64,000 bases of DNA, from NCBI GenBank assembly GCA_012401045.1, contig GCA_012401045.1_4704.1; one strand, 5' to 3'. How positions within the stretch are numbered: position 1 is the first letter of the stretch; the number at the start of each line of letters is the position of its first letter. The notes below the pieces were generated by a model. The model searched no databases. It worked only from the letters and a program-made list of their open reading frames with translations, and was not told where the DNA came from. Position numbers and translations under genes: made by a program. This document shows positions 1 to 64,000 of this stretch, in pieces. The DNA comes from a phage.

Positions 1-30
1 CGCTTCGTCGAGGTAGGGGAGGATAACACT

Positions 31-1785
31 TTATGCCGCTACATACCCAGGCCAACGTTCTCTTGGCCAGTTTGTTGCGCCCTGTCCAACGTTGTCCTTA
101 CCAGAAGTTACATTACTTACATCCCAACCACTAAGATCCTGGTTAAATGCGGTGTTGTTACGCATCATGAGGTCGATATTACGTAATGATTGGGTATTCC
201 AGCCGGAAATGTCTTGGTTGAATGCCGTGTTGTAAGCAAACATGTTAACAACGTTTTGTAATTTTGAAGTGTTCCAGCCGCTAATATCGCCATTGAACTG
301 CATGCTCGAGAACATACTGCTAGCATCGATAAGACTATCTGTTTTCCAGTTAACCAGCTTGTTCTCATCAAGTGCGTTGCAACTACTGAACATGTAACTC
401 ATGTTGTTAACTTTGGATACATCCCATTTATCTAACCCGTTACCAACGAACTCGTAACAAGCTTGGAACATCCAGCTCATGTCGGTAACCTGGCTCACAT
501 TCCATTTGCTAAAGTCGAGGTTGAGTTTTGCGCATCCGGAGAAAGTTTTATACATACTGGTGATACGACTAACATCCCATTCTTGAATGTTAGGATCATT
601 AAGTATAGATAAGAATTGGAACAATCCGTCTAACGACGTCCATTTCTCTGGAATACGGTTTGGTACTGTACGGAGCGATGAAAGGTTATTGGTTGACGGA
701 GAGCGGAACATACCGTTATCCCAATTTACGATTTCCGTAATGTTGTACCCACGGATCGTTTGGCGTCCATTACCATTATACACAGACCCTGTTGCAGTTA
801 TTGTATATTCGTTTGTATCAGCATACGTATGTTCAGCCTGTGTAGGCCACTCACCTATTACATCCCTATTCCCATCACCCCAATCGATGGAAATATCTGT
901 CCAACCATCAAGATCTAGGGTAACGGTCCCGCCATTGGTCTTCAGGATGTATTTACCTGCATTGTCGGTATAATAACAAACGATCATCGCACCGTATAGG
1001 TTACCAATTTGCCAATCATCCTTTTCTGTTACCGCGATTTGCGCTGTACCACGTTGTAAGAAAAGCACCGTACGGTTGTCGTCAGTCTGTAACGCGGTTA
1101 ATGCTTGAGCTTTGTCGTCGCCGGTAATTTCACCAGCTTCCACTAAAGCATTTAACATCCTTTCGAAGTATTCGATGGGTAATTGACGCCCTACAGACAT
1201 ATCAACAGACGGTACAGCAAGATCACCCAATGCCGCAGTGGTAGCCAACGTCAATGAACCCTTGGTCATATCTGTTTCTTGGATGTAATGCAGTCCCGTA
1301 AGCTGGTACGCTTGAATAATAGTAATCAGGTCCAACGTATCGTTAACGACCTGTACTTGTAAATGCCCGGACCACACATAGCTGCTTTCGGCAATTGGTA
1401 GTTCGATTGACTGAATACCTGATGTTTCAAAGGTGATCTTCTTATTAAGATCGGTTTCCAGGAAATCAACCACGAGGTCGAAATTAATGCCGTACTTTTC
1501 AGCGATGGAATCTACGATATTTCTGAAAGCAACATCGGTGCTTACGATAAAACGTAACGGAATTCCTGTAAATGCATTAGCGATATCTCGACGAACATAT
1601 GTAAGCGATTGTTCGAAGAAATAGGGACTGTTATCTCCAGGCTTGATGGTTACCTGACATGCTTCAGGATGTTCGGCTGGGATGAACGATTCGAATTTAA
1701 CGTCGGACTCCTTCAACGAAAGCATGTTCTTCCGGTTTACCAACGCCAGAAGATCAGCTTTCCATTCAGGATAAACTGTAGACAT
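31..1785 (-). CDS. DUF285/BspA-like repeat protein, putative tail fibre or receptor-binding protein
   Basis: Track ORF 31..1803 trimmed to ATG at 1785 with GGAG RBS. C-terminal ~190 aa is tandem ~25-aa repeats (FNQDISGWNTS...V..M..MF) typical of DUF285/BspA-type repeats. N-terminal region is paralogous to 43948..45402 and 5436..6266. Confidence 0.6.
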   Translation of the reverse strand: MSTVYPEWKADLLALVNRKNMLSLKESDVKFESFIPAEHPEACQVTIKPGDNSPYFFEQSLTYVRRDIANAFTGIPLRFIVSTDVAFRNIVDSIAEKYGINFDLVVDFLETDLNKKITFETSGIQSIELPIAESSYVWSGHLQVQVVNDTLDLITIIQAYQLTGLHYIQETDMTKGSLTLATTAALGDLAVPSVDMSVGRQLPIEYFERMLNALVEAGEITGDDKAQALTALQTDDNRTVLFLQRGTAQIAVTEKDDWQIGNLYGAMIVCYYTDNAGKYILKTNGGTVTLDLDGWTDISIDWGDGNRDVIGEWPTQAEHTYADTNEYTITATGSVYNGNGRQTIRGYNITEIVNWDNGMFRSPSTNNLSSLRTVPNRIPEKWTSLDGLFQFLSILNDPNIQEWDVSRITSMYKTFSGCAKLNLDFSKWNVSQVTDMSWMFQACYEFVGNGLDKWDVSKVNNMSYMFSSCNALDENKLVNWKTDSLIDASSMFSSMQFNGDISGWNTSKLQNVVNMFAYNTAFNQDISGWNTQSLRNIDLMMRNNTAFNQDLSGWDVSNVTSGKDNVGQGATNWPRERWPGYVAA

Positions 1786-1803
1786 AAGCACTCCAAAATT
1801 CAT

Positions 1804-1820
1804 GGGGCGGTAACCGCCCC
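1804..1820 (-). promoter_or_regulatory. hairpin abutting the track start codon of the fibre-like gene
   Basis: Palindrome GGGGCGGTAACCGCCCC (7-bp stem) directly adjoining the track ATG at 1803 and 5 nt after the stop of the 1198-aa gene. Confidence 0.4.
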
Positions 1821-1825
1821 ATCGG

Positions 1826-4800
1826 TTAAATTGTCGGTTTTACATCACGTAATAAGGCAATATAATAGCCTAATCCTCGGAGGATCTCCCCACTCCAGAA
1901 ACCAAAATACATTCCGTCTCTGCCGAGATTAGCGCTATCTGGTGCGGGACTCCACCCACCATTCATTACGTCATCAACGGTGTAGCGGTTGATGTAGTTT
2001 TCAACGATTTCATTATAAACGTTAACGGCAACAGGATAGCCTTTATCGTTGGGATGCCCATACAACATCGCTAACGACGCACCCGCTAACCATAATCCTG
2101 CCATGTGACCAGTAAAGTCGTTCGGGATAAAGGCAGGGGGTTTATCCATCGGAAAATCCGTAGGAGATTGATAAGCGTTTTCCTGTTGATACGTAAACAA
2201 GAAATCAATCCAATGGCTGATGTAAGTGGTTAACTTCTCAGGGACAGCTAAACCACGATCAAGCAGTCCAGCATAAAGCCTCACCGCTGAAAAGAAAGCC
2301 CTCGGCTGATAACCAGACCATGCTGTCTGATCGCCGAAATGGTACATCGTAAAATCATTAACTTTTGATCCGCTTGGCGCATCCCAACGATCCCACACGT
2401 ACGCACTTGCTCCTGGCCCTAAAACCCCGAATTTCTGATAATACCACTGCTGCGAGTCATACCAGAAATTCACAACATTCTGAATCATGAGGTCACGTCG
2501 TTCAGCCGATACGTCCATATCCAGGAAGACCCATGGATGTTGGTAGCCGGGATAAGGCTGACCACGCCAACTGTCGAACGTCGGTGCGTTAGGGATATAG
2601 TTGTTAGAGAACGGAATAATACCCGGAGTATAAGGCAATGGATCCAGACGTTGGTTGACAATCGTGCAATCGCCAACACGTAATGTTCCCTCCGCCTCAA
2701 AGGTTGCTTTTAACGTAAACAGCATGGTATATCCGTCATCCGTGGTGTAAGTTGACGGCGGATTGTTGATGGCGTAGAGCTTAAATACCCCCTCAGCGAT
2801 ATCGCTGTCGTCAGGCAAGAACAGAATTTCAGTTGAACCGTCGCCCCACACAGGTGCGGAAGGTTTAGGGTCAGTATCAGCATGGCCAGGTTGATACCCT
2901 GAGAGCCTCCATCCGTTCGCCGAAAGCGTCAATGTATTTCTTGCTGTGGTGGCCGGTAGCATATACCACCATCGCCAACCATTTGCATCTTCTACACGAA
3001 CGTTGTAGTCAATCGACGCGAAATAACTGACCTGCCTTACGATCTGTTTTGCGGTTGGATTGAATTCAAATTGTCCGCCTGCCGCAGTAAGCTGCGCTTT
3101 TAGGAACAACCCATCCCAGGAATCTTCCACCGCTTCGCTGAATTCTGTTGTGATTGCGATATCGTCTTTCCAGCCGACTTTATCAGCCGATATCAACACC
3201 GAACCTGTAACAGCATCACCGGTTGGTGTTGAAGCTTCATCAACCGCGTCAGCAGGAATCAACGAGCCTATTTTGAAATCCCATCCTTTCGGTTCAGCGC
3301 TGGAAGGTAATACCAGCTTGTACGTTTTGGCGTTCGCTTCGGTTTTGTCCAAAGAAAGCGATAATGAGATTTCAACCGGAATTGCAACGCCTGCTGTATC
3401 TTTACCTCCGCAGGTTATACGAAGAATTGAATCACGATTGACGCGGAACGGGATGGCCTGCTGTTCAAGGTAAATTTGTGCTGAAGATGCTTGAATCACG
3501 ATCCAGCCATCGGTATCACGCGTGATTGTAAACGGTGCTTTCGATGGGTATGTATACGTGTAAGCGATACCGTCGGTGTCGTAACGATCGGTTCCTTTTA
3601 CCTGACGGAAGAACTTATCGTTGGCGTCAATACGGGTATATTCTTCAATCGTGAACAAAGATGCCTTGTACGCTTTCTGATAACGCTCCTGCTGCGTTAA
3701 ACGGTATAAGGTGTATGCTGCTTCACAAAACCACTGTTCGGCGTCTGACGCGTTTCCCATGTAGTCTCTGGTGACCGGTACCTGGATCGGTCGGTTATGC
3801 TGACATTCGTTTGTTTTAATAAGGTATCCGCCGTATTCAACAGGAACACGGGGTGCCCATGCAACCAAGTAAGAACCATTGACGGATCTATCTTTGAGTA
3901 CGATGGTACCTACTTCATCGTCGGTACACGCTTCAAGATCGTCCCCGTCAGCACTTACGTAACGTTTTGTGCGTAACGCAACTTTCTCGATAGGAAACAC
4001 CGTACCCTTTGTATCCCAGTCGATCGTCCCATCATCATTGGTTTTGAACACATCCGCGTTCAAATTCTGCCAGCCGAGTTTACCCTCATAGACCTGAACA
4101 ACAAGATCCGTGTACTCCCCGAACGTGGGCGCACCGTGTGTTATTTTTCCAATACCGTTGGTGAATGTAACCGCTGTGTCATGGAAACCACCGTGTGTCG
4201 GATAATCGTCTTTTGCAAGAGGATAATGGGCCAGCACGGGTTGTTTACCATTAACAATCCAGTTAGCGATCCAGCGTGCCGGTGTATCCGGTGGTTCAAG
4301 GCCCGCATAGAACGCTTTTATATACGCATCGAACGATGACTCTGCTAATGTGAGATAATGCGCTTTAAGCTTGCTATCATCCGTTGTATGACTGAATATA
4401 CCGGCACCCAGAATTAACAACGACTGTCCTTCTGTTGTTGCGTCACCATCCGGTTGTGCTTCTTGTCGTGTTGCTGCAATGAAATGGCGGTTGTTTACCA
4501 TGACCCCGCTTTCATTTAACACGTAATGATCGGTTTCTGGATTGGTAAACGTTCCTGTATTTCGGGTTAAGAAGCTTGCATGACCATAACCAACGAAATT
4601 AACCGGCGACGCTGTAATCACCCATTTACCGATAAGTTGAGCAACATCATTATAACGCTCGGATGATGTGATTTGTTTCACGTACCAGTCTTTACGGTTG
4701 AATGTCCAGAGCAAGAAGTAATAGGTGGTATCGATTTTCATCACTGGGAACGTCGGTGTTAACGGCTCCAGCGTTAAGTAGTTGCTCCAGTCGATTTGTC

Positions 4801-5422
4801 CGCCAACAACCGATGGGGTAATCTCTAATAACTGACACCATTCATAACGGTCTGGTACACTACTGGACGTTGTTGGTAAAGGTAACTTGTATACACCAGT
4901 ACGATTCAGATTGAGTGCTTTTCTAGCCGATCCTAAATCAACATAAATGCTCGATGATGCGCTTGCACTATATGCCCCCAAAGCACCCAGCGTTGACCGA
5001 TACATTGAGATGAACAACGTATCTTTCCAATACGGATTATCCGTAACAGGCTCAAGTGCAATTTGTGCGGAGATGCTGTTCCATGTCCCTAACTGGTATG
5101 TCGCATTTAAAGATTCTTCCGTGAAATAACTTTCTGCAATCGCCAGATGGAACTGCTCGTTCAATAATGCGAGTGCCGCGCGACCAGTAACATCCTCATT
5201 ACCGGTTTCTTTTTTCATGATCGCGCCGAACGGAAACAGTGTCGCGAATGACCGTTTTGGTTTATTAACCGTAACCGTCCCCGTGTAGTTTCCAACACCA
5301 TCAAGTTTTTGACTATCGCCAACAGCAGTGACTGCGATACCATCAGCCGGGATATTTGTTTTATTTAGTATATTGAGTTGGTCAACCAGATCCTGCTTAT
5401 CGTCAGGTAAGAATGTCGCCAT
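1826..5422 (-). CDS. large hypothetical protein (1198 aa), possibly virion or fibre associated
   Basis: Long uninterrupted ORF with strong RBS (AAGGTGGAG) before ATG; sits between two fibre-like paralogues. No motif recognised. Confidence 0.5.
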   Translation of the reverse strand: MATFLPDDKQDLVDQLNILNKTNIPADGIAVTAVGDSQKLDGVGNYTGTVTVNKPKRSFATLFPFGAIMKKETGNEDVTGRAALALLNEQFHLAIAESYFTEESLNATYQLGTWNSISAQIALEPVTDNPYWKDTLFISMYRSTLGALGAYSASASSSIYVDLGSARKALNLNRTGVYKLPLPTTSSSVPDRYEWCQLLEITPSVVGGQIDWSNYLTLEPLTPTFPVMKIDTTYYFLLWTFNRKDWYVKQITSSERYNDVAQLIGKWVITASPVNFVGYGHASFLTRNTGTFTNPETDHYVLNESGVMVNNRHFIAATRQEAQPDGDATTEGQSLLILGAGIFSHTTDDSKLKAHYLTLAESSFDAYIKAFYAGLEPPDTPARWIANWIVNGKQPVLAHYPLAKDDYPTHGGFHDTAVTFTNGIGKITHGAPTFGEYTDLVVQVYEGKLGWQNLNADVFKTNDDGTIDWDTKGTVFPIEKVALRTKRYVSADGDDLEACTDDEVGTIVLKDRSVNGSYLVAWAPRVPVEYGGYLIKTNECQHNRPIQVPVTRDYMGNASDAEQWFCEAAYTLYRLTQQERYQKAYKASLFTIEEYTRIDANDKFFRQVKGTDRYDTDGIAYTYTYPSKAPFTITRDTDGWIVIQASSAQIYLEQQAIPFRVNRDSILRITCGGKDTAGVAIPVEISLSLSLDKTEANAKTYKLVLPSSAEPKGWDFKIGSLIPADAVDEASTPTGDAVTGSVLISADKVGWKDDIAITTEFSEAVEDSWDGLFLKAQLTAAGGQFEFNPTAKQIVRQVSYFASIDYNVRVEDANGWRWWYMLPATTARNTLTLSANGWRLSGYQPGHADTDPKPSAPVWGDGSTEILFLPDDSDIAEGVFKLYAINNPPSTYTTDDGYTMLFTLKATFEAEGTLRVGDCTIVNQRLDPLPYTPGIIPFSNNYIPNAPTFDSWRGQPYPGYQHPWVFLDMDVSAERRDLMIQNVVNFWYDSQQWYYQKFGVLGPGASAYVWDRWDAPSGSKVNDFTMYHFGDQTAWSGYQPRAFFSAVRLYAGLLDRGLAVPEKLTTYISHWIDFLFTYQQENAYQSPTDFPMDKPPAFIPNDFTGHMAGLWLAGASLAMLYGHPNDKGYPVAVNVYNEIVENYINRYTVDDVMNGGWSPAPDSANLGRDGMYFGFWSGEILRGLGYYIALLRDVKPTI

Positions 5423-5435
5423 TATTTACTCCACC

Positions 5436-6266
5436 TTAATCGTAACTAAAATAAAGTTTGCTGCTGACGCCGCTATCGGAATGAGGTTTTAATACCAGAA
5501 CAGAGCTTCCGAACGACGGAAGTATTGGAACGTTTAAATCGTTTGCGTCGGCAACTTTTCCATTATAAACGACACTGGCTGTAGTGATGAGTTCCCAAGC
5601 TAAGGTATAACTCATTGAAATCAGCGATGAGGCTAAACGGAATGCGTTGTATCCTTCGGGGGTATCTCCAACCGACATCGAACGTATCGCATCTTGCGGC
5701 GGTAAATTTAGCTTGATGCCGTAGGTACTGAAAGTATGGAAATCCCCTTGTTTACTATCTTCTGGATAATGCGAGGTTAGCGGTTCTCGCACCGTAATCA
5801 GTTCGCTAATATCGGTACTTACCGCTTTTCGAGCGAGGAATTGAAACGTACCGTACCACGATGCTGATGCATCAGAATGAACGGGAACAGCTATGGTTTT
5901 CTCGTCGCTTTCAAATTTAACCTGTGACACTAACGCTGAAGCATCAAAGATCGTTAAATCGATCTTCAACCCATACTTCTTAAACAGCTGCGTTAAGCAG
6001 TCTGCTGTCGTCGTTTTATCAGCAACGACAATAAAAGGTTGGTGTTTGATAAAGAGCTTGTTAATATCGCGACGTTGAAGATAAACCTGTACGGGGTCTT
6101 CGATATAGTAAGCCGATTGTGGTGTGGGGACTATAGAAAGGCGTAACCGACCTGATGCACCATACCAGGCTGGCGTTAACGTAACGTCTGACAGAGACAA
6201 CGGATGCTGGAGATAGGCGTTTATTTTAGATAACACTTCCTCCTGCCATGATGCTTCAGGATACAT
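5436..6266 (-). CDS. hypothetical protein sharing N-terminal domain with the DUF285 fibre-like proteins
   Basis: GAGGT RBS before ATG at 6266. Segment YLQRRDINKLF...KYGLKIDL aligns by eye with YVRRDIANAF...KYGINFDL of 31..1785 and YIRRDIAKNF...RYGLVFD of 43948..45402. Confidence 0.5.
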   Translation of the reverse strand: MYPEASWQEEVLSKINAYLQHPLSLSDVTLTPAWYGASGRLRLSIVPTPQSAYYIEDPVQVYLQRRDINKLFIKHQPFIVVADKTTTADCLTQLFKKYGLKIDLTIFDASALVSQVKFESDEKTIAVPVHSDASASWYGTFQFLARKAVSTDISELITVREPLTSHYPEDSKQGDFHTFSTYGIKLNLPPQDAIRSMSVGDTPEGYNAFRLASSLISMSYTLAWELITTASVVYNGKVADANDLNVPILPSFGSSVLVLKPHSDSGVSSKLYFSYD

Positions 6267-6319
6267 GCTGACCTCATAGATGATCGTTGATAGGAAAGAA
6301 ACCTAATTCATACCATGGG

Positions 6320-6383
6320 AGCCTCAAAAAAAAAAAACGAAAAAATAGGAAAACGGCGTTCATCCCTAAAAAGGATGAACGCC
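6320..6383 (-). terminator. intrinsic terminator (minus-strand sense)
   Basis: Perfect 11-bp stem 6355-6365/6373-6383 (GGCGTTCATCC...GGATGAACGCC), followed on the minus strand by a long T-run (A12 on plus strand at 6326-6337). Confidence 0.75.
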
Positions 6384-6404
6384 GCGTACCGTTATATCGA
6401 ACGA

Positions 6405-6983
6405 TTAATGAGGAATCAGATCGTTAAGCTTTTCTTCTTCGATGACGAAGAAGTTGTTCTGGTCGTCTAAATCTGTTAACAGGACTTGTCCGACAGTAAA
6501 GCACATGCCACCCTTCTTAGGCATCCATACCGGCTCATTCGTTACCTTATCGGGATACCATTTGAAACGATTGGTATCTAAGAAGAACGCTGCTTTGTTC
6601 GCTTTATCGGTTGATCGGTAGCTTACTAACGCTGGCCACTCAATCCAGGTATTTGTGCATGGCACATGTAGAGGATACCAGGCACGCCAGCGTTTGCCTG
6701 GCCTGTTAGGATCAACCCAATACTCGGCAGTCAATACAGCATCTTTATAGTGTTTCTGCATTAACATTTCGAGCACAAGCTCATTTCCTTTTGATGCATC
6801 TAAAGTCACTTCAGTCATATAAAGAGATTTAGGTAATCCAGACTGTTTTGCGGTTGGTGTTACAACACCGGTGACCAGCGGTCTGCTCGGTTTACGTTTC
6901 TGTTCTTTCCGACGTGTGTAAAAGAATAGTCCGATAGCTACGGCAACAAGTATAATAAACAACACTACCTTAATCCAATTCAT
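6405..6983 (-). CDS. membrane-anchored hypothetical protein
   Basis: N-terminal hydrophobic helix (VVLFIILVAVAIGLFFY) followed by a basic stretch; stop is followed by a hairpin terminator. Confidence 0.5.
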   Translation of the reverse strand: MNWIKVVLFIILVAVAIGLFFYTRRKEQKRKPSRPLVTGVVTPTAKQSGLPKSLYMTEVTLDASKGNELVLEMLMQKHYKDAVLTAEYWVDPNRPGKRWRAWYPLHVPCTNTWIEWPALVSYRSTDKANKAAFFLDTNRFKWYPDKVTNEPVWMPKKGGMCFTVGQVLLTDLDDQNNFFVIEEEKLNDLIPH

Positions 6984-7747
6984 TCGTCAATATCTCCTTC
7001 TACAAACAGAGTCAATTTGATTTCAGGGTCATAGAACATGGTAATCACACCATCTTGCTCTACTGAACGCTGCGCTGTCCATATTAACTGTTCATCCCGA
7101 ATATCAAATTTATGCCGCTCATCACTCACCACAGCTTCTGCGTCGACGTAATGGTAAACATCACCGAGAGGATTCTCAATCCAGCCGCGTACCATCAAAC
7201 GTTCTTTTTGTTTACGTGTAAAGAAGCGATAAGGATCTTCGCATGTGCGCCACACATCCCCGTTCTCGTTAACCAGTTCATCATAAACTTTAGAGAGTTC
7301 GTCAGGTACCGGAATCAAAATGTTATCCTGATAGTTCGACCAGAAACGACGTACATCTTGGATCAACTCATCGTCTGGGAGTTTAGTCGCTGTGTTACTA
7401 TAATCGATTTCAACAGTATCGATATCAAGACGGGTAAACGGAAGAGCGTCTAGGTTTCCCACCACGACCTCGATACCGTCATGATGAACACGAATCCATC
7501 CATCGAACCATCTGTACCCATCAGCTTGATATAACGTTGTGTGATAAGTGACGACGTTAATGTCCTCGAACGATTCTAATAAGGCTTTAGCTGCTAAAAG
7601 CGGCGAAAAGTTCTTTGATTGTCCTGGTTTACGTATTTCTTCTTTGATGAACAATTTACCAAGAGCTGGGTGTTCGATAACAAAACCACAGGAGAGCATG
7701 ATGCTTCCTTGATAACGTGCTTCTTGCATTTTCCATTCCTCAAACAA
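6980..7747 (-). CDS. hypothetical protein
   Basis: 255-aa ORF whose stop overlaps the start of 6405..6983 (ATGA-type coupling). Confidence 0.5.
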   Translation of the reverse strand: MFEEWKMQEARYQGSIMLSCGFVIEHPALGKLFIKEEIRKPGQSKNFSPLLAAKALLESFEDINVVTYHTTLYQADGYRWFDGWIRVHHDGIEVVVGNLDALPFTRLDIDTVEIDYSNTATKLPDDELIQDVRRFWSNYQDNILIPVPDELSKVYDELVNENGDVWRTCEDPYRFFTRKQKERLMVRGWIENPLGDVYHYVDAEAVVSDERHKFDIRDEQLIWTAQRSVEQDGVITMFYDPEIKLTLFVEGDIDE

Positions 7748-7905
7748 ATGTGTGTCTTTTACGCGACATGATTACTAGTACACAGGTTACTGGATTTCTG
7801 TAAAAGTTAATTTTCGTAAACTAAAAGAAAATGTATCCGTGTTTCCTGGTTCTTCCCCTCCACAGCCTCAGGAAGAGAAGAACCGTTTACTAAGTTGTTA
7901 TGTAA

Positions 7906-8154
7906 TTAAAATGCGTTGATTGGATTGTTCAGCGCTTTATCGCGAATTTGAATCGCTGCCAGCATTGCTTTCTGATACGAATCATAGGCATCGACAGAAA
8001 CCGTCATATCAACCAATTTCTCTAATACGGATTCAGCCGCTTTTACGCGGATGCGGAACTTGGTGATGACGTTATCTTTGTTACGGTAAACCGTGATGTG
8101 GTGCAGCGGCTGGACATTCGTTTTAACGGATTTAGTTGCTTTGATCGTTTTCAT
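7906..8154 (-). CDS. hypothetical small protein
   Basis: 82-aa ORF in the same orientation as neighbours; no motif recognised. Confidence 0.4.
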   Translation of the reverse strand: MKTIKATKSVKTNVQPLHHITVYRNKDNVITKFRIRVKAAESVLEKLVDMTVSVDAYDSYQKAMLAAIQIRDKALNNPINAF

Positions 8155-8194
8155 GATGATTTCCTTCTTTATTAGGATGATTACGTTTAGTCAG

Positions 8195-8233
8195 TTTAAC
8201 GGCATAAACCCTTCCTGCGTAAGGCAGGAAGGG
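8195..8233 (-). terminator. hairpin terminator
   Basis: Perfect 10-bp stem CCCTTCCTGC/GCAGGAAGGG at 8209-8233 with T-rich flanks on both strands. Confidence 0.5.
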
Positions 8234-8247
8234 CATACGGATTTGTT

Positions 8248-8745
8248 TTACGTGTGTCGTCGTTTACCAAAGAAAATGTGGCTGTCTACCACGGTGATAT
8301 TGGTAGCATGTTTTCTGAAATGCTTAGGGCGAAGATGTTTCGCGTTAAAGAATACGGCTCCTCGTGTTGGGTCGGCTTTATGGTAAGCCGCAATGTCAGT
8401 ATAACGTAATGTTGCGACCTCTCGTGCTATTGCTCTTGCTCGCTCAAAAGCAGCATGATCGCGTATGACAATACGCCTTTGTTTTGTCCAGGGGAATTGA
8501 CCTCTCTGCAGTACGACGTCTTTGACGTTAGTAGGGAATCGGTAGTCCATAGATCGATTATGTATTAAAAACGCCACGGAGTATTGCCCTTTTACAGATT
8601 CGCCTCTGGCTTCCATATACACAGCGCATGCGACGATCTCTTTCCGGCAATCGATTCTAGGTCCTGCGTTCACCGATGCTTGACTGAACGGTGCGATAAG
8701 CAACATAACAAGCCCTAAAACCAACGTGTGTAAAATACCTTGCAT
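8248..8745 (-). CDS. secreted cell-wall hydrolase, SleB/CwlJ family (putative endolysin)
   Basis: N-terminal signal peptide (LVLGLVMLLIAPFSQA) followed by CAVYMEARGE, matching the hallmark CLA..Y.EARGE motif of the SleB/CwlJ hydrolase family. Confidence 0.6.
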   Translation of the reverse strand: MQGILHTLVLGLVMLLIAPFSQASVNAGPRIDCRKEIVACAVYMEARGESVKGQYSVAFLIHNRSMDYRFPTNVKDVVLQRGQFPWTKQRRIVIRDHAAFERARAIAREVATLRYTDIAAYHKADPTRGAVFFNAKHLRPKHFRKHATNITVVDSHIFFGKRRHT

Positions 8746-8997
8746 CTTAATAACCTCACGATAAGGTGCTGTCCACTGGCGTCTTGATAACGCATCCCGT
8801 CATCGGGTTGTTCTATTCAGCGGGCAGCAGGTTAGCGTCAGATGTTTGCCCGACATCCACGACAGAAATAAACGGTACTGAAATTACGGTCTCCTCTGGT
8901 TTGGCAATAAACATAACGTTGGATAACAGAACCCATTTCCCGCATCCAACGCGGTAAAGGTGTACATCGTTTGAATTCATATAGTTTCTCAAAGATG

Positions 8998-9309
8998 TTA
9001 ACCTCTACCGTCAAGCCATAGGTTGTATTTATCCCGAACATACGGATCGCGATAAATACGTCGATATACTTGATGTGGTATAAACTCGCAATGTACGAGT
9101 TCGTCGCTTAATTTATGGCGTCGCTCCATACCGTTGTGAATACGACGTATCTCCCGGATATTAAAGGTTGTTTTATTCAAGAGAATAGACATAATGGCAG
9201 ATCGATGATCCAGATTAAAGATCGCCATCACGCTTCGTATCTCGCGTAAAACAACTTCTCTATCGACAAGGATGCGATTAGTTAACTTAAGATTCTCCGT
9301 GATACCCAT
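8998..9309 (-). CDS. hypothetical protein
   Basis: Track ORF 8998..9402 trimmed to ATG at 9309 with GAGGAAG RBS, which removes most of the overlap with the upstream gene. Confidence 0.35.
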   Translation of the reverse strand: MGITENLKLTNRILVDREVVLREIRSVMAIFNLDHRSAIMSILLNKTTFNIREIRRIHNGMERRHKLSDELVHCEFIPHQVYRRIYRDPYVRDKYNLWLDGRG

Positions 9310-9658
9310 AACCTTCTTCCTCGACACGTCGACACATCGGTAAAAATAAACACCAGCTTGTTGCACTGAGGATCGCCGTTGCGATGATATTTGCGATATC
9401 ACTCAATCGAGCATCGGCTTGCCACATAACAAGCATGAAAAGAACGTACGCGAACCCATACACGACAAACCGTCTGATGTTACGCGTCGACCACGTACAA
9501 ATATACAAAAGGGGAAGCTGCCCTATAACACAAACGATGGTTCGGATAACGTAATAAACGCGTTCCGTCGTTGTTTCAAAATCGATATTCGTTGCAGAAA
9601 TCCCAATCATTATAAAAGTGAAAATGAAATAGATTTTTGCGTATGTCTTTAAACTCAT
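9287..9658 (-). CDS. multi-pass membrane protein (lysis cassette candidate)
   Basis: 123 aa with 3-4 hydrophobic segments; adjacent to the holin-like ORF and near the hydrolase. Confidence 0.4.
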   Translation of the reverse strand: MSLKTYAKIYFIFTFIMIGISATNIDFETTTERVYYVIRTIVCVIGQLPLLYICTWSTRNIRRFVVYGFAYVLFMLVMWQADARLSDIANIIATAILSATSWCLFLPMCRRVEEEGYGYHGES

Positions 9659-9674
9659 GGCTTTTCCCGATCGT

Positions 9675-9908
9675 TTATTTGTGTTTTCCTACATTCCTCA
9701 ACAAGGTAACGATAACGAATACCGCTATCATCAAGAAGACGAACCATAACCCTACGTTAATTCGGGCAGCAGGTTCATCGACCATGAAGAACATCATCCC
9801 ACAAAACCCAATGACCATCCATGCTAGAACCATCCCCGTTAATCCCCGTAGTAGCATATGTCCCATCATGAACTCCTTCTTACTTTTTCTGATAAAGCGA
9901 TGATTCAA
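9675..9908 (-). CDS. small two-helix membrane protein, holin-like
   Basis: 77 aa with two hydrophobic helices and a charged C-terminus (RNVGKHK); position upstream of the hydrolase. Confidence 0.4.
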   Translation of the reverse strand: MNHRFIRKSKKEFMMGHMLLRGLTGMVLAWMVIGFCGMMFFMVDEPAARINVGLWFVFLMIAVFVIVTLLRNVGKHK

Positions 9909-10042
9909 ATTTTAGAAACATCACTAACGCGAATGCGAGTAATAACGCACGTACCCACATACCTCCTTGACAACTGTTGTACAACATAAAGACCAGAGCA
10001 ATGCCGCCCATATGTAGGCGGCACTTATCGAACAATGTTGGT

Positions 10043-10252
10043 TTATACATAAGAGATTAAACGTTGAATGATTTTTACTTTGCCTTTACCTGGACCTTTC
10101 TTGCGGCGATTCAACAGACGGATACTGTTTCCAGTTACGGTGTCGCCATCATAATCAGCCCGGAACTGTGATAAAAAAGCAGGTTGTATCTGATCGACAC
10201 CAGGATTGCTGTGGAAAGGATTGAGACTTAAAAGAGGGTTAGCTGGAATCAT
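10043..10252 (-). CDS. small basic protein with KKGPGKGK motif
   Basis: Track ORF trimmed to ATG at 10252 with AAGGA RBS; C-terminal NRRKKGPGKGKVKII motif shared with three small ORFs at 28588-29154. Confidence 0.4.
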   Translation of the reverse strand: MIPANPLLSLNPFHSNPGVDQIQPAFLSQFRADYDGDTVTGNSIRLLNRRKKGPGKGKVKIIQRLISYV

Positions 10253-10270
10253 CGTATTGTCCTTACTCAA

Positions 10271-10621
10271 TTATTTACCCAGATAGAGATATTCACCACC
10301 CTGAACAACACCGGTTGCTGGATCAACAAGTATACGAACCCGCGCGTAGGTCTTGAAAGAGGGGTTGAAAACTTCGAAGTCTGCCACTTTCAATTTCACG
10401 CTGGGGTTGGTAGGGTTCTTAACTCCGGGAAGTTCTTTCGGGGTACCGAAATCAACACCGCATTCTTCAAGGTCTGCTGGCGTCATGCTCTCCATGGCCA
10501 TGTAGATTGCTTTTGCTTTATCGTAAACTTCTGGGCTATCCAGCAATCCAGCCTGCGCCGAACCGACAACACTACCGAACAGAATAGCAACAGCAACAAA
10601 CAATTTAGTTAACGTTTTCAT
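10271..10621 (-). CDS. secreted hypothetical protein
   Basis: Signal peptide (LFVAVAILFGSVVGSAQA) and GAGG RBS. Confidence 0.55.
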   Translation of the reverse strand: MKTLTKLFVAVAILFGSVVGSAQAGLLDSPEVYDKAKAIYMAMESMTPADLEECGVDFGTPKELPGVKNPTNPSVKLKVADFEVFNPSFKTYARVRILVDPATGVVQGGEYLYLGK

Positions 10622-10657
10622 GATATTTTCCTCGAAAGTAAAATGTTACAATACCTA

Positions 10658-11080
10658 TTAACGTACGGCCGCTACGCTGTTAGCGCATGCCTGAATATCA
10701 TCGGTATTTACGATGATGGTTTCGTTAAACGCACGAATACGCGCACGACGTGCTTCTTTAAGGCTGGCGATTGCGCTAGCAGCTTGATCTGTATTCGCAA
10801 GGCTAATAACCGGGATCAAACGCATGTCAGGACTGCAGATATTCAATGCTTGGTATACACGTCCATTGATTCCTACGGTATCAGACATCGGATAGTGCGC
10901 GCTGCATTGAAATTGACCCATGACAACAAGCGAACGATCGGAGATACCAATCTGATAACGACCGTCTTCGCTGTAGGCGTAGCAGTTATTCCCACGAGCC
11001 ATCCAGTTAGCCTGTGCTTGCGTGCTAACAAAAGCCAGGGTGGTGACGATAGCGAATACGATATTTTTGAACAGTTTCAT
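10658..11080 (-). CDS. secreted hypothetical protein
   Basis: Track ORF trimmed to ATG at 11080 (MKLFKNIVFAIVTTLAFVSTQAQA signal peptide) with AAGGA RBS. Confidence 0.5.
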   Translation of the reverse strand: MKLFKNIVFAIVTTLAFVSTQAQANWMARGNNCYAYSEDGRYQIGISDRSLVVMGQFQCSAHYPMSDTVGINGRVYQALNICSPDMRLIPVISLANTDQAASAIASLKEARRARIRAFNETIIVNTDDIQACANSVAAVR

Positions 11081-11138
11081 GATAAAGATCCTTATTGAAA
11101 TAAAATCGGTATAAAGGCCCCCATTTAGGGGGACCTGA

Positions 11139-11456
11139 TTAGTTTGCACGTAAGAAATGACCTAGAACCGTTACAATTGGAAACAGTCCTGTAACCGTAT
11201 TATCACCCGAAAACATCATCTTTGAGTCGTTAACGGTGATGAAACGGATGTCGGTTGCGGATCCGTCGATAGCGACAAAACGCATTGAGTTCGGTGGAAG
11301 GTCCTCAACCACTTCCACGAGGTACTCGCGATTATCAAAGGCTTCTTTAACACGACGCATGAAACGAATCAAGGTTCCTTCCGCGTCAGCTTCCAAATGA
11401 CCTAAGATATCGCGATTATTACGAATAGCGAATACAGCCATTTTAAACATACTCAT
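11139..11456 (-). CDS. hypothetical protein
   Basis: 105-aa ORF with AAGAGGA RBS; conserved 20-nt motif lies ~70 nt upstream. Confidence 0.45.
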   Translation of the reverse strand: MSMFKMAVFAIRNNRDILGHLEADAEGTLIRFMRRVKEAFDNREYLVEVVEDLPPNSMRFVAIDGSATDIRFITVNDSKMMFSGDNTVTGLFPIVTVLGHFLRAN

Positions 11457-11526
11457 CTTGACATCCTCTTATATTGGATTGGTTGCTAATAATTCAAGGT
11501 GAAGCTGATTACTGCATTGCTTCACC

Positions 11527-11546
11527 TAAGTAATATAGCCGTGAAA
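11527..11546 (-). promoter_or_regulatory. conserved upstream motif copy 1 (candidate phage promoter)
   Basis: Plus-strand TAAGTAATATAGCCGTGAAA, 20/20 identical to 41604-41623; minus-sense TTTCACGGCTATATTACTTA lies ~70 nt upstream of the start codon at 11456. Confidence 0.4.
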
Positions 11547-11564
11547 ATTAATGTATTAACCCAT

Positions 11565-12521
11565 TCACGCTTTTGCTAAGTAGGGTTGGATCTCATTAAT
11601 CCGTTTAACCACAACCTCAGGGAAAAGTTTGAGTATTTCATCAGGCGGTATCGTACCTTCTGTCCAACGATAGCGTTCAACCATCTCGATGCGTGGACTC
11701 CCTCCGACATCAGCGATACGAAAGATACAGGCGATGCCTAAATCGAAGCATACGCTGTAAATATCTTCCGTACCTCCTTTATCAGCAAGTATTTTCGCAA
11801 AATGCTCGTTATCAGGAAGAATGGCTAAATTACGGATACACCAAACATTACTACCCATTTCTTCAAGTTTTGGGTAGGTTAAAGTGTGCCCGTATCGTGT
11901 TAACCATTGATGATTTTCGAGGTAGAAGTCCTTATCCCCTGGCCGATAACCCAATATCACCCCAGTGTAGAAGAGATTGGGCATATCGAGCAGTTCTTGA
12001 ATCGTTGGACCCGTATGCTCCCAGAGACAGATTTGTTTACGGTCTATATCGTAATCTGTGACGTTACTCACCTCCCAACTTATCGTAAGTTCATCGGCAA
12101 CATGCCAACCTAAAGCCTGTTCACCACCAAGCAGATTAACAATGGCTGTTATTTCATACTTGTCAAATACGCCTAAATTACGCGGTGGCTGCATTGTACG
12201 TAATGGCTCCCACAGCACACTGTAATCATAGAGCAAATGACGACATAAACTTTTTGTTAGGGGTGTCTGTTCGGTGAACAGCGGAAGAATCACCGTATCC
12301 AATAACGGGCGTAACGGATGACCATCCGGTGGTAACGGGGTAGCCAGCCGACCTCCTTCTTTGAGGTAATCGAGACCAAACCCGTAACGCTCCGAAATGA
12401 GTGCAATCAGCACTTTTGCTACGCGGTTACGTAGTATGCGATGGATATCATCACTGTAACTGAATTTCGGTTTATTGCCGCAAACGAAGGTGAAGTATCT
12501 GGGCGTTAGCACAGCCATCAT
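11565..12521 (-). CDS. hypothetical protein
   Basis: 318-aa ORF in operon orientation; no motif recognised. Confidence 0.5.
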   Translation of the reverse strand: MMAVLTPRYFTFVCGNKPKFSYSDDIHRILRNRVAKVLIALISERYGFGLDYLKEGGRLATPLPPDGHPLRPLLDTVILPLFTEQTPLTKSLCRHLLYDYSVLWEPLRTMQPPRNLGVFDKYEITAIVNLLGGEQALGWHVADELTISWEVSNVTDYDIDRKQICLWEHTGPTIQELLDMPNLFYTGVILGYRPGDKDFYLENHQWLTRYGHTLTYPKLEEMGSNVWCIRNLAILPDNEHFAKILADKGGTEDIYSVCFDLGIACIFRIADVGGSPRIEMVERYRWTEGTIPPDEILKLFPEVVVKRINEIQPYLAKA

Positions 12522-12528
12522 CTTTCCC

Positions 12529-12975
12529 TCAATCTAAATAGTACGTGATGGATAGGTCTTTTCCATCGAATACAATATCCGTGCAGTCATGGATGGTCGG
12601 TAATACCATTTTTGCTGCTATTGGGACGTATGCCTGCAGTTCCATGAAGTTGTTCATACGGAACGCACGACGTACCATCAACGGCGTTAAAGTAAACGTT
12701 ACGCTAACGTTACCGCTTGGGAGCAGGTGCATTATCGCATGTCCGTGATCGCACCAGCAATGGTTTTCGATCCATCCGGTGTAAATCAGAATGTCTTTAT
12801 CTTCGTCGTAATAAGCAATGCCGGTCTGCTTTAGATGACTAGTGAATCGAGAGGCTTGCTCGTAGCCTGCACGCAACATTCGAGCAACCAGTCGAGTATT
12901 GTTAGCGATTCGATTCTGTTCGTTGGTTTTTGTGGTTTTGAAAATTTCGATACGTTCTGCTTTTGTAATTTGCAT
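12529..12975 (-). CDS. hypothetical protein
   Basis: 148-aa ORF; no motif recognised. Confidence 0.5.
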   Translation of the reverse strand: MQITKAERIEIFKTTKTNEQNRIANNTRLVARMLRAGYEQASRFTSHLKQTGIAYYDEDKDILIYTGWIENHCWCDHGHAIMHLLPSGNVSVTFTLTPLMVRRAFRMNNFMELQAYVPIAAKMVLPTIHDCTDIVFDGKDLSITYYLD

Positions 12976-13053
12976 GATTACTGTCCTTTTGAAATATGTT
13001 TAGATAAGGAGGATTTACCCGGTATTAAAAGTTATTTGGTGTATGTAATGTTT

Positions 13054-13653
13054 TTACTTAGGTTCCAGTATTGGTCCGAACAACCAGAATGTCAGACGCT
13101 GGTAAACCTGTTCGATGACTGCAGCTTCTGTTTGCTCTTCTAGTGCTTTCCCTTTCTTATGTTGTATTTCTGGCGGGATGTCGCCGTTGTAAACATACCC
13201 TGTTGAGAAGTCCCACGCCAACCGTTTACCGAAAGTGGGTAAGAACACCTCTTCGAATCGGAACGCTTTCGAATTCCAATGAAGCAGCTGATCGGATTCA
13301 ACATGTAAAGCTTTATTACGTTTGCTTGGCATGTTTCCGAAGTACTGAACGATAGCTGATTTCATAACCTGATCTGCGAAGTCTTTAGCTTCGGCCTCAT
13401 CGAGGGGAGGCAGACGATGCGACAGATTCAGCTTGCGTTGTTCAACATCAATCTTACGCATCGCTTTAATCAAATCACCAGGAACGATTTTACCCTTATG
13501 TCCTTCCTGTCGGTGTACGAAACACCCCTGGAATAACACGCAAAGTTCTTGAGGCGCGCTACTTTCCATTCGTCCGTAAACAACGATCACCGAACGACGA
13601 CGATCGATAACTTCGCGGATAAACCGCGGCTCAGTAATACTCACCACTGTCAT
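13054..13653 (-). CDS. hypothetical protein
   Basis: 199-aa ORF; no motif recognised. Confidence 0.5.
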   Translation of the reverse strand: MTVVSITEPRFIREVIDRRRSVIVVYGRMESSAPQELCVLFQGCFVHRQEGHKGKIVPGDLIKAMRKIDVEQRKLNLSHRLPPLDEAEAKDFADQVMKSAIVQYFGNMPSKRNKALHVESDQLLHWNSKAFRFEEVFLPTFGKRLAWDFSTGYVYNGDIPPEIQHKKGKALEEQTEAAVIEQVYQRLTFWLFGPILEPK

Positions 13654-13697
13654 TTAAAGCCCTCTTTATCTTTTTCCATTTCTCTTTACATAACCAC

Positions 13698-14423
13698 TTA
13701 AGACGTTGCCATCTTACCTTCCAGAGACTTCTTCGGTAAACCATGGATAACTCCTTCCGGGGTTAAGAACACACAGTCTGGATTCTGCGTTCGTGAACGG
13801 TCGTCTGGACTATTCAACGAGAACAACAACGCAGAAATACCTTTTGTCCGATTTAACGTTGCGACGATCACATCAAGTTGTCGTAGCGCATCCGATACGG
13901 TTCGATGCGGAACGATTCGCGACTGTTTGAAGCTGGCTAAGCGCCAAGTCTCGAACAAACAACGTAGTTTAAACACGTCGGACGGAATAGCAGTAGATCC
14001 CTGTTCGATAACCTCAACACGATCAGCTTCAGGATAACCTACAGCAACCGCACTAAAGTGTCTTACCCCATTATGAAAATCATCGATAGATGCTTCGGCG
14101 TATTTACATACCGTGCCAGAAACGACCATCACTTTTGCTAAACCGCGATAATTGATCGTCAATGGAATACGAAATACGCGTAAAGCATGTTCCGGATTTA
14201 ATGAGACGTCGTTAACCTTTGTTGCGGTCAACTTACCGCGCTCGTAACGTGCGGTGAACGGCAGTCCATCATAAACGGGATTGATTACAACGCCCCCTGG
14301 TGAGGCGTTAGCGTTAAGATGGACATTAAGCCAATCGGATACTTCCTGTCTGCTAGTTACGATTAACATAAAACGGTCCTCCATTTCTTTTCCTTTATTC
14401 ATGACGAGTATCTTCCAAATCAT
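13698..14423 (-). CDS. hypothetical protein
   Basis: 241-aa ORF; no motif recognised. Confidence 0.5.
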   Translation of the reverse strand: MIWKILVMNKGKEMEDRFMLIVTSRQEVSDWLNVHLNANASPGGVVINPVYDGLPFTARYERGKLTATKVNDVSLNPEHALRVFRIPLTINYRGLAKVMVVSGTVCKYAEASIDDFHNGVRHFSAVAVGYPEADRVEVIEQGSTAIPSDVFKLRCLFETWRLASFKQSRIVPHRTVSDALRQLDVIVATLNRTKGISALLFSLNSPDDRSRTQNPDCVFLTPEGVIHGLPKKSLEGKMATS

Positions 14424-15078
14424 CCCTTTGTTTTGTAAATTCTGATTGCTTGCGATAAACCGTCCACGAATCGTGTATACCGTTAAAAGTCAAATGGCGC
14501 GCATTTAAGTTCACGGTGAATTCTTCCACAGAGGCAAAATCCGAACGAAGCATCGAATGGAAGGTGTCATCTCCAGTGCAGCCTCCGTACCCTTCGCCCT
14601 GATAAACCAAAAGCTGGTGGGGTTGGATACGTGCGGCAACCAACGCCGCTTGTGATTCGTGGTAAGGTGGCCACGACAGTAGAATAACGTCGTACTGTGA
14701 AAGATCGATGTTTGTGTAGTCCGCTTGCTGGATATCATCAATAAACGGATGGGGGTGTATTGCGATGTCGTACGCGGTAATATCCTCAACACCAAGTTTA
14801 CGTAACACGTAAGTCAGATAACCTGTCCCACAACCCAAATCAGCGACGCGTCGCCCGTAACAGATGTTTGCTAACTGGAGCGCGGTATCCATGGTTAACA
14901 ACGACCATCCGACGTGTTGAGTATATTCTTCACGGACAATCCATTGTTGATGGTGCGTCATTGGTTCTAAGATAGCAGCAAGCTGCTGGTATGGCAACGG
15001 CATTTTGGTTTCGCCTTGCGTGAGTAATGCAATAACATCGTTCATTTTGTTTCCTTTTATCGGCATAAGCCCTCCCAT
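14395..15078 (-). CDS. SAM-dependent methyltransferase (amino-methyltransferase-like)
   Basis: Motif I VADLGCGTG (Rossmann SAM-binding) and a downstream WPPY motif at the spacing expected for motif IV ([DNS]PP[YFW]) of N-methyltransferases. Confidence 0.6.
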   Translation of the reverse strand: MGGLMPIKGNKMNDVIALLTQGETKMPLPYQQLAAILEPMTHHQQWIVREEYTQHVGWSLLTMDTALQLANICYGRRVADLGCGTGYLTYVLRKLGVEDITAYDIAIHPHPFIDDIQQADYTNIDLSQYDVILLSWPPYHESQAALVAARIQPHQLLVYQGEGYGGCTGDDTFHSMLRSDFASVEEFTVNLNARHLTFNGIHDSWTVYRKQSEFTKQRDDLEDTRHE

Positions 15079-15093
15079 GCCGGGAGGGTACGA

Positions 15094-15522
15094 TTATTCA
15101 TTTTCAATAACTTTAAGATTCGGTGTACCGAGCGTTTTCTTCACCAACGCCTCGGCAACACGTTTCTCGATGAAATCGGTCGCATTGCTTCCGTCTATCG
15201 TACACATGTCACCACGGAAGTTATTGAAGACCATAAACAAGTCACAACCGTCGATAGGTATCGCAAGATCATAACTGACTTGCGATGCGGTGAAATGGAC
15301 ACCCACGACAACGGCGGGAACGAATTTAACCGCCGTGTTATCTCCTTCTTCTCCGGCTCCGAACGGAAGCTCAACACGATCACCGATAGAGAACTGTGTG
15401 ACATCATTAATCGCGTGAGTTAATGCGATTCGTTGCATGTCGGCGATCTTTTCCTTATTCGCGTCGCAAGGTAGGTCCAAGACTTCTTCCAACGTGAAGA
15501 ATTTACGATCGAACCAGCTCAT
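15094..15522 (-). CDS. hypothetical protein
   Basis: 142-aa ORF directly downstream of the GNAT gene. Confidence 0.45.
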   Translation of the reverse strand: MSWFDRKFFTLEEVLDLPCDANKEKIADMQRIALTHAINDVTQFSIGDRVELPFGAGEEGDNTAVKFVPAVVVGVHFTASQVSYDLAIPIDGCDLFMVFNNFRGDMCTIDGSNATDFIEKRVAEALVKKTLGTPNLKVIENE

Positions 15523-15523
15523 G

Positions 15524-16057
15524 TTAAGCTCCTTTCTGTTTTACGGACGATGTTAACCAGGACGATCTTACTGTGAAACCCTCAGACTCGTAGAACGCCT
15601 GGGCTTCATCATTGTCGGCACGAACATCCAGGCCGATAGAATGCCCACCGCACTGGTAAGCGATGTTACGTGCCTCATTCATCAAGGCGTGGCCGATCCC
15701 ACGTCCGCGATATTCGGGTTTTACAACAATCGATGTAACGTCATAAATGCCCATATGGCTCTCTGTATTCACTTCCAAGAGACCTACTGGTATCGAAGCG
15801 ATAGCATCGATCATAACGACCAACATTGCAGTGTCTGGTAAACGCTTTTCTAATTCTAAGGCATCGTACTCGCGTTTTAAATCGGGGATATTCTCAAACA
15901 TAAACGTGGTAGCCCATGCCTCTGATTCTACATCGTCGAGAATACGGTACAGCTCACGAATCTGTCGTTTATGTGGGTAAAGGTGTGGATCGGCCGCCGT
16001 TGAGGCGATAACGCAATAGAACGGCCGTTCATTAATAACTACTGTTTTGATGCTCAT
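15524..16057 (-). CDS. GNAT family N-acetyltransferase
   Basis: Motif A VKPEYRGRGIGHALM (R-x-x-G-x-G) and overall GNAT-like layout. Confidence 0.65.
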   Translation of the reverse strand: MSIKTVVINERPFYCVIASTAADPHLYPHKRQIRELYRILDDVESEAWATTFMFENIPDLKREYDALELEKRLPDTAMLVVMIDAIASIPVGLLEVNTESHMGIYDVTSIVVKPEYRGRGIGHALMNEARNIAYQCGGHSIGLDVRADNDEAQAFYESEGFTVRSSWLTSSVKQKGA

Positions 16058-16560
16058 GCTAAAATTCCCTCATTACCTAACAGTCGATTACGATGACGTC
16101 GGTACAATTGACAAAGTGTTGTGATTTGATAATGTTTGTTGTAACGTACCTCGATACGTTTTTGCACCTCTTTCCATGGAAGTTTATCGTATTGCCGATA
16201 ACGATGGATTTCATTTAACATACGAAGACGAGTAGGATCGGTGTTCTTTATCGTCGTGAGCTTCACACGTTGGTATCCACGCTGTAGTCCCGATTCGGAA
16301 TACGTGACGTCAAACTCATCTTGAATGATGGTAATGATCTCCCGCCACCGACGGTTCTCGCCATCACGTAAATGGACAACCCGCGATAAGATATCGTTCC
16401 GATTACGATGACTCAGTTTAATGTTAAGCATTGAAGCAATCGCGCTAATTGCTCTCTGACTCCGTCCTAACGCTTCACCGATTTCTTTCGATGTCATGAC
16501 GCCCGCGTTTCGGCGTATGAATGCGATTTCGGTTGTTGTGTATTCTTTACCTGCTGCCAT
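16054..16560 (-). CDS. Myb/SANT-like HTH repeat protein (array member 6)
   Basis: Paralogous to five upstream genes; HTH-like EIGEALGRSQRAISAI and a W-containing third repeat. Confidence 0.5.
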   Translation of the reverse strand: MAAGKEYTTTEIAFIRRNAGVMTSKEIGEALGRSQRAISAIASMLNIKLSHRNRNDILSRVVHLRDGENRRWREIITIIQDEFDVTYSESGLQRGYQRVKLTTIKNTDPTRLRMLNEIHRYRQYDKLPWKEVQKRIEVRYNKHYQITTLCQLYRRHRNRLLGNEGILA

Positions 16561-17024
16561 TTCTTACCACGTGTGTTATAATAGTAACGCTGACAAAGAT
16601 GTGTGTGACGATACTCCCGTTTGAACTCGACGCTGATAATGCGAGCAACTTCTCTCCAGTTAACCCCTTTACGTCGAAGTGCTGTAATACGGTCTGAAAT
16701 TTTGCACCATTCATCTGGGTCGTATCGTCGTAGCTTGAGTCGTCGTATTACGGAGGCGACACTCGCTCTCGATCGGCCAAGATGATTTGACAGTTGTTTA
16801 ACCGAGTATCTGTGGATATTGTCGCGAATATAGGAAATCTCGTTGTTCGTATATGCCTCATTGGTTCTCGACGAAGGGAACAGCATATACAACTTATTCT
16901 TAATCGCGCTTTCTGTGCGTTGAAATACAGAAGCCAGCTCACTAACCGGTGGTCTGGGTATCTGGTCCGCGTAATTCTCGAGGCGTGAGAGTTCCTCATC
17001 TGTCCAGCGACGGTATTTGCGCAC
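16494..17024 (-). CDS. Myb/SANT-like HTH repeat protein (array member 5)
   Basis: Track ORF 16494..17126 trimmed to a GTG start at 17024 preceded by AAAGGAG RBS; RWTDEELSRL repeat. Confidence 0.45.
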   Translation of the reverse strand: MRKYRRWTDEELSRLENYADQIPRPPVSELASVFQRTESAIKNKLYMLFPSSRTNEAYTNNEISYIRDNIHRYSVKQLSNHLGRSRASVASVIRRLKLRRYDPDEWCKISDRITALRRKGVNWREVARIISVEFKREYRHTHLCQRYYYNTRGKKWQQVKNTQQPKSHSYAETRAS

Positions 17025-17499
17025 GGGCAACTCCTTTGTTTTTCGTGTAGTAACACCAACGTTGATACAACGCATGTTTATTCGTTGTAATCCCAAATTT
17101 AACAACAACGTCGTATGTGATAACATTCCAATTTTGGGTGACGTTAAGTCGTTCCGCGATAAACGCGATAATCGCTTCCCGTTCTTGCTTTGTTAACGCA
17201 CGACGAATTCCATTAAGCCGTATAAACTGACGAACCGAGTCATACGAGCGGTTTAAATCGTACGCGATCTCACGCAGCGATTTTTGTTTGATTACGGACT
17301 TGATGTACGCGCGTTCTTCTTCCGTATAAGGTCGATGCTTTTGGCGTTGACGTATTCCCAAACGTCCCAGACGCGCGTCGATGCTGGCGCGTGTTCGTCC
17401 TGTCCGTTGTGCGATTTCATCAATCGTCATCGATGTGTTTAAGTACAGATGCGTGACGTCTTTCAGCTCGTCGTCACGCCACGGTTGAGATCGTCCCAT
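16996..17499 (-). CDS. Myb/SANT-like HTH repeat protein (array member 4)
   Basis: WRDDELKDV...IDEIAQRTGRTRASIDARL and YTEEERAYI repeats. Confidence 0.5.
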   Translation of the reverse strand: MGRSQPWRDDELKDVTHLYLNTSMTIDEIAQRTGRTRASIDARLGRLGIRQRQKHRPYTEEERAYIKSVIKQKSLREIAYDLNRSYDSVRQFIRLNGIRRALTKQEREAIIAFIAERLNVTQNWNVITYDVVVKFGITTNKHALYQRWCYYTKNKGVARAQIPSLDR

Positions 17500-17977
17500 C
17501 TTGTATCCCTCTTTTCTTTCTATGATGCCACCAACGCTGATAGACAGCTTGCTTCGTACGTGTTATACCGAAATGCGCATTAACCCGTTCAGCAATGTGG
17601 TGCCAATCCTGCGTTTCTTCCAACAATGTATCAACGAAGGCTACGAAGATCTTAGTATCAGCCTCGCTTAACCGCTTAAAACCATGACGGTGTGCTATCG
17701 TTTTAATACTGTTTGGATCCCTGTTTAAATCGCGTGCGAGCTGTTTATAACTTTTGTGTTTGCAGTGTGCTCTGATATATTCCAACTCATCGACGCTGAA
17801 ACGTTTATGTGGTTTACGACGTTCAACATTTAAGTATACCAACCTCGATTTAATTGCACCGTACGTTGTTTCCATGATTTCTGCGATTTCACGGATTTTT
17901 AATTTCGGGTGACGATAGTACAATTCCAGCAACTGTTCATCATCCTTACGATTCCATCGTCGTACTGGAGGTTTCAC
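17474..17977 (-). CDS. Myb/SANT-like HTH repeat protein (array member 3)
   Basis: Three repeats with spaced aromatic residues (W..DDEQLLELY, FSVDELEYI, DWHHIA...YQRWW). Confidence 0.5.
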   Translation of the reverse strand: MKPPVRRWNRKDDEQLLELYYRHPKLKIREIAEIMETTYGAIKSRLVYLNVERRKPHKRFSVDELEYIRAHCKHKSYKQLARDLNRDPNSIKTIAHRHGFKRLSEADTKIFVAFVDTLLEETQDWHHIAERVNAHFGITRTKQAVYQRWWHHRKKRGIQDGTISTVA

Positions 17978-17990
17978 AACGAGATTTCTC

Positions 17991-18458
17991 CTATTCTGCG
18001 CGTTTTAATGCTTGAGTGTAGTAGAGGCTATGAACACCGCTTAACGTGTAATGGGTGTTAAATTCGTTATTGATAATATTCCGTATTCTCTCCCAGGTGT
18101 TATTCTCTTTTCTAAGGGCGTGTATTCGATAATAAATCATCTCTCGACGTTGTGCTTTGCACGCAACAATACCGTAACGGTAGCAGAGTTTAGCGATTGC
18201 ATCCACGCTACGGTTGAACATCGCTGCAGCTTCTTTTACGCTGTGCGTCTTGAGATAATCGGCTAACATCACGCGTTCTTCGAAACAACAATAGCGATGA
18301 CGCGACGTGAGTTTCCAGCGCTTGCGATTACGGTTAATTCGACCTTGAACAGAGCCTTCTGTTCGGTCAAGCCGTGCCGCAATCTCTTGCATCGGGATAC
18401 CGTTTCGGTACAGAGTAATCAATATCGCGTCTTCTTCGGGTGTCCAGTCCTTGACCAT
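17991..18458 (-). CDS. Myb/SANT-like HTH repeat protein (array member 2)
   Basis: WTPEEDAILITLYRNGIPMQEIAARLDRTEGSVQGRINRNRKRW closely matches the Myb repeat pattern. Confidence 0.55.
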   Translation of the reverse strand: MVKDWTPEEDAILITLYRNGIPMQEIAARLDRTEGSVQGRINRNRKRWKLTSRHRYCCFEERVMLADYLKTHSVKEAAAMFNRSVDAIAKLCYRYGIVACKAQRREMIYYRIHALRKENNTWERIRNIINNEFNTHYTLSGVHSLYYTQALKRAE

Positions 18459-18470
18459 AGTGCCACCCCA

Positions 18471-21161
<2,691 letters not shown>

Positions 21162-21241
21162 AAAATTGTCAAAATGTACATCAGCATAACGCCCGTGCCC
21201 GCCCGCGATGGGAGGGACACAGGCAATACGCTTTTATTTCT

Positions 21242-21874
21242 TCAAGACTTCACGACGCATTCGACTTCGTCGTTCATATAAGCTTCGTATAACGACAGCA
21301 CTTCCTTCATTTTAATTTCGGGTAACGCAACGGAACGAATCGCTTTCAGGATATTCCGTGTTTGATGGTGTTTAACCTTCGCTTCACGGGATTTACAGAA
21401 TTGACGGATACAGGTATTAACCTTACCCCCTTCCGCACGTTCGAGGGCAACATGCAGTTTCAGGTCCAGTAATACTTCCGTGAGTTCCTGGGTGGCAGGA
21501 TCGTTACGAATAAGTCGCACCGTCCGTTCATCCGGATTCAACATCGTGAGGAACTGAAGCTTGATCTGTTCAGGTACGGGTTTCGTGTTCATCATGATGG
21601 CGTCAAACTGTTCCTTAACATCCAACTCATTGAACACATAACGTTCGATGTGTACGACGTGTGCTTTTCCCGACTCACCGTAAATCGCCATCGCACGATA
21701 GTCATCGAACAACACGACATACATCAGATCTTGTTCCGGTCCGATGGTACCATCCATGAGCTTCGGGGCGTGTTTCCTAAAGAAGCCGTAGCGAACCGCT
21801 TCATCCGGCATGAGCGTCCACGCATTAACGGGCTGTTTTACGAGTTCCATGTAACACCTCATCAAGATTATCAC
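21242..21874 (-). CDS. hypothetical protein
   Basis: 210-aa ORF; no motif recognised. Confidence 0.5.
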   Translation of the reverse strand: MIILMRCYMELVKQPVNAWTLMPDEAVRYGFFRKHAPKLMDGTIGPEQDLMYVVLFDDYRAMAIYGESGKAHVVHIERYVFNELDVKEQFDAIMMNTKPVPEQIKLQFLTMLNPDERTVRLIRNDPATQELTEVLLDLKLHVALERAEGGKVNTCIRQFCKSREAKVKHHQTRNILKAIRSVALPEIKMKEVLSLYEAYMNDEVECVVKS

Positions 21875-22133
21875 TTACGCCAGGCGGTACCACAATACCG
21901 GTACGAATCACAGCAGCAACTTCCTGCATGCCCTTACCCTTCAACGCATAGGTTTCATGTACCACATTACGTCGAGTCGTTAATCCAACAAATTTACATA
22001 CAACCATGTTGTTTTCTGAAAGATAAGCGGTGTCGAGTTCACCGTGCAACAATTCTTTTTCTTTGGTATCAATACCTAATAACGCAATTTGATAAGCAGA
22101 AAGTTTCCAATAACGCATAATCGTCCTATTCAT
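21825..22133 (-). CDS. hypothetical protein
   Basis: 102-aa ORF overlapping neighbours at both ends; start uncertain. Confidence 0.35.
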   Translation of the reverse strand: MNRTIMRYWKLSAYQIALLGIDTKEKELLHGELDTAYLSENNMVVCKFVGLTTRRNVVHETYALKGKGMQEVAAVIRTGIVVPPGVSDNLDEVLHGTRKTAR

Positions 22134-22953
22134 AAACTATCAAATATTCTGAAACCAAGTTTCTTGTTTCTACTTTTGCCGAAATCGTTCTTCGTACAGT
22201 TACGGGGTACAATTTTGTCGCCGAACTATAAATCTCTTCAGTCAACGCACAAGCACTGTTGCTAATGATTGTAGGAATTCCCCGCGAGCGCAAGTTGTCA
22301 GCCTTTTCTGCAAGATAACGATGATCGTCTAATGTAAACCCCTCTTGAGTATAGCCCGTAAACGATGCGGTGGGGGAAATGGGAATATAAGGAGGGTCGC
22401 AATAAACGACGTCACCCGGAACCACCTTTTCAAGATGCTTCTGGAACCCACCACTTACAATTTCTACCCCCCCCCCCTCGACGAAGGCAGCCTGAAGATG
22501 GTTCGCTGCCAGACGCAATTCCTGTTTCGGGAAATAGACGGTCTTATACCGCCCATGCGCAACATTAAATAAACCATCACGATTATAACGACATAAGCCA
22601 TTGAAACCGTAACGGTTTAAATACATGAAGCAAACTGCGCGTTCCCACGGATCTTCAGCGCGGTTAAAACGTTCACGTATCTCGTAGTAGCTTCTGACGT
22701 CGGTAGGATCCGTTTGAAAAAGACGTTCCACTTCTTCGATGAAAGATTCTGGACGCGCTAGCAACGCAGACCATACTGAGAGAATATCCTCATTCGCATC
22801 ACCTATCGAATACGCTGGGTACTTAAGAGCAAGCGTAACAGCGCCGGAACCAACGAATGGTTCAACAAGACGCTTTCCTTTAGGTAACACTTTTTCAAGC
22901 TCAGGGATAAGCCTGGTTTTGTTCCCAAGCCATTTAAGAAATGTTCTGCTCAT
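22126..22953 (-). CDS. dam: DNA adenine methyltransferase, Dam family
   Basis: N-terminal FLKWLGNK (Dam KWAGGK-like), EPFVGSGAV (FxGxG SAM motif) and catalytic DPPY; co-linear with E. coli Dam over its length. Contains an internal G11 tract. Confidence 0.85.
   Translation of the reverse strand: MSRTFLKWLGNKTRLIPELEKVLPKGKRLVEPFVGSGAVTLALKYPAYSIGDANEDILSVWSALLARPESFIEEVERLFQTDPTDVRSYYEIRERFNRAEDPWERAVCFMYLNRYGFNGLCRYNRDGLFNVAHGRYKTVYFPKQELRLAANHLQAAFVEGGGVEIVSGGFQKHLEKVVPGDVVYCDPPYIPISPTASFTGYTQEGFTLDDHRYLAEKADNLRSRGIPTIISNSACALTEEIYSSATKLYPVTVRRTISAKVETRNLVSEYLIVYE
22467..22477. repeat. homopolymeric C11/G11 tract inside the dam coding sequence
   Basis: Eleven consecutive C on the plus strand (G11 in gene sense) encoding E-G-G-G-V in frame. 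Confidence 0.9.
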
Positions 22954-23368
22954 CGATTGGCGTTCCGATAATGTTGATGACTATTTCCGTTCGAACCGGA
23001 TTGGTCAGTACGGCCTGCATGCGTTCAAGCATTGTTGGGTTATCCGTAACCACCACATCGGCGTAACACAACGGATGGCTTTCGAACGCTTCGGTATCAC
23101 TTACTAACAGAACACCCATCACATTTACGTATTGCGGTATGCGACCACGAATGCGTTGCCACATGTCTTGAGTAAGGTCCTCGCTTTCTAATGCAACCAC
23201 AACAACAGGACTGATATTTACCGGAAAACGCGGATGCACCGTACGACGAAATGTTATCCAGTTTTCGATGTGGGATAATGCAAGTTCGAGAGAACAGCAT
23301 TTTGGAGAAATCTGTATGTTTATTTGTTGAATCAATGAACGGGGGTTTTGTACAGTCTCTTCAGCCAT
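22934..23368 (-). CDS. hypothetical protein
   Basis: 144-aa ORF; no motif recognised. Confidence 0.45.
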   Translation of the reverse strand: MAEETVQNPRSLIQQINIQISPKCCSLELALSHIENWITFRRTVHPRFPVNISPVVVVALESEDLTQDMWQRIRGRIPQYVNVMGVLLVSDTEAFESHPLCYADVVVTDNPTMLERMQAVLTNPVRTEIVINIIGTPIDEQNIS

Positions 23369-24346
23369 TTACTTTTTCCTGAAAATCAATGTCGGTAAAC
23401 CATTCCTTACAGCATAGTACAACACTAAGAGGTTAATCTTGCCAGCGGATACCGTAAGCATTTTACGGCGACGTGGTAAACTAACCGGTACCGTCGACGC
23501 CATCGTCGCACTGTTCTTGAACGTTTGGGAATAACGTCGTAACGATGCTTCGCCTAACAACGGAAGGAAAAGATCTTCGGTAAGAATATCATCGCAGATA
23601 TACGTAATCGCAAGTAACGGCGGATTCCATTCGTTCAGGAATTCGAAAATCTCGTTTGCGATACCCAGCGCATTATTAGGAAGCGGAACCTCACGAACGT
23701 ATTTCTGATTGCCTTTATCCAACAGGATTCTTGACATACAGTAATCGTGGATTATACCCGCGATATCATCCGCTGTTTCTGCGCTCTGCATCAACGCCTG
23801 TGCTTCTTCCCAGGTCAGCTGACGTTTTGTTTCGTAGTAGGTTGGTTTCAAAACCGCGTAAAAATCATGGATTAAGCGACCAACGTCCCCACGGGTTTTC
23901 GCAGCCATCGCGATTGCGTACGCTTTCTTCTCCGCATCCGTTAAGATCTGATTACGCCACAGTTCATATTCGTCTAACAGCTCGGTGTATTTGGCAGTCC
24001 AGTCAGAGGAAAGATAATAACCAATACCGTCAATCAACGCATGTGTTAAAACACCCAGACGCTCGCGTCTTGGATCGACCGACGGCTCATAGACAAAAGG
24101 TAGCTTCGGTTTTTCAAAGCCGCTGGCTACGACGGTATCTGAAAAAGCGTTAGCGAAAACACCCATCGGTTTCCACGACGTAAGGAGATCCTGATACAGC
24201 ATTGGATGAACGTTATTAATCGCTGTGAGTTTATCATCGAAAAGACTCACGCTTGGATGTTCGGCATTCGCAAGCTCAAAATAAATTCTTTCGAGCAGCG
24301 CCTTTACCGCATCGCGTGTCTTATCGATTGGGCCAACAGAAGCCAT
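23369..24346 (-). CDS. hypothetical protein
   Basis: 325-aa ORF; no motif recognised. Confidence 0.5.
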   Translation of the reverse strand: MASVGPIDKTRDAVKALLERIYFELANAEHPSVSLFDDKLTAINNVHPMLYQDLLTSWKPMGVFANAFSDTVVASGFEKPKLPFVYEPSVDPRRERLGVLTHALIDGIGYYLSSDWTAKYTELLDEYELWRNQILTDAEKKAYAIAMAAKTRGDVGRLIHDFYAVLKPTYYETKRQLTWEEAQALMQSAETADDIAGIIHDYCMSRILLDKGNQKYVREVPLPNNALGIANEIFEFLNEWNPPLLAITYICDDILTEDLFLPLLGEASLRRYSQTFKNSATMASTVPVSLPRRRKMLTVSAGKINLLVLYYAVRNGLPTLIFRKK

Positions 24347-24360
24347 GTAAATTATCCTCG

Positions 24361-24615
24361 TTAAAAAGTACCCATGATCGATAGGGCAATATGGTCTTTA
24401 TTCGCACGCGCATTTAACGACATATTGAGACCGCTTTTCTTAATATGCCAACGTGCCACCAGTTCCGGTTGGTCAACGGAATACAACCCTTCTCGATGTT
24501 GATTCAACCATTTAGCAATTGGATGCAATTTATCAGGATCGACCACGCCCAATTCCAACCCACCGGGTGTTAATGGTTTAGAATAAAAGTCAAGTGCGTT
24601 CCGTAAAAAAGTCAT
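24361..24615 (-). CDS. hypothetical small protein
   Basis: 84-aa ORF; no motif recognised. Confidence 0.35.
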   Translation of the reverse strand: MTFLRNALDFYSKPLTPGGLELGVVDPDKLHPIAKWLNQHREGLYSVDQPELVARWHIKKSGLNMSLNARANKDHIALSIMGTF

Positions 24616-24817
24616 CCTCGATGCTCATCGTAGCATACCTACTATGCCAATTACGGCAAACACTACACCGACAGCACTATACGCAAGCAGCGCTTTAGCG
24701 ACCCAAGATTTTATTTCCGTATACTCTTCATTATTCACCATGTCTCACCTCGTTCGGTTGTTGTCTGATCTCATACCTTTACTTAAGCGTATCCCCGCCA
24801 TTAAGACGGGGTGCTTA

Positions 24818-25192
24818 TCACCAGAGACGATTACCTTCCTCGTCCCACCAAGCAATCGCTCGTGTCGACTCGAATGCGTTAGGGCGTAACGTCATACCCA
24901 TGTGGTCAACGATTAACCGCAACTCAGTACCGAACCATTCAATCGAGATAAACAAACCCTTCCGAATGATTGCTTGATAACCTGATAGCCGGTCAAAGAG
25001 TCGTTGAAAGATCTCATCGTGCTCACACGACGTTAACGCTTCCGAATAGCGTCGCATCGATTTTGCATCGCTAGGTAAACGTGTTTTACAGTCCCACCAT
25101 AACACAGCGTACATCAGTGCAGCATTACGCAATCGTAACGATTGAACTGGTGTTAGTTGTCGTCCTTCAACATCATCGATAATAACGTACAT
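24818..25192 (-). CDS. hypothetical protein
   Basis: 124-aa ORF; no motif recognised. Confidence 0.45.
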   Translation of the reverse strand: MYVIIDDVEGRQLTPVQSLRLRNAALMYAVLWWDCKTRLPSDAKSMRRYSEALTSCEHDEIFQRLFDRLSGYQAIIRKGLFISIEWFGTELRLIVDHMGMTLRPNAFESTRAIAWWDEEGNRLW

Positions 25193-25425
25193 TGCGTCTT
25201 ATTCCGCGTTTGTTTCCTTAACATGGACACATTCCGCATCGATAGTCACACCGGTAGAACGACTGGTCTCGTTGGTAGAATCAAATCCGCTGTTGAACAA
25301 CATTGCGAACGTGTTATTATCCATACGAGCAAAGGTCTCCGCAATACGATCGGGATGAAAATCGGTGCGGTTGATGGTCGATTTCACAAAAACTCCTATA
25401 AACAATTTAATTATTGGTATTAAGA

Positions 25426-25911
25426 TTAAAGCAGGATCTGCGGACAGCAGCACGATTCGTAACCACCTTCATGCGGTAACGTATTGCTGGTGTCAGGCCA
25501 GACAAGCTGAATACCTGCAACTTTTTTACCGTATCGAGCGAAAGCTGCTATCGCATACACTTCGTTGAAGGATTCAATATCCTCAATTTCGCGTACGTCG
25601 AGACGCAAGGTTTCACCCGTACCCTTCAAAGTCAGATTGCCATCGAACGCGCCTAACGGGATGGTCTTTGCCTTCACCATGAAGTTACCCAGTTTGTTGA
25701 TTGCTGAACCGAGGGCAGGACAGTAACCGGATACGAAGATTTCCGGCATTCCGTGTTCGGTTAGACCAACAGTATACATAAAGCCAGGCTCGTCGCTTCC
25801 CTCATCAGGAGCGACACTGATAATAGCCCATTGCTTTTTCTCGATATATTCTTCGATAAAATCGTCCAGTTTTGAAAAATTGTTTTCATTAAGTTTAACT
25901 GTGTTACTCAT
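25426..25911 (-). CDS. hypothetical protein
   Basis: 161-aa ORF ending in a Cys cluster (SCCCP); no motif recognised. Confidence 0.45.
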   Translation of the reverse strand: MSNTVKLNENNFSKLDDFIEEYIEKKQWAIISVAPDEGSDEPGFMYTVGLTEHGMPEIFVSGYCPALGSAINKLGNFMVKAKTIPLGAFDGNLTLKGTGETLRLDVREIEDIESFNEVYAIAAFARYGKKVAGIQLVWPDTSNTLPHEGGYESCCCPQILL

Positions 25912-26197
25912 GTTCTTTATCCTTTAAAGCGTTTTCTAACCAGCGGACATAACTTTCACGATAAAGGTGAATGTGTCTTTTACCGTCGCGAAAGTTAGGG
26001 TCAATGAGATGAATCGCAGCATGGGTTGAAGTCATCGCATGCTGTAAATGTTTTCGTGTTAATCGTCCAAGTTTTACCCAACGTTGAATATACCGTGCGT
26101 CTGCCGCTAAACAGGTACGTTCATCGATGAAAGGTACCAATACCTGAACGATACTACCGTAATACACCATCGAACTGTTGAACATCTGCGTCTCCAT
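25904..26197 (-). CDS. hypothetical protein
   Basis: 97-aa ORF coupled to the downstream gene. Confidence 0.4.
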   Translation of the reverse strand: METQMFNSSMVYYGSIVQVLVPFIDERTCLAADARYIQRWVKLGRLTRKHLQHAMTSTHAAIHLIDPNFRDGKRHIHLYRESYVRWLENALKDKEHE

Positions 26198-26215
26198 GCA
26201 AATGGATGGGGCGGA

Positions 26216-26524
26216 TTAGTGAAGAATTACTGTTTGCGACCCTTTCTCGTATTCGGTAAGTAACTCGTCGTACCGACGATCAACTACCATGATCGCATTA
26301 TCGATCTCTGTCATGTCTGATGCAACAGATCGTTTCGCTTCCAGTCGATATACTAACGCATCACGCATACCCTCAGCTGCAGCGAGTTCGCAAGTTGCTT
26401 GATGTTTATTATCCGAAAAGACGAAGAATGGTTTGTTTTCTTCATCAGCCAAGAAGTAGTCACGAATCGCAACCAACCTTTCTTCTGGAACCAGTTCACA
26501 ATTGTTTTCGTTCATTTTCATCAT
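26216..26524 (-). CDS. hypothetical acidic protein
   Basis: 102-aa ORF; no motif recognised. Confidence 0.45.
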   Translation of the reverse strand: MMKMNENNCELVPEERLVAIRDYFLADEENKPFFVFSDNKHQATCELAAAEGMRDALVYRLEAKRSVASDMTEIDNAIMVVDRRYDELLTEYEKGSQTVILH

Positions 26525-26529
26525 CTCTC

Positions 26530-26862
26530 TTAAAGTTTTAACGTATTGACGCCGCTTATAAAGGCGTTGATTTCATTGTCGATGTTACCGGTTTGCTCGA
26601 TAATCTTCTCCACCATCAATCTTGGTTTGTTATAAGCAATACTTACAGCATCGGGACCATTCCCATACATGCTCGCCACGTAAATTCGAAGTTCTTTTAA
26701 ACGATCAAGTAACAACTGCGCGATTTCCAGAACTTCTTCTGTAGCGGTCTGTACGTTGCATTCGCGTAACTTGTGCTCTAACAGCGAAGTCGCAGCATCG
26801 AGCATGGATGTGTATTTACGGTAGTTATAAATATCAATTATAGCTGTCTGATTCATATACAC
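26530..26862 (-). CDS. hypothetical protein
   Basis: 110-aa ORF; no motif recognised. Confidence 0.45.
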   Translation of the reverse strand: MYMNQTAIIDIYNYRKYTSMLDAATSLLEHKLRECNVQTATEEVLEIAQLLLDRLKELRIYVASMYGNGPDAVSIAYNKPRLMVEKIIEQTGNIDNEINAFISGVNTLKL

Positions 26863-26867
26863 GTTGT

Positions 26868-27236
26868 TTATTTATCGGGGTCTGGAAAATAGTAAAATCG
26901 CCAATGCAACATAGAAATCGCATTTCTTATTCGATTCGCACGAACACGACGTCCGAGAAAGGACTTGTAGCAAGAATCGCAATCCATAAACAACTCATGG
27001 CTCGATTTCATCAGAACCACGATATCTCTTATATACGAATTGCAGTACTCGATAAACGGGTCTGTATCGTACGTATATTTCCTCGCACTACCTATCCCCA
27101 ACTCTCTATTTAACTCACGACAATTTATCATAAGCTTCACATAACGGATAAGCCGAACGAAGTCACGTAAATTACGATTAAACCAATATCGATACCAAAA
27201 TGACTGTATACTCCGAACAGTTCTATTTAACTTCAT
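26868..27236 (-). CDS. hypothetical basic protein
   Basis: 122-aa ORF, Arg/Tyr/Trp rich. Confidence 0.4.
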   Translation of the reverse strand: MKLNRTVRSIQSFWYRYWFNRNLRDFVRLIRYVKLMINCRELNRELGIGSARKYTYDTDPFIEYCNSYIRDIVVLMKSSHELFMDCDSCYKSFLGRRVRANRIRNAISMLHWRFYYFPDPDK

Positions 27237-27864
27237 TGATACCTTCTATTAGTTGTACAGCAACTTCTTTTTCGGTGCTATAAAAGAACTTGCGGTGGAA
27301 CTGAACAAGAAGCTTTTCGAATTTACATTGAACGATCTTTTTGCGTTCGATGTGACCCAGGGAGAGCAAAGCACCCATGCAACGTACCGCTTGTTCGAGA
27401 ACCTGTTTCGCGGTATCGTGATCGTCCGGTAACGGTAAATCTTCCTCGTCATCTTTAGCGATAAGACGTCTAATGATGTTATCGATACGTATCTCATCAC
27501 CGTTAATGAAAGCGCCTTTCTCCCATTCATCAAATCGTTGATGGATTCGACGTTGTAAGTTGGCCCTGTCTTCCGTTAACTCTTTCAACTGGTTTTCTAA
27601 GTGGGATACGGTACGGCGGTCGGTTTCAGTGAAGTTTTCCGATTCTTTGTACCACCAATCATTACGCGCTTGTAAGTCATTAATGCGAGATATTGTCCGA
27701 CGACACTCACTAACAAGCCCATCACCATTCGGTAGCTCTGTACCGAAATAGCTTTTGTATTTATAACGCATAACGCGGATTAAACGTTTCGCTAGAAAAC
27801 CTTGTTTTTCCAGTTTCTTCTTCAGCTGTGTATATTTCTCTTCTTTTGTTTCCATTAATTCCAT
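27223..27864 (-). CDS. hypothetical coiled-coil protein
   Basis: 213-aa ORF with charged heptad-like stretches. Confidence 0.45.
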   Translation of the reverse strand: MELMETKEEKYTQLKKKLEKQGFLAKRLIRVMRYKYKSYFGTELPNGDGLVSECRRTISRINDLQARNDWWYKESENFTETDRRTVSHLENQLKELTEDRANLQRRIHQRFDEWEKGAFINGDEIRIDNIIRRLIAKDDEEDLPLPDDHDTAKQVLEQAVRCMGALLSLGHIERKKIVQCKFEKLLVQFHRKFFYSTEKEVAVQLIEGINEVK

Positions 27865-28253
27865 GATGTTGTACCTCGTTCAGCAATCAGGAGAGTCGTG
27901 GTTGTGCTTTTCACTAATCTATTAAAGTCTTGATATATCCGCCTGAGGGATTGTTTTAGATCGCAATAACGGCTGAAATAAACCTTCAAGTCATCTTTTG
28001 TCACTGTCTCCGTATTTATTTTCGTAGAAACACCGAGATCGATAAACTCTTTTCTTAATTGGGATAATTCATCAAGAAGTCGATGGTGGCTTAGATAAAT
28101 AACAGATTTATCGGATAACAACTCGCCGGTTATCCGGCTCTGGCGTTCATCGAAATATTGGAGCCGCCATTCAATTCGCTTACGTAATTTATCAAGTAAA
28201 TCAACAAAAGCGGTATAGCTGTTAACGGCTAGGTTAACTTGACTCGTTATCAT
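27855..28253 (-). CDS. hypothetical protein
   Basis: 132-aa ORF; no motif recognised. Confidence 0.45.
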   Translation of the reverse strand: MITSQVNLAVNSYTAFVDLLDKLRKRIEWRLQYFDERQSRITGELLSDKSVIYLSHHRLLDELSQLRKEFIDLGVSTKINTETVTKDDLKVYFSRYCDLKQSLRRIYQDFNRLVKSTTTTLLIAERGTTSWN

Positions 28254-28600
28254 TCCACTTTCTCCGTTATATGCTTTAAACTGTTACGTATGCTTTTCAA
28301 TCGATGGTTAAATCCGGAACGATAACATTTCCGTACATCCCGTGCTGCTCGCGCTTTATTCGCCTGATGAAGCTGTTCATTCACCTGCGACGCTATACGT
28401 AAACGCTCTAATAAAGACCTCAACCGAACGACAACCAACGGCTGTTCTTTCACCTTCTCTAGTTTGAGTAAATAGTCAATATGAAACTTTATTTCGATAA
28501 TCTGATTCCTGTTTTTGCGGTACTGATGAATATACCAACATCGACGAAAATAGGCGATGTTTAGCATCGGGTAGATCCTTTTCAACGCTACCTCCAACAA
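28250..28600 (-). CDS. hypothetical basic protein
   Basis: 116-aa ORF; no motif recognised. Confidence 0.4.
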   Translation of the reverse strand: MLEVALKRIYPMLNIAYFRRCWYIHQYRKNRNQIIEIKFHIDYLLKLEKVKEQPLVVVRLRSLLERLRIASQVNEQLHQANKARAARDVRKCYRSGFNHRLKSIRNSLKHITEKVE

Positions 28601-28785
28601 TACATCGGATTAGGCGCTTTATGGTATTTATAGATACCTACTTTCTTCTGTTTACCTTTACCTGGGCCTCGTTTAATACGTTTGTTATAAACACGATCCA
28701 AATATCGATCAACGATAAATCGGGATAAATACACCGGATCGATATAAGCCAGGGTACCCGCTTCTGTTTCTTCGAGACATTGCAT
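28588..28785 (-). CDS. small basic protein with KRGPGKGK motif
   Basis: 65-aa ORF with GAGAGG RBS; motif NKRIKRGPGKGKQKKVGIYKY. Confidence 0.4.
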   Translation of the reverse strand: MQCLEETEAGTLAYIDPVYLSRFIVDRYLDRVYNKRIKRGPGKGKQKKVGIYKYHKAPNPMYCWR

Positions 28786-28811
28786 GCGTAACCTCTCTTT
28801 CCTCTAAAAAG

Positions 28812-29015
28812 TCAGTCCAACATAAGCCATGGCATCGCTTTCGCGATAGAATCCACCGCAGCATTTGCGATCCTTCGTTCGGTGGTTGGTACCACATGCA
28901 CCACGAACCGTTTTCCTTTATTGCAACCTTTCTTGTGTTTTCCTTTGACTAAACGAACACCAATCATGTCGTTGATAACATGATTTAGTATATGGCGCTG
29001 TAGAGAATTAATCAT
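28812..29015 (-). CDS. small basic protein with KKGCNKGK motif
   Basis: Track ORF trimmed to ATG at 29015 with GGAG RBS; motif VKGKHKKGCNKGKRFVVHV. Confidence 0.4.
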   Translation of the reverse strand: MINSLQRHILNHVINDMIGVRLVKGKHKKGCNKGKRFVVHVVPTTERRIANAAVDSIAKAMPWLMLD

Positions 29016-29154
29016 CACTTTTACTCCAGGCCGAGAAGATTCTCGGTTTTAGTTCTATCTGTCCGCATATCCAGGTGTATCTCCATTTACCTTTACGAGG
29101 ACCTTTCTTATTTTTAACACCTATCAGAATACGATAGGGATATGACCAAGCCAT
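29008..29154 (-). CDS. small basic protein (48 aa) with KKGPRKGK motif
   Basis: Not in the supplied track (under 60 aa). ATG at 29154 preceded by AGGAG RBS; translation MAWSYPYRILIGVKNKKGPRKGKWRYTWICGQIELKPRIFSAWSKSDD; stop overlaps the next start. Confidence 0.35.
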   Translation of the reverse strand: MAWSYPYRILIGVKNKKGPRKGKWRYTWICGQIELKPRIFSAWSKSDD

Positions 29155-29184
29155 TCTAAACTCCTAAAATAAATCTCGATATTC

Positions 29185-29511
29185 TTAATGCAGTTGCTTC
29201 TTAAAACCTAATTTAAGAAGCGTCATTCTCTTGTCGATGGTATCTAATGCTTCCAGCAAGGATTCACGCTGTTCTTTCGTAAGCATATCGACGCGTAGAC
29301 GTTCGTTAATTTCCGCTTTAAGCTGTATAGGAAGGGTTTGTGTAAGTATGCTATCAGCCTCCATCTCGTAACTATTTTTCGGTGTGGGTAATGCTTCAGT
29401 AACACCAGTGAGATAAAAACCGATAGTGGTTACTCGTTCATCCATTGCTTCTAGCAGTTCAGAACTTACCTCATCCACGATAGTTCTCCGTATTAGGGTG
29501 GGCGTACCCAC
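29185..29511 (-). CDS. hypothetical protein
   Basis: 108-aa ORF; track start is GTG inside a hairpin, an internal ATG at 29445 is possible. Confidence 0.4.
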   Translation of the reverse strand: MGTPTLIRRTIVDEVSSELLEAMDERVTTIGFYLTGVTEALPTPKNSYEMEADSILTQTLPIQLKAEINERLRVDMLTKEQRESLLEALDTIDKRMTLLKLGFKKQLH

Positions 29512-29525
29512 CCTCAGTTGTTAAT

Positions 29526-30545
29526 TTACACCGCCACCTTAGCCTTGATAGCGGGGTGTGATTGATATCCGACGAACACAAAGTCTTCGTAACGGTAATC
29601 CGTAATACTTTCCGGTTTACGTACAATTGTTAGCTTCGGTAATGGGTACGGCTCACGGCTGAGCTGCTCTTTAACCTGTTCGAAGTGGTTGTGATAGATG
29701 TGGCAATCTCCACCCGTCCACACGAACTCACCAACGTCCATATTCAGCTGTTGGGCAAGCATATGTGTTAACAACGAATATGAGGCGATGTTGAACGGTT
29801 TCCCAAGCACCGTGTCGCACGATCTCTGGTAAAGCTGACAGGATAAAGCACGTGTTGGTACGTTATGTGCATTCAACCAAAGTTCCGTTTCACTGTGTCG
29901 TACATCATCCGTAACCCACTGGGTTCTTAATACGTCGTTGCGTTGAACATAATCAACACGTTCATCGATCGTGAGCTCGTGGGTATAGAACTGATAGAAA
30001 CTGTGGCATGGGGCGAGGTGCATATCGTCTAAATCGCCTACGTTCCACGCGCTAACGATGATTCGTCGAGAATCAGGATCTTCTTTAAGCTGACGCATCA
30101 CGTTTGCAATCTGATCGTGATGTCTAACATACACGAGGTGTTTTAGCATACCGTCATTAAGAATGCCGCAATACTCATAGCCGCGTTGCATCAACTCACG
30201 AGTACGTTCTGTATCGTGCGGAACAACCACTTTGTAGTCAATCCATTCCCGCCACTGCCTACCGTAAATCGGTCCTAGATTCCCTTCTTCGTCAGCCCAT
30301 TCATTCCAGATACGAACACCGTTATCTTGAAGATAAGCAACGTTTGTGTCGCCGTTAAGAAACCAGAGCAGTTCGTGGATAACGCTCTTAAGGTGAATCT
30401 TCTTGGTGGTTACCAGCGGGAATCCTTTCTTCAAGTCAAAACGCATTTGACGTCCGAATACCGAACGGGTACCGGTACCTGTACGATCGGCTTTATCGCG
30501 ACCGTTATCCATGATGTCTTGCAAAAGGTCCAAATACTGTCTCAT
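29526..30545 (-). CDS. thyA: thymidylate synthase (ThyA family) with two internal insertions
   Basis: Track ORF trimmed to ATG at 30545 with AAGGA RBS. Near co-linear with E. coli ThyA ([28 protein letters not shown], catalytic [21 protein letters not shown]), interrupted by insertions of about 35 and 45 aa. Confidence 0.85.
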
Positions 30546-30546
30546 G

Positions 30547-30786
30547 TTAATCCTTGTTTCGTTTTGTTGACAAGATCTTATATAAGCGTTCAGCTTGTTC
30601 GAGCATATAAACCGCACGCTTGGATGCGCTCAATACAGCACAGTAACCACGTAATACGAACAGTGCGTGGTCAATCTGTAAACCACGCACCTTTGGATCT
30701 GACGACAATTCCAATGAAGTACCATCAGAAATCCATAACTCGATACTCTCTTTTTGTTCTTTCGTTAATGCTTGTTTCATAATCAC
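30547..30786 (-). CDS. hypothetical small protein
   Basis: 79-aa ORF immediately upstream of thyA in the same orientation. Confidence 0.45.
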
Positions 30787-30849
30787 CTCGTGGTAAAAGT
30801 AAATAGAGTTTTGTCGAGACGCCCTAATTACTTACAACGTCGGTTATCC

Positions 30850-31731
30850 TCAATAACAGTTATAATGGGTTCCAAGCCGCTCCGGTTTTCTCAGAAGACT
30901 ATCTTTAAGCGGTACGACGTCGATATCAACGTTTTCTGAATAATAACCATTAGAACTACCATACCAACGAATAACAACACATCCTTTTGCTGTACGAATA
31001 TGGTAAAACGTCCATCGCGTACGTTTGCAAAAGTCGTCATCCTCGTCTCTTTCCTCGGTTCTTTCTTCAGCGCTAAGTATCTTCTCACCAATAATGTCGT
31101 TAAGATCGCCATCGATGTCTTCAAGGTACACTTTTTCACAGCAATCTTGCTTATGGCAGAATTCAACAACGTTCCCATCGCCCCGATAGAAAAGAAGGGC
31201 AATACTGTATTGTAGCTGTTCGGCCGTTAAGTCTGTGGCGCAATACAAACTTTGATCTTCGGTTATCACCAAGACATTGTTGATTACGTGTCCGGCAAGC
31301 GCTCCGATCTTATTTACCGTGATAATCGGACGAACCGGTTCAGGTTGAACGATAGGGATACGAACACAGCCAATTAAAGCCATCCGTCCTTTCTTTGGTC
31401 TAACCGCAAGGTAAGGTGATTTTCTTGGGTGGTTATGTAGTCGTATTTCTACCTCGTTGAATTTAATCCCGTATATACCCAAAAACCGATCGAACAGTTT
31501 ATGAAATTCCTCGGTTGCCTCTTGCAGTGTGATGTTATTTACCGTGAGTTTATGTCCCCTGAACACCCGGGTTAAATCGATAACATCCAGTGTTTTGAAA
31601 TATATTTCCGTAAGGGGATGATCGGTGTTTTCCAGGTAAGTAATTGTTCTTTGAACCACGATTTTAGGTTGTGCACCTTTAAAACGTTTCAGGTATTTAA
31701 CACGATAACGGGTATGATCTGATGTTAACAT
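30850..31731 (-). CDS. hypothetical protein
   Basis: Track ORF trimmed to ATG at 31731 with GGAGAGGAG RBS, removing overlap with the upstream terminator hairpin. Confidence 0.5.
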   Translation of the reverse strand: MLTSDHTRYRVKYLKRFKGAQPKIVVQRTITYLENTDHPLTEIYFKTLDVIDLTRVFRGHKLTVNNITLQEATEEFHKLFDRFLGIYGIKFNEVEIRLHNHPRKSPYLAVRPKKGRMALIGCVRIPIVQPEPVRPIITVNKIGALAGHVINNVLVITEDQSLYCATDLTAEQLQYSIALLFYRGDGNVVEFCHKQDCCEKVYLEDIDGDLNDIIGEKILSAEERTEERDEDDDFCKRTRWTFYHIRTAKGCVVIRWYGSSNGYYSENVDIDVVPLKDSLLRKPERLGTHYNCY

Positions 31732-31789
31732 TTTAATCTCCTCTCCCGACTTCAGAGAATTCTTAAAATCCGTTAGTTTTGATAGACAG

Positions 31790-31827
31790 GATAAGACGGC
31801 ATAAAAGCCTCCCGTAATGGGAGGCTT
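31790..31827 (-). terminator. intrinsic terminator
   Basis: 9-bp stem AAGCCTCCC/GGGAGGCTT at 31805-31827 followed on the minus strand by UUUUAUGCC. Confidence 0.6.
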
Positions 31828-31838
31828 CATTAATCAGC

Positions 31839-32387
31839 TTATTTCACAAGAACAGCGAATTCGAGAACATGAATAGCTTCATCGTCCATCGGATTTGTCG
31901 TGGTATAACCAACGAAGCAATAGCCCATATCCGCGATAAACTCGCTAAGTTTATCGATGACTGATACCCCGATACGATCGTCAACAGACAGGCGACATTT
32001 ACGGGTTATGTTTTGCCCGCGAGGAACGCCAGCTAACACGGATAGGAAATGTACGATCCGGTTATTGGTTGCGAACTGCATGTAATCATCGTAGTACTTA
32101 AGGTCTTTCATCGCAGACTCTACCGTCATACGACGACCAGGTGACACATACTCAGAATAAGAATAAGCTGCGATCGTGCGGCGGTCTTCAGTGAGGTAAG
32201 TATTCCCTTCGGGATGATAACTCTCGACTGTTCCGTCTTCATAGGTGACGGTCACAACAGGTGCACCGTACTCGTCGCGACCGAAATCAATTTTACATTT
32301 ATCCGAAAGCGGTAGAACCGTGCAAGGTTTTGCACTGTTCTCATCAGGGAGATCGTAACCACTCATCATTTTCAAGAACATAGACAT
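31839..32387 (-). CDS. hypothetical protein, paralogue pair member A
   Basis: N-terminus (SMFLKMMSGYDLPDENSAKPCTVLP) parallels 32472..33005 (SVIVKVMGNCDTSDRNNAKPFTLHV). Confidence 0.5.
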   Translation of the reverse strand: MSMFLKMMSGYDLPDENSAKPCTVLPLSDKCKIDFGRDEYGAPVVTVTYEDGTVESYHPEGNTYLTEDRRTIAAYSYSEYVSPGRRMTVESAMKDLKYYDDYMQFATNNRIVHFLSVLAGVPRGQNITRKCRLSVDDRIGVSVIDKLSEFIADMGYCFVGYTTTNPMDDEAIHVLEFAVLVK

Positions 32388-32471
32388 AATAGAACCTCAT
32401 GATAATAGATAATAGAAATGATAGATAGTACAACAAATTGAGGGGTATTATCCCACCCCTCGTAGGGATTA

Positions 32472-33005
32472 CTACTTAACGATCGCGATGATTTTGCCAC
32501 CCGCACCGGCGTAATATGCCGTTAACTTACCAGTAAACAACTCTTGTAAAAGACGATTTACGTTACTAACAAAATTAGGATTGTCCGATTTTACAAACTC
32601 GATGTGTCGCGTTTGTTTTACATCACGATCGATTAAGCGTATTTCCAATAACGCACAAATAAGGCTATCGTCAAGTTCACCATTTGCATCCAGCACATTC
32701 CCATACGTCGTAGCACGGGCGTCTGCATACATACGGTCAACATCATCCTTCCCAAAACCACAGGAATAGGCATACGTTGCGATGGTATTACCATTATCCA
32801 TCACATAAACGTTACCGCCTGGGTAATCGATAAATCGTTGGGATTTATCGCCATGAGCGACGAACTCCAACGTCGGTTTACCCATCGAATTACGGTTGAA
32901 TTCAATTGTGGTCAAGCGATCTGGCACCACATGCAACGTGAACGGTTTCGCATTGTTACGATCGCTAGTATCGCAGTTGCCCATTACTTTTACGATAACA
33001 CTCAT
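32472..33005 (-). CDS. hypothetical protein, paralogue pair member B
   Basis: Tandem paralogue of 31839..32387 (shared ...IATYAYS... core). Confidence 0.5.
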   Translation of the reverse strand: MSVIVKVMGNCDTSDRNNAKPFTLHVVPDRLTTIEFNRNSMGKPTLEFVAHGDKSQRFIDYPGGNVYVMDNGNTIATYAYSCGFGKDDVDRMYADARATTYGNVLDANGELDDSLICALLEIRLIDRDVKQTRHIEFVKSDNPNFVSNVNRLLQELFTGKLTAYYAGAGGKIIAIVK

Positions 33006-33079
33006 GTTTTATTCCTTAGTAGTCCTAGTAGTAGTATTGAGGAATTTCACCTCATTAGATAGTCTATTTTGGTAATGTT

Positions 33080-33379
33080 TTACTGAAACAAGACATTAAA
33101 TTCGACAAGATACCCATCGGATCTATCGCCCCGATAACGGTTGCAGAAAACACCGAATTTCATCAAGAACGCACATAACTCTTCGGCTTTGTACAGCGGA
33201 ATACGATTTTCGTCGAGCAGAGGGCACTTATGGCTAACCCGCTCCGACGAATCAACGCAACACAAATAAAGAAGGAACCGAACGATAGCCCGGTTCTTAG
33301 TGAAGCTCTCGAATTCACCTGCGGTTCTGAACTCATCGAGGAGCTTTGTCGTTTTCTTCAATCGTTCACGATCAAGCAT
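33080..33379 (-). CDS. hypothetical protein
   Basis: 99-aa ORF; no motif recognised. Confidence 0.45.
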   Translation of the reverse strand: MLDRERLKKTTKLLDEFRTAGEFESFTKNRAIVRFLLYLCCVDSSERVSHKCPLLDENRIPLYKAEELCAFLMKFGVFCNRYRGDRSDGYLVEFNVLFQ

Positions 33380-33433
33380 GTTAACCTCAATACGAACATA
33401 ACCCTCCTCCTTCCCTTACGGGTTGGAGGAGGG
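33380..33433 (-). terminator. hairpin terminator
   Basis: 9-bp stem CCCTCCTCC/GGAGGAGGG at 33402-33433 with a T-rich downstream tract on the minus strand. Confidence 0.5.
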
Positions 33434-33442
33434 AATATGCTG

Positions 33443-33757
33443 TTATTCTGTTTTCGGTGTTGAACCGTTCTTCTTGAAGTCGGATTCGTATTTCACGTTA
33501 GAATCGAGAACCTCACGAACGGTTTTATCCGTACAACCACGAGCGATGTATGCATTAAGATCATCACGTAATTTACGCATCGTTGTTTTATCCACATCAG
33601 AAACATCTGACTTGGTAAGACGGAATGCGATTGCATCGCGAATTTTATTCAACGTTGCTGGGTTATTACGCTGTTCTGCAAATACCGCTTTGATGAACTT
33701 ATCGCTATCTTTCGAAGCAATAGCAGCATCAAGAATCTCAATATGCTTTTCAGACAT
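33443..33757 (-). CDS. hypothetical protein
   Basis: 104-aa ORF followed by a hairpin terminator. Confidence 0.45.
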   Translation of the reverse strand: MSEKHIEILDAAIASKDSDKFIKAVFAEQRNNPATLNKIRDAIAFRLTKSDVSDVDKTTMRKLRDDLNAYIARGCTDKTVREVLDSNVKYESDFKKNGSTPKTE

Positions 33758-33808
33758 CTTCTTTCCTTTAATAAACGATCATCGTCATATTCATTGCGCG
33801 TGACGTCG

Positions 33809-35038
33809 TCACTTCAGAAGCTTAGACGCCGCCATGCTTCGCGCCTTCGCAACGTCATACGCATCCATGATTGCGTCACCGATAGCGGTATGACGGATCA
33901 ACGGAATACCCATATCTGGATACTCTTTGGTACCTAAGATGGATACCGGTTTGTCTTGATATGCGGCAATCATCGAACGGATATCCTGAACCTGGTTATA
34001 ACGACAAACTGGCTTAAAGCCTGCTTTACGGAACCAATGCTCTAATTGAGGCCAATCTGTTTCACCGCGAGCAAGATAATAGAAGGCATCCTTACCGTAA
34101 TATTCGGTCATTTCATCACGGATATTGTTAACAAACGCATTCACTGTGGTAATGGCTTCTTTATAGTCCATCACTCCGTCATGCTGAAAACAATAGTCGC
34201 GCGCTTCCTTCGGTGCTTTGGTTTGCCACCATTCTACCGTGGACTTACTAATATCACCACCATCAGCGATTTGACCATAAACGTCAGGGAAGATATCTAT
34301 ACGTGGGCCGTTAATAACAGATTCTGGATTAGCTAGATCAAAGAACAAGATGCCGATTTCCAGCAGTACCCCGTTCTTTTCCAGACTGAGATTCTCCACA
34401 TCCAGGCAAAACGCAGGTTTCTCTACCGCTGAAAAATCAAAATATCCTTCGAAACGTGGCGTTGGTTCAGCAGCGAGAAACGTCTCATGGACGAACTGAG
34501 AGAATGTCTTATTCTCTGCTACTAAGTCAATGCCCAATTTACTTAGCAGTGGTATAAGCGCACGGTCGTTCTGCTCGATTATCACCAACTCTTGGTTTTT
34601 GATATAACGACCAATTGAGTAAAAAAGATGAACGATATCTAACGGTTTATACGGAGCCCCAAATGTTGTTCCCTGGAACGACTGAGCTAGCGCCTTATGC
34701 GTTTCTTCGCGATGATTCATCAGTTGGATAATAGCGCAGCGCAGATAATGCCGTAATGTTATCTCGTGAAGATGCGACGTATCTTCCTGAAATAACGTCA
34801 TGAAACCGTGATACGTATAATACTCTCCTCTTTTAATTTCTTCGAGGAGTTCTTTGTCCCCATTTATTTCCTCTGGTGTTATCGGTTCGATTTGATCGTG
34901 GATAATGTTGAGCAGGTCACTGCCGTGTACCTTAAACAGTTTTTCAACGTCAAGATTAGGTAAAGTCGCAATCGCCGCGTACATTAATGTTTCTGCGGGA
35001 TTAAGTTCTTTATTGTCAATTGTGATGGTTAAAGCCAT
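33809..35038 (-). CDS. protein with C-terminal DnaQ-like (DEDDh) 3'-5' exonuclease domain
   Basis: Track ORF trimmed to ATG at 35038 with GAGGT RBS. C-terminal half has FCLDVENLS (Exo I D-x-E) and HTAIGDAIMDAYD (Exo III H-x4-D) in the expected order. Confidence 0.45.
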   Translation of the reverse strand: MALTITIDNKELNPAETLMYAAIATLPNLDVEKLFKVHGSDLLNIIHDQIEPITPEEINGDKELLEEIKRGEYYTYHGFMTLFQEDTSHLHEITLRHYLRCAIIQLMNHREETHKALAQSFQGTTFGAPYKPLDIVHLFYSIGRYIKNQELVIIEQNDRALIPLLSKLGIDLVAENKTFSQFVHETFLAAEPTPRFEGYFDFSAVEKPAFCLDVENLSLEKNGVLLEIGILFFDLANPESVINGPRIDIFPDVYGQIADGGDISKSTVEWWQTKAPKEARDYCFQHDGVMDYKEAITTVNAFVNNIRDEMTEYYGKDAFYYLARGETDWPQLEHWFRKAGFKPVCRYNQVQDIRSMIAAYQDKPVSILGTKEYPDMGIPLIRHTAIGDAIMDAYDVAKARSMAASKLLK

Positions 35039-35082
35039 TTTGTTATACCTCATCGAAATCAAATTAGTTCAGTTCTGGTTTA

Positions 35083-35418
35083 TCATTCCGGTCTATCAGC
35101 AGCCAGACCAAGTCCAGTCAGCATCACGTAGTCGTACCAAGCTTTTACTTTTGCTTTCGCCTCATCTAAACTATCTGCGTTGATGTGCGAAAACTCATCG
35201 TTGACTGGGAAAGGTAAATCGCAGTCGTAGCTTGTATAGTCTTTCCAACCTTTCCATTCGATAGTTAGAGAACCAAAAACGGTCTCAGCAACAACGTGGT
35301 TATAGCGACATTCTTCACATGGCGAGCGCTCTTCCGACCAAACAAGCTCATGCTGCGCTAAAAGTTGTTGTACGACCGATAACGGTTGCTCTTCATTAAG
35401 TTCGATGCTGTCTATCAT
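35083..35418 (-). CDS. hypothetical protein
   Basis: 111-aa ORF coupled to the upstream gene. Confidence 0.45.
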   Translation of the reverse strand: MIDSIELNEEQPLSVVQQLLAQHELVWSEERSPCEECRYNHVVAETVFGSLTIEWKGWKDYTSYDCDLPFPVNDEFSHINADSLDEAKAKVKAWYDYVMLTGLGLAADRPE

Positions 35419-36011
35419 CGTATACCCTCCTTTTCCTTATCGTAATCGCTGCAAATATTGACAAACGCAGTATTATCAGACAGCGTGGCGACCATCTGAC
35501 GGATTGCGTCCAACGGTTCAAGTTTAGGATTGATTGATTCACCGGTCAACGCGCTTATTGCTCGTGTGATCTCAACCAAATCAACGTTCGGGTCGTTATC
35601 ATCGATGACGAGCAGACTCTTCGCTGGTTTCTGACGACGTTTGATGATCAACAAATACGTGATGAGATTCTCACGCCATGCGTCAGAATCCAGATTGCGT
35701 ATCAGGGTTAACGCACGACGTTCTTCCGCCCACGATGGTTTCTCACGGATAACAGGCATGTAAGATAACTGCTCAGCAAGTCCTTTCAAACTGACACGGT
35801 TGGTACCACCAGGATGCTCACTAATCCGCAACATCTCGGTTAACAGACGGACATAGGCGGCTGTTGTCGAAACACCCCTCAACGGCAGGAACACATTATG
35901 TCCTGGGACACCATCGTGACTCAGCGGTGCGATATACGCCATGAATCGCCGAATATCATCATCGGTCTGTTCCCCAGCAACGAACTTAAACGCTTCACGT
36001 AAAACGCTCAC
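35415..36011 (-). CDS. hypothetical protein
   Basis: 198-aa ORF; no motif recognised. Confidence 0.45.
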   Translation of the reverse strand: MSVLREAFKFVAGEQTDDDIRRFMAYIAPLSHDGVPGHNVFLPLRGVSTTAAYVRLLTEMLRISEHPGGTNRVSLKGLAEQLSYMPVIREKPSWAEERRALTLIRNLDSDAWRENLITYLLIIKRRQKPAKSLLVIDDNDPNVDLVEITRAISALTGESINPKLEPLDAIRQMVATLSDNTAFVNICSDYDKEKEGIR

Positions 36012-36297
36012 TATGAAGTCTCCTTAATGTTTCTTGCATACGTAGTCTCTTCGGCAGAAATAGACGTTTGTATAGATCAATTAACAGATAACGCATAACA
36101 GAAGCGACCACCAGGTATTCACCTTCAGCTTCCGAATAACGTATCATGTTAATTGGGTAATTCAAATAAGAATAAGAAAAGAGATCATCGTTGGTAAGGT
36201 GATGATCTTCAAGATACTGACGAAACAATTTTGCTAAGGCATCGTACTCCATTCCGTAGTAACACAACGACACCTGTCTTGCAGATAGTCGTTTCAT
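35995..36297 (-). CDS. hypothetical protein
   Basis: 100-aa ORF coupled to neighbours. Confidence 0.4.
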   Translation of the reverse strand: MKRLSARQVSLCYYGMEYDALAKLFRQYLEDHHLTNDDLFSYSYLNYPINMIRYSEAEGEYLVVASVMRYLLIDLYKRLFLPKRLRMQETLRRLHSERFT

Positions 36298-37136
36298 GCT
36301 GGGTTACCTTTTAGTTTTCCACGTATCATGTCGACAACGCGTGAGGGATCAGAAATAACATTGGCGATAAGATGATCGATAGGTAGGTCGAGAATGATAT
36401 TCTTCAGCTGGAAAGCCGTATCTTTACGACGCACGCCGTAGAACACGCCATCTTTAAACACAACCTCGTACGAGATGGGGAGCTGGCTAATAACCGTGTT
36501 AGCGTAATCACCCAACCACATCGACCCCGCCATCAGATGCGCACAAACCGCATGACTAATACGCACATCTTTGTTCTTCCGGTTAACGTCTTTGGTTTTC
36601 GACATGGTAACCAGAAGCTCACCGATCTTACTCAGCATATCGTCGTATACCCCAAAGAACTTAATCAGTTGTCGGGCACCTAACGATATATATGTTTCTC
36701 GTGGTAAGACACAACACACCTGCGGTAACGTTCCAACCCCATAGACACAACTGTGTGGTGATAATGGAAGCAAATCAGCAACCGCGTTCTTGATGTTGTT
36801 ATACTCAACGATATCGTTGAACGGTGAAAGACCTTTCGTAATCGGTTTATCAATCGCCACATCGAACTCCGCGAACGTCCATGCTGATTTACGTGGTTCC
36901 CCTTTCTGGTACGGTGGAGCCAGTACCGCGACAACACGAAGTCGATGTTCATGGGTATCACGTAGCTTAAGTTGGATACCCTCACCGTCACCCTCACGCA
37001 CAAGTGAGTAGCGGCTTGCGCAGTCATCACATACCACCGTTGGTTCGTGTTGACCGTATGCTGCAAGCATCGGTTTACTAAGATCTTTATCACAGTGTTT
37101 ACAGCGATGATCCTGTTCCTGATAACTAATTTTCAC
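36294..37136 (-). CDS. hypothetical protein with N-terminal zinc-ribbon-like Cys pairs
   Basis: CKHC ... CDDC near the N-terminus. Confidence 0.45.
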   Translation of the reverse strand: MKISYQEQDHRCKHCDKDLSKPMLAAYGQHEPTVVCDDCASRYSLVREGDGEGIQLKLRDTHEHRLRVVAVLAPPYQKGEPRKSAWTFAEFDVAIDKPITKGLSPFNDIVEYNNIKNAVADLLPLSPHSCVYGVGTLPQVCCVLPRETYISLGARQLIKFFGVYDDMLSKIGELLVTMSKTKDVNRKNKDVRISHAVCAHLMAGSMWLGDYANTVISQLPISYEVVFKDGVFYGVRRKDTAFQLKNIILDLPIDHLIANVISDPSRVVDMIRGKLKGNPA

Positions 37137-37151
37137 ACCGAGACCCCTTTG

Positions 37152-38108
37152 TTAATGCAAGACACGATCTGCTGGAATTATCGTGGCATTGCTGTCGGAC
37201 AGATTCGTCGCTTTACGATCAGGACTGAATCGACGAGCGTTCTCTTCATGGTAGTTGACGGGGTTATCCTGTTTTAACAGTTCCATTGCCTCATCAAACG
37301 TTAGTTCCCGAAATCCTCTTGGGTAGAGGAACAAGGGTTCATCAACATCCAGCCCTTTAACAAACCCGTGCGACAACCAGACGCTACCATCAGCACTGTA
37401 AAGAACCGGCTCAACATCATAATCCAAGACGTATTGATACCAATAATTAAACAGTTGAGCAATCCACCGATTACGTAATAAGTAATCGATCATAACCGCA
37501 CTACGCACGCTGTGACACCAGCCGATCTTACCATCAACTTTCTGCAACAACGTACCCTCATTTGCTTGATGGATAACCGCATTAAATAACCACGCAAGAT
37601 CGGTTGCGAAAAGTGCTGCTTCTTGAATATCGCTAACGTAACGCACGGGTATCGTCAGATGCGTGCGGTAATGCGACATCGCCTCTTCGTAGTTGTCTCC
37701 TTCGATGCAGAGAGTCCCGTTTGGTGACAGATGTCCCTGATTCAACGACTGACCGATATAAAGATCAGCGATCGCGTTAATATGTTCGACGGTACCCAAG
37801 GTTAACTCAGACATAAAACAATCGACATCAACAGCCATCGATGTACTGGAAACAAACGGATTGGCTGGGCGAGTTGTATTAGAGAAAATAATCGACCAAA
37901 TCGCTTCGTGTTTTTCATCCGATGGCAAAAACGAAATATGGCGTTCTGCGCTATTATCGACAACAAATACCTTTACGGTTTTCAAACAGCTAGTACAAAC
38001 ATAGCACGTGTTCGGCAACGGCATATCCGAAAACATATCGTAACGAATCGATGCCAGCGAAATGTCATGTCCGCAATGAGGGCATGTCGTATCAATAAGC
38101 GTTTTCAT
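37152..38108 (-). CDS. hypothetical protein with N-terminal zinc-ribbon-like Cys pairs
   Basis: CPHC ... CYVCTSC near the N-terminus. Confidence 0.45.
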   Translation of the reverse strand: MKTLIDTTCPHCGHDISLASIRYDMFSDMPLPNTCYVCTSCLKTVKVFVVDNSAERHISFLPSDEKHEAIWSIIFSNTTRPANPFVSSTSMAVDVDCFMSELTLGTVEHINAIADLYIGQSLNQGHLSPNGTLCIEGDNYEEAMSHYRTHLTIPVRYVSDIQEAALFATDLAWLFNAVIHQANEGTLLQKVDGKIGWCHSVRSAVMIDYLLRNRWIAQLFNYWYQYVLDYDVEPVLYSADGSVWLSHGFVKGLDVDEPLFLYPRGFRELTFDEAMELLKQDNPVNYHEENARRFSPDRKATNLSDSNATIIPADRVLH

Positions 38109-38338
38109 TATTGAATTCCTTTTGATAAGAATAACTGAATATCGGTAAACTGTTCTTCAGGAACATCGTCAGCAGCCGTTAGAACCTTAGGGCCGTGTTC
38201 ATTGAGGTAAGCTTCCCGTAGACGATGATGACGTCGATTGGCTTCCTGGAACTCGGTGTCCGTCATGTAAACCAGCGTAAACTTCGAACGTTTATTCGGA
38301 TTATATCTCTTATTACGTTTCTTTGGTTTCTTCGCCAT
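38108..38338 (-). CDS. small basic protein
   Basis: Track ORF trimmed to ATG at 38338 (MAKKPKKRNKRYNPNKR) with GAGG RBS; a perfect 12-bp hairpin lies just upstream. Confidence 0.4.
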   Translation of the reverse strand: MAKKPKKRNKRYNPNKRSKFTLVYMTDTEFQEANRRHHRLREAYLNEHGPKVLTAADDVPEEQFTDIQLFLSKGIQ

Positions 38339-38349
38339 AATAGCCTCGT

Positions 38350-38378
38350 GAAGGTGGATGGGTGTACCATCCACCTTC
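38350..38378 (-). promoter_or_regulatory. perfect 12-bp stem-loop in intergenic region
   Basis: GAAGGTGGATGG-gtgta-CCATCCACCTTC; no U-tract; immediately upstream of the RBS of 38108..38338. Confidence 0.45.
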
Positions 38379-38385
38379 CTCTATG

Positions 38386-38907
38386 TTAAAGTGCGTTCAA
38401 TTCTTCAGGTGTACGTACAGTACGCGTGTTAGGATCAACCATTGCTGGCACACCCGCTGGACATTTACGGACATCGATCCGCATTTCCGGCTCGATCGGA
38501 CGAACACGATACGTTTTACCGTCGTCGGTTAACACCGAAATGGTCAACGCTTGATTCAACTCACTAACGAAGTTCACCAAACGCTGTTGTCCGCCCTTCG
38601 ACCAGAAGTTAAGATCGGTTTCTCCATTGAAATAACTGATTCCATCAGCGGTTCCAATCGTGATTTTAACGATACCCGGATAGTCACGAAGAAGAGGTGC
38701 CTGATAACCTTCATCTTCCGTATCCAGTTTTACCCACGCGCCTCCCGTAGACAAGCAGTTAACTTCCAGGGCGGTTGGTGCACTGACTTCTGCTGATGAC
38801 CAGGTATACATCGTGCCTAGTTTAGCGTGTCCGGTTTCCAGTTCGCTATAATCCCAAGCATGTGCTGATGCCGTAATAAAGAAAGCCGCAAGAAATAACT
38901 TTTTCAT
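38386..38907 (-). CDS. secreted hypothetical protein
   Basis: Signal peptide MKKLFLAAFFITASAHA. Confidence 0.5.
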   Translation of the reverse strand: MKKLFLAAFFITASAHAWDYSELETGHAKLGTMYTWSSAEVSAPTALEVNCLSTGGAWVKLDTEDEGYQAPLLRDYPGIVKITIGTADGISYFNGETDLNFWSKGGQQRLVNFVSELNQALTISVLTDDGKTYRVRPIEPEMRIDVRKCPAGVPAMVDPNTRTVRTPEELNAL

Positions 38908-38961
38908 TCTTTCGATTCCTATTAAAAGTGACCGATTTCTGTGGTCGAGATTGCTAATAAA

Positions 38962-39423
38962 TTAATTCCGGTTTTGTTTCCGTATTGCACGGTTACGTTT
39001 ACGTTCTTGGTCTTTGACTGCACCAAGAAACTTCTTTAATTCTGATGGTTCGAGTGTACCCTCACGTACCACACCGTTTTGTTCGATATGGTACGACCAA
39101 TAACCAACTTCAGCCGTTAAGGATAACGTTGTCGGTTGCTCATCAGGTAACGATCGGGGTGAAAAAATAAAGAGTAATTCAAAAGGCGTTTCTCGGCTGA
39201 TGGTGGGACGGATACTCACATCGAGTCCCTCCCATCGCTGAGGTTTAAATATTCCTCCGGCGGCGATGATTGTCTCCGAGCGCTGGTCTACAAGCTCAGC
39301 TAATTCACGATCATCATTGAAATAAATATCGTGAAGGATATCCGTATCGATAAAAAACCCGCGATCCGAATCGTGACGAACAATGGAATTCTTCATTCTA
39401 ACGCCTTTATTGTTTGTTTTCAT
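38962..39423 (-). CDS. hypothetical protein
   Basis: 153-aa ORF; no motif recognised. Confidence 0.45.
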   Translation of the reverse strand: MKTNNKGVRMKNSIVRHDSDRGFFIDTDILHDIYFNDDRELAELVDQRSETIIAAGGIFKPQRWEGLDVSIRPTISRETPFELLFIFSPRSLPDEQPTTLSLTAEVGYWSYHIEQNGVVREGTLEPSELKKFLGAVKDQERKRNRAIRKQNRN

Positions 39424-39470
39424 GTCCTATACGAACATGAAAAACCGTTAATTTTTACCGTAGTCGCGTG

Positions 39471-39746
39471 TTAAAAATCCACCCCGCGACCCGTCATCGA
39501 CGAAGGAACCGCGCGATAATAGAAGTAGATGTAATGGTCGCGATGGCTAAAACAGTTTTTGCAAGCATAGAACTCTCCAGATCCAATGAATGATTTAATA
39601 CGTGTAACTTGAGGGTGTCGTGCGAGTAACGCCCGTAGGACGATTTCCATTTGGTGTGCGCTCAAACCGGGTCGAGCTGCGACATGATAATGAAGCTCCG
39701 TAAGAAATCGTTTCCAGGGATCAGTTTGTGTCGATGATCGAGACAT
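39471..39746 (-). CDS. hypothetical protein
   Basis: 91-aa ORF; no motif recognised. Confidence 0.4.
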   Translation of the reverse strand: MSRSSTQTDPWKRFLTELHYHVAARPGLSAHQMEIVLRALLARHPQVTRIKSFIGSGEFYACKNCFSHRDHYIYFYYRAVPSSMTGRGVDF

Positions 39747-39812
39747 CTTTATCTCCTTAACAGGTGCTGGTAACGCAGCATAAACCCTCCCCGAAGGGAG
39801 GGCGATTAACGA

Positions 39813-40370
39813 TTACTCCATCCATACTTCTTCGTCGTAATGATTTTCTATCGCATTACGCCAAAAACGCACGGTGTCCAAACTAATCGGTGCATAAAAA
39901 TGCTGATCAACGCCGACATTAAGTCCGTTGGCCTTCGCTAACATACAGCGATGAATATGACCGAATAAATTAAAGTAGCCTGGGTTTCTTTCGCTGGGCT
40001 TATGGCAGAGCCAGTAGGATTCGTCATTGCTAATCGGTAGCACCAACGGATGTTCATAAACCGCAGCAAACCCCATACCGAGCAGTTTATCACGCCAAGC
40101 TTCGAAGCTTAACCCTGTTGCTCTGCATGCGTCTTCGTCCCAATTCCCCAATACCAATTGAACCTGGATATCAGAACGAATGGCTTCCACGAACTCGAAC
40201 TTACCCCAATCACCTAAATGCCATAACACACTGTTCTTTGGAAGCTTATTGATGGCTTTCAGCATATGCTGGTTCATATCGGCGACGCTTGCGAACGGAC
40301 GGCGTGAATACGTCCATGTACGCTCGCTATCAAAATGGGTATCCGATATAAAGAAGATGGGTGAGGTCAT
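39813..40370 (-). CDS. calcineurin-like metallophosphatase
   Basis: Ordered metallophosphoesterase motifs SDTHF (D-x-H), GDW (GD), GNWD (GN-D) and GHIH. Confidence 0.65.
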   Translation of the reverse strand: MTSPIFFISDTHFDSERTWTYSRRPFASVADMNQHMLKAINKLPKNSVLWHLGDWGKFEFVEAIRSDIQVQLVLGNWDEDACRATGLSFEAWRDKLLGMGFAAVYEHPLVLPISNDESYWLCHKPSERNPGYFNLFGHIHRCMLAKANGLNVGVDQHFYAPISLDTVRFWRNAIENHYDEEVWME

Positions 40371-40849
40371 TGATCTAATTGCTCCAGAAACGCACGACCC
40401 GATTTACTTGCTTTTAAATGCTGTTCTGCGGAAGTAAGCAGAAGATCGGTTGGTGTGAACGCAGCGCTACCTTTCCATGCTGTTTTCAGTTTACCCTTTT
40501 CGATACTGAACTGAATCAGTTGTTGGGTACCGAAGTTAAGCGTGTTCGTCGCGGCGCTAAATACACCACCCATCATGCTGTAACCAAAGACTTTCACATT
40601 TTCCGTGTAGAAGTCATTGTCGATCAGTTTGTTCTGGAGCTCGAGTTGGTCGGACGGCAGCAATCCCCCATCAAAGACACTTAAAATACCAGCCAGGCGA
40701 TACATACTCACCTTTCCTGAAACGCCCACAACGTAATTGCCGTACAGGGTTTCTTCCAGTTTAGCAACAACGGTGCGATCGTCGGAGGTTTTCATCGAAA
40801 CCTCAATACCATCACCAATTTCTGTTAACGTTAAATCAACGATACTCAT
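40367..40849 (-). CDS. hypothetical protein
   Basis: 160-aa ORF coupled to the metallophosphatase gene. Confidence 0.45.
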   Translation of the reverse strand: MSIVDLTLTEIGDGIEVSMKTSDDRTVVAKLEETLYGNYVVGVSGKVSMYRLAGILSVFDGGLLPSDQLELQNKLIDNDFYTENVKVFGYSMMGGVFSAATNTLNFGTQQLIQFSIEKGKLKTAWKGSAAFTPTDLLLTSAEQHLKASKSGRAFLEQLDQ

Positions 40850-40871
40850 TCATTATTCTCCGCTTTCATGT

Positions 40872-41558
40872 TTAACACATGATTTCACCATGTTTCTTTT
40901 CGACATACGTATAAACATCATCCAAATAAGCAATGAGTTTATCACGATCCGCACAAAGCGATTTAATCGCCGCAATCTCTTTCATATAAAGCTGCTGACC
41001 TAACGCTGGATACGTAATCCAAGCGTAGCCGTCAGGCGCAAATTTAGAAATAAGATAATCGGCGGTTTCCTGTAATGCGAACTCTTTGCTCATCTGACCG
41101 TAACGATGTTCGATTGCGCGGATACCAAAACGTTCGCTATCAAGACGACCCATATCCGCCAGACGAAGCACCTGAGAAGCAACCGAGCTGCGTGGACCAG
41201 AGTACGAGGCACGATGTTCAGCAATAAGTACACGTATCTCTTCGATGTCTTCCGGTGTGAAAATATGCTGCTCGTTACGAAGCAGAATAACCGACGCACG
41301 AATACCCCCGATAAGGTGGTGGTAGGTTCTGTTTTCATGGCAAGCGATATCATGCATAAAAGCAGCTGTTAATAGACGGCGGCGTTCGGTAGGTCTAATA
41401 ATCCCAACCACATCAGCAAGTTCATTTGCCAGTTCAACAACAGCAAGCACATGTTCTTCTTGATGTGCAAGATCGTTCTTCCGAATATTTTCAATTACTT
41501 CAGCGCGTGTTTCCTGAGATAAGAAATTTAAACAATCCAACGAATATAAAGATTTCAT
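40872..41558 (-). CDS. HD-domain phosphohydrolase-like protein
   Basis: H ... HD arrangement (HQEEHVLAV ... AAFMHDIACHE) typical of HD-domain metal sites; conserved 20-nt motif ~45 nt upstream. Confidence 0.45.
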   Translation of the reverse strand: MKSLYSLDCLNFLSQETRAEVIENIRKNDLAHQEEHVLAVVELANELADVVGIIRPTERRRLLTAAFMHDIACHENRTYHHLIGGIRASVILLRNEQHIFTPEDIEEIRVLIAEHRASYSGPRSSVASQVLRLADMGRLDSERFGIRAIEHRYGQMSKEFALQETADYLISKFAPDGYAWITYPALGQQLYMKEIAAIKSLCADRDKLIAYLDDVYTYVEKKHGEIMC

Positions 41559-41603
41559 CGCACGTACCTCTTTGAATCTATTAATAAATTTTCTTTACTC
41601 ACG

Positions 41604-41623
41604 TAAGTAATATAGCCGTGAAA
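41604..41623 (-). promoter_or_regulatory. conserved upstream motif copy 2 (candidate phage promoter)
   Basis: Identical 20-mer ~45 nt upstream of the start codon at 41558. Confidence 0.4.
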
Positions 41624-41702
41624 GGATTTGTGTTGGCCCGTTTCGATGCCCATCGTATTTTATGGATTGTCGAATGACGTCATTTTAAGGGACATCCCCG
41701 GC

Positions 41703-41737
41703 CTCCTCCCCAGGAAAGGTGTGGGGAGGAGTTTTTA
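41703..41737 (+). terminator. terminator-like hairpin plus T-tract in divergent intergenic region
   Basis: Stem CTCCTCCCC/GGGGAGGAG followed by TTTTTA on the plus strand, directly upstream of the SNF2 helicase gene. Confidence 0.45.
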
Positions 41738-41766
41738 TCATACATTCTATTAAATCGAGCGCGATT

Positions 41767-43848
41767 ATGTTGGATAGAATCAATCGTCTAATGAACCGAA
41801 TAACGGTTAAAAATCAGAGTAACAATACCGTGCATATCGGGGGTATCGATGCCTGGCGTCTTTCAGATGACATTCAGCGAATATGGGGTACCTCCCGATT
41901 TACGAAACATATGTTTCGTAATTTCTCTTCTAGTGGACTCAGCCTCCACAACTTTTACCTCCCCGATTTCGTTTATATTCTCGAGACGATCATCGAAGCA
42001 AAGAATACCCGCAGTAACAAACGCATGCTGAAACACCTTATTGAGGTACTGCTACAGGAAACCTGGTTGCAAAATACCACAATCGAGCAACCTGCAATCC
42101 TCGATAAAGCACGCATGAACAAAATGCTAACGCTCTCTTTGTTCGATTATCAAGATGAGTTTATCGACATCTATAACCGTAACGTACCTAAATATCGACT
42201 GAAAGGATACGTGTGCGCGATGGGTGCCGGTGCGGGTAAAACGATCACCGCGTTGGCATTAAGCGCCGCAATGAACGTCGATGTATTTGTGGTCTGCTGT
42301 CCTAAGAACACGATGCGTTCAGCATGGCAATCCGATGTAAACAAAGCCATCGTTGACCCTGCAACAGAAACCGCGTTCTGGTCAGATACGATGCCACCAT
42401 CACAGCTGCAGAAAAGCGATAAGTACTATTTTCTGCATTACGAATCGATGGGTTTATTAAACGATGTAATGATCAAGCATAAACGCACCGCGAAGCGCGT
42501 GTTGATCGTGGTTGACGAAAGCCATAACTTCAACGACAAGAACAGCCAACGTTCCCAACGACTGGTTGATCTCGTACAGACGATGCGTCAGACCATGAAT
42601 GCGGATGTGCATGTCTTGTTTATGTCAGGTACGCCCGTTAAACAGATGGGTTCTGAGATGATCCCATGTTTAGGTTGTATCGACCCGATGTTCCAAGGAC
42701 AGGTGGTTGATAGCTTCAAAGCAATTTACGGTTTAACCAGCAGTCGCGCTAACGATATCCTCAGACATCGTCTTGGGTTCATGATGCATGTCGTACCTAA
42801 AGAAGCTTATCGTAAAACCCGGCCGGAAGTTCAGGATGTTTACGTGAAGCTCCCTAACGGTAGCGATTATACCATCTCAAGTATCCGCGACGACATGGCG
42901 ATATTTGTACGCGATCGGGCGAAGTATTACAAGGATAACTGGGGGCATTACAGAAAGATTTTTGATGACGCCTTGGACTACTATCGTAAGACTATTCGTA
43001 CCGACGGAGAACGTAAAGAGCTATCTCGATACGAATCGATTGTTGCTCGTTTCCAGAAAGGTTACGATCCCGTCAGAGACAAAGAAGATGCGATGTTCTG
43101 CAACACGTTTGAAAAACGTTCCATCATGCCGGTTCTTCCTTCTGATTTAAGAGTTGCTTTCAAAGACGCTAAGAGTGTCATCAAGTACGTTGGGTTGAAA
43201 ATTCAGGGTGAAGCGTTGGCACGTGTTCTAGGTGCAGCCCGCATTCAGTGTCATGTCGACATGGTGGAGTACATCGACTTCGAAGGGTACATCAACAACG
43301 CTGAAGCCAAAGTGTTGATCTTCACGTCGTACGTTCAGGTGGTTGAGCGCGTCGACAACCTGCTTCGCGATGCGGGTTTCTTACCTGAACCCATTTACGG
43401 GAAGACCAACAAAAACATCAACCAGATACTTGCTCGCTTACGGGACGATCCTGACAGCGGTCCCGCTATCGCAACATTTGATAGTTTAGCTGAAGGGGTT
43501 CCAATGTTGATGTGTAACGTGGGTCTCTTCTTGAACAATCCGTGGCGCTCATCCGATGAAATCCAGGCCATCAGCCGTCTCGACCGTGTAGGGCAAACAC
43601 AACCCGTTCGGATTTATCGTTTCATGTTAGATACAGGAAGCGAGGGTAACGTTTCTACACGCAGCCACGAAATCATGGAGTTAAGCCGACAGCTTGTTGA
43701 AGAAATCACGGGTGTCAAATACGTGGTGAACAAGCAAGACGATGTTAACTTGCAAGAAACGCTGGCGATGGAAGGATACGATCAATACGTTACCGTAAAC
43801 ACCACGGAATACGATATTAAACCACGACCTGCGTTCTTGGAATGGTGA
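41767..43848 (+). CDS. SNF2-family (SF2) helicase/ATPase
   Basis: Walker A GAGAGKT, Walker B/motif II VVDESHN, motif VI QAISRLDRVGQ. Track start 41719 is a GTG inside a hairpin; ATG at 41767 preferred, but its RBS is weak. Confidence 0.7.
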   Translation: MLDRINRLMNRITVKNQSNNTVHIGGIDAWRLSDDIQRIWGTSRFTKHMFRNFSSSGLSLHNFYLPDFVYILETIIEAKNTRSNKRMLKHLIEVLLQETWLQNTTIEQPAILDKARMNKMLTLSLFDYQDEFIDIYNRNVPKYRLKGYVCAMGAGAGKTITALALSAAMNVDVFVVCCPKNTMRSAWQSDVNKAIVDPATETAFWSDTMPPSQLQKSDKYYFLHYESMGLLNDVMIKHKRTAKRVLIVVDESHNFNDKNSQRSQRLVDLVQTMRQTMNADVHVLFMSGTPVKQMGSEMIPCLGCIDPMFQGQVVDSFKAIYGLTSSRANDILRHRLGFMMHVVPKEAYRKTRPEVQDVYVKLPNGSDYTISSIRDDMAIFVRDRAKYYKDNWGHYRKIFDDALDYYRKTIRTDGERKELSRYESIVARFQKGYDPVRDKEDAMFCNTFEKRSIMPVLPSDLRVAFKDAKSVIKYVGLKIQGEALARVLGAARIQCHVDMVEYIDFEGYINNAEAKVLIFTSYVQVVERVDNLLRDAGFLPEPIYGKTNKNINQILARLRDDPDSGPAIATFDSLAEGVPMLMCNVGLFLNNPWRSSDEIQAISRLDRVGQTQPVRIYRFMLDTGSEGNVSTRSHEIMELSRQLVEEITGVKYVVNKQDDVNLQETLAMEGYDQYVTVNTTEYDIKPRPAFLEW

Positions 43849-43854
43849 TTAAGA

Positions 43855-43890
43855 AGCTCTGCCTGACATCAGGCAGAGCTTTATGCTGTA
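43855..43890 (+). terminator. intrinsic terminator after SNF2 helicase gene
   Basis: Perfect 11-bp stem AGCTCTGCCTG/CAGGCAGAGCT with 4-nt loop, followed by TTTATGCTGTATTTGTT. Confidence 0.75.
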
Positions 43891-43947
43891 TTTGTTGCAA
43901 GATCGTATGACGTATATGCGTTGTACTTATTTAATAAGGCAGAATAA

Positions 43948-45402
43948 ATGAAACTTAAACAAAGCTGGAAAGACGAACTTCTCGCGTTAGTAAACAGCAA
44001 AAACAGTTTACAACTGACATTAGACGATGTAAAATTTGAACTAACGGCACCGGTAAGCGAAGTGCCTGGAACGGTCGTTGTTACAATCAAACCGAACGAT
44101 AATAGTCGCTACTTTAACGAGCAGTCTCTGACCTACATCCGTCGAGACATCGCTAAAAACTTCACTGGGATCCCGTTACGGGTCATCGTTAAAAAAGATA
44201 CCGCTGTAAGGGATATCATCAATACGATTGCTGAACGTTACGGATTGGTATTTGACACAGCCGTCGACTTCCTCGAATCCGAGCTGAATAAACAAATTAC
44301 GTTCGCAGACACCGGTATTAAAGACATTACGGTTCCGGTTGCAAACACGTCTTATGTTTGGGCGGGTAATCTTCAGTTCAATATTGCTAACGATACGTTA
44401 AGCTTGATTACTATCATCAAGAAAACCGATCTTACGAATCTGGTTTATCTGGATGGTGTTGAAGCTGACACATCTGGTTCGTTACTATTAGCAACCGCAG
44501 CACTTGTTAACGAACACGTAAATGAACCGATGGTTGAAAACGAAGATATCGTTAATGAATTTATTAACGTTCTTAATACTCTAGCCAAATATGGTGACAT
44601 AACCGGCGATGAATTAGATGCCGCCTTACAAGCGTACGATGAAGCAGAAAACAGGAATAAAACCACGGTAATAACTCTTGGTGATATCCAGTGTGTTGCA
44701 ACAGAAAAAGACGATTGGGAAATTGGACGTTTACGCGGTCAGATGGTTCTCGCGCTCAAATCCGATAAATACCCGGAGCCCGATAACACGTTCAGGTTGT
44801 TTACGAATGGTGGTGACGTATCGCTAACGTTAAACACAATGAAAGATATAAGTATCGATTGGGGTGATGGGAATAAAGTAACGTTGGATGCTGAAGAAAG
44901 ATACGCGCACCACACATACGCCGACAATAACCAGTACCAAATCGAAATTGTGTCTCGTACGGACCCAGATGTGCTGCGACCAAATTATATTTCTGGGAGT
45001 GAGATAACCGAAGTAATTCACTGGGCTACTACTTCAACAATAGCTCTGAATTTTGTTGGATGCGATAATTTAGCGACTGTTCCAGATGAGATCCCAACTT
45101 CGTGGACAACGTTGGACAGCATGTTTGAAAGTTGTACGAATTTGAATGATCCGTCTATCTCTAACTGGAATACAAGTAACATCACATCAATGAATGGTAT
45201 GTTCGGCGGATGCACTAAATTTAACCAACCTTTAGCTGCCTGGGATGTCAGCTCAGTAACTGACATTGGTGGTATGTTTAACGGATGCAACAGTTTTAAC
45301 CAAGATTTAAGTGGGTGGCGATTACCGTCAGGAGTAACCCACGACAATTACGATAGTGGTGCTTTCTCGTGGCAGACGGAACATAAACCGACGTTCCAGT
45401 AA
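43948..45402 (+). CDS. DUF285/BspA-like repeat protein, paralogue of 31..1785
   Basis: N-terminus KLKQSWKDELLALVNSKN parallels STVYPEWKADLLALVNRKN; C-terminal repeats NWNTSNITSMNGMF...FNQPLAAWDVSSVTDIGGMFNGCNSFNQDLSGW. Confidence 0.65.
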   Translation: MKLKQSWKDELLALVNSKNSLQLTLDDVKFELTAPVSEVPGTVVVTIKPNDNSRYFNEQSLTYIRRDIAKNFTGIPLRVIVKKDTAVRDIINTIAERYGLVFDTAVDFLESELNKQITFADTGIKDITVPVANTSYVWAGNLQFNIANDTLSLITIIKKTDLTNLVYLDGVEADTSGSLLLATAALVNEHVNEPMVENEDIVNEFINVLNTLAKYGDITGDELDAALQAYDEAENRNKTTVITLGDIQCVATEKDDWEIGRLRGQMVLALKSDKYPEPDNTFRLFTNGGDVSLTLNTMKDISIDWGDGNKVTLDAEERYAHHTYADNNQYQIEIVSRTDPDVLRPNYISGSEITEVIHWATTSTIALNFVGCDNLATVPDEIPTSWTTLDSMFESCTNLNDPSISNWNTSNITSMNGMFGGCTKFNQPLAAWDVSSVTDIGGMFNGCNSFNQDLSGWRLPSGVTHDNYDSGAFSWQTEHKPTFQ

Positions 45403-45462
45403 AAAAAAAATAGTTAGCCTATCTTCCTCCCTACCCATAACGGGCGGGGAGGAAGGTTTTAT
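45401..45462. terminator. bidirectional terminator between convergent genes
   Basis: A10 run, stem CTTCCTCCC/GGGAGGAAG, then TTTT; sits between the plus gene ending 45402 and the minus gene ending 45474. Confidence 0.65.
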
Positions 45463-45473
45463 GGCGTTATGAC

Positions 45474-45812
45474 TTAGAACCAGAGTTCTTTCATGAAGTA
45501 GGCTTCCGTATCGTAGATAAGCCACTCATCAGGGATTTCTAAAGGATCGTCTTCGGTTAAGGTGAGCATGTGCAGGGCGAACGCACGCTTAATATCTTCC
45601 AACAGCTTATCATCACCGTAACCTTCGGGTAGTTTACGGTCAGCCAGCTGAGTTTGTTTATAGACATCGCGGAACGCTTCAGGATTATGTTTATCCATCG
45701 GGAATTGTTCAGCAGCCTGAACCATCGAAAGCGTCCAGCTTACAACATTGTAACGCTCACCGTTAATTTCACTGAACTGATCATCGATTAAACAGATTTG
45801 TTGTATATTCAT
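45474..45812 (-). CDS. hypothetical protein
   Basis: 112-aa ORF; convergent with 43948..45402 across a shared terminator. Confidence 0.45.
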   Translation of the reverse strand: MNIQQICLIDDQFSEINGERYNVVSWTLSMVQAAEQFPMDKHNPEAFRDVYKQTQLADRKLPEGYGDDKLLEDIKRAFALHMLTLTEDDPLEIPDEWLIYDTEAYFMKELWF

Positions 45813-46702
45813 TCATTTTCTCCATTCTTATCTTGGTCGCAATCACACTCTTCGACGTCTTTCTTACTTAAACGTAAGACACCGAGTGCGGCATGCTTGA
45901 GTTCTTGCAACGCGCTTTTCAGCTGACCTTCTTCATCGAAATCAAAATACTTCTCGTTGTAGCTTAATGCCGGAATCATATTTACGAGAGGTTCGATGGC
46001 GGGCATCAGCATTTCAATGACGACCTTAGGATCGACAAAGCGTTCAAACCCTTCAGGAAGTTTGCTCGCCACAACCTTATCGTTCTTGATGTAGAATTTG
46101 TTCTTGAATAGATCGTCAAGAATAGCATTCTCTTCATCCGTACGTTTTGCGTGAGGACGATCGATCATCTGCACAAACACACCGCTCAACGCTTCAGGCA
46201 AAGTCGGATTTTCACGAAGATAAGTTCCGGCCGGAATTTCAATATCGATCTTCGCCCACTCAACAACCTGGTGGTCTCGCGTATAGATGACGTCAACTTC
46301 CCATGCCAGACCGTCCGGACTTTCCACGGTGTAACGTGTTTTCGCTTGACCTTCCGGAGCCATACGCTCGATCGCGTCAAACATCTCGACTGGAATTTCG
46401 ACCTCGCTTTCCGTTGCATCACCTGGACCACGATACACCTTCGTGGTCATGATGTATTTCGGTTCTTCGTTATCGATCTGTATCGCACGTGCTCGTACTT
46501 GACCTTTCACACCACCAACGGCCGTGTTATCAAACAACCATTGATGCTGCACCATATGTTCGATTTTTGATGCGACTTGACGAAGACGTTCAACACCGTC
46601 TTCAGCCAGTTTACCAAAGAAGACCAGCTCACGTTCCTGCTGTGTCTCACCACTTAACATCATTAAATTGGCGATTTGTTTCACGCCTCTTACGTGTGAC
46701 AT
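45809..46702 (-). CDS. hypothetical protein
   Basis: 297-aa ORF; no motif recognised. Confidence 0.45.
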   Translation of the reverse strand: MSHVRGVKQIANLMMLSGETQQERELVFFGKLAEDGVERLRQVASKIEHMVQHQWLFDNTAVGGVKGQVRARAIQIDNEEPKYIMTTKVYRGPGDATESEVEIPVEMFDAIERMAPEGQAKTRYTVESPDGLAWEVDVIYTRDHQVVEWAKIDIEIPAGTYLRENPTLPEALSGVFVQMIDRPHAKRTDEENAILDDLFKNKFYIKNDKVVASKLPEGFERFVDPKVVIEMLMPAIEPLVNMIPALSYNEKYFDFDEEGQLKSALQELKHAALGVLRLSKKDVEECDCDQDKNGENE

Positions 46703-46770
46703 ACATGCTCCGGTTATAAGGGCCTGCTTCGAGACCCTTCATTGATTTTTGATTCCACCAAACGCTATCG

Positions 46771-49032
46771 TTACAATTCAAAATCTTCATCGATAACACG
46801 CTGGGTAAGCACTTTGTCGCTGAAGAACTCCACCTTGCGCTGATGGTATTTACGGTGCGCTTCGATAGAAGTACATACCAGATACCAGAACGTTGGCGTC
46901 ATTCCTTCAAACTTTCCTTTCAGCTGACGCAGTCGCCCCAACACCTGAATGTTACCGGTTCGTGACCCCATCGCTAATGTCATGAACGTCATCACCAAGT
47001 CAGGAAGGTCGATACCTGTACCTGCCGATTTCACCGTTGTAACGCTAATATCGTTATCCAGCAAGACCATGAAATCTTCTTCAGCGGTATAAGGACCGAT
47101 CTCTAACTCAGGGATACGTTCACTGAGATAATGCGACAACGACTTACACATATCGACGGTTGCACAATACACCAGCATCTTCATACCTTCCTGATACTGG
47201 TTCATGAAACCCTTGATAATAACGGTATAGATGAAGTTAAAATACGCGAGTTTGAGTTGCTTGTTCTTCATGATAGACTGTTCGAATATCGTGTGTGAAT
47301 AAGCTCCACCAAACCCTTTGTATCTGACTTTATCTGTACTGCGTAGTCGGTACGTTACCGCATTTACCGCAATGTATTTCTTGTATTCGCCTTTCGCATA
47401 ACGAGCTTCTTTCGGATACATCAAATACAGCATCTGTTCGATAAACGGATCATCGGATACCGCTGTTGCCGACAGATAAATGATTTCCGGAATATTGGCG
47501 TAACACTTGACCTTAAACAAGAAATGCAATGCTTCGTGACACTCGTCATGAATCAGCAAACCTATGCCGGTCTTTTCCCAAAACTCAGCGGGATGAAAGG
47601 CATATGGCGCAACGCAGTTATTCTTCTCGTAGTCCGCAATATAACGTTGGAACATGTTCAAGGAGAACAATGCGATTTTAAAGTCGAGTTCACCTTGTTC
47701 AACCAAGGTTTGAAACTCCAACATACTGTAACGAGGAATGTCGGGATGCGGTGGATCCTCCTTAGCGTTCCCGCGTATCTCGATAACGTCCCCTGGTTCC
47801 ATCCCGAAGAAGTTCAGCAGTGAGCTTCGCCAACCTGGCATATACCGTGGAGAAAGTATAATGCCTGTGCGCACACCCCGTCTGAACACGATTTCCTGCG
47901 ACATCGCGGTGTTATGCGTGACGATGTGGTCTTTAATAACATAAAGGCTTTCGTCATTGTCCACCGTGATGCAACGTGCTTTCGCTTTCACTGTCGGTAC
48001 GATGCTATCAATCGCTAAACCAGGAAGCCGGTTAACGGGGAGATCGTCTGGAACCTCAATGTCGTCAGGAATAAGCTTACGCAAATCGGAATGATAAATT
48101 AATGTCTCCATCGTGTAACTATCGATGGGGCATTTATACGCGATTCCTCCTAACTGATAAGCCAACTCCCAAACCTTGGCCGTTATCTGCGAATCGACGG
48201 TTCTGACCGCAAGGTGAGCTTGCCCGTTTCTGATTCTCAGTTCACAGCGACCTTTGATTACCGCCTTAAATTCCTCGATACCGACGAGTTCTTTCGGTTC
48301 GTAAAGTCGGATTCTTATTGGACGAGATCGAGCAGGTCTGTCGTAAAGACATTCCATGATTTCGTCCGTGCTGAGAACCTTATCGGGGTCAGTACACCGC
48401 CAGAGATGATCGCCACACGCTTCAACCATCCTACCGTCTTCAAAGAAGATAGCATGAAGCTGAATATCGTCATGATCAAATATAGCGGTTACGTTCGTCG
48501 GTAACCCATCCGCACCAACAACCTGATCCCCTACCTGAAGCTCACCAATCGGCTTCCAACCTCCTGGAACCTTCACGGGTGTGGTAAGCCGTACCGCTTT
48601 CCCTGACCCCGTTTGAGCGGTGTTTAGGCTCATTCTGAAGGGGGTATCCTTACCCCCGTCCATGTACTCCAACCATTCTTGCTGATCTTCACGCCATGGA
48701 AACTTCCATTTCTTTACGAACTCCACTTCTTTACCTGGTACCGGATCGTGATAGACGATTTCCAACCACTCTTTTCGTATCCCTCGGGAAAAGATAAAAT
48801 CCAAAAACGATTTCAACTGTTCACGGAGTAAGTATACCTCGCTATAATCGCTTCTTGCCGCGGCATACGTGTTTATGGTATCGGTAACCATTCTCCGTGT
48901 ACGAGGGTCACGCCGTTTCCTCAGATGCAAACAACGGTCTCGAAGGTAATGGCCGATAAGATGGGCAAATCGAAGTCCGTATCCGCTCAGCCTCATGCCA
49001 TGCGAGAAGACGTCGATACGAGCTAACTTCAT
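46771..49032 (-). CDS. SF2 DExH-type helicase with an intein-like insertion in the P-loop
   Basis: AQTGSGK then ~229-aa insertion then TAMSQ (reconstituting GSGKT); downstream DECH (motif II), SAT (motif III) and QVLGRLRQ (motif VI). Confidence 0.6.
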   Translation of the reverse strand: MKLARIDVFSHGMRLSGYGLRFAHLIGHYLRDRCLHLRKRRDPRTRRMVTDTINTYAAARSDYSEVYLLREQLKSFLDFIFSRGIRKEWLEIVYHDPVPGKEVEFVKKWKFPWREDQQEWLEYMDGGKDTPFRMSLNTAQTGSGKAVRLTTPVKVPGGWKPIGELQVGDQVVGADGLPTNVTAIFDHDDIQLHAIFFEDGRMVEACGDHLWRCTDPDKVLSTDEIMECLYDRPARSRPIRIRLYEPKELVGIEEFKAVIKGRCELRIRNGQAHLAVRTVDSQITAKVWELAYQLGGIAYKCPIDSYTMETLIYHSDLRKLIPDDIEVPDDLPVNRLPGLAIDSIVPTVKAKARCITVDNDESLYVIKDHIVTHNTAMSQEIVFRRGVRTGIILSPRYMPGWRSSLLNFFGMEPGDVIEIRGNAKEDPPHPDIPRYSMLEFQTLVEQGELDFKIALFSLNMFQRYIADYEKNNCVAPYAFHPAEFWEKTGIGLLIHDECHEALHFLFKVKCYANIPEIIYLSATAVSDDPFIEQMLYLMYPKEARYAKGEYKKYIAVNAVTYRLRSTDKVRYKGFGGAYSHTIFEQSIMKNKQLKLAYFNFIYTVIIKGFMNQYQEGMKMLVYCATVDMCKSLSHYLSERIPELEIGPYTAEEDFMVLLDNDISVTTVKSAGTGIDLPDLVMTFMTLAMGSRTGNIQVLGRLRQLKGKFEGMTPTFWYLVCTSIEAHRKYHQRKVEFFSDKVLTQRVIDEDFEL
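47911..48597 (-). mobile_element. putative intein (Hint domain, about 229 aa) within the helicase gene
   Basis: N-terminal AVRLTTPVKVPGGWKPIGELQVGDQVVGADG resembles Hint block A; C-terminal RCITVDNDESLYVIKDHIVTHN followed by Thr resembles blocks F/G (HN plus nucleophile). Confidence 0.5.
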
Positions 49033-51035
49033 AACGTGATTACATCCTCCGGTTTAGGTTCTTTACGCGGTAACAGCATGTAGTCGATCGGATGATCCGG
49101 CTTCATGGTTGGGATATAACTGTTCGGGTTTTGGAACGCATCCAGTTGCTCTTGGTGAGCGAACTTCATACTCAAGGAGCGCATGTTCATGTTCTTCTTG
49201 AAGGTACTGAAGTATCGTGTTGTTCCCTGTTTCGGCATGCGATAATCTTTCGTGTGTGGCGAACGAATCATGCTGGCGTAGAGAATAACATCGAGATGCG
49301 AAAGGTTCATTCGTAGGCGCTGGGCACACAGACGATGCCAATAATACAGCACGTTTGCAACTTCTTCCGGTGTTGCTTCGTCTTCCGAGAGGAATCCGGC
49401 ACTGAAAGAACCTTTCCCGAATTTGAATTCACGTTCGATTTCTTTTGCGTACTCCATCATGTTTTTGTGGATTAACGGCATCTGGAATAACATACGTGAA
49501 TTGTCCCAATGTTTCAAGTCGAAAATCACAATCCCGTCAGACGTCACTTCCCAGCTATGGCGTTTAAGATAACGGATAAACGCTTTACTCGGTACAACAG
49601 GACGGCCGCAGAAATCGAAATTGACTTTGAGCTTACGATAGCTTTCATCTTTCCTGTCGTAAATCTCCATATCGCAAAGCGTCATGTTAAACAGACGTTG
49701 CGGTATCAGCGAACCGATTTCTTCCGCTTCCGCTACGTCGTACAACATGTTTGCAAGACCTAACTTCATCTTAATCAACACGTGTTTACCTTTCAGCTCA
49801 CGTGCGAGTTTGATGTCGTTCATGTTCTGGCTATAGCGAAGGATATGTTGATATTCCGGTGGGATTGGTGCTGTGGATACCGTTGACGAACCATCGTGGT
49901 GTTTGGTAGAAAGAATGTTCTGCGTTACCTGTTGCGAACAGGTACGCGCTGCACCATCGCCGACATTATCAGTCAATGCGAAGTTATGGCTTAATTCACC
50001 ATAACACGTCGTACATACCCCAGCAGGATCGGGATGATGACAATAGTTAACGGAGCGCATGCGCACCGTCGTGCCGATCAATTCTTTCATGTGTGGTTGT
50101 ATCGCTACCAACGAACCGTCATCACGAATAATGAATCGACCATGGAAGCCACGCAGGTCGGTCTCATCACGGATTGGCATCGGGATGGTCTCTTTACTAC
50201 CACAATCACCAGGATGAAGTCGTTGTACAACCGCTGTCGCTATCTGAAGTTCACGACCGAAATATTCAGACTTTTTAATCTGCTCTTTGTTGAACAGCAA
50301 CGATTTCGCCGCAGAACGACTTTCTTTCAAGCTGTCGGGAAGAGAGATCAAACCAGCTGCGTACGACCGCATTACTGGATCACGGAATATCTCGGAGTTA
50401 ATATCAGTCAAGAATCCACGCATCCCAATACACTGTAGCACCTGCCCAATCGAAACGTGTTCGGTTCTTACCGCACGTGCAATAGGGTTTGCATGTAACG
50501 TTTTATCGGTGCTCAGTACCTTGGTCAGTTTCTTGTATGCGCTTTCGATACCTTCACGGGTGGGTTCCGCTTCGGCGATGATTTTCTTAACTTCGGGGTG
50601 TACAGTAATCTGATAAAAATCATCCGCGCAAATCGTTGTTACGTATTCCTCCAACGCATACGTAAAGAAGTTATACACATTGTTAAACATATCGAACAAT
50701 GCTTTCCAGAGAACCTCACGATTCTCTTGTGGGTAAGCATACATGCATTGACGATACGCGGCGCTTTGCAACGCAACCGATGAACCCGCTGTGAACTTGC
50801 GTTTATCAACCAGGTTCTCTTTTGTCAGTGGTGTCTCAGGATACATGCGATGCACAGACCAGTGCATGTAACTAAAGAAAATGCGTCGCGCACGCAATTC
50901 ATGAACGCCATCGTCCATCTCGATATATACACGGTCATTAGGCTGTGCCCACTCGAACACCTCATCAACCGGCCAATGCATAAGCTCGCGTGCCCTCACA
51001 CGACGTTTCGTGGTGGTCGTCTGTGTTATAGTCAT
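49029..51035 (-). CDS. hypothetical protein with Cys/His cluster, translationally coupled to the helicase
   Basis: 668 aa; CHHPDPAGVCTTCYGE cluster; stop overlaps helicase start (ATGA). Confidence 0.5.
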   Translation of the reverse strand: MTITQTTTTKRRVRARELMHWPVDEVFEWAQPNDRVYIEMDDGVHELRARRIFFSYMHWSVHRMYPETPLTKENLVDKRKFTAGSSVALQSAAYRQCMYAYPQENREVLWKALFDMFNNVYNFFTYALEEYVTTICADDFYQITVHPEVKKIIAEAEPTREGIESAYKKLTKVLSTDKTLHANPIARAVRTEHVSIGQVLQCIGMRGFLTDINSEIFRDPVMRSYAAGLISLPDSLKESRSAAKSLLFNKEQIKKSEYFGRELQIATAVVQRLHPGDCGSKETIPMPIRDETDLRGFHGRFIIRDDGSLVAIQPHMKELIGTTVRMRSVNYCHHPDPAGVCTTCYGELSHNFALTDNVGDGAARTCSQQVTQNILSTKHHDGSSTVSTAPIPPEYQHILRYSQNMNDIKLARELKGKHVLIKMKLGLANMLYDVAEAEEIGSLIPQRLFNMTLCDMEIYDRKDESYRKLKVNFDFCGRPVVPSKAFIRYLKRHSWEVTSDGIVIFDLKHWDNSRMLFQMPLIHKNMMEYAKEIEREFKFGKGSFSAGFLSEDEATPEEVANVLYYWHRLCAQRLRMNLSHLDVILYASMIRSPHTKDYRMPKQGTTRYFSTFKKNMNMRSLSMKFAHQEQLDAFQNPNSYIPTMKPDHPIDYMLLPRKEPKPEDVITL

Positions 51036-51180
51036 TATTGCTTTCCGATTTAAATGGTTTTATCATACGGTTTACCAAATCCGTTGGACTTTACTATCGT
51101 TGTGATAGCATCGGGAATCCCTTCCCTTAGGTTATGTAGGTGTTAATATATCTCCACTGCTGACCTTTATGTCGGCAGCA

Positions 51181-51666
51181 CTATCCAGCTTTCTGTTGTA
51201 AAGCGTATGGATCCATAGCGTCTGACATATCCGCAAAAACGGTGAGAATAAACCCCTTTATCTGTCTCACCTCGGTTACACGAAGCCCTTTATCATTGCG
51301 ATATACGTTTTCTTCACCGACTAACTTTGGTCGAATAACATAAACTCCATCAACAAGCGGGAATGTCGGATACGGATAAATACCAATACGAATGATGTTT
51401 GGGTGATCGCCTAGAAGGTCACGTCCAAACTTATCGACTCGACCATAAATCGCCCCATCCGCACCTTCCACTTCAATGAGATCATTTCGAATATCCTGAA
51501 ATAGTTGCTCTAACGTGTCGGCGGGATACGTATATGCGATGCCTAACGCAGGATCCTCGATCGTTTTGACACTGAAACCGTTAAGCCAAACAATCCGTTC
51601 ATCCGCCCATGTTTCTTCATATACCGTTAATCCATCGCCGTATATGTTGGCGTGTGCTATCTCCAT
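51181..51666 (-). CDS. hypothetical protein
   Basis: 161-aa ORF; no motif recognised. Confidence 0.45.
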   Translation of the reverse strand: MEIAHANIYGDGLTVYEETWADERIVWLNGFSVKTIEDPALGIAYTYPADTLEQLFQDIRNDLIEVEGADGAIYGRVDKFGRDLLGDHPNIIRIGIYPYPTFPLVDGVYVIRPKLVGEENVYRNDKGLRVTEVRQIKGFILTVFADMSDAMDPYALQQKAG

Positions 51667-51759
51667 AATCTCATTTCCTCTTCTACGTAGAAATAGATGA
51701 CATGTTGGATATACGTTGCCTTTGCATATATTGCTTTATTTCCGTCAGAAATAACGGAA

Positions 51760-51809
51760 AATAAAACAACGACATAGTTCCCTCCCACCTCCACGTGGGA
51801 GAGGGAGGG
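51760..51809 (-). terminator. hairpin terminator
   Basis: GC-rich imperfect stem CCCTCCCAC...GTGGGAGAGGGAGGG followed on the minus strand by a UUGUUUUAUUUUCC tract. Confidence 0.55.
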
Positions 51810-51822
51810 CTATTCGTGTTTA

Positions 51823-52185
51823 TTACTCTATGCTATCTTCGTCCGTATCTTCCTCTTCAGAACCATCGAACGTTTTCTGCACCGCTGTGGTATCCCAGTT
51901 AGCTGCGTAATCAGCCATCGCTTCGCGCAGCGCTTCTTCACCAGCATCACCAGCCAGGTCAAGTACAACTAAACCCTGTGCGACGTTTTGAGCAACGGTA
52001 TCGATAACGGTTGCATCTTCTTCAAAACTACGTACCGGTTCAATGGTACCTACATCAACAGCGTAGTTCGTGGTTGCTGTAAGCACGGCGACTTGTAGCG
52101 CATTGCTATCTTCATCATGCAGTGCTGCTTCAATACCGATTGGACGAGCCAGTTCTTGCAGTGTTAATTTGCGAATTAAGTTCAT
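51823..52185 (-). CDS. small acidic protein (paralogue family)
   Basis: AQGLVVLDLAGDAGEEAL parallels ARGLMLLELFGEQGRTEL of 52683..53093; N-terminus parallels 52218..52565; acidic C-terminal tail. Confidence 0.45.
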   Translation of the reverse strand: MNLIRKLTLQELARPIGIEAALHDEDSNALQVAVLTATTNYAVDVGTIEPVRSFEEDATVIDTVAQNVAQGLVVLDLAGDAGEEALREAMADYAANWDTTAVQKTFDGSEEEDTDEDSIE

Positions 52186-52217
52186 TATGTTTTCCTCAGG
52201 TGAATGTTAGCAATCGT

Positions 52218-52565
52218 TTAAAACTTTAAAACTTTTTCGATACGATGGTTGACAAGTTCATTGAACGACTCTTCAACTTGTTCAATGATTTCATCAACGT
52301 CGATATCTAATTGTTGGGGTTGGATAACATGCTCTTTCATGGTTTCCAGCCAGTATTCGGCTTTAACCATGACGTTAGCGACGTGTTCGACCTGGCTGCG
52401 TATGTCGACGATCTGGCAGTCAGGATTGTTAATGTCGATGATGTGTCCGTGGTGGTTGATAAAACCTAGCTTGTTTGATGCCCTTACTGCATCACGAGTC
52501 AGTTCTTGCAAAATTAAATTATTGACGTAGTTCACTGCTACGGAACGATTTTCATTATCACTCAT
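52218..52565 (-). CDS. small acidic protein (paralogue family)
   Basis: N-terminal NNLILQELTRDAVR parallels NLIRKLTLQELARPIG of 51823..52185. Confidence 0.45.
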   Translation of the reverse strand: MSDNENRSVAVNYVNNLILQELTRDAVRASNKLGFINHHGHIIDINNPDCQIVDIRSQVEHVANVMVKAEYWLETMKEHVIQPQQLDIDVDEIIEQVEESFNELVNHRIEKVLKF

Positions 52566-52620
52566 ACCAGGGATCCTTTTAAGTCTTCACATTCTAGTGT
52601 TAAGCAGTTAAAATAAACCG

Positions 52621-52671
52621 TTCCTTTAATCAGCATAAACATCCTCCTCCCACCACATGGGCAGGAGGAGG
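52621..52671 (-). terminator. hairpin terminator
   Basis: 8-bp stem CCTCCTCC/GGAGGAGG with 13-nt loop; moderately U-rich downstream on the minus strand. Confidence 0.45.
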
Positions 52672-52682
52672 CGTAATATGCA

Positions 52683-53093
52683 TCAGAAAGGAGGACGATC
52701 TTTAAATTCTAACAACGTGTCTTCGAAGCAAGCGATGAGTTCAGACTGCAATTCGGTACGGCCTTGTTCACCGAAGAGTTCCAGCAACATTAACCCCCGA
52801 GCGGTCTTCGTAGCAACCTCTTCGCAGATGCGGAGATCGTGAACTTCATTATCGTTGACATCTTTGCGTAACTGCGCTGCGATAGGCTTAAGATTGCCGT
52901 TTTCATCGTGTTCGTCACGAAATGCATCATAAGCCGCATCGATGTTCGCGATCCGTGTCAATCCTTCAGAATCCCGCCAGTCTCGATATAATCCAAGCAG
53001 GCGATTATGATTCTTCGTTTTGATGTTCGGTGCTGGAAGGTTGCGCAACAGATGTGGTGTAATCATTGCTATCACGCTATCCGAATGATCCAT
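52683..53093 (-). CDS. small acidic protein (paralogue family)
   Basis: Shares the ...A.GL..L.L.G..G...L motif with 51823..52185. Confidence 0.45.
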   Translation of the reverse strand: MDHSDSVIAMITPHLLRNLPAPNIKTKNHNRLLGLYRDWRDSEGLTRIANIDAAYDAFRDEHDENGNLKPIAAQLRKDVNDNEVHDLRICEEVATKTARGLMLLELFGEQGRTELQSELIACFEDTLLEFKDRPPF

Positions 53094-53104
53094 CGTATAC
53101 CTCG

Positions 53105-55273
53105 TTAGCTTTCGCAGTCATCTGCGTCGATGATTTGTCCGCCAGCAACGTTCAGTTGATGATACAGAATCCTCAACGCACGGTTGCCACCAATGGGATA
53201 CTTCTCGAAGTTGGTTGCGATAGGAATCGCTGACGGCTTATCGGTCGCATAGATGCTTTCAGTGATGCTATCCACCTGTTTTGGATTGTTCGCATAATCC
53301 ATAAAGACGCTTGCGAACCATCCGCCAGCAAAGGCGGTCACTTCGCGATGTTCAGATTCACCACAGTAACGAGTCGGTTGCTCTTTACCCGGAGAACTGT
53401 ATTTATCGCTATTACTGAGCTTCGACGGTAATCCATGCGCCTGCAATTTAGGGATACCCACAGCTGACCAATCGTTCGCCGTCTTCTCCAACATCATGAT
53501 GTACGTGTCACCGATCGCAATATCGTTCTTGGTTGTCCGCCACTGCCCAGAACGTCCACGATACCGTACAGGACCTTTCTTCAACGGGAACTCACGAATC
53601 AGATTCTCCATACGTTCTGAACCTGCTGCGATACTGTCCGTCGGGATATAAACTTCCGTACCATGGCGTTGTACGTACCGTAAATGATCCCATTTATCCT
53701 CATCCGTGATACAGTATTTTTCAACAACCTGTTCCACGAATTCAGGACTGACGATATAGTAGTAGCGCATCAGTGTGTTCCAAGCGGTCTCCAGATCGCC
53801 TGCATCCATCACCGGTTTCAGTTCACGCATGATCTGATCACCAACACCGTTGATGTACGGTGCGTTAACACGACTTAAACTCATCCTTTTGATTACCGTG
53901 CTATCGTCGAACATAAAGTCCGCAACGTTACCCCATTGGTCAACCGGCATTTCATCGTCTTCCATGATGTCGGTTACAACGAATTTATCACCCGCCATAC
54001 CGGTGAATTTAAACCCGATACCTGGGACAACGTCATACGTGTATGTGATGGTCACACGCCAATCATCGAGATTCTCTTTGCGGTAATCGCGGGTTGGTAA
54101 CACATGACGTAGCTGTCCGTTGGGATTGCGGATATCAATACCATGTTCAGCATCAGCCAGGTTCAACCACCACATCACCGTTTGATGATGACGTATCGGC
54201 GTACCAACGCGTTCACGTTCGTACTTACGAACAGCATCCTGAATTCGGGTGTAAAGCAAACCGATTGCGTTCTCGTATTTCAGGAATTGACGATACGGAG
54301 GACGCATCTTCTCTTCCATCATAATCGCACGCTCGCGGGCTTGACGTCCAGAACGACGATGTCGGTCGCTGACAACATCGATATCCGTTACACGCGCATT
54401 CGGTTCCGCGTAAGTGAGATCATCGTAAACATAATCCACACGCTGAAGGTTACACGTCATCATGTCAACAACGCTGAGGATAGGATCGATTTCGCGTGTT
54501 GCTGCAAGTAACCCATCCTTACGAATACGCTCACCGTTCTCGGGTATTGCTTGATATACCTCATCATCACCGTAGAGATTGATTGGGTATCGTGATTTAC
54601 CTGATGTGATCGTTCGCTTCTCAATGCCGGTACTGGTGAAATGCTTCAATACACCACGACGGGCAACACCACCATCCTCGATACACTGATAGAAGCTACC
54701 GAAACACACTTTGCAATCGCGACCGTAACCCCACTCGCGCGTTTCTTGATTGATCGCTGGGCTTTCCATCAAACGAGAATATCGCGGTACGATCTGGCCT
54801 CGACGAAGGGAATGGAACAAGTTGGTTGGTCGAAAACGGAAACCGTACTGCTGATGCATGATGTGATGCTCAGGCACTTCAAGCAAGCGTAGCTCGTGGC
54901 GGTTACCATCCTCTTGGTTTTCGTACAGCACGTAATGCATCGTGTTTGTTTTGATGCTGTTTGCTGTATGCCCCGGTTGGAAACGTGGGATGATATCTAT
55001 GATGCGAGATTCGACTGGAAACTCTACTGACCACGTGTTCTGTCCGTACTGGTATTCGATCCCCGTCGTCAGTCGGGACGGTTTCGCATCTTTGATAACC
55101 AACGCTTGGCTAAGATGTCCACCAAACATCGCAGCGCGCTGTGCTGAGTTATAATGCAGTAGCCCGTTAAGTCCAGTCCCTACGCCAGTATACTCCTGTT
55201 TAATGGGAATGATTTTACCTTCAGCGATTGCCTGCTTCACAGATTCATAAAGAGGTTTTTCTTTATAATGCAT
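53105..55273 (-). CDS. large hypothetical protein, possible divergent RNA polymerase beta-like subunit
   Basis: Track ORF trimmed to ATG at 55273 with AGGAAG RBS. Weak by-eye resemblance to the C-terminal conserved regions of bacterial RpoB (GMAGDKF...EDDEMP...SRVN...GDQI; IGDTYIMMLEK; GESEHREV). Confidence 0.5.
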   Translation of the reverse strand: MHYKEKPLYESVKQAIAEGKIIPIKQEYTGVGTGLNGLLHYNSAQRAAMFGGHLSQALVIKDAKPSRLTTGIEYQYGQNTWSVEFPVESRIIDIIPRFQPGHTANSIKTNTMHYVLYENQEDGNRHELRLLEVPEHHIMHQQYGFRFRPTNLFHSLRRGQIVPRYSRLMESPAINQETREWGYGRDCKVCFGSFYQCIEDGGVARRGVLKHFTSTGIEKRTITSGKSRYPINLYGDDEVYQAIPENGERIRKDGLLAATREIDPILSVVDMMTCNLQRVDYVYDDLTYAEPNARVTDIDVVSDRHRRSGRQARERAIMMEEKMRPPYRQFLKYENAIGLLYTRIQDAVRKYERERVGTPIRHHQTVMWWLNLADAEHGIDIRNPNGQLRHVLPTRDYRKENLDDWRVTITYTYDVVPGIGFKFTGMAGDKFVVTDIMEDDEMPVDQWGNVADFMFDDSTVIKRMSLSRVNAPYINGVGDQIMRELKPVMDAGDLETAWNTLMRYYYIVSPEFVEQVVEKYCITDEDKWDHLRYVQRHGTEVYIPTDSIAAGSERMENLIREFPLKKGPVRYRGRSGQWRTTKNDIAIGDTYIMMLEKTANDWSAVGIPKLQAHGLPSKLSNSDKYSSPGKEQPTRYCGESEHREVTAFAGGWFASVFMDYANNPKQVDSITESIYATDKPSAIPIATNFEKYPIGGNRALRILYHQLNVAGGQIIDADDCES

Positions 55274-55304
55274 AGGACTTCCTATTATCGAATTGAGGTA
55301 CGTC

Positions 55305-55658
55305 ATGTCTAACACGCCCCTGAACGACTTTCTTAAGACAAACCCCGATGACCTCATCCACGATCTTGATTTCAGGAACGTTGTTGAGATGCATCTGGAA
55401 TATTTCAAAAATGCCGGACTGGTCTCTACGATAGACATACCACCCGAACGCGCCTACGAATTCGATGGTAACTTTTATGGATTGTGTCGTGTTCTGCTCG
55501 GTGAGGGCAGTGAACCAATGCACTGGATAACCATGAGACTCAATGGTTATCGCGACCCTACGGAATACACCGCCGATGTTCTAACCATGAAGATTGTCGA
55601 TACAAGCGCAATCAACACATTAAAACAACAGTACCGCACAATCCACTACAGCGCTTAA
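55305..55658 (+). CDS. hypothetical protein (plus-strand island)
   Basis: ATG at 55305 with GAGGT RBS; followed by a hairpin terminator; divergent from the large minus-strand gene. Confidence 0.4.
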   Translation: MSNTPLNDFLKTNPDDLIHDLDFRNVVEMHLEYFKNAGLVSTIDIPPERAYEFDGNFYGLCRVLLGEGSEPMHWITMRLNGYRDPTEYTADVLTMKIVDTSAINTLKQQYRTIHYSA

Positions 55659-55663
55659 GATAA

Positions 55664-55700
55664 CCCTCCCACAGCGTAAAGCGTAGGGAGGGCATTTATG
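55664..55700. terminator. bidirectional terminator-like hairpin
   Basis: Stem CCCTCCC/GGGAGGG between the plus gene ending 55658 and the minus gene ending 55724. Confidence 0.5.
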
Positions 55701-55723
55701 CCGTCGTTCGATGACTTAATACA

Positions 55724-57004
55724 TCAGAAACGATTCACAGTACGTCCTGTCCACGCGCTCAGGATGTTGTTACGTTCCATCTCAGCACGACGACGTAAAC
55801 CGTTTGGCGACTGCGGTGCTGGCGGCATCCCCCAGCCAGCAGGTTGCATGCCCATGCCTGGCCAAGCAGCATTATTGAACATCGTACCGTTACGTTCCGC
55901 AACACGGTTCATCAACGCATCAAACGTGCTATTACCTGCCGGTTGGTTACCGCCGCTTTCCCACTGATTAGGTTGGACAGGTGCGGTTTTACCTAACAGG
56001 TTATCGATCACACTGCCTGTTGAAGCAGGACGCGGTTGCATACCTTCATGTGCGGCTGCCGATGGATTTGGCTTAACCGTCGGCTGCGGACGACTGTTCA
56101 GCGTTACACCCATGTTGTATTTCGCTGGCGGAATCTGACCACGATGTTGATTGATCGGTTCAAAATCCTCAACCCAGGTAACATCACAGTAGCCGTTCTC
56201 TTTACCGTCGTACTTATCACCAAACAGTTTGATGAGATTGTTCAGCGGTTCCATCAGCTTAGCGAAGCTGTGGATAAGACAATCGAAATACGGAGCATGA
56301 GGATCGCTTGACCCAGCGTTGTACGTTTCACTTACCTCACCCGCGTGCGGGATAACGTACTCAACCAGGTTTCTCAGCATGTTAAGATCTTTCTTGGAAA
56401 TCTCAACACCACACCAATACGTTTTCTTATCTTTCGTGCTGATGTGTTCTTCTTCCATGAACGGGAAAGTAACGACCGCAACACGGGTCATCTTCTTACC
56501 CATGTAGGTTGCGCCGGTACGACGAAGATAAATTTTGGACAGCGTATACGGTGTGTCGCGTTTCAGCCAAACGGTGACCAGTTTACCCAGGGTCGTTAAT
56601 GTTTTATCGCTGGCGTCCGCAAGGATGTTGAAGAACTCTTTTTGCTTCGGTCCGAAACGTTTTGCTTCTTTAGGATTGATTGCGGTTTCAACCATCCAAA
56701 TCAGCATGGAGCATAGCGTGGCGTTAAAACGAACAACCATCGCACGACGCAGGAACTGAAGTACTTCCGATTCGCCGTTCATCACGTCTTCACTTAGCGG
56801 ATGGAACAGCACACGTTCAGCCAGCTGATTTCCGGTACGGACTTCGGAAACCGGCATCAGCAACGGCATGCTTTCCACGGTAGCGGCAACTGCAACAACT
56901 TTACCATCCCCATCCGTAAAACGATATTCTAATTCGTGGGCGTCATTCTCAAAATAGTTAACGCTCTGTAGTGCTTTGCGATAAGCTTCGATAAGCTTCG
57001 ACAT
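55724..57004 (-). CDS. hypothetical protein with low-complexity C-terminal tail
   Basis: 426 aa; last ~110 residues rich in G, P, Q, N, M (QPAGNSTF...MGMQPAGWGMPPAPQSPNG). Confidence 0.5.
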   Translation of the reverse strand: MSKLIEAYRKALQSVNYFENDAHELEYRFTDGDGKVVAVAATVESMPLLMPVSEVRTGNQLAERVLFHPLSEDVMNGESEVLQFLRRAMVVRFNATLCSMLIWMVETAINPKEAKRFGPKQKEFFNILADASDKTLTTLGKLVTVWLKRDTPYTLSKIYLRRTGATYMGKKMTRVAVVTFPFMEEEHISTKDKKTYWCGVEISKKDLNMLRNLVEYVIPHAGEVSETYNAGSSDPHAPYFDCLIHSFAKLMEPLNNLIKLFGDKYDGKENGYCDVTWVEDFEPINQHRGQIPPAKYNMGVTLNSRPQPTVKPNPSAAAHEGMQPRPASTGSVIDNLLGKTAPVQPNQWESGGNQPAGNSTFDALMNRVAERNGTMFNNAAWPGMGMQPAGWGMPPAPQSPNGLRRRAEMERNNILSAWTGRTVNRF

Positions 57005-57059
57005 ATTGTATTTCCTTTTCTTTACGTCAACGGTCCCCCTACAACAGGGGACCTATGGA

Positions 57060-58646
57060 TTAGAAGTTGCCTTTGGTAGTTACCGCATCCACCAGGTTAA
57101 ACAAATCAACGCTCAGCTTATACACCTCCTGCTGGCTACGGTTGAGCAGCGGGCTGTATGCAGATGGGTTGATGTTCGGCATGGTGTACGGAATCGGTGC
57201 AGAACCGTCAACGCTGATCTTGAACTGGCTGTCCAGGAACAGGTTAATCGCGCCGCTCACCATAACCGCATTCGGGTTGTTGCCCAACATGGAGGGTAGG
57301 ATATTGGTAATCATGTCAGAACGCATTTGTTCAGCAGCACGGTTACAATCGTATCCTTTAATGAACGGCACAGCGTCGGTAACCGCAACCGCCCACTGAC
57401 CAGGCATGATACCGAGTTCTGGGTGACCATGGTTGTCAGCAATGAAACGGAACGATTCCAACATGCGGTATGTCATCGCAGCAGGCATCATTGCAGCAAG
57501 CGATGAACAATACAGCGTTGGATAATCGATCACATCCCAGCTCTGGCTATCGGTCGGCATCCAACCAAACTCGGTGGTTGCTGATGTACCACGACGAGCT
57601 TCCACATACGGGAATAACGTTAAGACATCACGGATATGTTCACCGAACATCCGTTTCATGTCAGCCCAACTCAGGCTACCGCTGAAAGCGAATCCTTCAT
57701 CACGCATAATCGCACCGAATACCGGATGCGCAACCAGAGGTTCTTCACGAACAGCTTGAGCGGCTTCCACGTAAATATCCTCGTTCTCTGCGCTACCTGG
57801 ATGAGACCCGCTTTCGTACGTCTGACGAATAGCACCAACATTATCGAAGGCTTTTCTTAGATAAATGGTTGGGATGTTCGTATCGGCACTAGCGGGTTTG
57901 ATTTTCTCTGTTGCGAAACACATTGCCGCTTCCACACCACGGAAAACCGGTTCCGGTTGCGGTGGGTAGGATGTACGATGAACCACATCAGCGTAGGCGG
58001 GATCGAACTGTTGCATCACGTTCTGCATGGCTGGGTCCATGAACTGGTTATCAAAACCACCATTGCCTACCCAACGTGCTGTTGATGCATAGGTCAGCGT
58101 ATCCTGAACACGAGTACTGAACTGAACATCACGATTAACAGGGTCGTATGCGCCGGTCAACAGGTTCGTTGCGTCCATCGGGGTTGCACGAACGATTTGC
58201 TTACCGAACATATCCGTTGTGGTTGTTTCGGTTACCTGGATTACGTTCGTGAAGAAGAACACCAGTTCATTCGGCAGATCGATAGCACGCGTTGTAAACG
58301 CATCGAGGCTTACAGAATGGTCGGTGTATCCAGAAATGTAATGGACACGCTTGGTTCCTGGTGCGAGGGCCAAGGATTCTTCTACCGCCATCATGAAATG
58401 GAAACGGCGTGTGCCCCAACCATTCGCAATCTCCGAAACCCCCTCAGGTTCTGCAGACTGCTGCAACAAACCGGTTGCAAGCTTATTGATTGCTGATGGT
58501 GTTGTTGCCGTACCGAACCGCGTCGTGTTAATGAAGTCTTCGATGCTACGCATGCTATCTGCGTGGAATCGTAGTGGACGACGTTGTACGTTGTTGTACG
58601 GTGCGGTTTCAACCATCAGTATTTCACGAACATTCATCGGGATCAT
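57060..58646 (-). CDS. hypothetical protein (528 aa)
   Basis: AAGAGGA RBS then A-run before ATG; coupled to the upstream gene (ATGA overlap). Confidence 0.5.
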   Translation of the reverse strand: MIPMNVREILMVETAPYNNVQRRPLRFHADSMRSIEDFINTTRFGTATTPSAINKLATGLLQQSAEPEGVSEIANGWGTRRFHFMMAVEESLALAPGTKRVHYISGYTDHSVSLDAFTTRAIDLPNELVFFFTNVIQVTETTTTDMFGKQIVRATPMDATNLLTGAYDPVNRDVQFSTRVQDTLTYASTARWVGNGGFDNQFMDPAMQNVMQQFDPAYADVVHRTSYPPQPEPVFRGVEAAMCFATEKIKPASADTNIPTIYLRKAFDNVGAIRQTYESGSHPGSAENEDIYVEAAQAVREEPLVAHPVFGAIMRDEGFAFSGSLSWADMKRMFGEHIRDVLTLFPYVEARRGTSATTEFGWMPTDSQSWDVIDYPTLYCSSLAAMMPAAMTYRMLESFRFIADNHGHPELGIMPGQWAVAVTDAVPFIKGYDCNRAAEQMRSDMITNILPSMLGNNPNAVMVSGAINLFLDSQFKISVDGSAPIPYTMPNINPSAYSPLLNRSQQEVYKLSVDLFNLVDAVTTKGNF

Positions 58647-60235
58647 TTTATTTTTTTTCCTCTTAAATTTACTACGTGTTCATTTAATCGAACAACTAAT
58701 TGCACAAGCTGCTGACGGATATCTGCTGGACAAAGCATCAATCCTTTACGGTCAGCTGGGACTTTCTCAAGGATTTCCGGGCCTGCTGCTGAAACATCCC
58801 AGTCCCATTCACAAAACGCATCGGCCACCATGTTAATACCGACAACCGGTAAAGTTGTACGTTCATCTTCATACATGGCGTGTGGATACAATTTATTGAC
58901 AGTAATGATCTCCTGTGGTTTTAATTGGTGGATAATCTGATAAACATCGTCGCGTTTGACCTGGATACCTACGGTCAGCGCGGCCAGTTGAGGAAAACCC
59001 CAATGGTCTAACAAACAAGCTGCGATCGCTAACGCTTTTGCCTGATGCACGGCTTCAATCGGTGCCAGACTTCTCGCCGGAAGATGGCTATCAAGCAACC
59101 ATTGCGCCAGTGCTCGGCATCCGCGGTTGATTGGTTTTAACTCAACGGTGTCATCGTGTTTAGCGTACGTGTATCCGTCGTAACGTTTTGCGATACGCGC
59201 ATACATGTCTTCAACTTTACCGTAAGGTGCCGTTTCGTCGACGTCGTGCAACACACGTTCCATCTGGGTAAGATACGCAATGTCGAGAATGAGTACACGT
59301 GGTGAACGTTTATCTTTCACCATCAACGCATCAATCACGCCTTGACTGTCTTCATCTTGCGCATTCCCTCGCGGCGTTTTCTCGCGAATCGGTCCGCTGA
59401 AACGTCGTTCCGTACAAAGGTTATTCACATAGCTGAAGATCAGTGTTACTAGATGCGTACAACTCACTAACACCCCATCTTTAACGACAGGCTGTACAGC
59501 TTGGTCCAAGTCGCGTACGGCGAGACGGCGGACGATGGCTTGTGAACGCAACCAGCCGGGCACTTTCTCCGTCGACATGTAATCCACGGTCATCGACAGC
59601 GTGATCTTTTTATCACCCGTCTGTGCGCGGATATAGTCTTCCAGTCGGTCGTAAGCGGCGATATCATGAATGCGTGTTTTATACATCAACGACATAGCCA
59701 CTTCTTCTTTACGAACCGTTCCGTACGTTTTCCCTGCGTCAATCAGAAACTCTGCCCAAATCGGCACCATCAGACGGACGTAGATCGCTAACGCCGTTAA
59801 CTCAACGTAATCATTTCGTAAATAGGTTTTCTCAGGTATGTCATCCTCACCTAATGTTGTTTTCATGTCCGGTGGTAATTTTACCCAACCTGGGGTATTA
59901 CACAATGCCAGAATCTCTTCGTACACAACCGGTTTGTAAATTTCACCAACAGCGCGACTCAACTCCTCCATTTGTTGTTGTGGAGCAATGTAGTTATCCA
60001 TCGCTTCACGTGCTTTAACGAACCCTTCGAAGATGTCGTCAATTCGACGTGGGTTCTTTTGTTCTATCCAGGCGAGATACTTGTTAATCTCCCGCATCTG
60101 ATTGCTAGCCATATCCCCATCAATCTTGATGTAACCCTGACCTGAAAATTCCACAGTACGTCCATCACGGTGTTTGATGAGATAGTGATCCAGCTTTTCT
60201 TTTCCTTGCGTCGTAATGACGGGCACTATGTGCAT
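58643..60235 (-). CDS. hypothetical protein
   Basis: Track ORF trimmed to ATG at 60235 with AGAGG RBS; conserved motif ~56 nt upstream. Confidence 0.5.
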   Translation of the reverse strand: MHIVPVITTQGKEKLDHYLIKHRDGRTVEFSGQGYIKIDGDMASNQMREINKYLAWIEQKNPRRIDDIFEGFVKAREAMDNYIAPQQQMEELSRAVGEIYKPVVYEEILALCNTPGWVKLPPDMKTTLGEDDIPEKTYLRNDYVELTALAIYVRLMVPIWAEFLIDAGKTYGTVRKEEVAMSLMYKTRIHDIAAYDRLEDYIRAQTGDKKITLSMTVDYMSTEKVPGWLRSQAIVRRLAVRDLDQAVQPVVKDGVLVSCTHLVTLIFSYVNNLCTERRFSGPIREKTPRGNAQDEDSQGVIDALMVKDKRSPRVLILDIAYLTQMERVLHDVDETAPYGKVEDMYARIAKRYDGYTYAKHDDTVELKPINRGCRALAQWLLDSHLPARSLAPIEAVHQAKALAIAACLLDHWGFPQLAALTVGIQVKRDDVYQIIHQLKPQEIITVNKLYPHAMYEDERTTLPVVGINMVADAFCEWDWDVSAAGPEILEKVPADRKGLMLCPADIRQQLVQLVVRLNEHVVNLRGKKIK

Positions 60236-60290
60236 AACAACCTCTTTTCGCGGTTCCCTGTTAAAACGTCTTCTGTGACGTCTACCACAA

Positions 60291-60310
60291 AGGTAATATA
60301 AGCGTGAATA
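60291..60310 (-). promoter_or_regulatory. conserved upstream motif copy 3 (candidate phage promoter)
   Basis: AGGTAATATAAGCGTGAATA shares the GTAATATA-N3-GTGAA core; ~56 nt upstream of the start codon at 60235. Confidence 0.35.
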
Positions 60311-60439
60311 ATTTTGGATTCCGGCTGAGTTATCGCTCAGCATGCAAGGCATCCCGCCGAAGCGAGACACCTTGCACTAACGGAAAATATTCGCGTTACC
60401 TTCTGAATCGAAGACTCAGAATGCGATGCTAAAGCATGA

Positions 60440-61231
60440 TTAGAACGCTAAGCCATCAAAGGCTACGGACGGATCATCGTCGTCATTTGCGCTTGGCGCA
60501 TCCCAACGGGTATCAGGGGCCGCTGAAGCCGAACTTGATGCGTTAGAGTTACCGTTGTACTGGCCGTTACCAGCATTACGGTTACCGCCGCCGTTGTTAT
60601 TGTTACGGTTATAGCTATTGTTGCCACCATTACTTACGCTACGGCTTTCACCGTCTAAATTGGTTGCGAGGATGCTCGGCAACACTGCGCGATGAATACG
60701 TACAAATTCCAACGCACAAAGCGGAGAAACAACCCCGATCTGTAAAGGTTGCCCAGACTCATCAACCAGAGCGTGGAAACGCGGTGGCTTGAATACGAAT
60801 TGGATGTTCGGTTTTTGGTACGCGGTTACAGCGATATATACCGAACCATCATCGTTCTTACCAACCCATGTTGTACTTTCGGTAATCTGTTTCTTCTTAC
60901 CTGGATTATTGCGATCGTCGATAACCTTTTCGTTCTTCATCGCAAAACGTTGGCCTGGCTTACCCTTAGCAACCTGCTCGAGGATCGCAAGCAGGTTATA
61001 GAACGCGTATGAACTCATGCGTGCCCAAATGCTTTCGGCGCGACCCTGCTGGTCTTTACGACCTGTATAAACCGTGATGCGCGGTTGATTCTTAGCAACG
61101 CTAATTTTCAATGAGGGGATTGAATTACCGCCCTCAACCTTTTCGTCCGCCCACAGTTTCCAGTTGTTGTCGTCATACGCTGTAGGAATAATGTTTCCTT
61201 GTGGTTTACTGCCCGAATTCCAATTGCTCAT
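60440..61231 (-). CDS. putative single-stranded DNA-binding protein
   Basis: Gly/Asn-rich linker (GGNNSYNRNNNNGGGNRNAGNGQYNGNSN) followed by acidic tail DDDDPSVAFDGLAF ending in Phe, as in SSB and T7 gp2.5-type proteins. Confidence 0.45.
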   Translation of the reverse strand: MSNWNSGSKPQGNIIPTAYDDNNWKLWADEKVEGGNSIPSLKISVAKNQPRITVYTGRKDQQGRAESIWARMSSYAFYNLLAILEQVAKGKPGQRFAMKNEKVIDDRNNPGKKKQITESTTWVGKNDDGSVYIAVTAYQKPNIQFVFKPPRFHALVDESGQPLQIGVVSPLCALEFVRIHRAVLPSILATNLDGESRSVSNGGNNSYNRNNNNGGGNRNAGNGQYNGNSNASSSASAAPDTRWDAPSANDDDDPSVAFDGLAF

Positions 61232-61304
61232 TTTCAGCCTCGTTACGTAGTGTGAATCAATTTCTGGTTCAGATGATAGTTAATATTAGTTAAAAATTAC
61301 AGCC

Positions 61305-62138
61305 TCAGCGGAACATGTCCAACAGAAAACGTTTTGCAAAGGGGTCACGTAACTGGTTGACACCAAAGCGTGTACGGTCTTCCGTTGTTAATGGATTCCA
61401 CTGACTCTGTTTCGCAAGATCTAACAGCATCCTTTTTATTTTCACCGGCCCGCTATTGAACTGTACGGCTTGGTCACCGAACGTTCCCAATGTCATCTTT
61501 GTAAATGGAAGATTCGCAACCTCTGGACGATCCCCACCAGTAAGTTTAGTCGACCACTGATGTTTTCGTTTCAAGGTTCCGGTATGGCTCTCCACCAAAA
61601 TAAGTTCACCAAAACCGGTTCTTGCCAACAAGTCAGAAACATAGTGCGTGGTGATATACGATGTCTTGGTTATCGTGGGTAATTTACAATCCATCGATTC
61701 GATATTAGGGAGTCGATCTACAGACGCCATCAACCCACGATAAAGTGTAGCGAGTCCTTTTTGTTTTTCGGTGTGTGGCTCCTTATGTAAAGCGTGCGGA
61801 TAAACACGCTTTATTGATGCGTAGGTTGGCGCATATATCCGCAAACGAATATGGGGAACGAGTTCATTCACCAACTGCCTTAGCTGCAGTAACTCGTTTT
61901 GAAAATCCCCTGTTATCATCGATAACGGTAATTTATGTTGTTCAACGTCTTCAAAGCTTTCAACAAAATTGCGTGCTAAAGTGCGCAGGTTGAACAACCA
62001 ATCCATCGGTGTTTCTGGCTGTTGCTGTACTGCTGATAGTGTTGCTGACGTCCCTACCGATAAAGGATAATCACCTAACGTGCGGGCGTACATATTGCTC
62101 ATACCCCACAACTCCTTCTTATCATGGCAACGTATCAA
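61305..62138 (-). CDS. hypothetical protein
   Basis: 277-aa ORF immediately downstream of the SbcD-like gene. Confidence 0.45.
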   Translation of the reverse strand: MIRCHDKKELWGMSNMYARTLGDYPLSVGTSATLSAVQQQPETPMDWLFNLRTLARNFVESFEDVEQHKLPLSMITGDFQNELLQLRQLVNELVPHIRLRIYAPTYASIKRVYPHALHKEPHTEKQKGLATLYRGLMASVDRLPNIESMDCKLPTITKTSYITTHYVSDLLARTGFGELILVESHTGTLKRKHQWSTKLTGGDRPEVANLPFTKMTLGTFGDQAVQFNSGPVKIKRMLLDLAKQSQWNPLTTEDRTRFGVNQLRDPFAKRFLLDMFR

Positions 62139-63264
62139 GCCAAGCAGAAACCTTTAAGGCATCAACGTTCGGGTATTTATTACGAATGCGTTCGACCAAC
62201 AAACGCTTAACGTTGTCCTTTGTCAAGTCTCCACCTTTCTCGATAACGTTATTGACAAAACTGTTCTTTAATAGCGACTGGTTGTTCTTGGCGTCCGTTT
62301 TAATTGACCAAACGAAGCCTGGATACAAAGAAGGGATAGAACGAAACGTTTTCGCCGCATCGTCTTCCTTATCGCAGCGTATTCGGATATGATCACCCTT
62401 CTTCAATGGAGCCAATTCCCGTTCCAACACACGGACAATTTCATCTCCAACAAGACCATGCAGTTTTATCGTCTTGTAGACATCTGCTTTCTTGTTTTCA
62501 ACAAATTCCCACTGGTCGTTAAACGTTTCCGTTAACATATAACGGAGATACCCTTTTGGACCTTCTTCACCGTGCGCCAAGCGACCGAACGAACCGCCAA
62601 CCATGATACGTCCTTTCTGGGATTGTAAGTGAATATGTCCACTCACGATCCATCCCTGGGTCTTCTCCACCATTGCGTTATACGCATCGCTGCTATGAAC
62701 ACATGTCGCTTTTAACGCTTCTGGTGGAAGCTGATATTCGAACGCGCCATGCATCAGAATGAAGTCAGGCGATCCCTTCTCATCAATAAGTCGGTTCACA
62801 GCCGACAACGTCACATCCGGATCGTGGCTGTAGTTATCTGGAAGATAAAGTACTTTTAAACCAAAGTCTTCATCAACCATGCAGAGATCATCGTAATAAC
62901 GAACTTTCGCTCCTATTTCCATGACCTCGTTCTGTTCAACGAACCACTGACTTTGCTTCTGGTCGTGTAAGTTGGTACCCTCAAGAAAGATCAACGTAAT
63001 ATCGTGTTTTCTTGCATACCGTAACAACCAGGTACCCCAGGCACGAACAGCAACCACGTCACTCGTTACAAATGTCGTAATGCGATCGAAGACATCGCCA
63101 CTGAACGTAATCACATCAAGCAGCGCAGGATCTTCTTTTGTAATGTAATAACGCAGCTGGCTAATCAGGTTTACTGTCGGTGTTTGACGATGGATAAAGT
63201 GAATATCCGACAAGTTGATTCCACGTAATACCCCAGGCGTTTTATTTCGACTGAAGTCGCGCAT
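62122..63264 (-). CDS. SbcD/Mre11-like metallophosphoesterase nuclease
   Basis: Ordered motifs INLSDIHF (D-x-H), SGDVFDR (GD..D), EGTNLHD (GN-H/E-like), ILMHGAF and SGHIHLQ (GH-H). Confidence 0.7.
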   Translation of the reverse strand: MRDFSRNKTPGVLRGINLSDIHFIHRQTPTVNLISQLRYYITKEDPALLDVITFSGDVFDRITTFVTSDVVAVRAWGTWLLRYARKHDITLIFLEGTNLHDQKQSQWFVEQNEVMEIGAKVRYYDDLCMVDEDFGLKVLYLPDNYSHDPDVTLSAVNRLIDEKGSPDFILMHGAFEYQLPPEALKATCVHSSDAYNAMVEKTQGWIVSGHIHLQSQKGRIMVGGSFGRLAHGEEGPKGYLRYMLTETFNDQWEFVENKKADVYKTIKLHGLVGDEIVRVLERELAPLKKGDHIRIRCDKEDDAAKTFRSIPSLYPGFVWSIKTDAKNNQSLLKNSFVNNVIEKGGDLTKDNVKRLLVERIRNKYPNVDALKVSAWLDTLP

Positions 63265-63998
63265 CAGAATTCCTCTAAGTTGCTGCTGCTAATAGTCCCC
63301 GTCGTAGACGGCATGTTTCTACTACCCACCGACGCAGTTGTTGAAGAAGTTCTGGTCAGATTCAATCCGTTTAATAACCCACGCTCTTTTACCGTACGAC
63401 GTGAACCATCACGAACGTCGTAAAGGGGTACGTTATAATGGTCAAAAATCCGAAGCCATTGCACGTAATCAGCAACAACGTGGTCTTTGCTTTCATTCGG
63501 GGCAAAGCGATCAAGCTGATGGTCGACGTAAGCTTTAGCGCTTTCAGGATTGAAGTTATACTGTCGACGTGCTTTGTCCACCATCGCGAGGAAACATGTG
63601 TTGGGGTCACGATTGATGTATGAACGCGTCCGGATAAAGATAGCCGGTACCGTAAACAGAACCTTGTCGTTATTCCCATCAGCAACGATGTTAACCGCAC
63701 GATGCGGTTGGCCTGCTATCTTACACCAATCGTGAACAATGGTGCTATTACTCAGCATCTCCGCGTATTCAGGATCCTGGGAAAACATTCCTGCGAACGG
63801 ATACAAGAAATGTTTAACGAACAGCGATTCAGGCAGGATGTTGGGACGCGTCATCTCCTGTAAACCTTTTCGTAGAAGCTCGCTATTGTCTACCAGCTCC
63901 TGCCACATGTCCGGTCGTGTTTTCGGGATGGACGGATCCTGAGCGCGGCGAATGCGCTCTTCCTCATTTACAACCACTACCCCAGCCGGATACCCCAA
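63264..63998 (-). CDS. hypothetical protein, possibly truncated at window edge
   Basis: ORF reaches the last codons of the window; true start may lie beyond 64000. Confidence 0.4.
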   Translation of the reverse strand: MGYPAGVVVVNEEERIRRAQDPSIPKTRPDMWQELVDNSELLRKGLQEMTRPNILPESLFVKHFLYPFAGMFSQDPEYAEMLSNSTIVHDWCKIAGQPHRAVNIVADGNNDKVLFTVPAIFIRTRSYINRDPNTCFLAMVDKARRQYNFNPESAKAYVDHQLDRFAPNESKDHVVADYVQWLRIFDHYNVPLYDVRDGSRRTVKERGLLNGLNLTRTSSTTASVGSRNMPSTTGTISSSNLEEF

Positions 63999-64000
63999 TA

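Follow-up and report, generated by a model that had tools for sequence, protein, structure and literature searches.

DUF7941 filaments and the gene A locus

The closest described relatives of the protein analyzed here are the DUF7941 proteins of phages Goslar and PhiKZ. A DUF7941 "fibre cloud" was first proposed in 2026, from a single phage, Goslar (bioRxiv 10.64898/2026.04.21.720040), the only phage of its group with both virion proteomics and cryoEM. In that preprint filament formation was shown for gp22 only, by negative stain; a linker segment of gp22 is predicted to dock on the N-terminal domain of the next protomer, and the incorporation of DUF7941 proteins into hetero-oligomers is an AlphaFold prediction. 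The Goslar maps show no DUF7941 density at the baseplate, and placement there rests on PhiKZ gp127, which a solved virion structure puts in the outer periphery of the baseplate. The virion mass-spectrometry table of the same preprint records all 10 of the 10 listed DUF7941 proteins, among them gp93 (~5 copies per virion) and, in purified virions, gp161 (27 peptides, 54% coverage, ~111 copies), which is listed with the members carrying LRR or beta-helix cargo; the method does not tell proteins on the outside of the virion from those that are inside it or injected, and assemblies not belonging to the virion, chimallin and PhuZ among them, were present in the preparation too.

The stretch of DNA analyzed here (the window, 64,000 nucleotides) comes from a Goslar-like chimallivirus with 95.4% nucleotide identity to Goslar from position 1789 onward and the same gene order; judged by its sequence, the window phage is a nucleus-forming E. 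coli jumbo phage (Chimalliviridae). The gene of interest, gene A, lies in a mosaic island, with a long tail-fibre gene and further DUF7941 genes as neighbors. The surrounding tail and fibre genes have the same orientation, and gene A covaries with fibre exchanges in this tail-fibre island; the second gene downstream encodes Phage_tail_fib, Phage_fiber_2, and Peptidase_S74. The features of the locus and its paralogs are as follows.

31..1785, minus strand: gene A, coding for a 584-aa DUF7941-Ig-like-LRR protein (ORF list and Pfam; stop codon at 31-33)
1791..1794, minus strand: GGAG ribosome-binding site of gene A, read from the sequence, 5 nt upstream of the ATG at 1785
1804..1820, minus strand: GC-rich hairpin GGGGCGGTTACCGCCCC, read from the sequence, separating gene A from the stop codon of the gene upstream (1826-1828)
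1826..5422, minus strand: upstream 1198-aa "tail protein", ortholog of Goslar gp92 (phrog_2871 tail protein, E 9e-297; 95% nucleotide identity)
5436..6266, minus strand: cargo-free paralog with a complete DUF7941 (N-terminal domain, linker, and C-terminal domain), ortholog of Goslar gp93 (Pfam profile 54-274, synteny)
43948..45402, plus strand: full-length paralog of 484 aa with DUF7941, Ig-like domain, and ~3-4 DUF285 units, ortholog of Goslar gp161 (phmmer, Pfam, synteny)

The open reading frame of gene A spans 31..1803 on the minus strand, and the ATG at 1785 chosen by the first-pass annotation is the likely start. The hairpin is kept in Goslar with a loop change only, and an identical gene A protein is encoded on Logan contig L002. 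A scan for sigma-70 promoters and terminators around gene A, which is ill-suited to chimallivirus late transcription, gave nothing above shuffled expectation. No match to gene A was found in complete E. coli genomes, so finished genomes give no sign that it is resident or carried there. Some orthologs bear E. coli protein names, suggesting phage contigs within E. coli assemblies.

A phmmer search of the gene A protein against all ORFs of the window matched only 43948..45402 (E 1e-115) and 5436..6266 (E 3e-7, aa 4-170), exactly the two with which an N-terminus shared by three window proteins had previously been proposed; two proteins encoded just beyond the window, one of 175 aa and the other a TIM-barrel protein of 870 aa, also have the domain. 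Sharing thus stands, although the common module does not reach the 300 aa at the upper end of the ~150-300 aa originally suggested; it is ~175-185 aa long and comprises the N-terminal domain and linker motif. The 484-aa paralog is ~47% identical to the gene A protein over aa 7-446 and once more over the C-terminal cap, having the gene A architecture minus about four internal units (100 aa); it had been credited with a different repeat set, which is wrong, for its repeats belong to the same DUF285 family (E 1.2e-25). The Goslar preprint also lists gp92 as a DUF7941 member; neither Pfam nor a family HMM built here detected DUF7941 in the gp92 ortholog at 1826..5422.

Domains of the gene A protein

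The protein is divided as follows, from N- to C-terminus.

1336..1785, minus strand: DUF7941 N-terminal globular domain (aa 1-150), proposed to attach the protein to filament and baseplate
1186..1335, minus strand: linker (aa 151-200) with the conserved motif DLxxIIxxxxLxGLxYxxxxxxTKGS
946..1185, minus strand: helical and beta middle domain (aa 201-280), common only to gene A and the paralog 43948..45402
751..945, minus strand: Ig/PKD-like beta-sandwich (DWGDG...HTY...EYTITATG; aa 281-345), the most variable segment of the protein
79..750, minus strand: LRR solenoid (aa 346-569), an N-cap and eight DUF285/PARCEL units of 24-26 aa each
34..78, minus strand: C-terminal cap or tail (GATNWPRERWPGYVAA; aa 570-584), the last ~4 codons of which remain in Goslar as a scar

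Pfam DUF7941 (PF25613) matches aa 18-186 (79.6 bits against a cutoff of 27, E 3.6e-22), and in a fold search the N-terminal 150 aa have the fold of PhiKZ gp127. The underlying AF2 model covers aa 1-290 and was built with 117 diverse family members aligned; with close relatives only, pLDDT was below 50. A six-sequence N-terminal profile found only noise in the PDB, and hhalign of this profile with PhiKZ gp127 gave a weak match (probability 36%, E 3.8e-4), so that the link to gp127 is secured only via Pfam and the fold search; the whole protein matched nothing in a sequence search of the PDB. For the shared N-terminus, Pfam and fold evidence pointed to PhiKZ gp126, gp127, and gp143 rather than to the PhiKZ gp131 paralog group. 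The linker (pLDDT 66-83 in AF2) contains the motif DLITIIQAYQLTGLHYIQETDMTKGS, which aligns with Goslar gp22, gp31, gp33, gp34, the gp86 homolog, and PhiKZ gp127. Read directly, the N-terminus MSTVYPEWKADLLALVNRKN is the beginning of the DUF7941 domain without a hydrophobic leader, and no signal peptide, lipobox, or membrane anchor is visible in the protein. Nor did Pfam or PHROGs match any feature of trimeric fibres or tailspikes (fibre, collar, or beta-helix domains, intramolecular or separate chaperone); "fibre-like", as the protein was first described, is a loose label, the published model being a bead in a head-to-tail filament rather than a classical fibre. We conclude that the gene A protein is an additional member of the recently described, chimallivirus-specific DUF7941 family, a kind of virion filament protein that is already known.

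Extrapolating from the Goslar preprint, the N-terminal domain would accept the linker of another DUF7941 protomer while the protein's own linker would dock on a further N-terminal domain, so that the gene A protein would be woven head-to-tail into DUF7941 filaments; such flexible filaments, composed mainly of gp22 and gp23, would hang from the baseplate, and the Ig-LRR head would project from them as a side or terminal ligand-binding unit. The DUF7941 C-terminal globular domain (profile ~190-276) is unmatched by Pfam and absent from the alignment of the gene A protein, where the middle domain, Ig/PKD-like sandwich, and eight-unit DUF285/PARCEL solenoid stand in its place; since this domain is absent, the protein may cap rather than extend filaments. 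One could go further and regard the gene A protein as a filament terminator or regulator that caps filaments or controls how long they grow and whose LRR binds other phage proteins, and not as an adhesin; as a speculative extension, it might even cross-link tails, perhaps within the "bouquets" that virions of Goslar-type phages form inside the cell and that have been described in Goslar with tails pointing inward. The DUF7941 profile is indeed matched only over positions 12-185 of 276, the C-terminal motif of gp22, gp31, gp33, gp34, gp93, and gp127 is missing, and LRRs are generic protein-binding scaffolds. But the C-terminal domain is not universal, being absent from gp91 and PhiKZ gp126 and from gp23, the most abundant filament protein (~2,140 copies), which is nonetheless predicted to polymerize; bouquets form in Goslar, which has no gene A; and a hypervariable Ig-like cassette would be unexpected if the partner were a conserved phage protein. 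We consider a terminator unlikely.

The ~25-aa tandem repeats noticed at the C-terminus in the first-pass annotation are real: by eye and regular expression, eight amphipathic units span aa 368-569, with the conserved Trp at 403, 428, 454, 480, 504, 529, and 554 (spacings 24-26) and the consensus FNQDISGWNTS literally present. Their DUF285 identity, advanced as refutable, was borne out by Pfam DUF285 (PF03382; E 2.8e-45, 153.4 bits against a cutoff of 25) and by NCBIfam TIGR02167 "PARCEL repeat" (E 3.7e-20, 71.3 bits against a cutoff of 30, in 4 stretches), and the fold test returned an LRR solenoid. Pfam LRR_5 (PF13306) did not match the gene A protein at E <= 1 and matched the 484-aa paralog only at E 0.13. 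No tandem DNA repeats are present in the repeat region at the nucleotide level, indicating that the repeat units are old. A related cap motif (GAxxW...KPxF) terminates other DUF7941-DUF285 proteins. The name "BspA family" on database homologs is NCBI's own; in our reading the label rests on DUF285.

In the segment preceding the solenoid, Pfam PKD (PF00801) covers the WxxGDG...HxY...Y core on aa 295-338 with a score below its cutoff (15.2 bits against 23.5, E 0.022), and the modeled beta-sandwich has pLDDT 86-97. Ortholog entropy peaks at aa 281-340, where framework residues are preserved and loop 307-318 is replaced; between gene A and its ortholog in L015, pS is 0.85 in the Ig-like segment and 0.01 in the N-terminal domain. 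On this pattern of divergence, the Ig-like segment appears to be a recombination cassette.

Family cargo, loss in Goslar, and the role of gene A

A word-indexed homolog search with the N-terminal profile retrieved 37 close relatives only, and an exhaustive profile search was then used. It yielded 214 representatives, proteins of 134-1778 aa in which the domain nearly always begins at residue 1-20; the C-terminal cargo includes DUF285 (9 of 51), LRR_5, Laminin_G_3/ConA-like lectins, Kelch propeller, TIM-barrel, and the Gp38 tail-fibre adhesin. Natural exchange variants also occur: P0053 lacks the middle region, and in P0063 the upstream gene is joined to a gene A-type LRR. The modular arrangement proposed at first reading, a common anchor with exchangeable distal domains, is supported by the family-wide N-terminal placement, the varied cargo, these two variants, and the presence of gp161 in virions; as far as the tools reach, neither of the refuting outcomes named at first reading was observed. 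Gene A in turn supports a family-wide rule of an N-terminal docking module with interchangeable binding heads, one of which is a bona fide Gp38 adhesin domain.

We think it rather likely that gene A encodes an accessory virion protein, woven into filaments through DUF7941, whose Ig-LRR head binds the host surface. The LRR head probably binds a host-surface structure, an adhesin role to which the fold, the family-wide cargo types, and the evolutionary pattern all point; binding would raise the chance or range of first contact, and strain specificity would be set largely by the Ig-like loops, swapped by recombination. We know of no ligand for any DUF285 domain.

The head might instead tether virions to the habitat of the host (gut mucus, or eukaryotic or particulate surfaces), the DUF7941 cloud then being a retention device with no part in receptor binding. 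An Ig/PKD-like domain standing before the LRR invites comparison with the Ig-like Hoc decoration of T4 and its "adherence to mucus" model; DUF285/BspA-type proteins occur typically in host-associated bacteria and in giant viruses infecting eukaryotes, and Aureococcus virus particles package DUF285 proteins; K-12 can be infected without gene A, as by Goslar; and Goslar came from duck dung, while some orthologs are named as E. coli proteins. Yet other DUF7941 cargos are classic binders or enzymes of bacterial surfaces (Gp38 adhesin, ConA-like lectins, glycosidase-like TIM barrel), gene A covaries with fibre exchanges within a tail-fibre island, and exchange of an Ig-loop cassette is better explained by an arms race against bacterial surfaces that vary than by binding to conserved mucin. 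A mucus tether is also improbable in our view.

Still less probable is a packaged and injected effector, or a nonstructural protein, whose LRR engages an intracellular or periplasmic host target, the virion association of its relatives reflecting internal packaging. Chimalliviruses do package and inject many proteins, and gp161 is not localizable by mass spectrometry; but the N-terminal fold is that of an external baseplate-periphery protein, gene A sits among tail and fibre genes of the same strand, and the related cargos are binders of extracellular type.

Goslar itself has lost gene A by a clean deletion of 1,745 bp; alignment of the scar shows that the last ~4 codons are left and that the GGAG ribosome-binding site persists beside it as an orphan. 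As Goslar, the receptor of which has been assigned to LPS GluII, still infects E. coli K-12 via the LPS core, gene A is dispensable for basic infectivity. The gene A block of one relative retains a single gene, which encodes a DUF7941-Ig-LRR protein. It is most improbable that gene A is a decaying or neutral gp161-type duplicate without a function of its own, being lost as in Goslar: a 47%-identical paralog in the same genome, the clean loss in Goslar, and the truncated or fused variants P0051 and P0063 would fit, but the frame is intact (583-590 aa) in about 50 ortholog clusters, dN/dS is 0.06-0.23 in every comparison (Nei-Gojobori counts, four sequences compared) with the N-terminal domain and LRR strongly constrained, the L017 genome has kept gene A though it lost the gp92 and gp93 homologs, and gene A is equipped with a ribosome-binding site of its own and flanked by hairpins.

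A broader scheme can be offered, tentatively: DUF7941 filaments may serve quite generally to display different heads, borne by paralogs that copolymerize on this scaffold, gene A providing a second, cassette-swapping specificity head whose Ig-like loops recombine between cocirculating Goslar-like phages, extending adsorption to the surfaces of wild E. coli (O-antigen, capsule), and which Goslar, the laboratory type phage, lost with its deletion. Were this true, the published Goslar virion would under-represent the natural host-recognition apparatus, and host range could be reprogrammed by swapping a segment of ~65 aa.

We wish to stress that Goslar has at least one cargo-bearing DUF7941 protein fewer than is usual among natural Goslar-like phages, and that the variable part of this extra protein is a small Ig-like cassette ahead of a conserved LRR. 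Chimalliviruses are closely studied for the phage nucleus and for therapy, while their host finding is poorly understood; gene A offers a concrete and testable handle on host range. What is new here is i) the Goslar deletion; ii) the ~50 intact ortholog clusters with their dN/dS; iii) the Ig-like recombination cassette; and iv) the survey of family cargo.

Comparison with known systems

Goslar gp161 shares the whole layout of the gene A protein, from the DUF7941 N-terminal domain and linker through the middle and Ig-like domains to the DUF285 LRR and the C-terminal cap, but gene A encodes some four LRR units more (584 vs 484 aa) and lies in the tail-fibre island, whereas the gp161-type gene adjoins helicase genes. 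Goslar gp22 and gp23 and PhiKZ gp126 and gp127 are core DUF7941 filament or baseplate proteins which, unlike gene A, are free of cargo; the family C-terminal globular domain that gene A lacks forms the end of gp22 and gp127, and the copy numbers of gp22 and gp23 run from hundreds to thousands (bioRxiv 10.64898/2026.04.21.720040).

Bacterial DUF285/PARCEL/"BspA-family" surface proteins (Mollicutes lipoproteins, Listeria, Bacteroidota; Roske et al. 2010, PMC2996958) share their 25-26-residue repeat with gene A. Many bacterial homologs align over 45-50% of the gene A protein, past the repeats into the Ig-like segment, suggesting that Ig-like domain and LRR travel as one unit. A membrane or lipoprotein signal is frequent though not obligatory in the bacterial proteins, while gene A has a phage virion-attachment domain at its N-terminus instead, and the dyad-symmetric coding DNA of PARCELs (PMC2996958) is not evident in gene A, just three short, imperfect inverted pairs being found in 1-800.

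Giant DUF285 proteins with DUF285 arrays are encoded beside a baseplate assembly gene in other chimalliviruses, which are nucleus-forming jumbo phages like that of gene A (OBP_145, 1713 aa; Klebsiella phage N1M2 gp118, 1965 aa; phrog_17273/22899). Unlike gene A, they have no Pfam DUF7941, are far longer, and contain 6-9 DUF285 stretches, so that their mode of virion attachment, if any, must be a different one.

Finally, branched receptor-binding systems (CBA120 TSP1-4, G7C gp63.1/gp66, and multi-depolymerase Klebsiella jumbo phages) combine a conserved N-terminal docking module with differing distal binding or enzymatic domains in one mosaic island; they consist of trimeric tailspikes that dock on one another with fixed stoichiometry. 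Neither Pfam nor the fold search showed any sequence or fold relation of gene A to these systems. They share with gene A the logic of an N-terminal docking module on paralogs with interchangeable heads, but DUF7941 proteins, unlike trimeric tailspikes, are proposed to assemble as monomers, head to tail, into long filaments.

Domain composition of gene A

The gene A reading frame occupies 31..1803 (minus strand) in the mechanical ORF list, and its start is likely the ATG at 1785, which has a GGAG ribosome binding site (RBS) 5 bases 5′; the first-pass coordinates (31-1785) thus describe a real gene, with a product of 584 aa. The features discussed below are as follows.

Gene A surroundings and related genes
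1804..1820, minus strand: GC-rich hairpin between the stop of the gp92 homologue and the gene A RBS
1826..5422, minus strand: 1198-aa "tail protein", homologue of Goslar gp92 (phrog_2871)
Downstream of gene A on Logan contig L002: DUF7941 protein of 175 aa, homologue of Goslar gp91
Downstream of gene A on L002: tail fibre of 1265 aa (Phage_tail_fib, Phage_fiber_2, Peptidase_S74)
Downstream of gene A on L002: DUF7941 plus NCTSP TIM-barrel protein of 870 aa, gp86 homologue
L013, 4199..5632: gene for variant P0053, the only gene in place of Goslar gp93 to gp86
L012, 324..2045: gene for P0063, a gp92 homologue-gene A hybrid, right where the contig begins

The hairpin at 1804..1820, a perfect 7-bp GC stem (GGGGCGG-TTA-CCGCCCC) without a clear T-run, is kept in Goslar with the loop alone altered, and could be a terminator, an attenuator or an RNA-stability element.

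Pfam assigns aa 18-186 to DUF7941 (79.6 bits against a cutoff of 27). This chimallivirus-specific family is described in a bioRxiv preprint of April 2026 (10.64898/2026.04.21.720040) that combines a cryoEM structure of the Goslar virion with quantitative proteomics and names ten Goslar members (gp22, 23, 31, 33, 34, 86, 91, 92, 93 and 161). According to that study, i) gp22 (about 580 copies) and gp23 (about 2,140) are among the most abundant virion proteins; ii) purified gp22 forms filaments, and AlphaFold predicts a head-to-tail contact in which the linker, with the C-terminal domain if present, engages the N-terminal domain of the next protomer; iii) the solved PhiKZ baseplate has unexplained density in its outer periphery into which PhiKZ gp126-gp127 fits; iv) gp86, gp92 and gp161 bear carbohydrate-binding, glycosidase or LRR domains; v) gp161 is represented by 27 peptides (54% coverage) and about 111 copies per virion (range 74-174), gp92, gp93 and gp86 by about 5 copies each, and gp91 by about 1 (Table S4); and vi) a "fibre cloud" is put forward as the means of first host contact.

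A first AF2 model of the gene A protein was confident for aa 175-584 only. When 1.84 billion representatives were searched exhaustively with a profile of the N-terminal domain, 214 family members were recovered, and a second model (aa 1-290) with these in the alignment gave the domain a pLDDT of about 95. It has the same fold as the baseplate-periphery protein PhiKZ gp127 (DUF7941 at 97.5 bits; chain 0 of PDB 9xqd). After the domain comes DLITIIQAYQLTGLHYIQETDMTKGS, a segment alignable with the linkers of gp22, gp31, gp33, gp34, the gp86 homologue and gp127; the DUF7941 C-terminal globular domain is absent from the gene A protein, as from gp23.

The head of the protein is an LRR fold. The DUF285/BspA-type repeats proposed at first pass are matched by Pfam DUF285 (E 2.8e-45, 153 bits) and by the NCBIfam "PARCEL" model TIGR02167 (E 3.7e-20), and the motif FNQDISGWNTS occurs verbatim; there are 8 units of 24-26 residues between aa 368 and 569, with Trp at 403, 428, 454, 480, 504, 529 and 554. 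No DNA-level repeat was seen in the array, which is therefore old and not the result of recent expansion. At aa 281-345 lies a beta-sandwich bearing the PKD-like signature DWGDG...HTY...EYTITATG; it scores below the Pfam PKD cut-off (15.2 bits against 23.5). Bacterial DUF285 proteins cover 45-50% of the gene A protein and extend past the repeats into this Ig-like segment, so that the Ig-like domain and the LRR look like one transferable unit.

A shared N-terminal module with varied cargo

The first-pass annotation had named two N-terminal paralogues, and a phmmer comparison of gene A with all six-frame window ORFs recovered exactly these. The protein of 43948..45402 (E 1e-115, about 47% identity over aa 7-446) was said to carry a different repeat set, which is wrong in detail: it has the same DUF7941-DUF285 architecture, its C-terminal cap aligns to the gene A protein end, and the main difference is about four fewer repeat units. 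The protein of 5436..6266, correctly described as lacking repeats, has only the first ~170 residues in common with gene A (E 3e-7) and is a complete cargo-less DUF7941 protein by Pfam. Counting gene A, these two and the gp91 and gp86 homologues, the same module opens at least five proteins of this phage. The preprint also lists gp92 (10.64898/2026.04.21.720040); neither Pfam (E <= 1) nor an HMM of five window/locus N-terminal domains detected the module in the homologue at 1826..5422, and the relationship, if real, is structural only.

Two antisense ORFs lie opposite these genes: 587..973 (plus strand, 128 aa), facing the gene A Ig-like segment and LRR N-cap, and 45018..45347 (minus strand, 109 aa), facing the DUF285 repeats of the paralogue. 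They are probably not genes. Dyad symmetry has been reported for PARCEL coding DNA (PMC2996958), but an inverted-repeat scan here gave no clear signal.

The 214 representatives are 134 to 1778 aa long, and in nearly all of them the domain begins in the first 20 residues. P0121 and P0140 (176 aa) consist of the N-terminal domain alone and are 60-63% identical to that of gene A, closer than the gp91-type 175-aa proteins (about 31%), so some relatives may carry a cargo-less derivative of gene A. Pfam assigns each of the 51 members with at least 380 aa to DUF7941, and their C-terminal cargo varies.

Cargo among the 51 DUF7941 members of at least 380 aa
DUF285: 9/51
Laminin_G_3 (ConA-like lectin): 2/51, for example P0281 with six copies
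LRR_5: 1/51 (P0165)
NCTSP TIM barrel: 1/51
Kelch propeller: 1/51
Gp38 tail-fibre adhesin: 1/51 (P0263, aa 306-528, 75.5 bits)

Of these cargos, Gp38 hints most directly at a receptor-binding role for the cargo position.

Loss in Goslar, selection and mosaicism

Escherichia phage Goslar, a jumbo phage that forms a nucleus, matches the window at 95.4% DNA identity from position 1789 on and has the same gene order. Goslar has no gene A orthologue, its best match being the paralogue gp161. Alignment of Goslar with L002, whose sequence matches the window at 100% identity and continues beyond its left end, reveals a clean 1,745-bp indel (L002 9998..11742): the upstream hairpin and RBS TTTGGAGTG are still present in Goslar and are followed at once by TAGTAGCATAA, matching the last codons and stop of gene A (TAGCGGCATAA), and then by the downstream hairpin. 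An orphan RBS joined to the 3′ end of a reading frame is the product of a deletion, not of an insertion, and we infer that gene A was lost in the Goslar lineage. Outside Goslar gene A is common: its orthologues form about 50 clusters at 90% identity (583-590 aa, 63-93% identity), many on 235-248-kb contigs. After the stem of the downstream hairpin (CCTCCCCTACCTCG..CGAGGGGGGGGGGGGG), just left of window position 1, lies a ~13-G run (L002 about 11786..11798), a homopolymer of a length that might cause assembly errors or vary in vivo.

In a gap-free alignment of four orthologues, Nei-Gojobori dN/dS is 0.06-0.23 overall, indicating that gene A is functional, and 0.04-0.07 in the N-terminal domain. 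Amino-acid entropy peaks at aa 281-340, where framework residues are retained and loop 307-318 is replaced wholesale.

Divergence between the window and L015
N-terminal domain and linker: pS 0.00-0.01, pN 0.000-0.003
Ig-like segment: pS 0.85, pN 0.34
LRR: pS about 0.3, pN about 0.05

So sharp a mosaic is the pattern of intragenic recombination, by which, on these alignments, the Ig-like segment is swapped as a cassette.

Among natural variants, P0053 (477 aa) omits aa 150-276, so that its N-terminal domain is followed immediately by the Ig-LRR unit. In P0063 the C-terminal 373 aa of a gp92 homologue are fused in frame to a gene A LRR (79% identical to aa 384-584); its contig lacks the long tail fibre, the gp91 homologue being followed directly by a Caudo_TAP gene, and given its position at the contig start the hybrid may be natural or assembly-derived. 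L017, from a 241-kb genome, keeps gene A; its fibre is shorter, and homologues of gp92 and gp93 are missing. The L015 fibre has a Gly_rich_2 tip. The region behaves as a host-range island of mosaic make-up. Goslar-like genomes (L013, L015, L016, L017) show strong mosaicism from the 192-aa gene to the gp85-like genes, and tail-fibre tips are of several kinds: some have Peptidase_S74, some Gly_rich_2 with Caudo_TAP, and one fibre is short (834 aa).

Elsewhere in the window, a 753-aa SF2/RAD-type helicase ORF (46771..49032, minus strand) has 226 extra residues (aa 148-373; about 47914..48591) relative to Goslar gp164, with flanks 97% identical. The insert directly follows the Walker-A TGSGK, begins AVRL and ends VTHN before a Thr, and so has the layout of a putative intein; Pfam Hom_end_hint reaches only E 0.05.

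Proposed role and comparison with known systems

Established for gene A are its domain composition, the fold that its N-terminal domain shares with a baseplate-periphery protein, the LRR fold of the head, purifying selection, the cassette mosaic and loss in Goslar; filament formation by gp22 and the presence of gp161 in virions come from the preprint. The proposed mechanism is as follows: the N-terminal domain and linker would weave the protein into DUF7941 filaments, which would display the Ig-LRR head, and the head would bind a variable host-surface structure. Gene A cannot be essential, because Goslar lacks it and the Goslar K-12 receptor is assigned by genome-wide screens to the LPS outer core, GluII (bioRxiv 10.64898/2026.04.02.716166). 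The best fit is an accessory function, in first contact or in widening the host range. The head may instead mediate environmental or mucus adherence, or the protein may cap or cross-link, or be packaged internally; gene A may even be in neutral decay, but the selection data speak against this.

The first-pass reading of a common N-terminal anchor with exchangeable distal domains, supported by the varied cargo and by P0053 and P0063, is in essence the published DUF7941 model, reached independently. The new findings are modest but useful: an eleventh family member, deleted in Goslar; the deletion scar; the Ig-like recombination cassette; and a census of cargo across the family, with Gp38 among them. 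Other chimalliviruses have DUF285 proteins that, unlike that of gene A, are giants of 1,700-1,965 aa without DUF7941, for example OBP_145 and N1M2 gp118.

Follow-up and report, generated by a model that had tools for sequence, protein, structure and literature searches.

The block of small genes at positions 21242-29511 appears to be a composite of sub-blocks, one of them with a slippage-unstable Dam methyltransferase gene, rather than a single functional module; we give this reading a probability of roughly 60%. The block lies within the 64-kb stretch of DNA analyzed here (the window), and is the counterpart of gp123-gp140 in a Goslar-like (Goslarvirus, Chimalliviridae) nucleus-forming jumbo phage. 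The window is ~95% identical to the E. coli jumbo phage Goslar, with 95% identity over 85% of the block. We drew the split into modules from function and spacers alone.

According to the ORF list, the minus-strand chain is unbroken from 29511 down to 21242. Most junctions overlap or leave a gap of ≤30 bp, and the only larger spacers measure 76 bp (24742-24817) and 80 bp (21162-21241). The first-pass annotation had described an uninterrupted, tightly packed run of about 25 ORFs. The continuity and tight packing hold, but the count is 22, consisting of 21 ORFs of 48-325 aa and one transmembrane ORF of 38 aa (24625-24741), which the 40-aa cut-off of the ORF list had overlooked. Co-orientation, also listed as a property of the block, is no special trait of it: of 90 crude gene calls in the window, ~85 fall on the minus strand, so that almost all of the 64 kb has a single orientation. 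Nor does the block lie between dam and thyA. Its low-coordinate flank is a NAD-dependent DNA ligase gene (18784-20853, Pfam 7e-79), followed by a 94-aa membrane-like ORF, while the Dam gene is inside the block, at 22126-22953.

Many of the products have a strongly basic pI (9.2-10.7) or an acidic one (4.6-5.1), in agreement with the earlier description of several of them. Summed dN/dS was 0.05-0.36 for all block ORFs but one (0.48, with very few substitutions), with thyA (0.07) and the ligase (0.09) as reference. Given these low ratios, the ORFs are real genes under purifying selection. Their distribution is narrow: in a tblastn search against 50,697 phage records, the block matched Goslar only, except for the DUF4262 protein and the C-terminus of gp123. 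The spread of exact alleles, followed for six ORFs, ranged widely (1, 5, 12, 19, 55 and 176 blocks of the public collection).

The low-coordinate third (21242-24741) would be a virion-associated group in which the Dam gene is embedded:

21242-21850, minus strand: 202-aa ORF, gp123 equivalent, with a C-terminal DUF7740-like helical domain (dN/dS 0.07)
21825-22118, minus strand: 97-aa basic ORF, gp124 equivalent (dN/dS 0.14; one peptide in Goslar virions)
22126-22953, minus strand: 275-aa Dam-family (D12 class) N6-adenine DNA methyltransferase, intact here, from profile matches
22934-23368, minus strand: 144-aa acidic ORF, gp125 equivalent (dN/dS 0.16; trace only in Goslar virions)
23369-24346, minus strand: 325-aa virion collar or whisker-filament protein, Goslar gp126 equivalent (PDB 11lc_M, virion mass spectrometry)
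24361-24615, minus strand: 84-aa basic ORF, gp127 equivalent (dN/dS 0.09)
24625-24741, minus strand: 38-aa single-pass membrane mini-protein, gp128 equivalent (dN/dS 0.10)

The 325-aa product is ~97% identical over its full length (residues 1-325) to PDB 11lc_M, 'Whiskers Protein gp126' (E = 2e-216), and can no longer be counted among proteins of unknown function. In the Goslar virion, gp126 is the collar-filament protein, with 60 modelled copies in the cryoEM structure (bioRxiv 10.64898/2026.04.21.720040). Mass spectrometry of Goslar virions gave estimates of ~37-87 copies for gp126, ~5-12 for gp123, ~4-9 for gp135 and ~2-4 for gp124. In the same table, dTMP kinase, an obvious non-structural protein, falls within the copy range of the latter three, and hence their detection may reflect contamination. 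The gp126 gene is also the most divergent gene in the block. In a second Goslar-like clade (L009-L012), the gp126 version has 322 aa and its gene is only 62-67% identical in nucleotides to that of the window.

Two GC-rich hairpins are found at the edges of this group:

24793-24811, minus strand: hairpin CCCCGTC...GGCGGGG in the 76-bp internal spacer, seen in the sequence
21182-21224, minus strand: hairpin with GTTATGCTG immediately after it, located at the block's 3' boundary; one instance of a recurring 'hairpin + TTATGCTG' element

The first hairpin may separate the transcript of the upstream genes from that of the collar-gene group. The second is a putative junction of a terminator and a TATG-type promoter: TTATGCTG was observed 6 times versus 1.5 expected, and the late promoter of phiKZ is TATG (PMC4666361). 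The phiKZ early-promoter motif was not enriched (3 found versus 2.6 expected).

The middle part (24818-26185) would comprise a DUF4262 protein, which has a distant homologue in Ralstonia phage phiRSL1, and three orphan genes:

24818-25192, minus strand: 124-aa ORF, gp129 equivalent (dN/dS 0.13)
25199-25453, minus strand: 62-84-aa ORF with hydrophobic N-terminus, gp130 equivalent, start codon uncertain (dN/dS 0.48, very few substitutions)
25426-25911, minus strand: 161-aa DUF4262-domain protein, gp131 equivalent (Pfam PF14081 2e-18; phrog_17488 2e-21; dN/dS 0.05)
25904-26185, minus strand: 93-aa basic ORF, gp132 equivalent (dN/dS 0.06)

The remainder contains the 3-kb stretch with the lowest GC content of the window (26501-29500, 0.405 versus a mean of 0.453, sd 0.018), which bears out the earlier remark that ~26500-29200 is more AT-rich than the flanks. 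This AT-rich part would encode ten small proteins, basic, acidic or helical in character, that are restricted to Goslar-like phages:

26216-26521, minus strand: 101-aa acidic ORF, gp133 equivalent (dN/dS 0.23)
26530-26856, minus strand: 108-aa acidic helical ORF, gp134 equivalent (dN/dS 0.11)
26868-27236, minus strand: 122-aa basic, aromatic-rich ORF (dN/dS 0.09)
27223-27864, minus strand: 213-aa coiled-coil-like ORF, gp135 equivalent (dN/dS 0.15)
27855-28253, minus strand: 132-aa basic helical ORF (no family match above threshold)
28250-28567, minus strand: 105-aa very basic helical ORF, gp136 equivalent (dN/dS 0.13; longest ORF reaches TTG at 28600)
28588-28785, minus strand: 65-aa basic ORF, gp137 equivalent, with a KRGPGKGKQKK motif (dN/dS 0.22)
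28812-29015, minus strand: 67-aa basic ORF, pI 10.7, with a KGKHKKGCNKGKR motif (dN/dS 0.30)
29008-29154, minus strand: 48-aa basic ORF, gp139 equivalent (dN/dS 0.36; no family match)
29185-29478, minus strand: 97-aa acidic ORF, gp140 equivalent, the first gene after thyA (dN/dS 0.16; called as a gene in the identical contig L004; longest ORF reaches GTG at 29511; no family match)

Products of the AT-rich half had no matches in Pfam, PHROGs, PADLOC or PDB, and an exhaustive HMMER search with the 213-aa protein returned Goslar-like relatives only. The three tiny basic ORFs, including the 48-aa gp139 equivalent, have a K-x-G-P/C-x-KGK motif in common. No other exact protein sequence of the block is as widespread as that of the 122-aa protein (176 blocks); this was also the cassette protein modelled with AF2, and the model was unusable (pLDDT 46.5). 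The 132-aa ORF was lost from Goslar by a clean gene-sized deletion, and the public collection lists the same protein, unchanged, in 55 blocks.

The core of the AT-rich segment shows a mosaic pattern of identity:

26250-28500, no strand assigned: core of the AT-rich segment, from its identity to L009-L012

Here L009-L012 are 95-100% identical to the window, with 100% in most 250-bp bins, whereas over 20000-25250 they are only 62-88% identical. How frequent this near-identity is across the population is uncertain, because these loci were retrieved via their identical 132-aa protein. Near-identity among otherwise divergent genomes indicates recombinational exchange, and the core would move between them by homologous recombination. 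Alternatively, a cis-acting DNA or RNA element overlapping the ORFs, such as an origin, packaging site or regulatory RNA, might constrain the core, which would fit its GC content, the lowest of the window, and a synonymous divergence of about zero in several genomes. We consider this highly improbable. Across the core, Goslar and L002 show 1-8% divergence from the window, with ordinary dS values of 0.03-0.19, and thus the synonymous sites are not frozen. Moreover, the breakpoints of the identity tracts vary from genome to genome, no Rfam family matched, and neither repeats nor an origin-like architecture were noticed in the core.

The AT-rich part would be an accessory cargo region, most likely one involved in host interaction. 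Nothing contradicts this putative role: its proteins, small and basic or helical, occur in Goslar-like phages alone, and divergent genomes have exchanged its core. The first-pass annotation extended such a role to the whole block, taking it to be expressed early and to serve host takeover and anti-defence. The small, charged, lineage-restricted products without family matches, the exchange of the core and the presence of Dam methylation, a classical anti-restriction device, would be in line with this proposal. However, it fails for the virion genes. By its own terms, conserved structural-protein homologues would speak against it, and at least one ORF has one (23369-24346 versus PDB 11lc, the solved collar protein), and products of neighbouring genes were detected in virions. 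Furthermore, the phiKZ early-promoter motif occurs at expectation, the flanking thyA and DNA ligase are DNA-metabolism genes rather than typical immediate-early genes, and, with a PADLOC search included, the methyltransferase is the only block product that matched a defence-related family. We therefore regard a block-wide takeover set as quite unlikely. An anti-defence gene is present in the limited sense that Dam is a DNA-modification enzyme, though the first-pass annotation had not recognised it within the block. Nucleus-forming jumbo phages are considered to be protected against defences that target DNA.

The Dam assignment is based on matches to Pfam MethyltransfD12 (1e-59), TIGR00571 (4e-76), the PADLOC orphan MTase (7e-88) and PDB 2g1p (2e-68). 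The ORF carries DPPY and an FxGxG-type AdoMet-binding motif, at odds with the earlier view that the block lacks recognisable catalytic motifs. In a full-length alignment with E. coli Dam, K9, W10, N120, L122, R124, R137, Y138 and DPPY are conserved, and with them most of the residues contacting GATC in the 2g1p complex, while P134 is replaced by Ala and Y119 by Phe. The window Dam is thus probably GATC-specific. It scores below the NCBIfam equivalog cut-off (270 versus 441 bits), and its nearest non-Goslar relatives are ~47% identical. The gene is missing in Goslar and three other genomes, and the dam-less genomes still carry a relic of the dam 5' end; dam would be ancestral but dispensable, with some lineages having deleted it.

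Within dam lies an unusual tract:

22467-22477, minus strand: homopolymeric G11 (C11 on the plus strand), a putative slipped-strand ON/OFF switch, encoding part of E-G-G-G-V

This is the sole G/C homopolymer of at least 6 in the 64 kb, and tract length sets the dam reading frame. In the window-type allele, G10 gives 162 aa, G11 275 aa and G12 174 aa; in a divergent allele, which is only ~72% identical and also has the poly-G tract, G11 gives 176 aa, G12 275 aa and G13 165 aa. ON and OFF copies are identical outside the tract. Among relatives, dam is found in frame, frameshifted, locked by an interruption of the run, or deleted with a relic. Truncated forms occur in roughly 40% of the contigs listed, and the interrupted ('locked') allele, encoding the same EGGGV peptide, in 18 contigs.

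The pattern fits a contingency locus, from which we infer reversible switching. The tract, situated in a lineage-specific loop, would make the dam frame unstable, and slippage of the polymerase by one G would turn the methyltransferase off or on. Therefore, phage populations would hold both methylating and non-methylating variants, and some lineages would have locked dam on by interrupting the run. Instead, the differences in tract length might stem from errors in sequencing or assembling the homopolymer, or dam, being dispensable, might be decaying irreversibly at its weakest point. Homopolymers are prone to sequencing error and tract lengths are known here from assemblies; dam loss in four genomes, the share of truncated forms and a host Dam that could render the phage copy redundant would suit decay. 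Yet the same OFF alleles recur across several independent NCBI, ENA and SRA assemblies. The run is also perfectly kept between dam alleles with saturated synonymous sites (dS above 2), even though its Gly codons are free to drift, as the interrupted allele shows. In addition, dam otherwise shows strong purifying selection (dN/dS 0.05), and this is the only long run in a genome that avoids G/C runs. On balance, error or decay seems unlikely, although less so than the alternatives weighed above for the core and the whole block.

Compared to Escherichia phage vB_EcoM_Goslar (gp123-gp140, NC_048170, 124554-131618), the window has the same gene order, orientation and flanks (NAD-dependent ligase and thyA), but it keeps the Dam methyltransferase and the 132-aa ORF that Goslar lost. 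The 122-aa ORF is conserved in Goslar, where the RefSeq record leaves it without annotation. The window Dam has the D12-class fold, DPPY and AdoMet-binding motif in common with E. coli Dam (PDB 2g1p) and T4 Dam (PDB 1yfj, 1q0s). It differs from E. coli Dam in being only 44-45% identical and in a 7-residue loop insertion that bears the poly-G tract.

Phage contingency loci have been described for T2 agt, T4 rIIA, the poly-G tract of Fletchervirus receptor-binding-protein genes and the poly-G tract of the BBP-1 methylase, in a study that makes no mention of Goslar-like phages (bioRxiv 10.1101/2025.10.21.683753). As in the window dam, these loci combine an in-ORF homopolymer with frameshifted ON/OFF variants among near-identical genomes, and in T2 agt and BBP-1 the tract likewise lies in a DNA-modification gene. 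The window differs from them in being from a nucleus-forming jumbo phage, with a Dam-family gene. Unlike the bacterial phasevarions, the window dam is viral and orphan Dam-type, with no partner restriction gene nearby. It resembles mod and other phase-variable methyltransferase genes of bacteria in its in-ORF simple-sequence repeat, which in those genes leads to stochastic ON/OFF expression, and 'locked' alleles with an interrupted repeat exist in both.

Our results show that the 8.3-kb block of small minus-strand genes at 21242-29511 matches Escherichia phage vB_EcoM_Goslar with 95% identity across 85% of the block length. Goslar, a member of the Chimalliviridae, is a jumbo phage that forms a nucleus, and the block is the counterpart of its genes gp123-gp140, nearly all of which are listed as "hypothetical" in the Goslar record. 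Throughout the block, the window shares 100% identity with a Logan contig (run SRR10049324). A search of IMG/VR returned Goslar itself and one close relative and nothing more, and no match came from a search of complete E. coli assemblies. A scan of a one-genome-per-species contig collection with the DUF4262 protein of the block found no relatives, a result that the make-up of this collection renders uninformative. Goslar-like phages have been described mostly as "persistent" infections in Enterobacteriaceae isolate assemblies (10.1101/2024.12.31.630880), and the related contigs retrieved here come from sources consistent with this.

The chain of small ORFs described in the first-pass annotation exists. 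Gene calling on the identical contig puts it at 22 genes, a count that includes a 38-aa membrane mini-protein (24625-24741) missed by the ORF cut-off of 40 aa. Most junctions overlap or measure at most 30 bp, with larger spacers only at 24742-24817 and 21162-21241. In a comparison with eleven related loci, summed dN/dS ranged from 0.05 to 0.36 for the block ORFs, apart from one value of 0.48 that was based on very few substitutions; the flanking thyA and ligase genes had values of 0.07 and 0.09. These low values indicate that the block ORFs are real genes under purifying selection. Many of the products are strongly basic or acidic, as had been noted, and the reported AT-richness is real: 26501-29500 is the lowest-GC 3-kb segment in the window (0.405 versus a mean of 0.453, sd 0.018). 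The shared orientation of the genes is true of the block but not special to it, since nearly the whole 64-kb window has the same orientation. Contrary to the annotation, dam is not a flank of the block. The low-coordinate flank gene is an NAD-dependent DNA ligase, and Dam lies inside, so that a block said to hold no recognisable catalytic motifs contains a Dam-family ORF with a DPPY motif. This gene and its tract are located as follows:

22126-22953, minus strand: Dam-family (D12 class) N6-adenine DNA methyltransferase, 275 aa (Pfam, NCBIfam)
22467-22477, minus strand: G11 tract in the Dam ORF (C11 on the plus strand), within a 7-residue insertion

The ORF matches Pfam PF02086 with 202.7 bits (cut-off 22) and TIGR00571 with 256 bits (cut-off 114.85), and its alignment with E. 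coli Dam (PDB 2g1p; E = 2e-68, ~45% identity) runs over the full length. The catalytic motif D186-P-P-Y189 aligns with D181-Y184 of E. coli Dam, and the AdoMet-binding residues E31/F33/G35/G37 align with E33/F35/G37/G39. Among the residues that we take to read GATC in the 2g1p Dam-DNA complex (K9, Y119, N120, L122, R124, P134, R137 and Y138), the window Dam keeps K9, N120, L122, R124, R137 and Y138, while Y119 is replaced by Phe and P134 by Ala. The ORF scores below the NCBIfam equivalog cut-off (NF008152 / PRK10904; 270.7 bits versus 441), and its nearest relatives outside the Goslar-like phages share only ~47% identity. Judged by these scores, it is a Dam-family member and not a host-type enterobacterial orthologue. 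It also differs from E. coli Dam by the 7-residue insertion, which is partly encoded by the 11-G run. A PADLOC scan of the block returned methyltransferase models only. GATC is scarce in the window (283 observed versus 438 expected, ratio 0.65), and CTAG (0.62) is the only 4-bp palindrome that is more under-represented.

A ~26-bp relic of the dam 5' end is present in the dam-less genomes (Goslar and the related loci L002, L005 and L008), which indicates that dam is ancestral and was subsequently deleted. Recent insertion of dam and of a 132-aa ORF into the window was considered and rejected on three lines of evidence. Besides the dam relic, the between-clade divergence of dam is the same as that of its neighbours, and Goslar lost the 132-aa gene by a clean deletion in which the next gene, gp135, reused the start codon of the lost gene.

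Apart from the G11 tract, no G/C homopolymer in the 64 kb reaches 6 bases, although runs of 7-8 are typical of shuffled sequence. The window has further long homopolymers of A or T, namely A12 at 6326-6337, A10 at 45401-45410 and T8 at 58651-58658. Across the relatives, tract length and reading frame match exactly, giving either the full-length 275-aa frame (ON) or a frameshifted frame of 162-176 aa (OFF).

Poly-G tract length and Dam reading frame in the window and in related loci (L numbers)
Window-type allele, G10: 162 aa, OFF; three assemblies
Window-type allele, G11: 275 aa, ON; window, L004 and L006
Window-type allele, G12: 174 aa, OFF; eight loci, including three NCBI assemblies and four SRA runs
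Divergent allele (~72% identical), G11: 176 aa, OFF; L009 and L011
Divergent allele, G12: 275 aa, ON; L012
Divergent allele, G13: 165 aa, OFF; L010

We read the poly-G tract as a slipped-strand contingency locus, that is, a putative switch of Dam. Its two main rivals are that the differences in tract length are homopolymer sequencing errors, and that the Dam gene is undergoing one-way decay. Apart from the tract, ON and OFF copies are identical across the gene. The G run is kept between alleles that are only ~72% identical and have saturated dS. The peptide does not require a homopolymer, because a widespread interrupted-run allele (GAG GGA GGA GGG GTA) exists in 18 contigs and encodes the same E-G-G-G-V peptide. 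An allele locked in the ON state would be expected to have such an interrupted run. Selection thus appears to uphold the G run across the divergent alleles. The ON locus L006 and the OFF loci L007 and L027-L032 differ from the window by two substitutions that they have in common, a pattern that is repeated within the divergent allele, and all four Goslar-like Dam clusters at 90% identity hold full-length as well as 162-176-aa forms. Many of the Goslar-like Dam members lie on contigs >200 kb, from assemblies of E. coli O157, Salmonella and Shigella. Among the members listed, which are not a random sample, the rough tally of ON to OFF is ~90 to 60 contigs.

A second result concerns the AT-rich part of the block, where ten genes (26216-29478) encode small basic, acidic or helical proteins. 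Over 20000-25250, the related loci L009-L012 share only 62-88% identity with the window, and only 62-65% in the collar gene at 23369-24346. In contrast, their identity to the window rises to 95-100% over ~26250-28500 and synonymous divergence falls almost to zero, although identity at the 132-aa gene is built in, since these loci were retrieved via the identical 132-aa protein. The points at which identity drops off vary among the four loci. Goslar and L002 show ordinary divergence from the window in ~26250-28500, and synonymous sites are therefore not frozen. Given this mosaic pattern, the simplest reading of the sequences is that the AT-rich core has been exchanged by recombination. The spread of exact proteins over collection blocks or contigs offers an independent indicator.

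Collection blocks or contigs with the exact protein of the window
Dam (275 aa): 1
Collar protein (325 aa): 5
124-aa ORF: 12
213-aa ORF: 19
132-aa ORF: 55
122-aa ORF: 176

From its lineage restriction, composition and mobility, we infer an accessory role of the AT-rich cassette in host interaction.

The 325-aa ORF at 23369-24346 had been counted among the genes of unknown function. It aligns with chain M of PDB 11lc, "Whiskers Protein gp126", from residues 1-325 to 1-325 (E = 2e-216), which identifies it by sequence as the full-length Goslar collar-filament protein gp126, a virion protein of known function. In the Goslar virion, helical arrays of further gp126 dimers reach outward as "collar filaments", with 60 copies modelled, and phiKZ is without such filaments (bioRxiv 10.64898/2026.04.21.720040). 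In the available portion of the label-free mass spectrometry table of Goslar virions, gp126 is present at ~37-87 copies per virion, gp123 at ~5-12, gp135 at ~4-9 and gp124 at ~2-4 (one peptide), with only a trace of gp125 and none of the other block proteins (bioRxiv 10.64898/2026.04.21.720040). The low-copy values of gp123, gp124 and gp135 are only suggestive, because dTMP kinase falls in the same range in that part of the table. Chain "on" of PDB 36za, labelled "Tail sheath gp218", also has the sequence of the gp126 collar protein, over 320 residues (E = 4e-213), probably owing to a labelling slip in this composite-virion entry.

The first-pass annotation had proposed host takeover and anti-defence for the whole block, and had named structural homologues in advance as evidence against it. 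At least one gene, that of gp126, has such a homologue. The proposal is wrong for the virion genes and, by accident, right in spirit for Dam; what is left of it is a possible host-interaction role of the AT-rich orphans. Hence, the earlier observation is partly confirmed and its interpretation partly supported.

Overall, the block is ordinary jumbo-phage orphan content, which was already present in the Goslar record without explanation. One further gene has a clear domain match:

25426-25911, minus strand: DUF4262 protein (PF14081, 67.5 bits versus a threshold of 28)

This protein has a distant relative in Ralstonia phage phiRSL1. We take the Shedu hallmark to be DUF4263, so that naming DUF4262 in this role is probably a slip. 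One preprint does name DUF4262 as the Shedu hallmark; we rejected it as a Shedu nuclease domain, as a probable confusion with DUF4263 and because PADLOC gave no Shedu match.

The C-terminal ~85 residues of the gp123-like protein match three PHROG families of unknown function, as well as small proteins of Erwinia phage AH06 and Proteus phage 10. The C-terminus of this protein, which is the 202-aa ORF, scored 14.6 bits against DUF7740 (PF24886), below the threshold of 28. An AlphaFold2 model of the gp123-like protein (mean pLDDT 60.4, moderate) resembled DUF7740 in BFVD with a probability of about 1.0 and a target TM of up to 0.74, and a PDB fold search with this model found nothing similar. The predicted C-terminus may therefore resemble the stand-alone DUF7740 proteins of many phages, and we claim resemblance only.

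For the remaining ORFs, Pfam, PHROGs, PADLOC and PDB gave no match, and no homologue outside Goslar was found among 50,697 phage records. A PDB sequence search with all block ORFs except dam and gp126 returned chance-level matches only, and when the 213-aa protein was compared exhaustively by HMMER with 1.84 billion representative proteins, only Goslar-like sequences and coiled-coil noise came up. An NCBIfam scan of ten proteins from the low-coordinate half matched Dam alone, and no Rfam family matched. These null searches indicate that about twenty of the genes are genuine orphans of the Goslar-like group, which makes them good targets for functional screens. The 122-aa ORF (26868-27236), whose exact protein occurs in those 176 public collection blocks, has a dN/dS of 0.09 and no CDS in the Goslar RefSeq entry, which has a 367-bp unannotated gap there. 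Its single-sequence AlphaFold2 model (mean pLDDT 46.5) was discarded before fold search. The stretch 28588-29154 has three tiny basic ORFs in a row (65, 67 and 48 aa), each with the motif K/R-G-P/C-x-KGK, in the variants KRGPGKGKQKK, KKGCNKGKR and KKGPRKGK. Judging from this motif, they could be a small family of nucleic-acid-binding paralogues; a BLASTP search for paralogy among the block ORFs gave nothing significant, including between these three.

With regard to transcription, a literature search found no Goslar transcriptome. The phiKZ early motif TATATTAC, a consensus that is phiKZ's own, was not enriched in the window (3 versus 2.6 expected) and did not occur in the block. A sigma-70 promoter scan gave 17 sites versus 28 in shuffled sequence; such scarcity is expected of a phage with its own RNA polymerases, and the scan was therefore not used. 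Spacers in the window repeatedly contain a GC-rich hairpin followed directly by (G/T)TTATGCTG, and TTATGCTG occurs 6 times versus 1.5 expected in the window:

8202-8247: hairpin plus (G/T)TTATGCTG
21182-21224: hairpin plus (G/T)TTATGCTG, closing the block
39776-39800: hairpin plus (G/T)TTATGCTG
52631-52670: hairpin plus (G/T)TTATGCTG
43881-43888, plus strand: hairpin plus (G/T)TTATGCTG

In phiKZ, late promoters follow the consensus TATG, and the G is the transcription start (PMC4666361). Given this consensus, the elements may be junctions of a terminator and a TATG-type (non-virion RNA polymerase) promoter. Between the collar-gene group and the upstream genes lies a weaker hairpin, at 24793-24811. 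The spacer hairpins support, without proving, at least two transcription units in the block. A second motif, AGTAATC, was seen in 5 spacers.

Several observations concern the neighbouring genes. The window has an intact thyA gene (29526-30545). Three relatives have thyA split (249 aa + 99 aa) by an ORF for a 284-aa GIY-YIG + NUMOD3 endonuclease:

L009, 4600-6726: split thyA
L011, 3530-5656: split thyA
L012, 2872-4998: split thyA

By analogy with T4, this looks like a td/I-TevI-type intron or a homing-endonuclease insertion. The small ORF just upstream of thyA (30500-30750) has only ~68% identity to every relative, which indicates that the window carries a divergent allele. The adjacent DUF7448 gene (~293 aa, about 30850-31830) is present in the window and most relatives and missing from Goslar. 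Downstream of the ligase, at ~16800-18780 (12163-13958 in L004), four small ORFs have faint matches to Myb, sigma-70 region 4 and HTH domains, and one of them is "SANT/Myb domain-containing" in the Goslar annotation. On the basis of these matches they may be DNA-binding regulators.

Enclosure of the DNA is generally considered to make nucleus-forming jumbo phages largely immune to restriction and CRISPR nucleases. A phage Dam that combines purifying selection, a putatively hypermutable on/off tract, apparently locked-on lineages and deletions is therefore unexpected. This combination suggests that methylation state still matters to chimalliviruses, and that its optimum fluctuates. In our joint reading, to which we tentatively give a probability of about 0.35, the Dam gene would be a contingency locus and each burst would release GATC-methylated and unmethylated genomes, a form of bet-hedging against methylation-sensitive and methylation-dependent host nucleases. 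The stage at which the genome could be exposed would be injection and the early vesicle. Alternatively within this reading, the tract could be a viral "phasevarion", an epigenetic switch through which persistent carrier-state infections are tuned. The AT-rich cassette would be an accessory island that moves by recombination and has recently been under positive selection. The joint reading makes it testable whether chimallivirus infection has a vulnerability window or an epigenetic function of methylation. It is also relevant to phage therapy and to the reading of assemblies, as the "pseudogene" calls found across many assemblies of Enterobacteriaceae would be switch states.

Contingency loci in phages T2 and T4 were described by a 2025 preprint, which cites poly-G tracts in the receptor-binding proteins of Fletchervirus and in a methylase gene of phage BBP-1, and which makes no mention of Goslar-like phages or Dam (10.1101/2025.10.21.683753). 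What is new in the block is that a nucleus-forming phage has a putative poly-G switch in its ancestral Dam gene, and that the AT-rich core is mosaic.

Follow-up and report, generated by a model that had tools for sequence, protein, structure and literature searches.

The proposal that phages have contingency loci is very recent and comes from laboratory experiments with T2 and T4 (bioRxiv 10.1101/2025.10.21.683753). In T2, +/-1 frameshifts in an A9 tract toggle agt, which encodes the DNA-modification enzyme alpha-glucosyltransferase (Gomez, Barrick & Waters, bioRxiv 10.1101/2025.10.21.683753). Reversion at this tract is ~1000-fold faster than that of a point mutant, and the phage hedges between TgvAB, which hits modified DNA, and McrA/BC, which hits unmodified DNA (bioRxiv 10.1101/2025.10.21.683753). 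In bacteria, comparable switching is known from the phasevarions, which involve Type III mod, Type I, and Type IIG genes of Haemophilus, Neisseria, Helicobacter, and Campylobacter (PMC4889913, PMC3936762). There a repeat in a methyltransferase ORF switches methylation by frameshift, and some strains carry 'locked' versions in which the repeat has been interrupted or lost.

Poly-G tracts have also come up in phages. Hypermutable polyG tracts of the range G7-G11, with ON and OFF subpopulations in phage stocks, were reportedly described in Campylobacter Fletchervirus by Sorensen et al. in 2021. These tracts are reported to lie in receptor-binding protein genes and to alter host recognition, not DNA modification, and host and phage are of low GC, a setting in which polyG switching is pervasive. 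Liu et al. are said to have noted, but not studied, a polyG tract in a methylase gene carried by Bordetella phage BPP-1 (2004).

The locus described here is a run of eleven G inside a dam gene, located in a 64,000-nucleotide stretch of phage DNA (assembly GCA_012401045.1, contig GCA_012401045.1_4704.1) that we refer to as the window. The closest functional analogue of this tract is the T2 agt A9 contingency repeat. Both concern a mononucleotide run in a DNA-modification gene of a lytic coliphage, in both a one-base change inactivates the gene, and in both a mixture of modified and unmodified genomes would follow. The T2 repeat differs in being a shorter A run in a glucosyltransferase gene for which reversion and a fitness trade-off have been measured, whereas here a G11 run sits in the orphan Dam of a nucleus-forming jumbo phage and the evidence is comparative, in the form of natural G9-G13 alleles. 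By those accounts, the Fletchervirus tracts are likewise phage-borne poly-G runs of the same length range, and the BPP-1 tract likewise lies inside a phage DNA-methylase gene, although BPP-1 is a temperate podovirus with a different methylase. Phasevarions operate in bacterial chromosomal restriction-modification genes, where switching rewires host gene expression, but the gene studied here is an orphan Dam in a virus. Judged on sequence-level criteria, the tract passes as a contingency locus: it is a repeat, it shows ON/OFF polymorphism among close relatives, and its OFF alleles are otherwise intact.

Identity and genomic context of the phage dam gene

The dam ORF (22126..22953, minus strand) is in frame, and so ON, in the window and encodes a 275-residue Dam-family (D12 class) N6-adenine DNA methyltransferase. 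Its product matches the PF02086 profile with 202.7 bits (cutoff 22; 1e-59) over profile positions 1-253 of 253, and the TIGR00571 'dam' profile with 256 bits against a cutoff of 114.85, a full-length match above the curated cutoff. Both the SAM-binding motif E-P-F-x-G-x-G, present as EPFVGSGAV at residues 31-39 in alignment columns that are invariant, and the catalytic motif IV D-P-P-Y (residues 186-189; 22387..22398, minus strand) are found. The AlphaFold (AF2) model has a mean pLDDT of 90.7. Fold and motifs are common to E. coli Dam (2G1P, 4GOL) and to the phage orphan Dams of T4 (1YFJ) and phi80 (damL). The phi80 damL gene is itself annotated as a frameshifted pseudogene.

Among solved structures, E. 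coli Dam (2G1P/4GOL; E = 2e-68) comes nearest, with ~44% identity over the full length, and the closest non-phage relatives have 44-49% identity. Against NF008152, the equivalog profile of the host housekeeping Dam, the phage protein scores 270.7 bits, below the cutoff of 441. By these comparisons the window Dam is of a phage lineage distinct from the E. coli housekeeping enzyme. The GATC-contact residues of E. coli Dam are reported to be K9, Y119, L122, R124, and P134 (Horton et al. 2006). In the alignment K9, L122, and R124 are conserved, Y119 is replaced by F, and P134 by A (within NVAHGRY). GATC specificity of the window Dam is likely.

A 20-kb stretch around dam is 94% identical to Escherichia phage vB_EcoM_Goslar (NC_048170), and by this similarity the window is part of a Goslar-like nucleus-forming jumbo phage (Chimalliviridae, Goslarvirus). 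Goslar itself has no dam. Where the window has the 850-bp segment with the gene (22119..22968), Goslar has 33 bp separating gp124 from gp125, so dam is accessory in these phages. Upstream lies a gene for a 144-residue homologue of Goslar gp125 (22934..23368, minus strand), whose end shares 20 nt with the start of dam; downstream, a gene for a 97-residue homologue of gp124 (21825..22118, minus strand) starts 8 nt past the dam stop. The methyltransferase gene is thus tightly packed between two conserved genes on the minus strand. As both deep dam clades share one insertion site, parsimony favours loss of dam in Goslar. We also considered the 33-bp Goslar junction as a remnant of the dam 5' end; MAFFT aligned the two loosely, but local alignment gave the idea no support.

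Relatives of the locus were located by anchoring searches on the two flanking window proteins. Phage GenBank records, PLSDB plasmids, and complete E. coli genomes contained no megablast match to dam, and tblastn of Dam against phages, as well as scans of IMG/VR and of GTDB representative genomes, returned nothing above 44% identity. Close relatives of Dam (77-100% protein identity) occur in metagenomes, in Logan assemblies of SRA runs, and in NCBI isolate assemblies. The latter are of E. coli, Salmonella, and Shigella. The contigs with these relatives are often of ~240 kb, and the gene is always at the same locus. This fits two recent accounts (PMC12768965, with 237 genomes, and 10.1101/2024.12.31.630880) of Goslar-like phages as frequent 'passengers' in assemblies of bacterial isolates. 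Neither of these Goslarvirus-expansion reports mentions dam or frameshifts.

A G11 tract within a clade-specific insertion

The homopolymer (22467..22477, minus strand; C11 on the plus strand) occupies nucleotides 477-487 of the gene and runs from the third base of E159 through G160, G161, and G162 to the first base of V163, as GAG GGG GGG GGG GTA. Reading the sequence and its ORF bore out the earlier sequence-only reading, which had pointed to an in-frame G11 encoding E-G-G-G-V, and the full-length PF02086 and TIGR00571 matches uphold its description of the remainder of the protein as a conventional Dam. C-runs of at least 11 are expected ~0.008 times in the window, and here one stands uninterrupted; no other C or G run of six or more exists within the 64 kb. 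GGG accounts for 16% of the Gly codons in the window, giving a probability of ~0.0013 for GAG followed by three GGG. The G11 run is far beyond chance, and it is a long mononucleotide repeat lying within an ORF, as in contingency loci. Two further homopolymers, A12 at 6326 and A10 at 45401, were considered as additional switches and rejected, both being intergenic. The A12 run sits after a terminator-like hairpin.

The tract is held by a seven-residue insertion, FVEGGGV (codons 157-163; 22465..22485, minus strand), and lies 24 codons before DPPY. This insertion is specific to the clade: it is missing in 47 of the 47 nearest Dam homologues from outside the Goslar-like group. E. coli Dam (2G1P/4GOL), T4 Dam, and phi80 damL likewise have neither insertion nor homopolymer, both of which the window Dam has. 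That the run is absent from E. coli Dam had been suggested before, and the alignment indeed shows a gap there. In the AlphaFold model a tight turn (E159-G161) links a helix (143-158) to a strand (162-166), and the insertion spans the end of the helix to the start of the strand. Natural in-frame alleles place Glu, Arg, or Lys in the turn, and therefore the loop tolerates change. Judging from these alleles, the conserved oddity is the nucleotide run and not the Gly3 peptide.

Frame logic of tract-length changes

Slippage was simulated in the window's own dam, and the G10, G12, and G13 products were translated. These have 162, 174, and 163 residues, respectively, and all end before DPPY; this motif lies downstream of the tract, and no out-of-frame variant keeps it. 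When one G is lost (G10) or two are gained (G13), a TAG stop directly after the tract (22464..22466, minus strand) comes into frame, leaving 162 or 163 residues. Gain of one G (G12) leads to a TGA stop (22430..22432, minus strand) and a protein of 174 residues that ends in ...EGGGGRNCKWWVPEAS. The same stops are seen in nature, TAG in three G10 alleles (L240, L253, and L255) and TGA in six G12 alleles (L238, L239, L242, L243, L247, and L254). A G13 allele of a clade with 77% identity (L079) has its stop 4 codons past the tract. The simulated G10, G12, and G13 products correspond to the public proteins P0144, P0135, and P0147, with one mismatch each, found on 7, 7, and 4 contigs, respectively.

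A run of this kind might also act as a slippery site, with ribosomal frameshifting or transcriptional slippage yielding full-length enzyme from out-of-frame alleles, or two products from one gene. Homopolymer runs can promote RNA-polymerase slippage, the sequence G GGG GGG formally fits the X XXY YYZ heptamer, and a GTG stands after the tract in the 77% clade, where gene callers predict a 113-residue C-terminal piece (P0152, P0154, and P0155). Yet frame 0 of the G11 allele already specifies the complete enzyme, and alleles shifted by +1 and by -1 (or +2) both occur, so that there is no single conserved shifted architecture. The known cases of efficient transcriptional slippage, moreover, use A/T runs. 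A programmed recoding site was thus rejected, and we regard recoding of the out-of-frame alleles as very improbable.

Tract length varies among close relatives

We read the tract DNA in every relative that could be fetched from metagenome, Logan, NCBI, and ENA assemblies. Among independent samples with an uninterrupted run, the in-frame G11 was found in 7, these being the window, SRR10049324, GCA_043942905.1, GCA_025823825.1, ERR13071153, SRR29290921, and ERZ1026852. The out-of-frame G12 was found in 6 (ERR4228819, ERR11836920, SRR19505510, ERR14767807, GCA_020395325.1, and GCA_020241865.1), G10 in 2 (SRR15841266 and ERZ27264763), and G13 in 1, a 209-kb contig of the 77% clade (JACXXQ010000003.1). 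The G12 contig of SRR19505510 is present in 4 samples. In-frame slippage alleles of G8 or G14 were absent from the relatives whose tract was read. The dam gene of SRR10049324 is identical to that of the window, and several G11 and G12 carriers are 1-3 substitutions away from it in the 817 bp that the gene has outside the tract. In all, G10, G11, G12, and G13 are represented among relatives with 0-3 substitutions in dam. Close relatives thus differ in tract length in a way that gives both in-frame and out-of-frame states, as is characteristic of contingency loci.

Several lineages carry interrupted tracts that remain in frame, namely G6-A-G4, G3-A-G2-A-G4, G5-A-G5 (Gly>Glu), G4-AA-G5 (Gly>Lys), and A-G9 (Gly>Arg). 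One interrupted allele, G6-A-G5, is out of frame and occurs in two runs (SRR29937321 and SRR29937339). In the 77% clade the states are G13, G10, G12, and A-G9. At the protein level, 26 of the 56 cluster members examined are full length and 20 are truncated exactly at the tract, in a listing that is a non-random sample; the rest comprise 4 fragments from contig ends next to the tract, 4 C-terminal pieces that gene callers placed past a shifted tract, and 2 proteins with lesions elsewhere (an 18-aa deletion in P0166 and a frameshift after DPPYIPI in P0169).

The assemblies are consensuses of short reads, in which long G runs tend to produce errors, and it is conceivable that there is one true tract length and that all differences are Illumina or PCR indel errors combined with assembler choices. 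Long G runs are indeed hard for short-read chemistry, and contigs end in or beside the tract (L244, L245, L246/L258, and L259, and the NCBI 'partial' proteins P0139-P0142). Such breaks would be expected from mixed tract lengths in one sample, and also from poor poly-G reads. Mixed G/T/A variants in low-quality contigs (P0132, EGRGWGG*; P0133, EGVGG*; P0168, EGKGGG*) are implausible and are probably read errors. Against a technical origin of the main length classes, G12 occurs in two NCBI contigs of ~240 kb, 2 substitutions apart in 3.3 kb, and in four Logan runs; G10 was read in a Logan assembly as well as an ENA one; P0135 is represented on 7 contigs, as is P0144; and the 3.3 kb holds no other indel. 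The frameshifted G6-A-G5 allele, seen in two runs, has only short sub-runs. Since the same out-of-frame lengths recur across samples and assemblers, and since the frameshift is also seen in the G6-A-G5 allele, we consider an artefact highly unlikely. From these comparisons the tract is a real mutation hotspot, with dam intact in some phages and cut short in others.

The sequence-only reading had anticipated a slippage-prone tract that switches Dam off, a change of 1 nt truncating the protein ahead of DPPY. The simulated products agree, proteins matching them exist in public data, and near-identical relatives differ in tract length. It had also taken invariance across related genomes as an outcome that would count against the switch; the opposite is seen, with G10, G11, G12, and G13 all present, and its interpretation is supported. 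Its alternative of a hotspot for sequencing error may hold for single assemblies and probably does for a few odd variants, but it does not account for the out-of-frame lengths that recur in independent samples.

Selection on dam and age of the tract

When the extra bases were removed from three OFF alleles (L002, L003, and L079), full Dam was restored and no other defect was present. The dN/dS ratio is 0.11 upstream of the tract and 0.15 downstream, which means that the catalytic half is maintained, although OFF alleles leave it untranslated. OFF alleles are thus otherwise intact copies of a gene under purifying selection, again as in contingency loci, and a decaying pseudogene is rejected by the dN/dS values and the intact downstream ORFs. 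Eight relatives aligned over 3.3 kb differ by 33-183 substitutions per pair (2 for the pair L247-L254), and their sole internal indel site is the tract. Carriers of G10 have divergent flanks, as do carriers of G12; therefore tract-length events recur. These comparisons argue that the gene is alive and that its OFF states are recent. Given purifying selection downstream of the tract, OFF lineages must revert or be continually replaced.

The tract is present in both dam clades, between which dS is saturated (above 2). Identity at 4-fold sites between the clades is 0.32-0.39, which gives a probability of ~0.02-0.04 for keeping all four synonymous tract sites. On this evidence the tract is ancestral to both dam clades. 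In about half of the lineages it has been interrupted, and the interrupting G>A changes read as a gene locked ON. Since about half of the lineages have an interrupted tract and Goslar is without dam, the switch is not universally maintained.

The same slippage could operate as a non-adaptive liability with no selected role. The gene would then be dispensable, OFF alleles would be neutral or mildly deleterious dead ends, and lineages would gradually fix interrupting substitutions or lose dam. The absence of dam from Goslar is in keeping with this, as are the at least five interrupting alleles, two of them produced by non-synonymous changes, which fits selection against instability. The two lesions outside the tract (P0166 and P0169) point the same way, and within the main clade the synonymous tract sites change at about the neutral rate. 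OFF alleles make up 9 of the 16 uninterrupted tracts and 2 of the 10 interrupted ones, a difference that is not significant (Fisher p = 0.11). However, the tract has been kept through saturated synonymous divergence despite the rarity of GGG codons, and it lies inside a dedicated clade-specific insertion. OFF alleles are very common and none has decayed further, and the downstream half of the gene is under purifying selection. We therefore consider a purely non-adaptive liability rather unlikely.

Discussion

With the tract, its frame logic, the natural length polymorphism within an intact flanking ORF, and selection on the protein all directly observed, we favour, with some confidence, the reading that G11 is a phage contingency locus that toggles an accessory orphan Dam in Goslar-like jumbo phages. 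Slipped-strand mispairing during phage DNA replication would add or remove one or two G at a high rate. A tract of G11 keeps the frame and gives full-length Dam, G10 and G13 run into the TAG directly after the tract, and G9 and G12 reach a TGA 11-12 codons later. Because all out-of-frame lengths remove the catalytic half with DPPY, the gene would toggle heritably between ON and OFF. From what is known of simple-sequence repeats, the changes in tract length are presumably reversible. The phage population and lineage would then comprise both Dam+ and Dam- genomes, and virion DNA would most likely be either methylated or not at Dam sites, probably GATC. Some lineages may have escaped the instability through G>A interruptions that lock the gene ON. 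The mixture may serve as adaptive bet-hedging.

The mechanism is a familiar one, and the novelty lies in its setting, a nucleus-forming virus of dam+ hosts that persists in bacterial isolates. A Dam of their own is unexpected in Goslar-like phages: their DNA resides in a protein nucleus thought to shield it from restriction, and their hosts already have Dam. A literature search returned nothing on GATC methylation in nucleus-forming phages, nor a selective agent that would favour Dam ON over OFF in a nucleus-forming phage of dam+ hosts, and no candidate pair of opposing defences emerged. What this locus adds to the T2 and T4 laboratory work is a polymorphism that natural phages already display in both ON and OFF states, in many genomes of a single group that were sequenced independently.

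There are also practical consequences. Automated annotation splits or truncates dam in many assemblies, and assemblies break at the tract. Therapeutic or experimental stocks of such phages should be expected to be mixtures of Dam+ and Dam- genomes.

We propose, tentatively and with limited confidence, that the tract is an evolved switch with which Goslar-like phages, persistent and nucleus-forming, hedge their bets on the GATC methylation of their own DNA. If so, the payoff may be a hedge between two kinds of host or defence, one cutting unmethylated DNA and the other sensing methylated DNA; another may be the tuning of the carrier state found in E. coli, Salmonella, and Shigella isolates. The locus would then illustrate phage contingency loci in natural populations, with dozens of independent public genomes showing it, and, as an evolved switch, it would be the first known viral case of a phase-variable orphan Dam.

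Presence, absence and variation of dam

Comparison of the window with the corresponding locus of phage Goslar (NC_048170) revealed an 850-bp presence/absence polymorphism that comprises the entire dam gene: nucleotides 22119..22968 of the window correspond in Goslar to 33 bp (5432..5464), positioned between gp124 and gp125. Because the insertion site of dam is identical in both deep dam clades, the absence of the gene from Goslar may reflect loss.

Lesions away from the poly-G tract (22467..22477) were also found. The public Dam protein P0166 has an in-frame deletion of 18 residues (KAGKLRSQGIPTIISNSA), and P0169 is frameshifted at a C5 run just past DPPYIPI; both are carried on contigs of 241-243 kb. 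Loss of dam is therefore not confined to the tract, although lesions elsewhere are far rarer than those at it. An out-of-frame phage-borne Dam is also seen in phage phi80, whose homologue damL (JX871397 / NC_021190), found among the tblastn matches in phages, is annotated as a pseudogene with a frameshift.

Variation also affects the residue equivalent to Pro134 of E. coli Dam, which contacts DNA. This phage clade has an alanine there (FNVAHGRY, residues 129-136 of the window Dam). The P0004 allele reads FNTPYGWY; its locally divergent stretch (TPYGW) brings the proline back and may represent either a recombination tract or specificity-relevant variation.

A possible C-terminal Dam fragment in the divergent clade

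In the divergent dam clade (the 77% clade, which includes JACXXQ010000003.1), the codon directly after the tract is GTG. For the shifted alleles of this clade, automated gene calling yields a predicted C-terminal protein of 113 aa (MEIVSGGF...DPPY...) that starts at this GTG (2486..2827 in locus L079; proteins P0152, P0154 and P0155), and these alleles may encode a split, two-piece Dam. This reading does not apply to the window, because there the codon after the tract is GTA. We also observed that the G run in the 77% clade lies immediately upstream of the GTG start, where it forms a possible Shine-Dalgarno-like element.

Behavior of the tract in public assemblies

In public assemblies (Logan and NCBI SKESA-type), contig ends fall repeatedly within the tract or no more than ~10 nt from it (L244, L245, L246/L258 and L259), and NCBI annotation includes 'partial' Dam proteins on either side of it (P0139-P0142). 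The tract breaks assemblies, through either mixed lengths or poor reads. Three truncated alleles, P0132 (EGRGWGG*), P0133 (EGVGG*) and P0168 (EGKGGG*), have odd, longer, mixed tracts, which would require G>T or G>A substitutions together with several additional G residues. Their sources are mostly short or low-coverage contigs, and the variants are probably read errors at poly-G; part of the public tract variation is technical.

Sequence context of the window

The three remaining long homopolymers of the window are all A/T runs. An A12 run (6326..6337; T12 on the coding - strand) is intergenic and has a terminator-like hairpin of 15 bp (6385..6353) 15 nt upstream. An A10 run (45401..45410) is likewise intergenic, and a T8 run (58651..58658) falls within the final few codons of the ORF at 58643..60352 (-). 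Strand bias is extreme, with 68 of the 71 ORFs of at least 100 aa located on the - strand.

Across the whole window GATC is rarer than expected, with 283 sites observed against 438 under a second-order Markov model (ratio 0.65). Only CTAG (0.62) ranks lower among the 16 four-base palindromes tested. This under-representation may be a trace of earlier selection acting on Dam/GATC sites within the phage group.

Follow-up and report, generated by a model that had tools for sequence, protein, structure and literature searches.

Small basic proteins of Goslar-like jumbo phages that share a Lys/Gly-rich octapeptide in a predicted beta-hairpin

The window analyzed here, a 64,000-nt stretch of phage DNA with 93.6% identity to Escherichia phage Goslar, carries four short ORFs, termed P1 to P4, that lie together with their motif codons on the minus strand. 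P1 (28588-28785) encodes a 65-aa protein (pI 9.7, net charge +8) with the motif KRGPGKGK, encoded at 28651-28674. P2 (28812-29015; pI 10.7) is 67 aa long from its ATG, or 68 aa from an alternative GTG one codon upstream, and its motif is KKGCNKGK (28911-28934). P3 (29008-29154; 48 aa, pI 10.2) carries KKGPRKGK (29086-29109), and P4, located apart from the others (10043-10252; 69 aa, pI 10.4), carries KKGPGKGK (10079-10102). The proteins as a group have pI values of 9.7-10.7 and net charges of +6 to +8. The original prediction had described these four genes from the letters of the sequence, and its placement of the ORFs, its motif strings and its claim of good ribosome-binding sites were all confirmed. 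A Shine-Dalgarno sequence is legible before each gene, being GAGAGG-6 nt-ATG for P1, GGAG-8 nt-ATG for P2, AGGAG-6 nt-ATG for P3 and AAGGA-7 nt-ATG for P4. P3 and the start of P2 share 8 nt (ATGATTAA), and the two genes therefore appear to be translationally coupled.

P1, P2, P3 and P4 are orthologues of Goslar gp137 (Goslar_00137), gp138 (Goslar_00138), gp139 (Goslar_00139) and gp102 (Goslar_00102), respectively (QBO63930-32 and QBO63895), to which they were assigned by full-length identity and synteny. Amino acid identity is 87-98% over 100% of the length (87.7% for P1 and 87% for P4), gene order and neighbors are the same, and there is no difference in kind between the two sets. The Goslar proteins are annotated solely as 'hypothetical protein', and neither the motif nor a family relationship among them is described in the literature and supplements searched, where they occur just as rows of an RNA-seq table.

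The motif is far more frequent than chance would allow and is restricted to these four ORFs. Six-frame regular-expression scans of the window with a strict (K[KR]G[PC].KGK) and a loose ([KR][KR]G..[KR]G[KR]) pattern each returned exactly four matches, namely P1-P4, whereas 60 first-order Markov simulations of the window gave a mean of 0.00 strict and 0.07 loose matches, with a maximum of one. When the scan was extended to the complete Goslar genome (237,307 bp), gp102, gp137, gp138 and gp139 were again the only matches. Among 112 retrieved proteins, which are cluster representatives, KKGPGKGK is kept in 31/32 P4 sequences, KRGPGKG[KR] in 40/43 P1 sequences and KKGCNKGK in 17 of the 22 P2 sequences.

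Conservation of P1-P4 acts at the protein level, since orthologues in every subfamily differ by synonymous third-position substitutions within the motif codons while the peptide is unchanged, and pN/pS is below 1 in 20/20 pairwise comparisons (0.25-0.60 for P1 against five relatives, 0.07-0.58 for P2, 0.00-0.34 for P3 and 0.40-0.63 for P4). These results bear directly on the suggestion that the 24 nt encoding the motif are themselves conserved, perhaps as a regulatory repeat. Part of that suggestion stands, in that the motif codons of P3 and P4 are alike at 21/24 nt; those of P1 and P2, however, lie beyond a 3-mismatch search, and DNA similarity among the motif regions is limited to 19-33 nt around the motif. 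We found neither additional non-coding copies in the window nor inverted repeats, and the repeat stops at the motif. It is thus scarcely credible that the conservation reflects a DNA-level regulatory repeat in untranslated ORFs, and we rejected this explanation on the substitution pattern; the Shine-Dalgarno sequence in front of every ORF argues against it as well. A near-identical motif shared by genuine, translated small basic proteins, as originally proposed, is the account that the data support.

P1-P4 are predicted to be soluble, as no transmembrane segment was found in any of them and the maximum Kyte-Doolittle average over 19 residues is below 0.9. The short hydrophobic stretch noted after the motif does correspond to a strand, but it is not of transmembrane grade and is better described as an amphipathic beta-strand. 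In the AlphaFold2 models of P2 and P4 (mean pLDDT 58-60), a strand lies on either side of the motif, which makes up the tip or loop of a beta-hairpin; this placement is moderately supported. The predicted topology of P2 is helix-strand-basic loop-strand-helix (pLDDT 60), and its C-terminus, AKAMPWLMLD, is invariant. In P4, a nearly invariant ADYDGD loop, followed by T/V-V, precedes the hairpin IRLLNRR-KKGPGKGK-VKIIQRLISYV, which is modeled as strands at residues 44-52 and 59-67 with block-mean pLDDT values of 67-81 over residues 41-69. Relatives L007 and L012 possess long forms of P3 (93-96 aa) with an acidic N-terminal extension; P1 also has an acidic N-terminus.

Profile searches with P1-P4 revealed no known family. 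No match to a family of known function was obtained in Pfam, PHROGs, NCBIfam, PDB sequences, Foldseek or exhaustive HMMER searches, and the families left unmatched include ribosomal, nucleoid, AT-hook, KOW, NUMOD3 and RNA polymerase families. Among ribosomal proteins in the PDB profile searches none scored at E<1, the best being uS11 (E=1.6-1.8), and Foldseek comparison of the low-confidence AlphaFold2 models with PDB and BFVD returned the Goslar orthologue as the sole match. The loose resemblance to AT-hooks that had been proposed was not upheld. P1-P4 and the AT-hook, an HMGA-type minor-groove peptide, are both short basic peptides rich in Lys/Arg, Gly and Pro within a small protein, and contact with nucleic acid is presumed for P1-P4. 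However, the defining G-R-P core is missing from the P1-P4 motifs, which read G-P-G, G-C-N and G-P-R, no Pfam match to the AT-hook (PF02178/SMART SM00384) was found at E<=1, and the motif is predicted to form a strand-flanked hairpin tip instead of an extended hook in a disordered region.

Other small basic folds are similar to P1-P4 in general design alone. The KOW motif of uL24 and NusG, Cren7/Sul7d and the arms of HU/IHF combine two strands with a Gly/Lys-rich turn in a protein of ~60 aa. Neither sequence, profile nor fold comparison linked P1-P4 to any of these, and no KOW (PF00467) match was returned for P1-P4 (threshold E<=1) or for nine P2 homologues (threshold E<=5). The predicted topology of P2 is compatible with the swapped hairpin of AbrB/MazE/SpoVT (PF04014), with no Pfam match and an empty Foldseek result for the low-confidence model. 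Pfam DUF7439 was considered for P2 (E=0.072) and found to be unsupported, as only 3/9 homologues match it (best E 0.03), and a likeness of the C-terminal half of P2 to GluRS in PDB profile searches (E=0.044 and 0.19) was put down to chance or an analogous strand-helix pattern. The same type of octapeptide, KKGP-x-KGK, preceded by a beta-strand-like segment, occurs in phrog_32989, a group of ~55-aa pelagiphage proteins ending in ...GATGTQRYRIKKGPNKGKIL. These are tiny phage proteins of unknown function found across unrelated phage morphotypes. Their motif is at the extreme C-terminus, whereas that of P1-P4 is internal; P1-P4 did not match this PHROG at E<=1, and hhalign covers only 10-13 motif columns, with no likeness beyond the motif.

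Several short likenesses could be taken to mean that P1-P4 are decayed fragments of larger genes, either RNA polymerase beta' or a homing endonuclease. The P4 sequence ADYDGD resembles NADFDGD of the beta' catalytic loop, beta' also contains GKKGIFQGK, and P4 residues 22-44 align with the PHROG 'RNA polymerase beta subunit' (E=0.16) and with PhiPA3 gp212 by tblastn (E=1). Moreover, blastp puts P1, P2 and P3 on one 50-residue stretch of Goslar_00231 (E=0.016-0.76, computed in a 3-sequence database), and both Goslar beta'-like genes are interrupted within the DFDGD codons by group I introns that carry HNH endonucleases. On the endonuclease side, P1 contains a GIY-like 'VGIYKY', KKGCNKGK occurs in the linker of two GIY-YIG/NUMOD3 enzymes from IMG/VR, and in relative L012 an intron in thyA, just upstream of the array, carries a GIY-YIG endonuclease. 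None of these likenesses, however, survives at the level of profiles. Beta' was not among the top matches of any subfamily model, and the P4 profile reached only 2-5 bits on the beta' products of Goslar after splicing (E=2-8 at proteome size) and on an E. coli fragment. The resemblance of P4 to beta' is limited to a hexapeptide, in a protein of 69 residues that lacks the double-psi barrel, and we rejected a beta' origin. Endonuclease debris was rejected as well, the matches being confined to the motif: the P2 model aligned with three endonucleases over the octapeptide alone (<=8.5 bits). Pfam gave no GIY-YIG, NUMOD3 or RNA polymerase match, and purifying selection and intact frames in diverged genomes oppose an interpretation as pseudogene debris. 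A gene-fragment origin is very improbable and largely refuted.

In homologue searches, which included tblastn against 50,697 phage genomes and IMG/VR, ~110 homologous clusters were counted, almost all on Goslar-like contigs of ~240 kb. P1 accounted for ~48 clusters and P4 for 36, some of the latter being 96-aa forms with an internal duplication; for P2, exhaustive HMMER over 1.84 billion representatives yielded only three clusters, all Goslar-like. JGI metagenomes contributed 10 loci, six of them on long contigs (209-249 kb) of Goslar-like size and the others on short fragments, and no homologue was present in 185,579 species-representative genomes. Since they have no detectable relatives with known function, P1-P4 constitute a lineage-specific family of Goslar-like nucleus-forming jumbo phages. 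Copies are both gained and lost at the P1-P3 locus. Relative L146 contains an extra P2-like copy within the array, a tandem duplication, and P1 is missing from relative L013. Because of this loss, and because some database copies are truncated or frameshifted, the P1-P4 genes are dispensable. A single example was found in a different type of phage and genomic context: a 69-aa ORF (P0112) between terS and terL on a P22/Sf6-like phage contig has KKGCNKGKR identical to that of P2. Nine extra residues following the motif and a diverged C-terminus set it apart from P2, and hhalign matches it to the N-terminal half of P2 with 96% probability (26.7 bits), of which it is probably a true homologue.

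Whether the four proteins form one family by descent, as their original description implied, is a separate matter from the sharing of a protein-level motif, which is well established. Homology beyond the motif is only partly supported, because the octapeptide recurs in unrelated phage proteins and because the profile-profile alignments rest mostly on it. When each subfamily model was run with hmmsearch against all 2,629 six-frame ORFs of Goslar, P1, P3 and P4 had another family member as their best match apart from self (P1 retrieved P4 at E=0.0017; P3 retrieved P4, P2 and P1), whereas the P2 model placed P3 only fifth (E ~2), after three unrelated ORFs. P1 and P4 have I-x-P-x-[YF]-L-S-x-F upstream of the motif in common; with the exception of this pair, hhalign between subfamilies covers a mere 9-22 columns around the motif. 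Furthermore, an unrelated control family (phrog_32989-like, alignment A7) matched P4 with a score of 29.7, equal to that of P1 against P4. The motif also appears in the hairpin loop of HNH_3 endonucleases, in portal proteins (KKGPLKGK) and in the GIY-YIG/NUMOD3 linker. The octapeptide could then be a favorable Lys/Gly beta-turn, acquired by independent origin or recruitment, the only true paralogues being P1/P4 and P2 with its duplicates. We regard such convergence as unlikely: P1-P3 are immediate neighbors in the same orientation, L146 provides a direct case of tandem duplication, the chance expectation is 0.07, and all four proteins share a strand-loop-strand layout and a pattern of basic residues before the motif.

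Expression data are available for the Goslar orthologues. Read densities of gp102, gp137, gp138 and gp139 are similar to those of their neighbors (Supplementary Table 2, bioRxiv 10.1101/2023.09.20.558163), and upon ChmA knock-down their log2 fold changes are -1.0 to +1.3, as opposed to -4 to -7 for virion genes, with read counts below those authors' 1,000-read cut-off (bioRxiv 10.1101/2023.09.20.558163); these values pertain to Goslar and not to the present phage, and presume that HOV27_gpNNN corresponds to Goslar_00NNN. The four genes are thus transcribed in Goslar, where they behave like the ChmA-independent early class. In the window, P4 is flanked by genes for two signal-peptide proteins (10271-10621 and 10658-11149) and three small membrane proteins (9880-10050, 9675-9908 and 9287-9658), and it lies upstream of a cell-wall hydrolase gene (8248-8745). 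With membrane and secreted proteins as neighbors and an endolysin-like gene nearby, a role for P4 in a late lysis cassette was considered, but the idea is weakened because the whole block, including the hydrolase, behaves as ChmA-independent and early in the Goslar RNA-seq data.

Taken together, these observations lead us to propose, tentatively, that P1-P4 are mini-proteins that bind polyanions or nucleic acid early in infection. Two amphipathic strands would be joined into a beta-hairpin by the octapeptide, K-[KR]-G-[PC]-x-K-G-[KR], as its tip or loop, and this Lys/Gly hairpin may serve as a polyanion-binding arm that contacts the groove of DNA or structured RNA. P1-P3 would represent a tandem array that expands and contracts, with P4, which resembles P1 most, as a dispersed copy; all four genes are presumably transcribed with the early ChmA-independent blocks. 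Differing flanks, such as the C-terminal helix of P2 with AKAMPWLMLD, the ADYDGD loop of P4 and the acidic N-termini of P1 and long P3, could give each paralogue its own specificity or partner, and the proteins together may act as accessory early factors in host takeover or genome handling. Weighing against nucleic-acid binding is the lack of a profile or fold match between P1-P4 and any DNA- or RNA-binding family, and acidic proteins or anionic lipids would be equally suitable ligands for a polybasic loop.

It is conceivable, if somewhat unlikely, that the polybasic hairpin is instead a docking or targeting motif for a common partner other than nucleic acid, the variable flanks being the effector part. 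Candidate partners are acidic proteins of the host or the phage and anionic membranes such as the inner membrane or that of the early-infection (EPI) vesicle. The position of P4 among signal-peptide and small membrane protein genes, all of them ChmA-independent and expressed while the EPI vesicle exists, is consistent with this, as are the hydrophobic-acidic tail of P2 (PWLMLD), which resembles a protein-docking peptide, and the tag-like location of the octapeptide at the extreme C-terminus of the unrelated pelagiphage proteins. On the other hand, P1-P4 have no amphipathic helix or hydrophobic anchor, P1-P3 have no membrane-related neighbors, and computationally docking is indistinguishable from nucleic-acid binding. 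A further, decidedly improbable reading treats the K-K-G-P-x-K-G-K hairpin as a portable targeting module, which unrelated phages (here pelagiphages of three morphotypes, a P22-like phage and the Goslar-like jumbo phages) would have grafted onto mini-proteins to reach one conserved polyanionic target in the cell. Ribosomal RNA or the nucleoid might offer such a site; alternatively, the module of Goslar-like phages might direct early proteins to the infection vesicle or to the phage nucleus as it forms. If so, the Goslar paralogues would be diversifying effectors with one shared address label.

As it stands, P1-P4 are another lineage-specific orphan family, real and unsurprising to a phage specialist. 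Nucleus-forming jumbo phages possess long uncharacterized blocks of early genes, active both before the phage nucleus is built and while it is being built. A small basic hairpin family that expands and contracts within the early class could plausibly supply factors for host takeover or genome handling, and it is cheap to test since the peptides are only 48-69 aa long. If the octapeptide is a binding module shared with the pelagiphage and P22-like mini-proteins, it would provide a useful handle on phage 'dark matter'.

The four small ORFs that share a basic octapeptide all lie on the minus strand, at 28588-28785 (P1, 65 aa), 28812-29015 (P2, 67 aa), 29008-29154 (P3, 48 aa) and 10043-10252 (P4, 69 aa), where the original prediction had placed them, and the good ribosome-binding sites ascribed to them are readable as Shine-Dalgarno sequences 6-8 nt ahead of each ATG. 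The overlap of P3 and P2, ATGATTAA, appears typical of translational coupling. The 4-kb stretch around P1-P3 matches Escherichia phage vB_EcoM_Goslar (93.6% identity; 83% coverage, because two genes that also occur in the related locus L007 are missing at these positions in Goslar, namely a 132-aa ORF at 27855-28253, which overlaps the adjacent genes by 4 and 10 nt, and a 326-aa DUF7448 protein at 30850-31830). Goslar, of the genus Goslarvirus, is a jumbo phage of 237 kb that forms a nucleus and is placed in the Chimalliviridae by published papers. P1-P3 correspond to Goslar_00137, 00138 and 00139, and P4 to Goslar_00102, all four annotated as 'hypothetical protein'.

We consider it very probable that these genes are genuine and translated, and that they form a lineage-specific family whose hairpin motif is constrained. 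A six-frame regex scan of the window with K[KR]G[PC].KGK gave exactly four matches, as did the looser [KR][KR]G..[KR]G[KR], all inside the P1-P4 ORFs, whereas 60 Markov-1 simulations gave means of 0.00 and 0.07 matches per simulation, respectively. The complete Goslar genome repeats the result for the window, with the same four copies and no others. The motif is also nearly fixed among 112 retrieved proteins (KKGPGKGK in 31 of 32 P4, KKGCNKGK in 17 of 22 P2 and KRGPGKG[KR] in 40 of 43 P1). The 24-nt DNA segment that had been described as conserved recurs, with up to three mismatches allowed, in P4 and P3 only, so the description holds for these two and not for P1 and P2; the same search found no non-coding copies, and DNA similarity stops 19-33 nt around the motif, with inverted repeats likewise absent. 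When motif codons of the window were compared with those of Goslar and six other Goslar-like contigs, all subfamilies showed synonymous third-position variation (GGT/GGC/GGA/GGG, CCA/CCT/CCC/CCG, AAA/AAG, CGT/CGC and TGC/TGT) with the peptide fixed, and pN/pS (Nei-Gojobori) was below 1 in 20 of 20 comparisons (range 0.00-0.63). From these patterns and the lack of non-coding copies, we conclude that the ORFs are translated and under selection at the protein level; the alternative of a regulatory DNA repeat in untranslated ORFs is essentially excluded.

The family is largely restricted to Goslar-like phages. Goslar was the sole source of tblastn matches among 50,697 phage genomes, and IMG/VR held homologues in Goslar and one other 237.5-kb genome. 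A 5.8-billion-protein collection yielded nine P2 and 36 P4 clusters, or 109 clusters when the profile combined all four subfamilies, all of 38-96 aa on contigs of up to ~250 kb and many labelled as E. coli, Salmonella, Shigella or Enterobacter assemblies. The P2 profile, searched exhaustively with HMMER against 1.84 billion representatives, returned three clusters, all from the Goslar-like clade; 185,579 species-representative bacterial genomes gave no P2 relative, and of ten metagenomic loci, six are on 209-249-kb contigs (the size of Goslar-like genomes) and four on short contigs. The exception is P0112, a 69-aa ORF in a P22/Sf6-like contig (L015 492-701), which matches the N-terminal half of P2 (hhalign probability 96%, 26.7 bits) and suggests gene transfer between unrelated enterobacterial phages. 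It lies with two other small ORFs between terS and terL and carries an identical KKGCNKGKR.

Whether the four genes are homologous to one another is a separate matter. When subfamily models were searched against all 2,629 six-frame Goslar ORFs, the best non-self match was another family member for P1, P3 and P4 (P1 to P4, E=0.0017; P3 to P4, P2 and P1, E=0.1-0.5), whereas with the P2 model P3 ranked fifth (E ~2), below three unrelated ORFs. By hhalign, P4 and P1 align over 35 columns (probability 80%), including a common I-x-P-x-[YF]-L-S-x-F, and P3-P4, P2-P3 and P2-P1 align over 22, 14 and 9 columns. As a control, an unrelated octapeptide family (phrog_32989-like) scored 29.7 against P4 over 13 motif columns alone, equal to the score of P1 against P4. 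Common descent is well supported by adjacency, by the extra P1/P4 similarity and by a duplication in a 208,844-bp metagenome contig, where a fifth, P2-like member of 50 aa (MREGKGERRLIRYLKESWLPYIIGGRFKTAKYKKGCNKGKVYTIRVFKPR, L146 4189-4341) lies between P2 and P1 and shows directly that the array has undergone tandem duplication; for P2 and P3 relative to P1/P4, common descent falls short of proof. Other variation includes P3 forms of 93-96 aa with an acidic N-terminal extension (L007, L012), loss of P1 (L013), 96-aa P4 forms with a duplicated 'DxDxD...IRLL.RRK' unit, and a few shortened or frameshifted P4 copies in databases. This pattern fits an accessory gene family that is dispensable and evolves fast but contains one element under strong constraint. 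All full-length P2 homologues end in the same AKAMPWLMLD, which may be a docking peptide, whereas the first 16 residues diverge freely (P2 termini, 28955-29015 and 28812-28840). Upstream of the array, thyA (29526-30545) is uninterrupted in the window, whereas a 281-aa GIY-YIG/NUMOD3 homing endonuclease, presumably carried by an intron, splits it in L012 (75-2202), from a Goslar-like relative.

When IMG/VR was scanned with degenerate DNA encoding KKGPxKGK, at least 118 matches were obtained. Most of those listed are ~55-aa proteins ending in ...GATGTQRYRIKKGPNKGKIL or ...EVEIGATGTQRYRIKKGPNKGKIL (L024-L136, e.g., L042 3578-3601) that belong to phrog_32989, a family of unassigned function found by tblastn in the myovirus pelagiphage HTVC008M and two smaller-genome pelagiphages, HTVC027P and Kolga; the octapeptide is the sole feature it shares with the Goslar proteins. 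Others among the matches listed map to HNH_3 endonucleases, within the beta-hairpin loop, or to portal proteins, where the motif reads KKGPLKGK. Unrelated phage proteins thus use the octapeptide repeatedly as a hairpin element, which favours a generic role in structure or binding and weakens the octapeptide alone as proof of homology. That the motif arose partly by convergence within P1-P4 themselves nevertheless seems quite improbable to us, given the adjacency and duplication described for the array.

Derivation from a fragment of a larger gene is essentially excluded. P4 contains a near-invariant ADYDGD (residues 32-37, 10124-10141) with variable flanks in 28 homologues, and in the 96-aa forms a degenerate copy (GDRDSDSAV...IRLLVRRKNSD) lies upstream of it; in sequence ADYDGD looks like a DxDxD metal-binding loop. 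It also recalls the beta' catalytic loop, with weak matches to an RNA polymerase PHROG (E=0.16) and PhiPA3 gp212. Both Goslar beta'-like genes are interrupted exactly in the DFDGD codons of (N)ADFDGD by annotated group I introns with HNH/NUMOD1 endonucleases, one at L005 18235-20910 (record 168235-170910; Goslar_00188 ends ...GYNADF) and one at L006 11817-15264 (record 211817-215264; Goslar_00231 ends ...AGLGGD, exon 2 reads FDGDTVSVNVLYS...). This made a 'homing-site copy' origin of P4 attractive, but against the spliced beta' products the P4 profile reached no more than 2-5 bits, and the likeness of ADYDGD to the polymerase active site is not significant. Similarly, blastp placed P1-P3 on one Goslar_00231 stretch containing GKKGIFQGK, but beta' is not among the top matches in subfamily profile searches. 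Two related GIY-YIG/NUMOD3 endonucleases from IMG/VR contain KKGCNKGK, but the octapeptide alone aligns, and this origin was likewise rejected.

Reads for HOV27_gp102 and gp137-139 at 30 min post infection have been tabulated (Armbruster et al., Supplementary Table 2, bioRxiv 10.1101/2023.09.20.558163). Since gp041 is the major capsid protein and gp141 a thymidylate synthase-sized gene, we take these genes to be Goslar_00102 and 00137-139. They show ~0.4-1.5 reads per nucleotide, similar to neighbours, and mean log2 fold changes on ChmA knock-down of ~+1.2 (gp102), ~+0.3 (gp137), ~+0.4 (gp138) and ~-0.4 (gp139), and the neighbouring blocks gp096-106 and gp135-142 respond alike, whereas virion genes fall by 4-7 log2 units (bioRxiv 10.1101/2023.09.20.558163). 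From these orthologue data, P1-P4 therefore belong to the ChmA-independent class, which the authors equate with early, vesicle-stage transcription (bioRxiv 10.1101/2023.09.20.558163). P4 lies in a minus-strand run (8248-11149) that looks like a lysis cassette, with two signal-peptide proteins (10658-11149, 10271-10621), three small membrane proteins (9880-10050, 9675-9908, 9287-9658) and a SleB-type cell-wall hydrolase (8248-8745). Despite these neighbours, a late lysis role is weakened by ChmA-independent expression, RNA of Goslar gp098-gp104 remaining near normal on knock-down, unlike late genes (bioRxiv 10.1101/2023.09.20.558163).

The finding itself was real and correctly described, and its interpretation was right in part. 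P1-P4 have a pI of 9.7-10.7, a net charge of +6 to +8 and a hydropathy maximum below 0.9 over 19 residues, as in soluble proteins. AlphaFold2 models on the P4 alignment place GPGKG between strands 44-52 and 59-67 (10-residue block mean pLDDT 67, 81 and 71 across residues 41-69; whole-chain mean 58), and P2 is modelled as helix 4-17, strand 20-23, a 16-residue basic loop, strand 40-43 and helix 45-60 (mean pLDDT 60), a topology compatible with an AbrB-type swapped hairpin. The flanking strands make the motif a predicted beta-hairpin tip or loop and not an extended hook, and the suggested AT-hook resemblance fails, since the defining G-R-P core is absent. That the family had not been recognised was borne out: Pfam, PHROGs and NCBIfam gave nothing significant for any member, KOW, NUMOD3, GIY-YIG and AbrB profiles did not match, PDB profile searches gave nothing below E=0.04 (best, a GluRS strand-helix segment for P2; uS11 against P4, E=1.6-1.8), and Foldseek against PDB and viral models returned only the Goslar orthologue, so no known ribosomal or nucleoid family was matched. 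Tentatively, P1-P4 would be small early proteins in which the Lys/Gly hairpin is an arm for binding polyanions, DNA or structured RNA being the most probable ligands, with paralogue-specific flanks giving specificity or partner contacts. The main rival, docking of the basic hairpin onto an acidic protein or anionic membrane, is unlikely. P1-P4 are an uncharacterised orphan family, member of no known family and typical of jumbo-phage early regions, and as such hold nothing surprising to a specialist.
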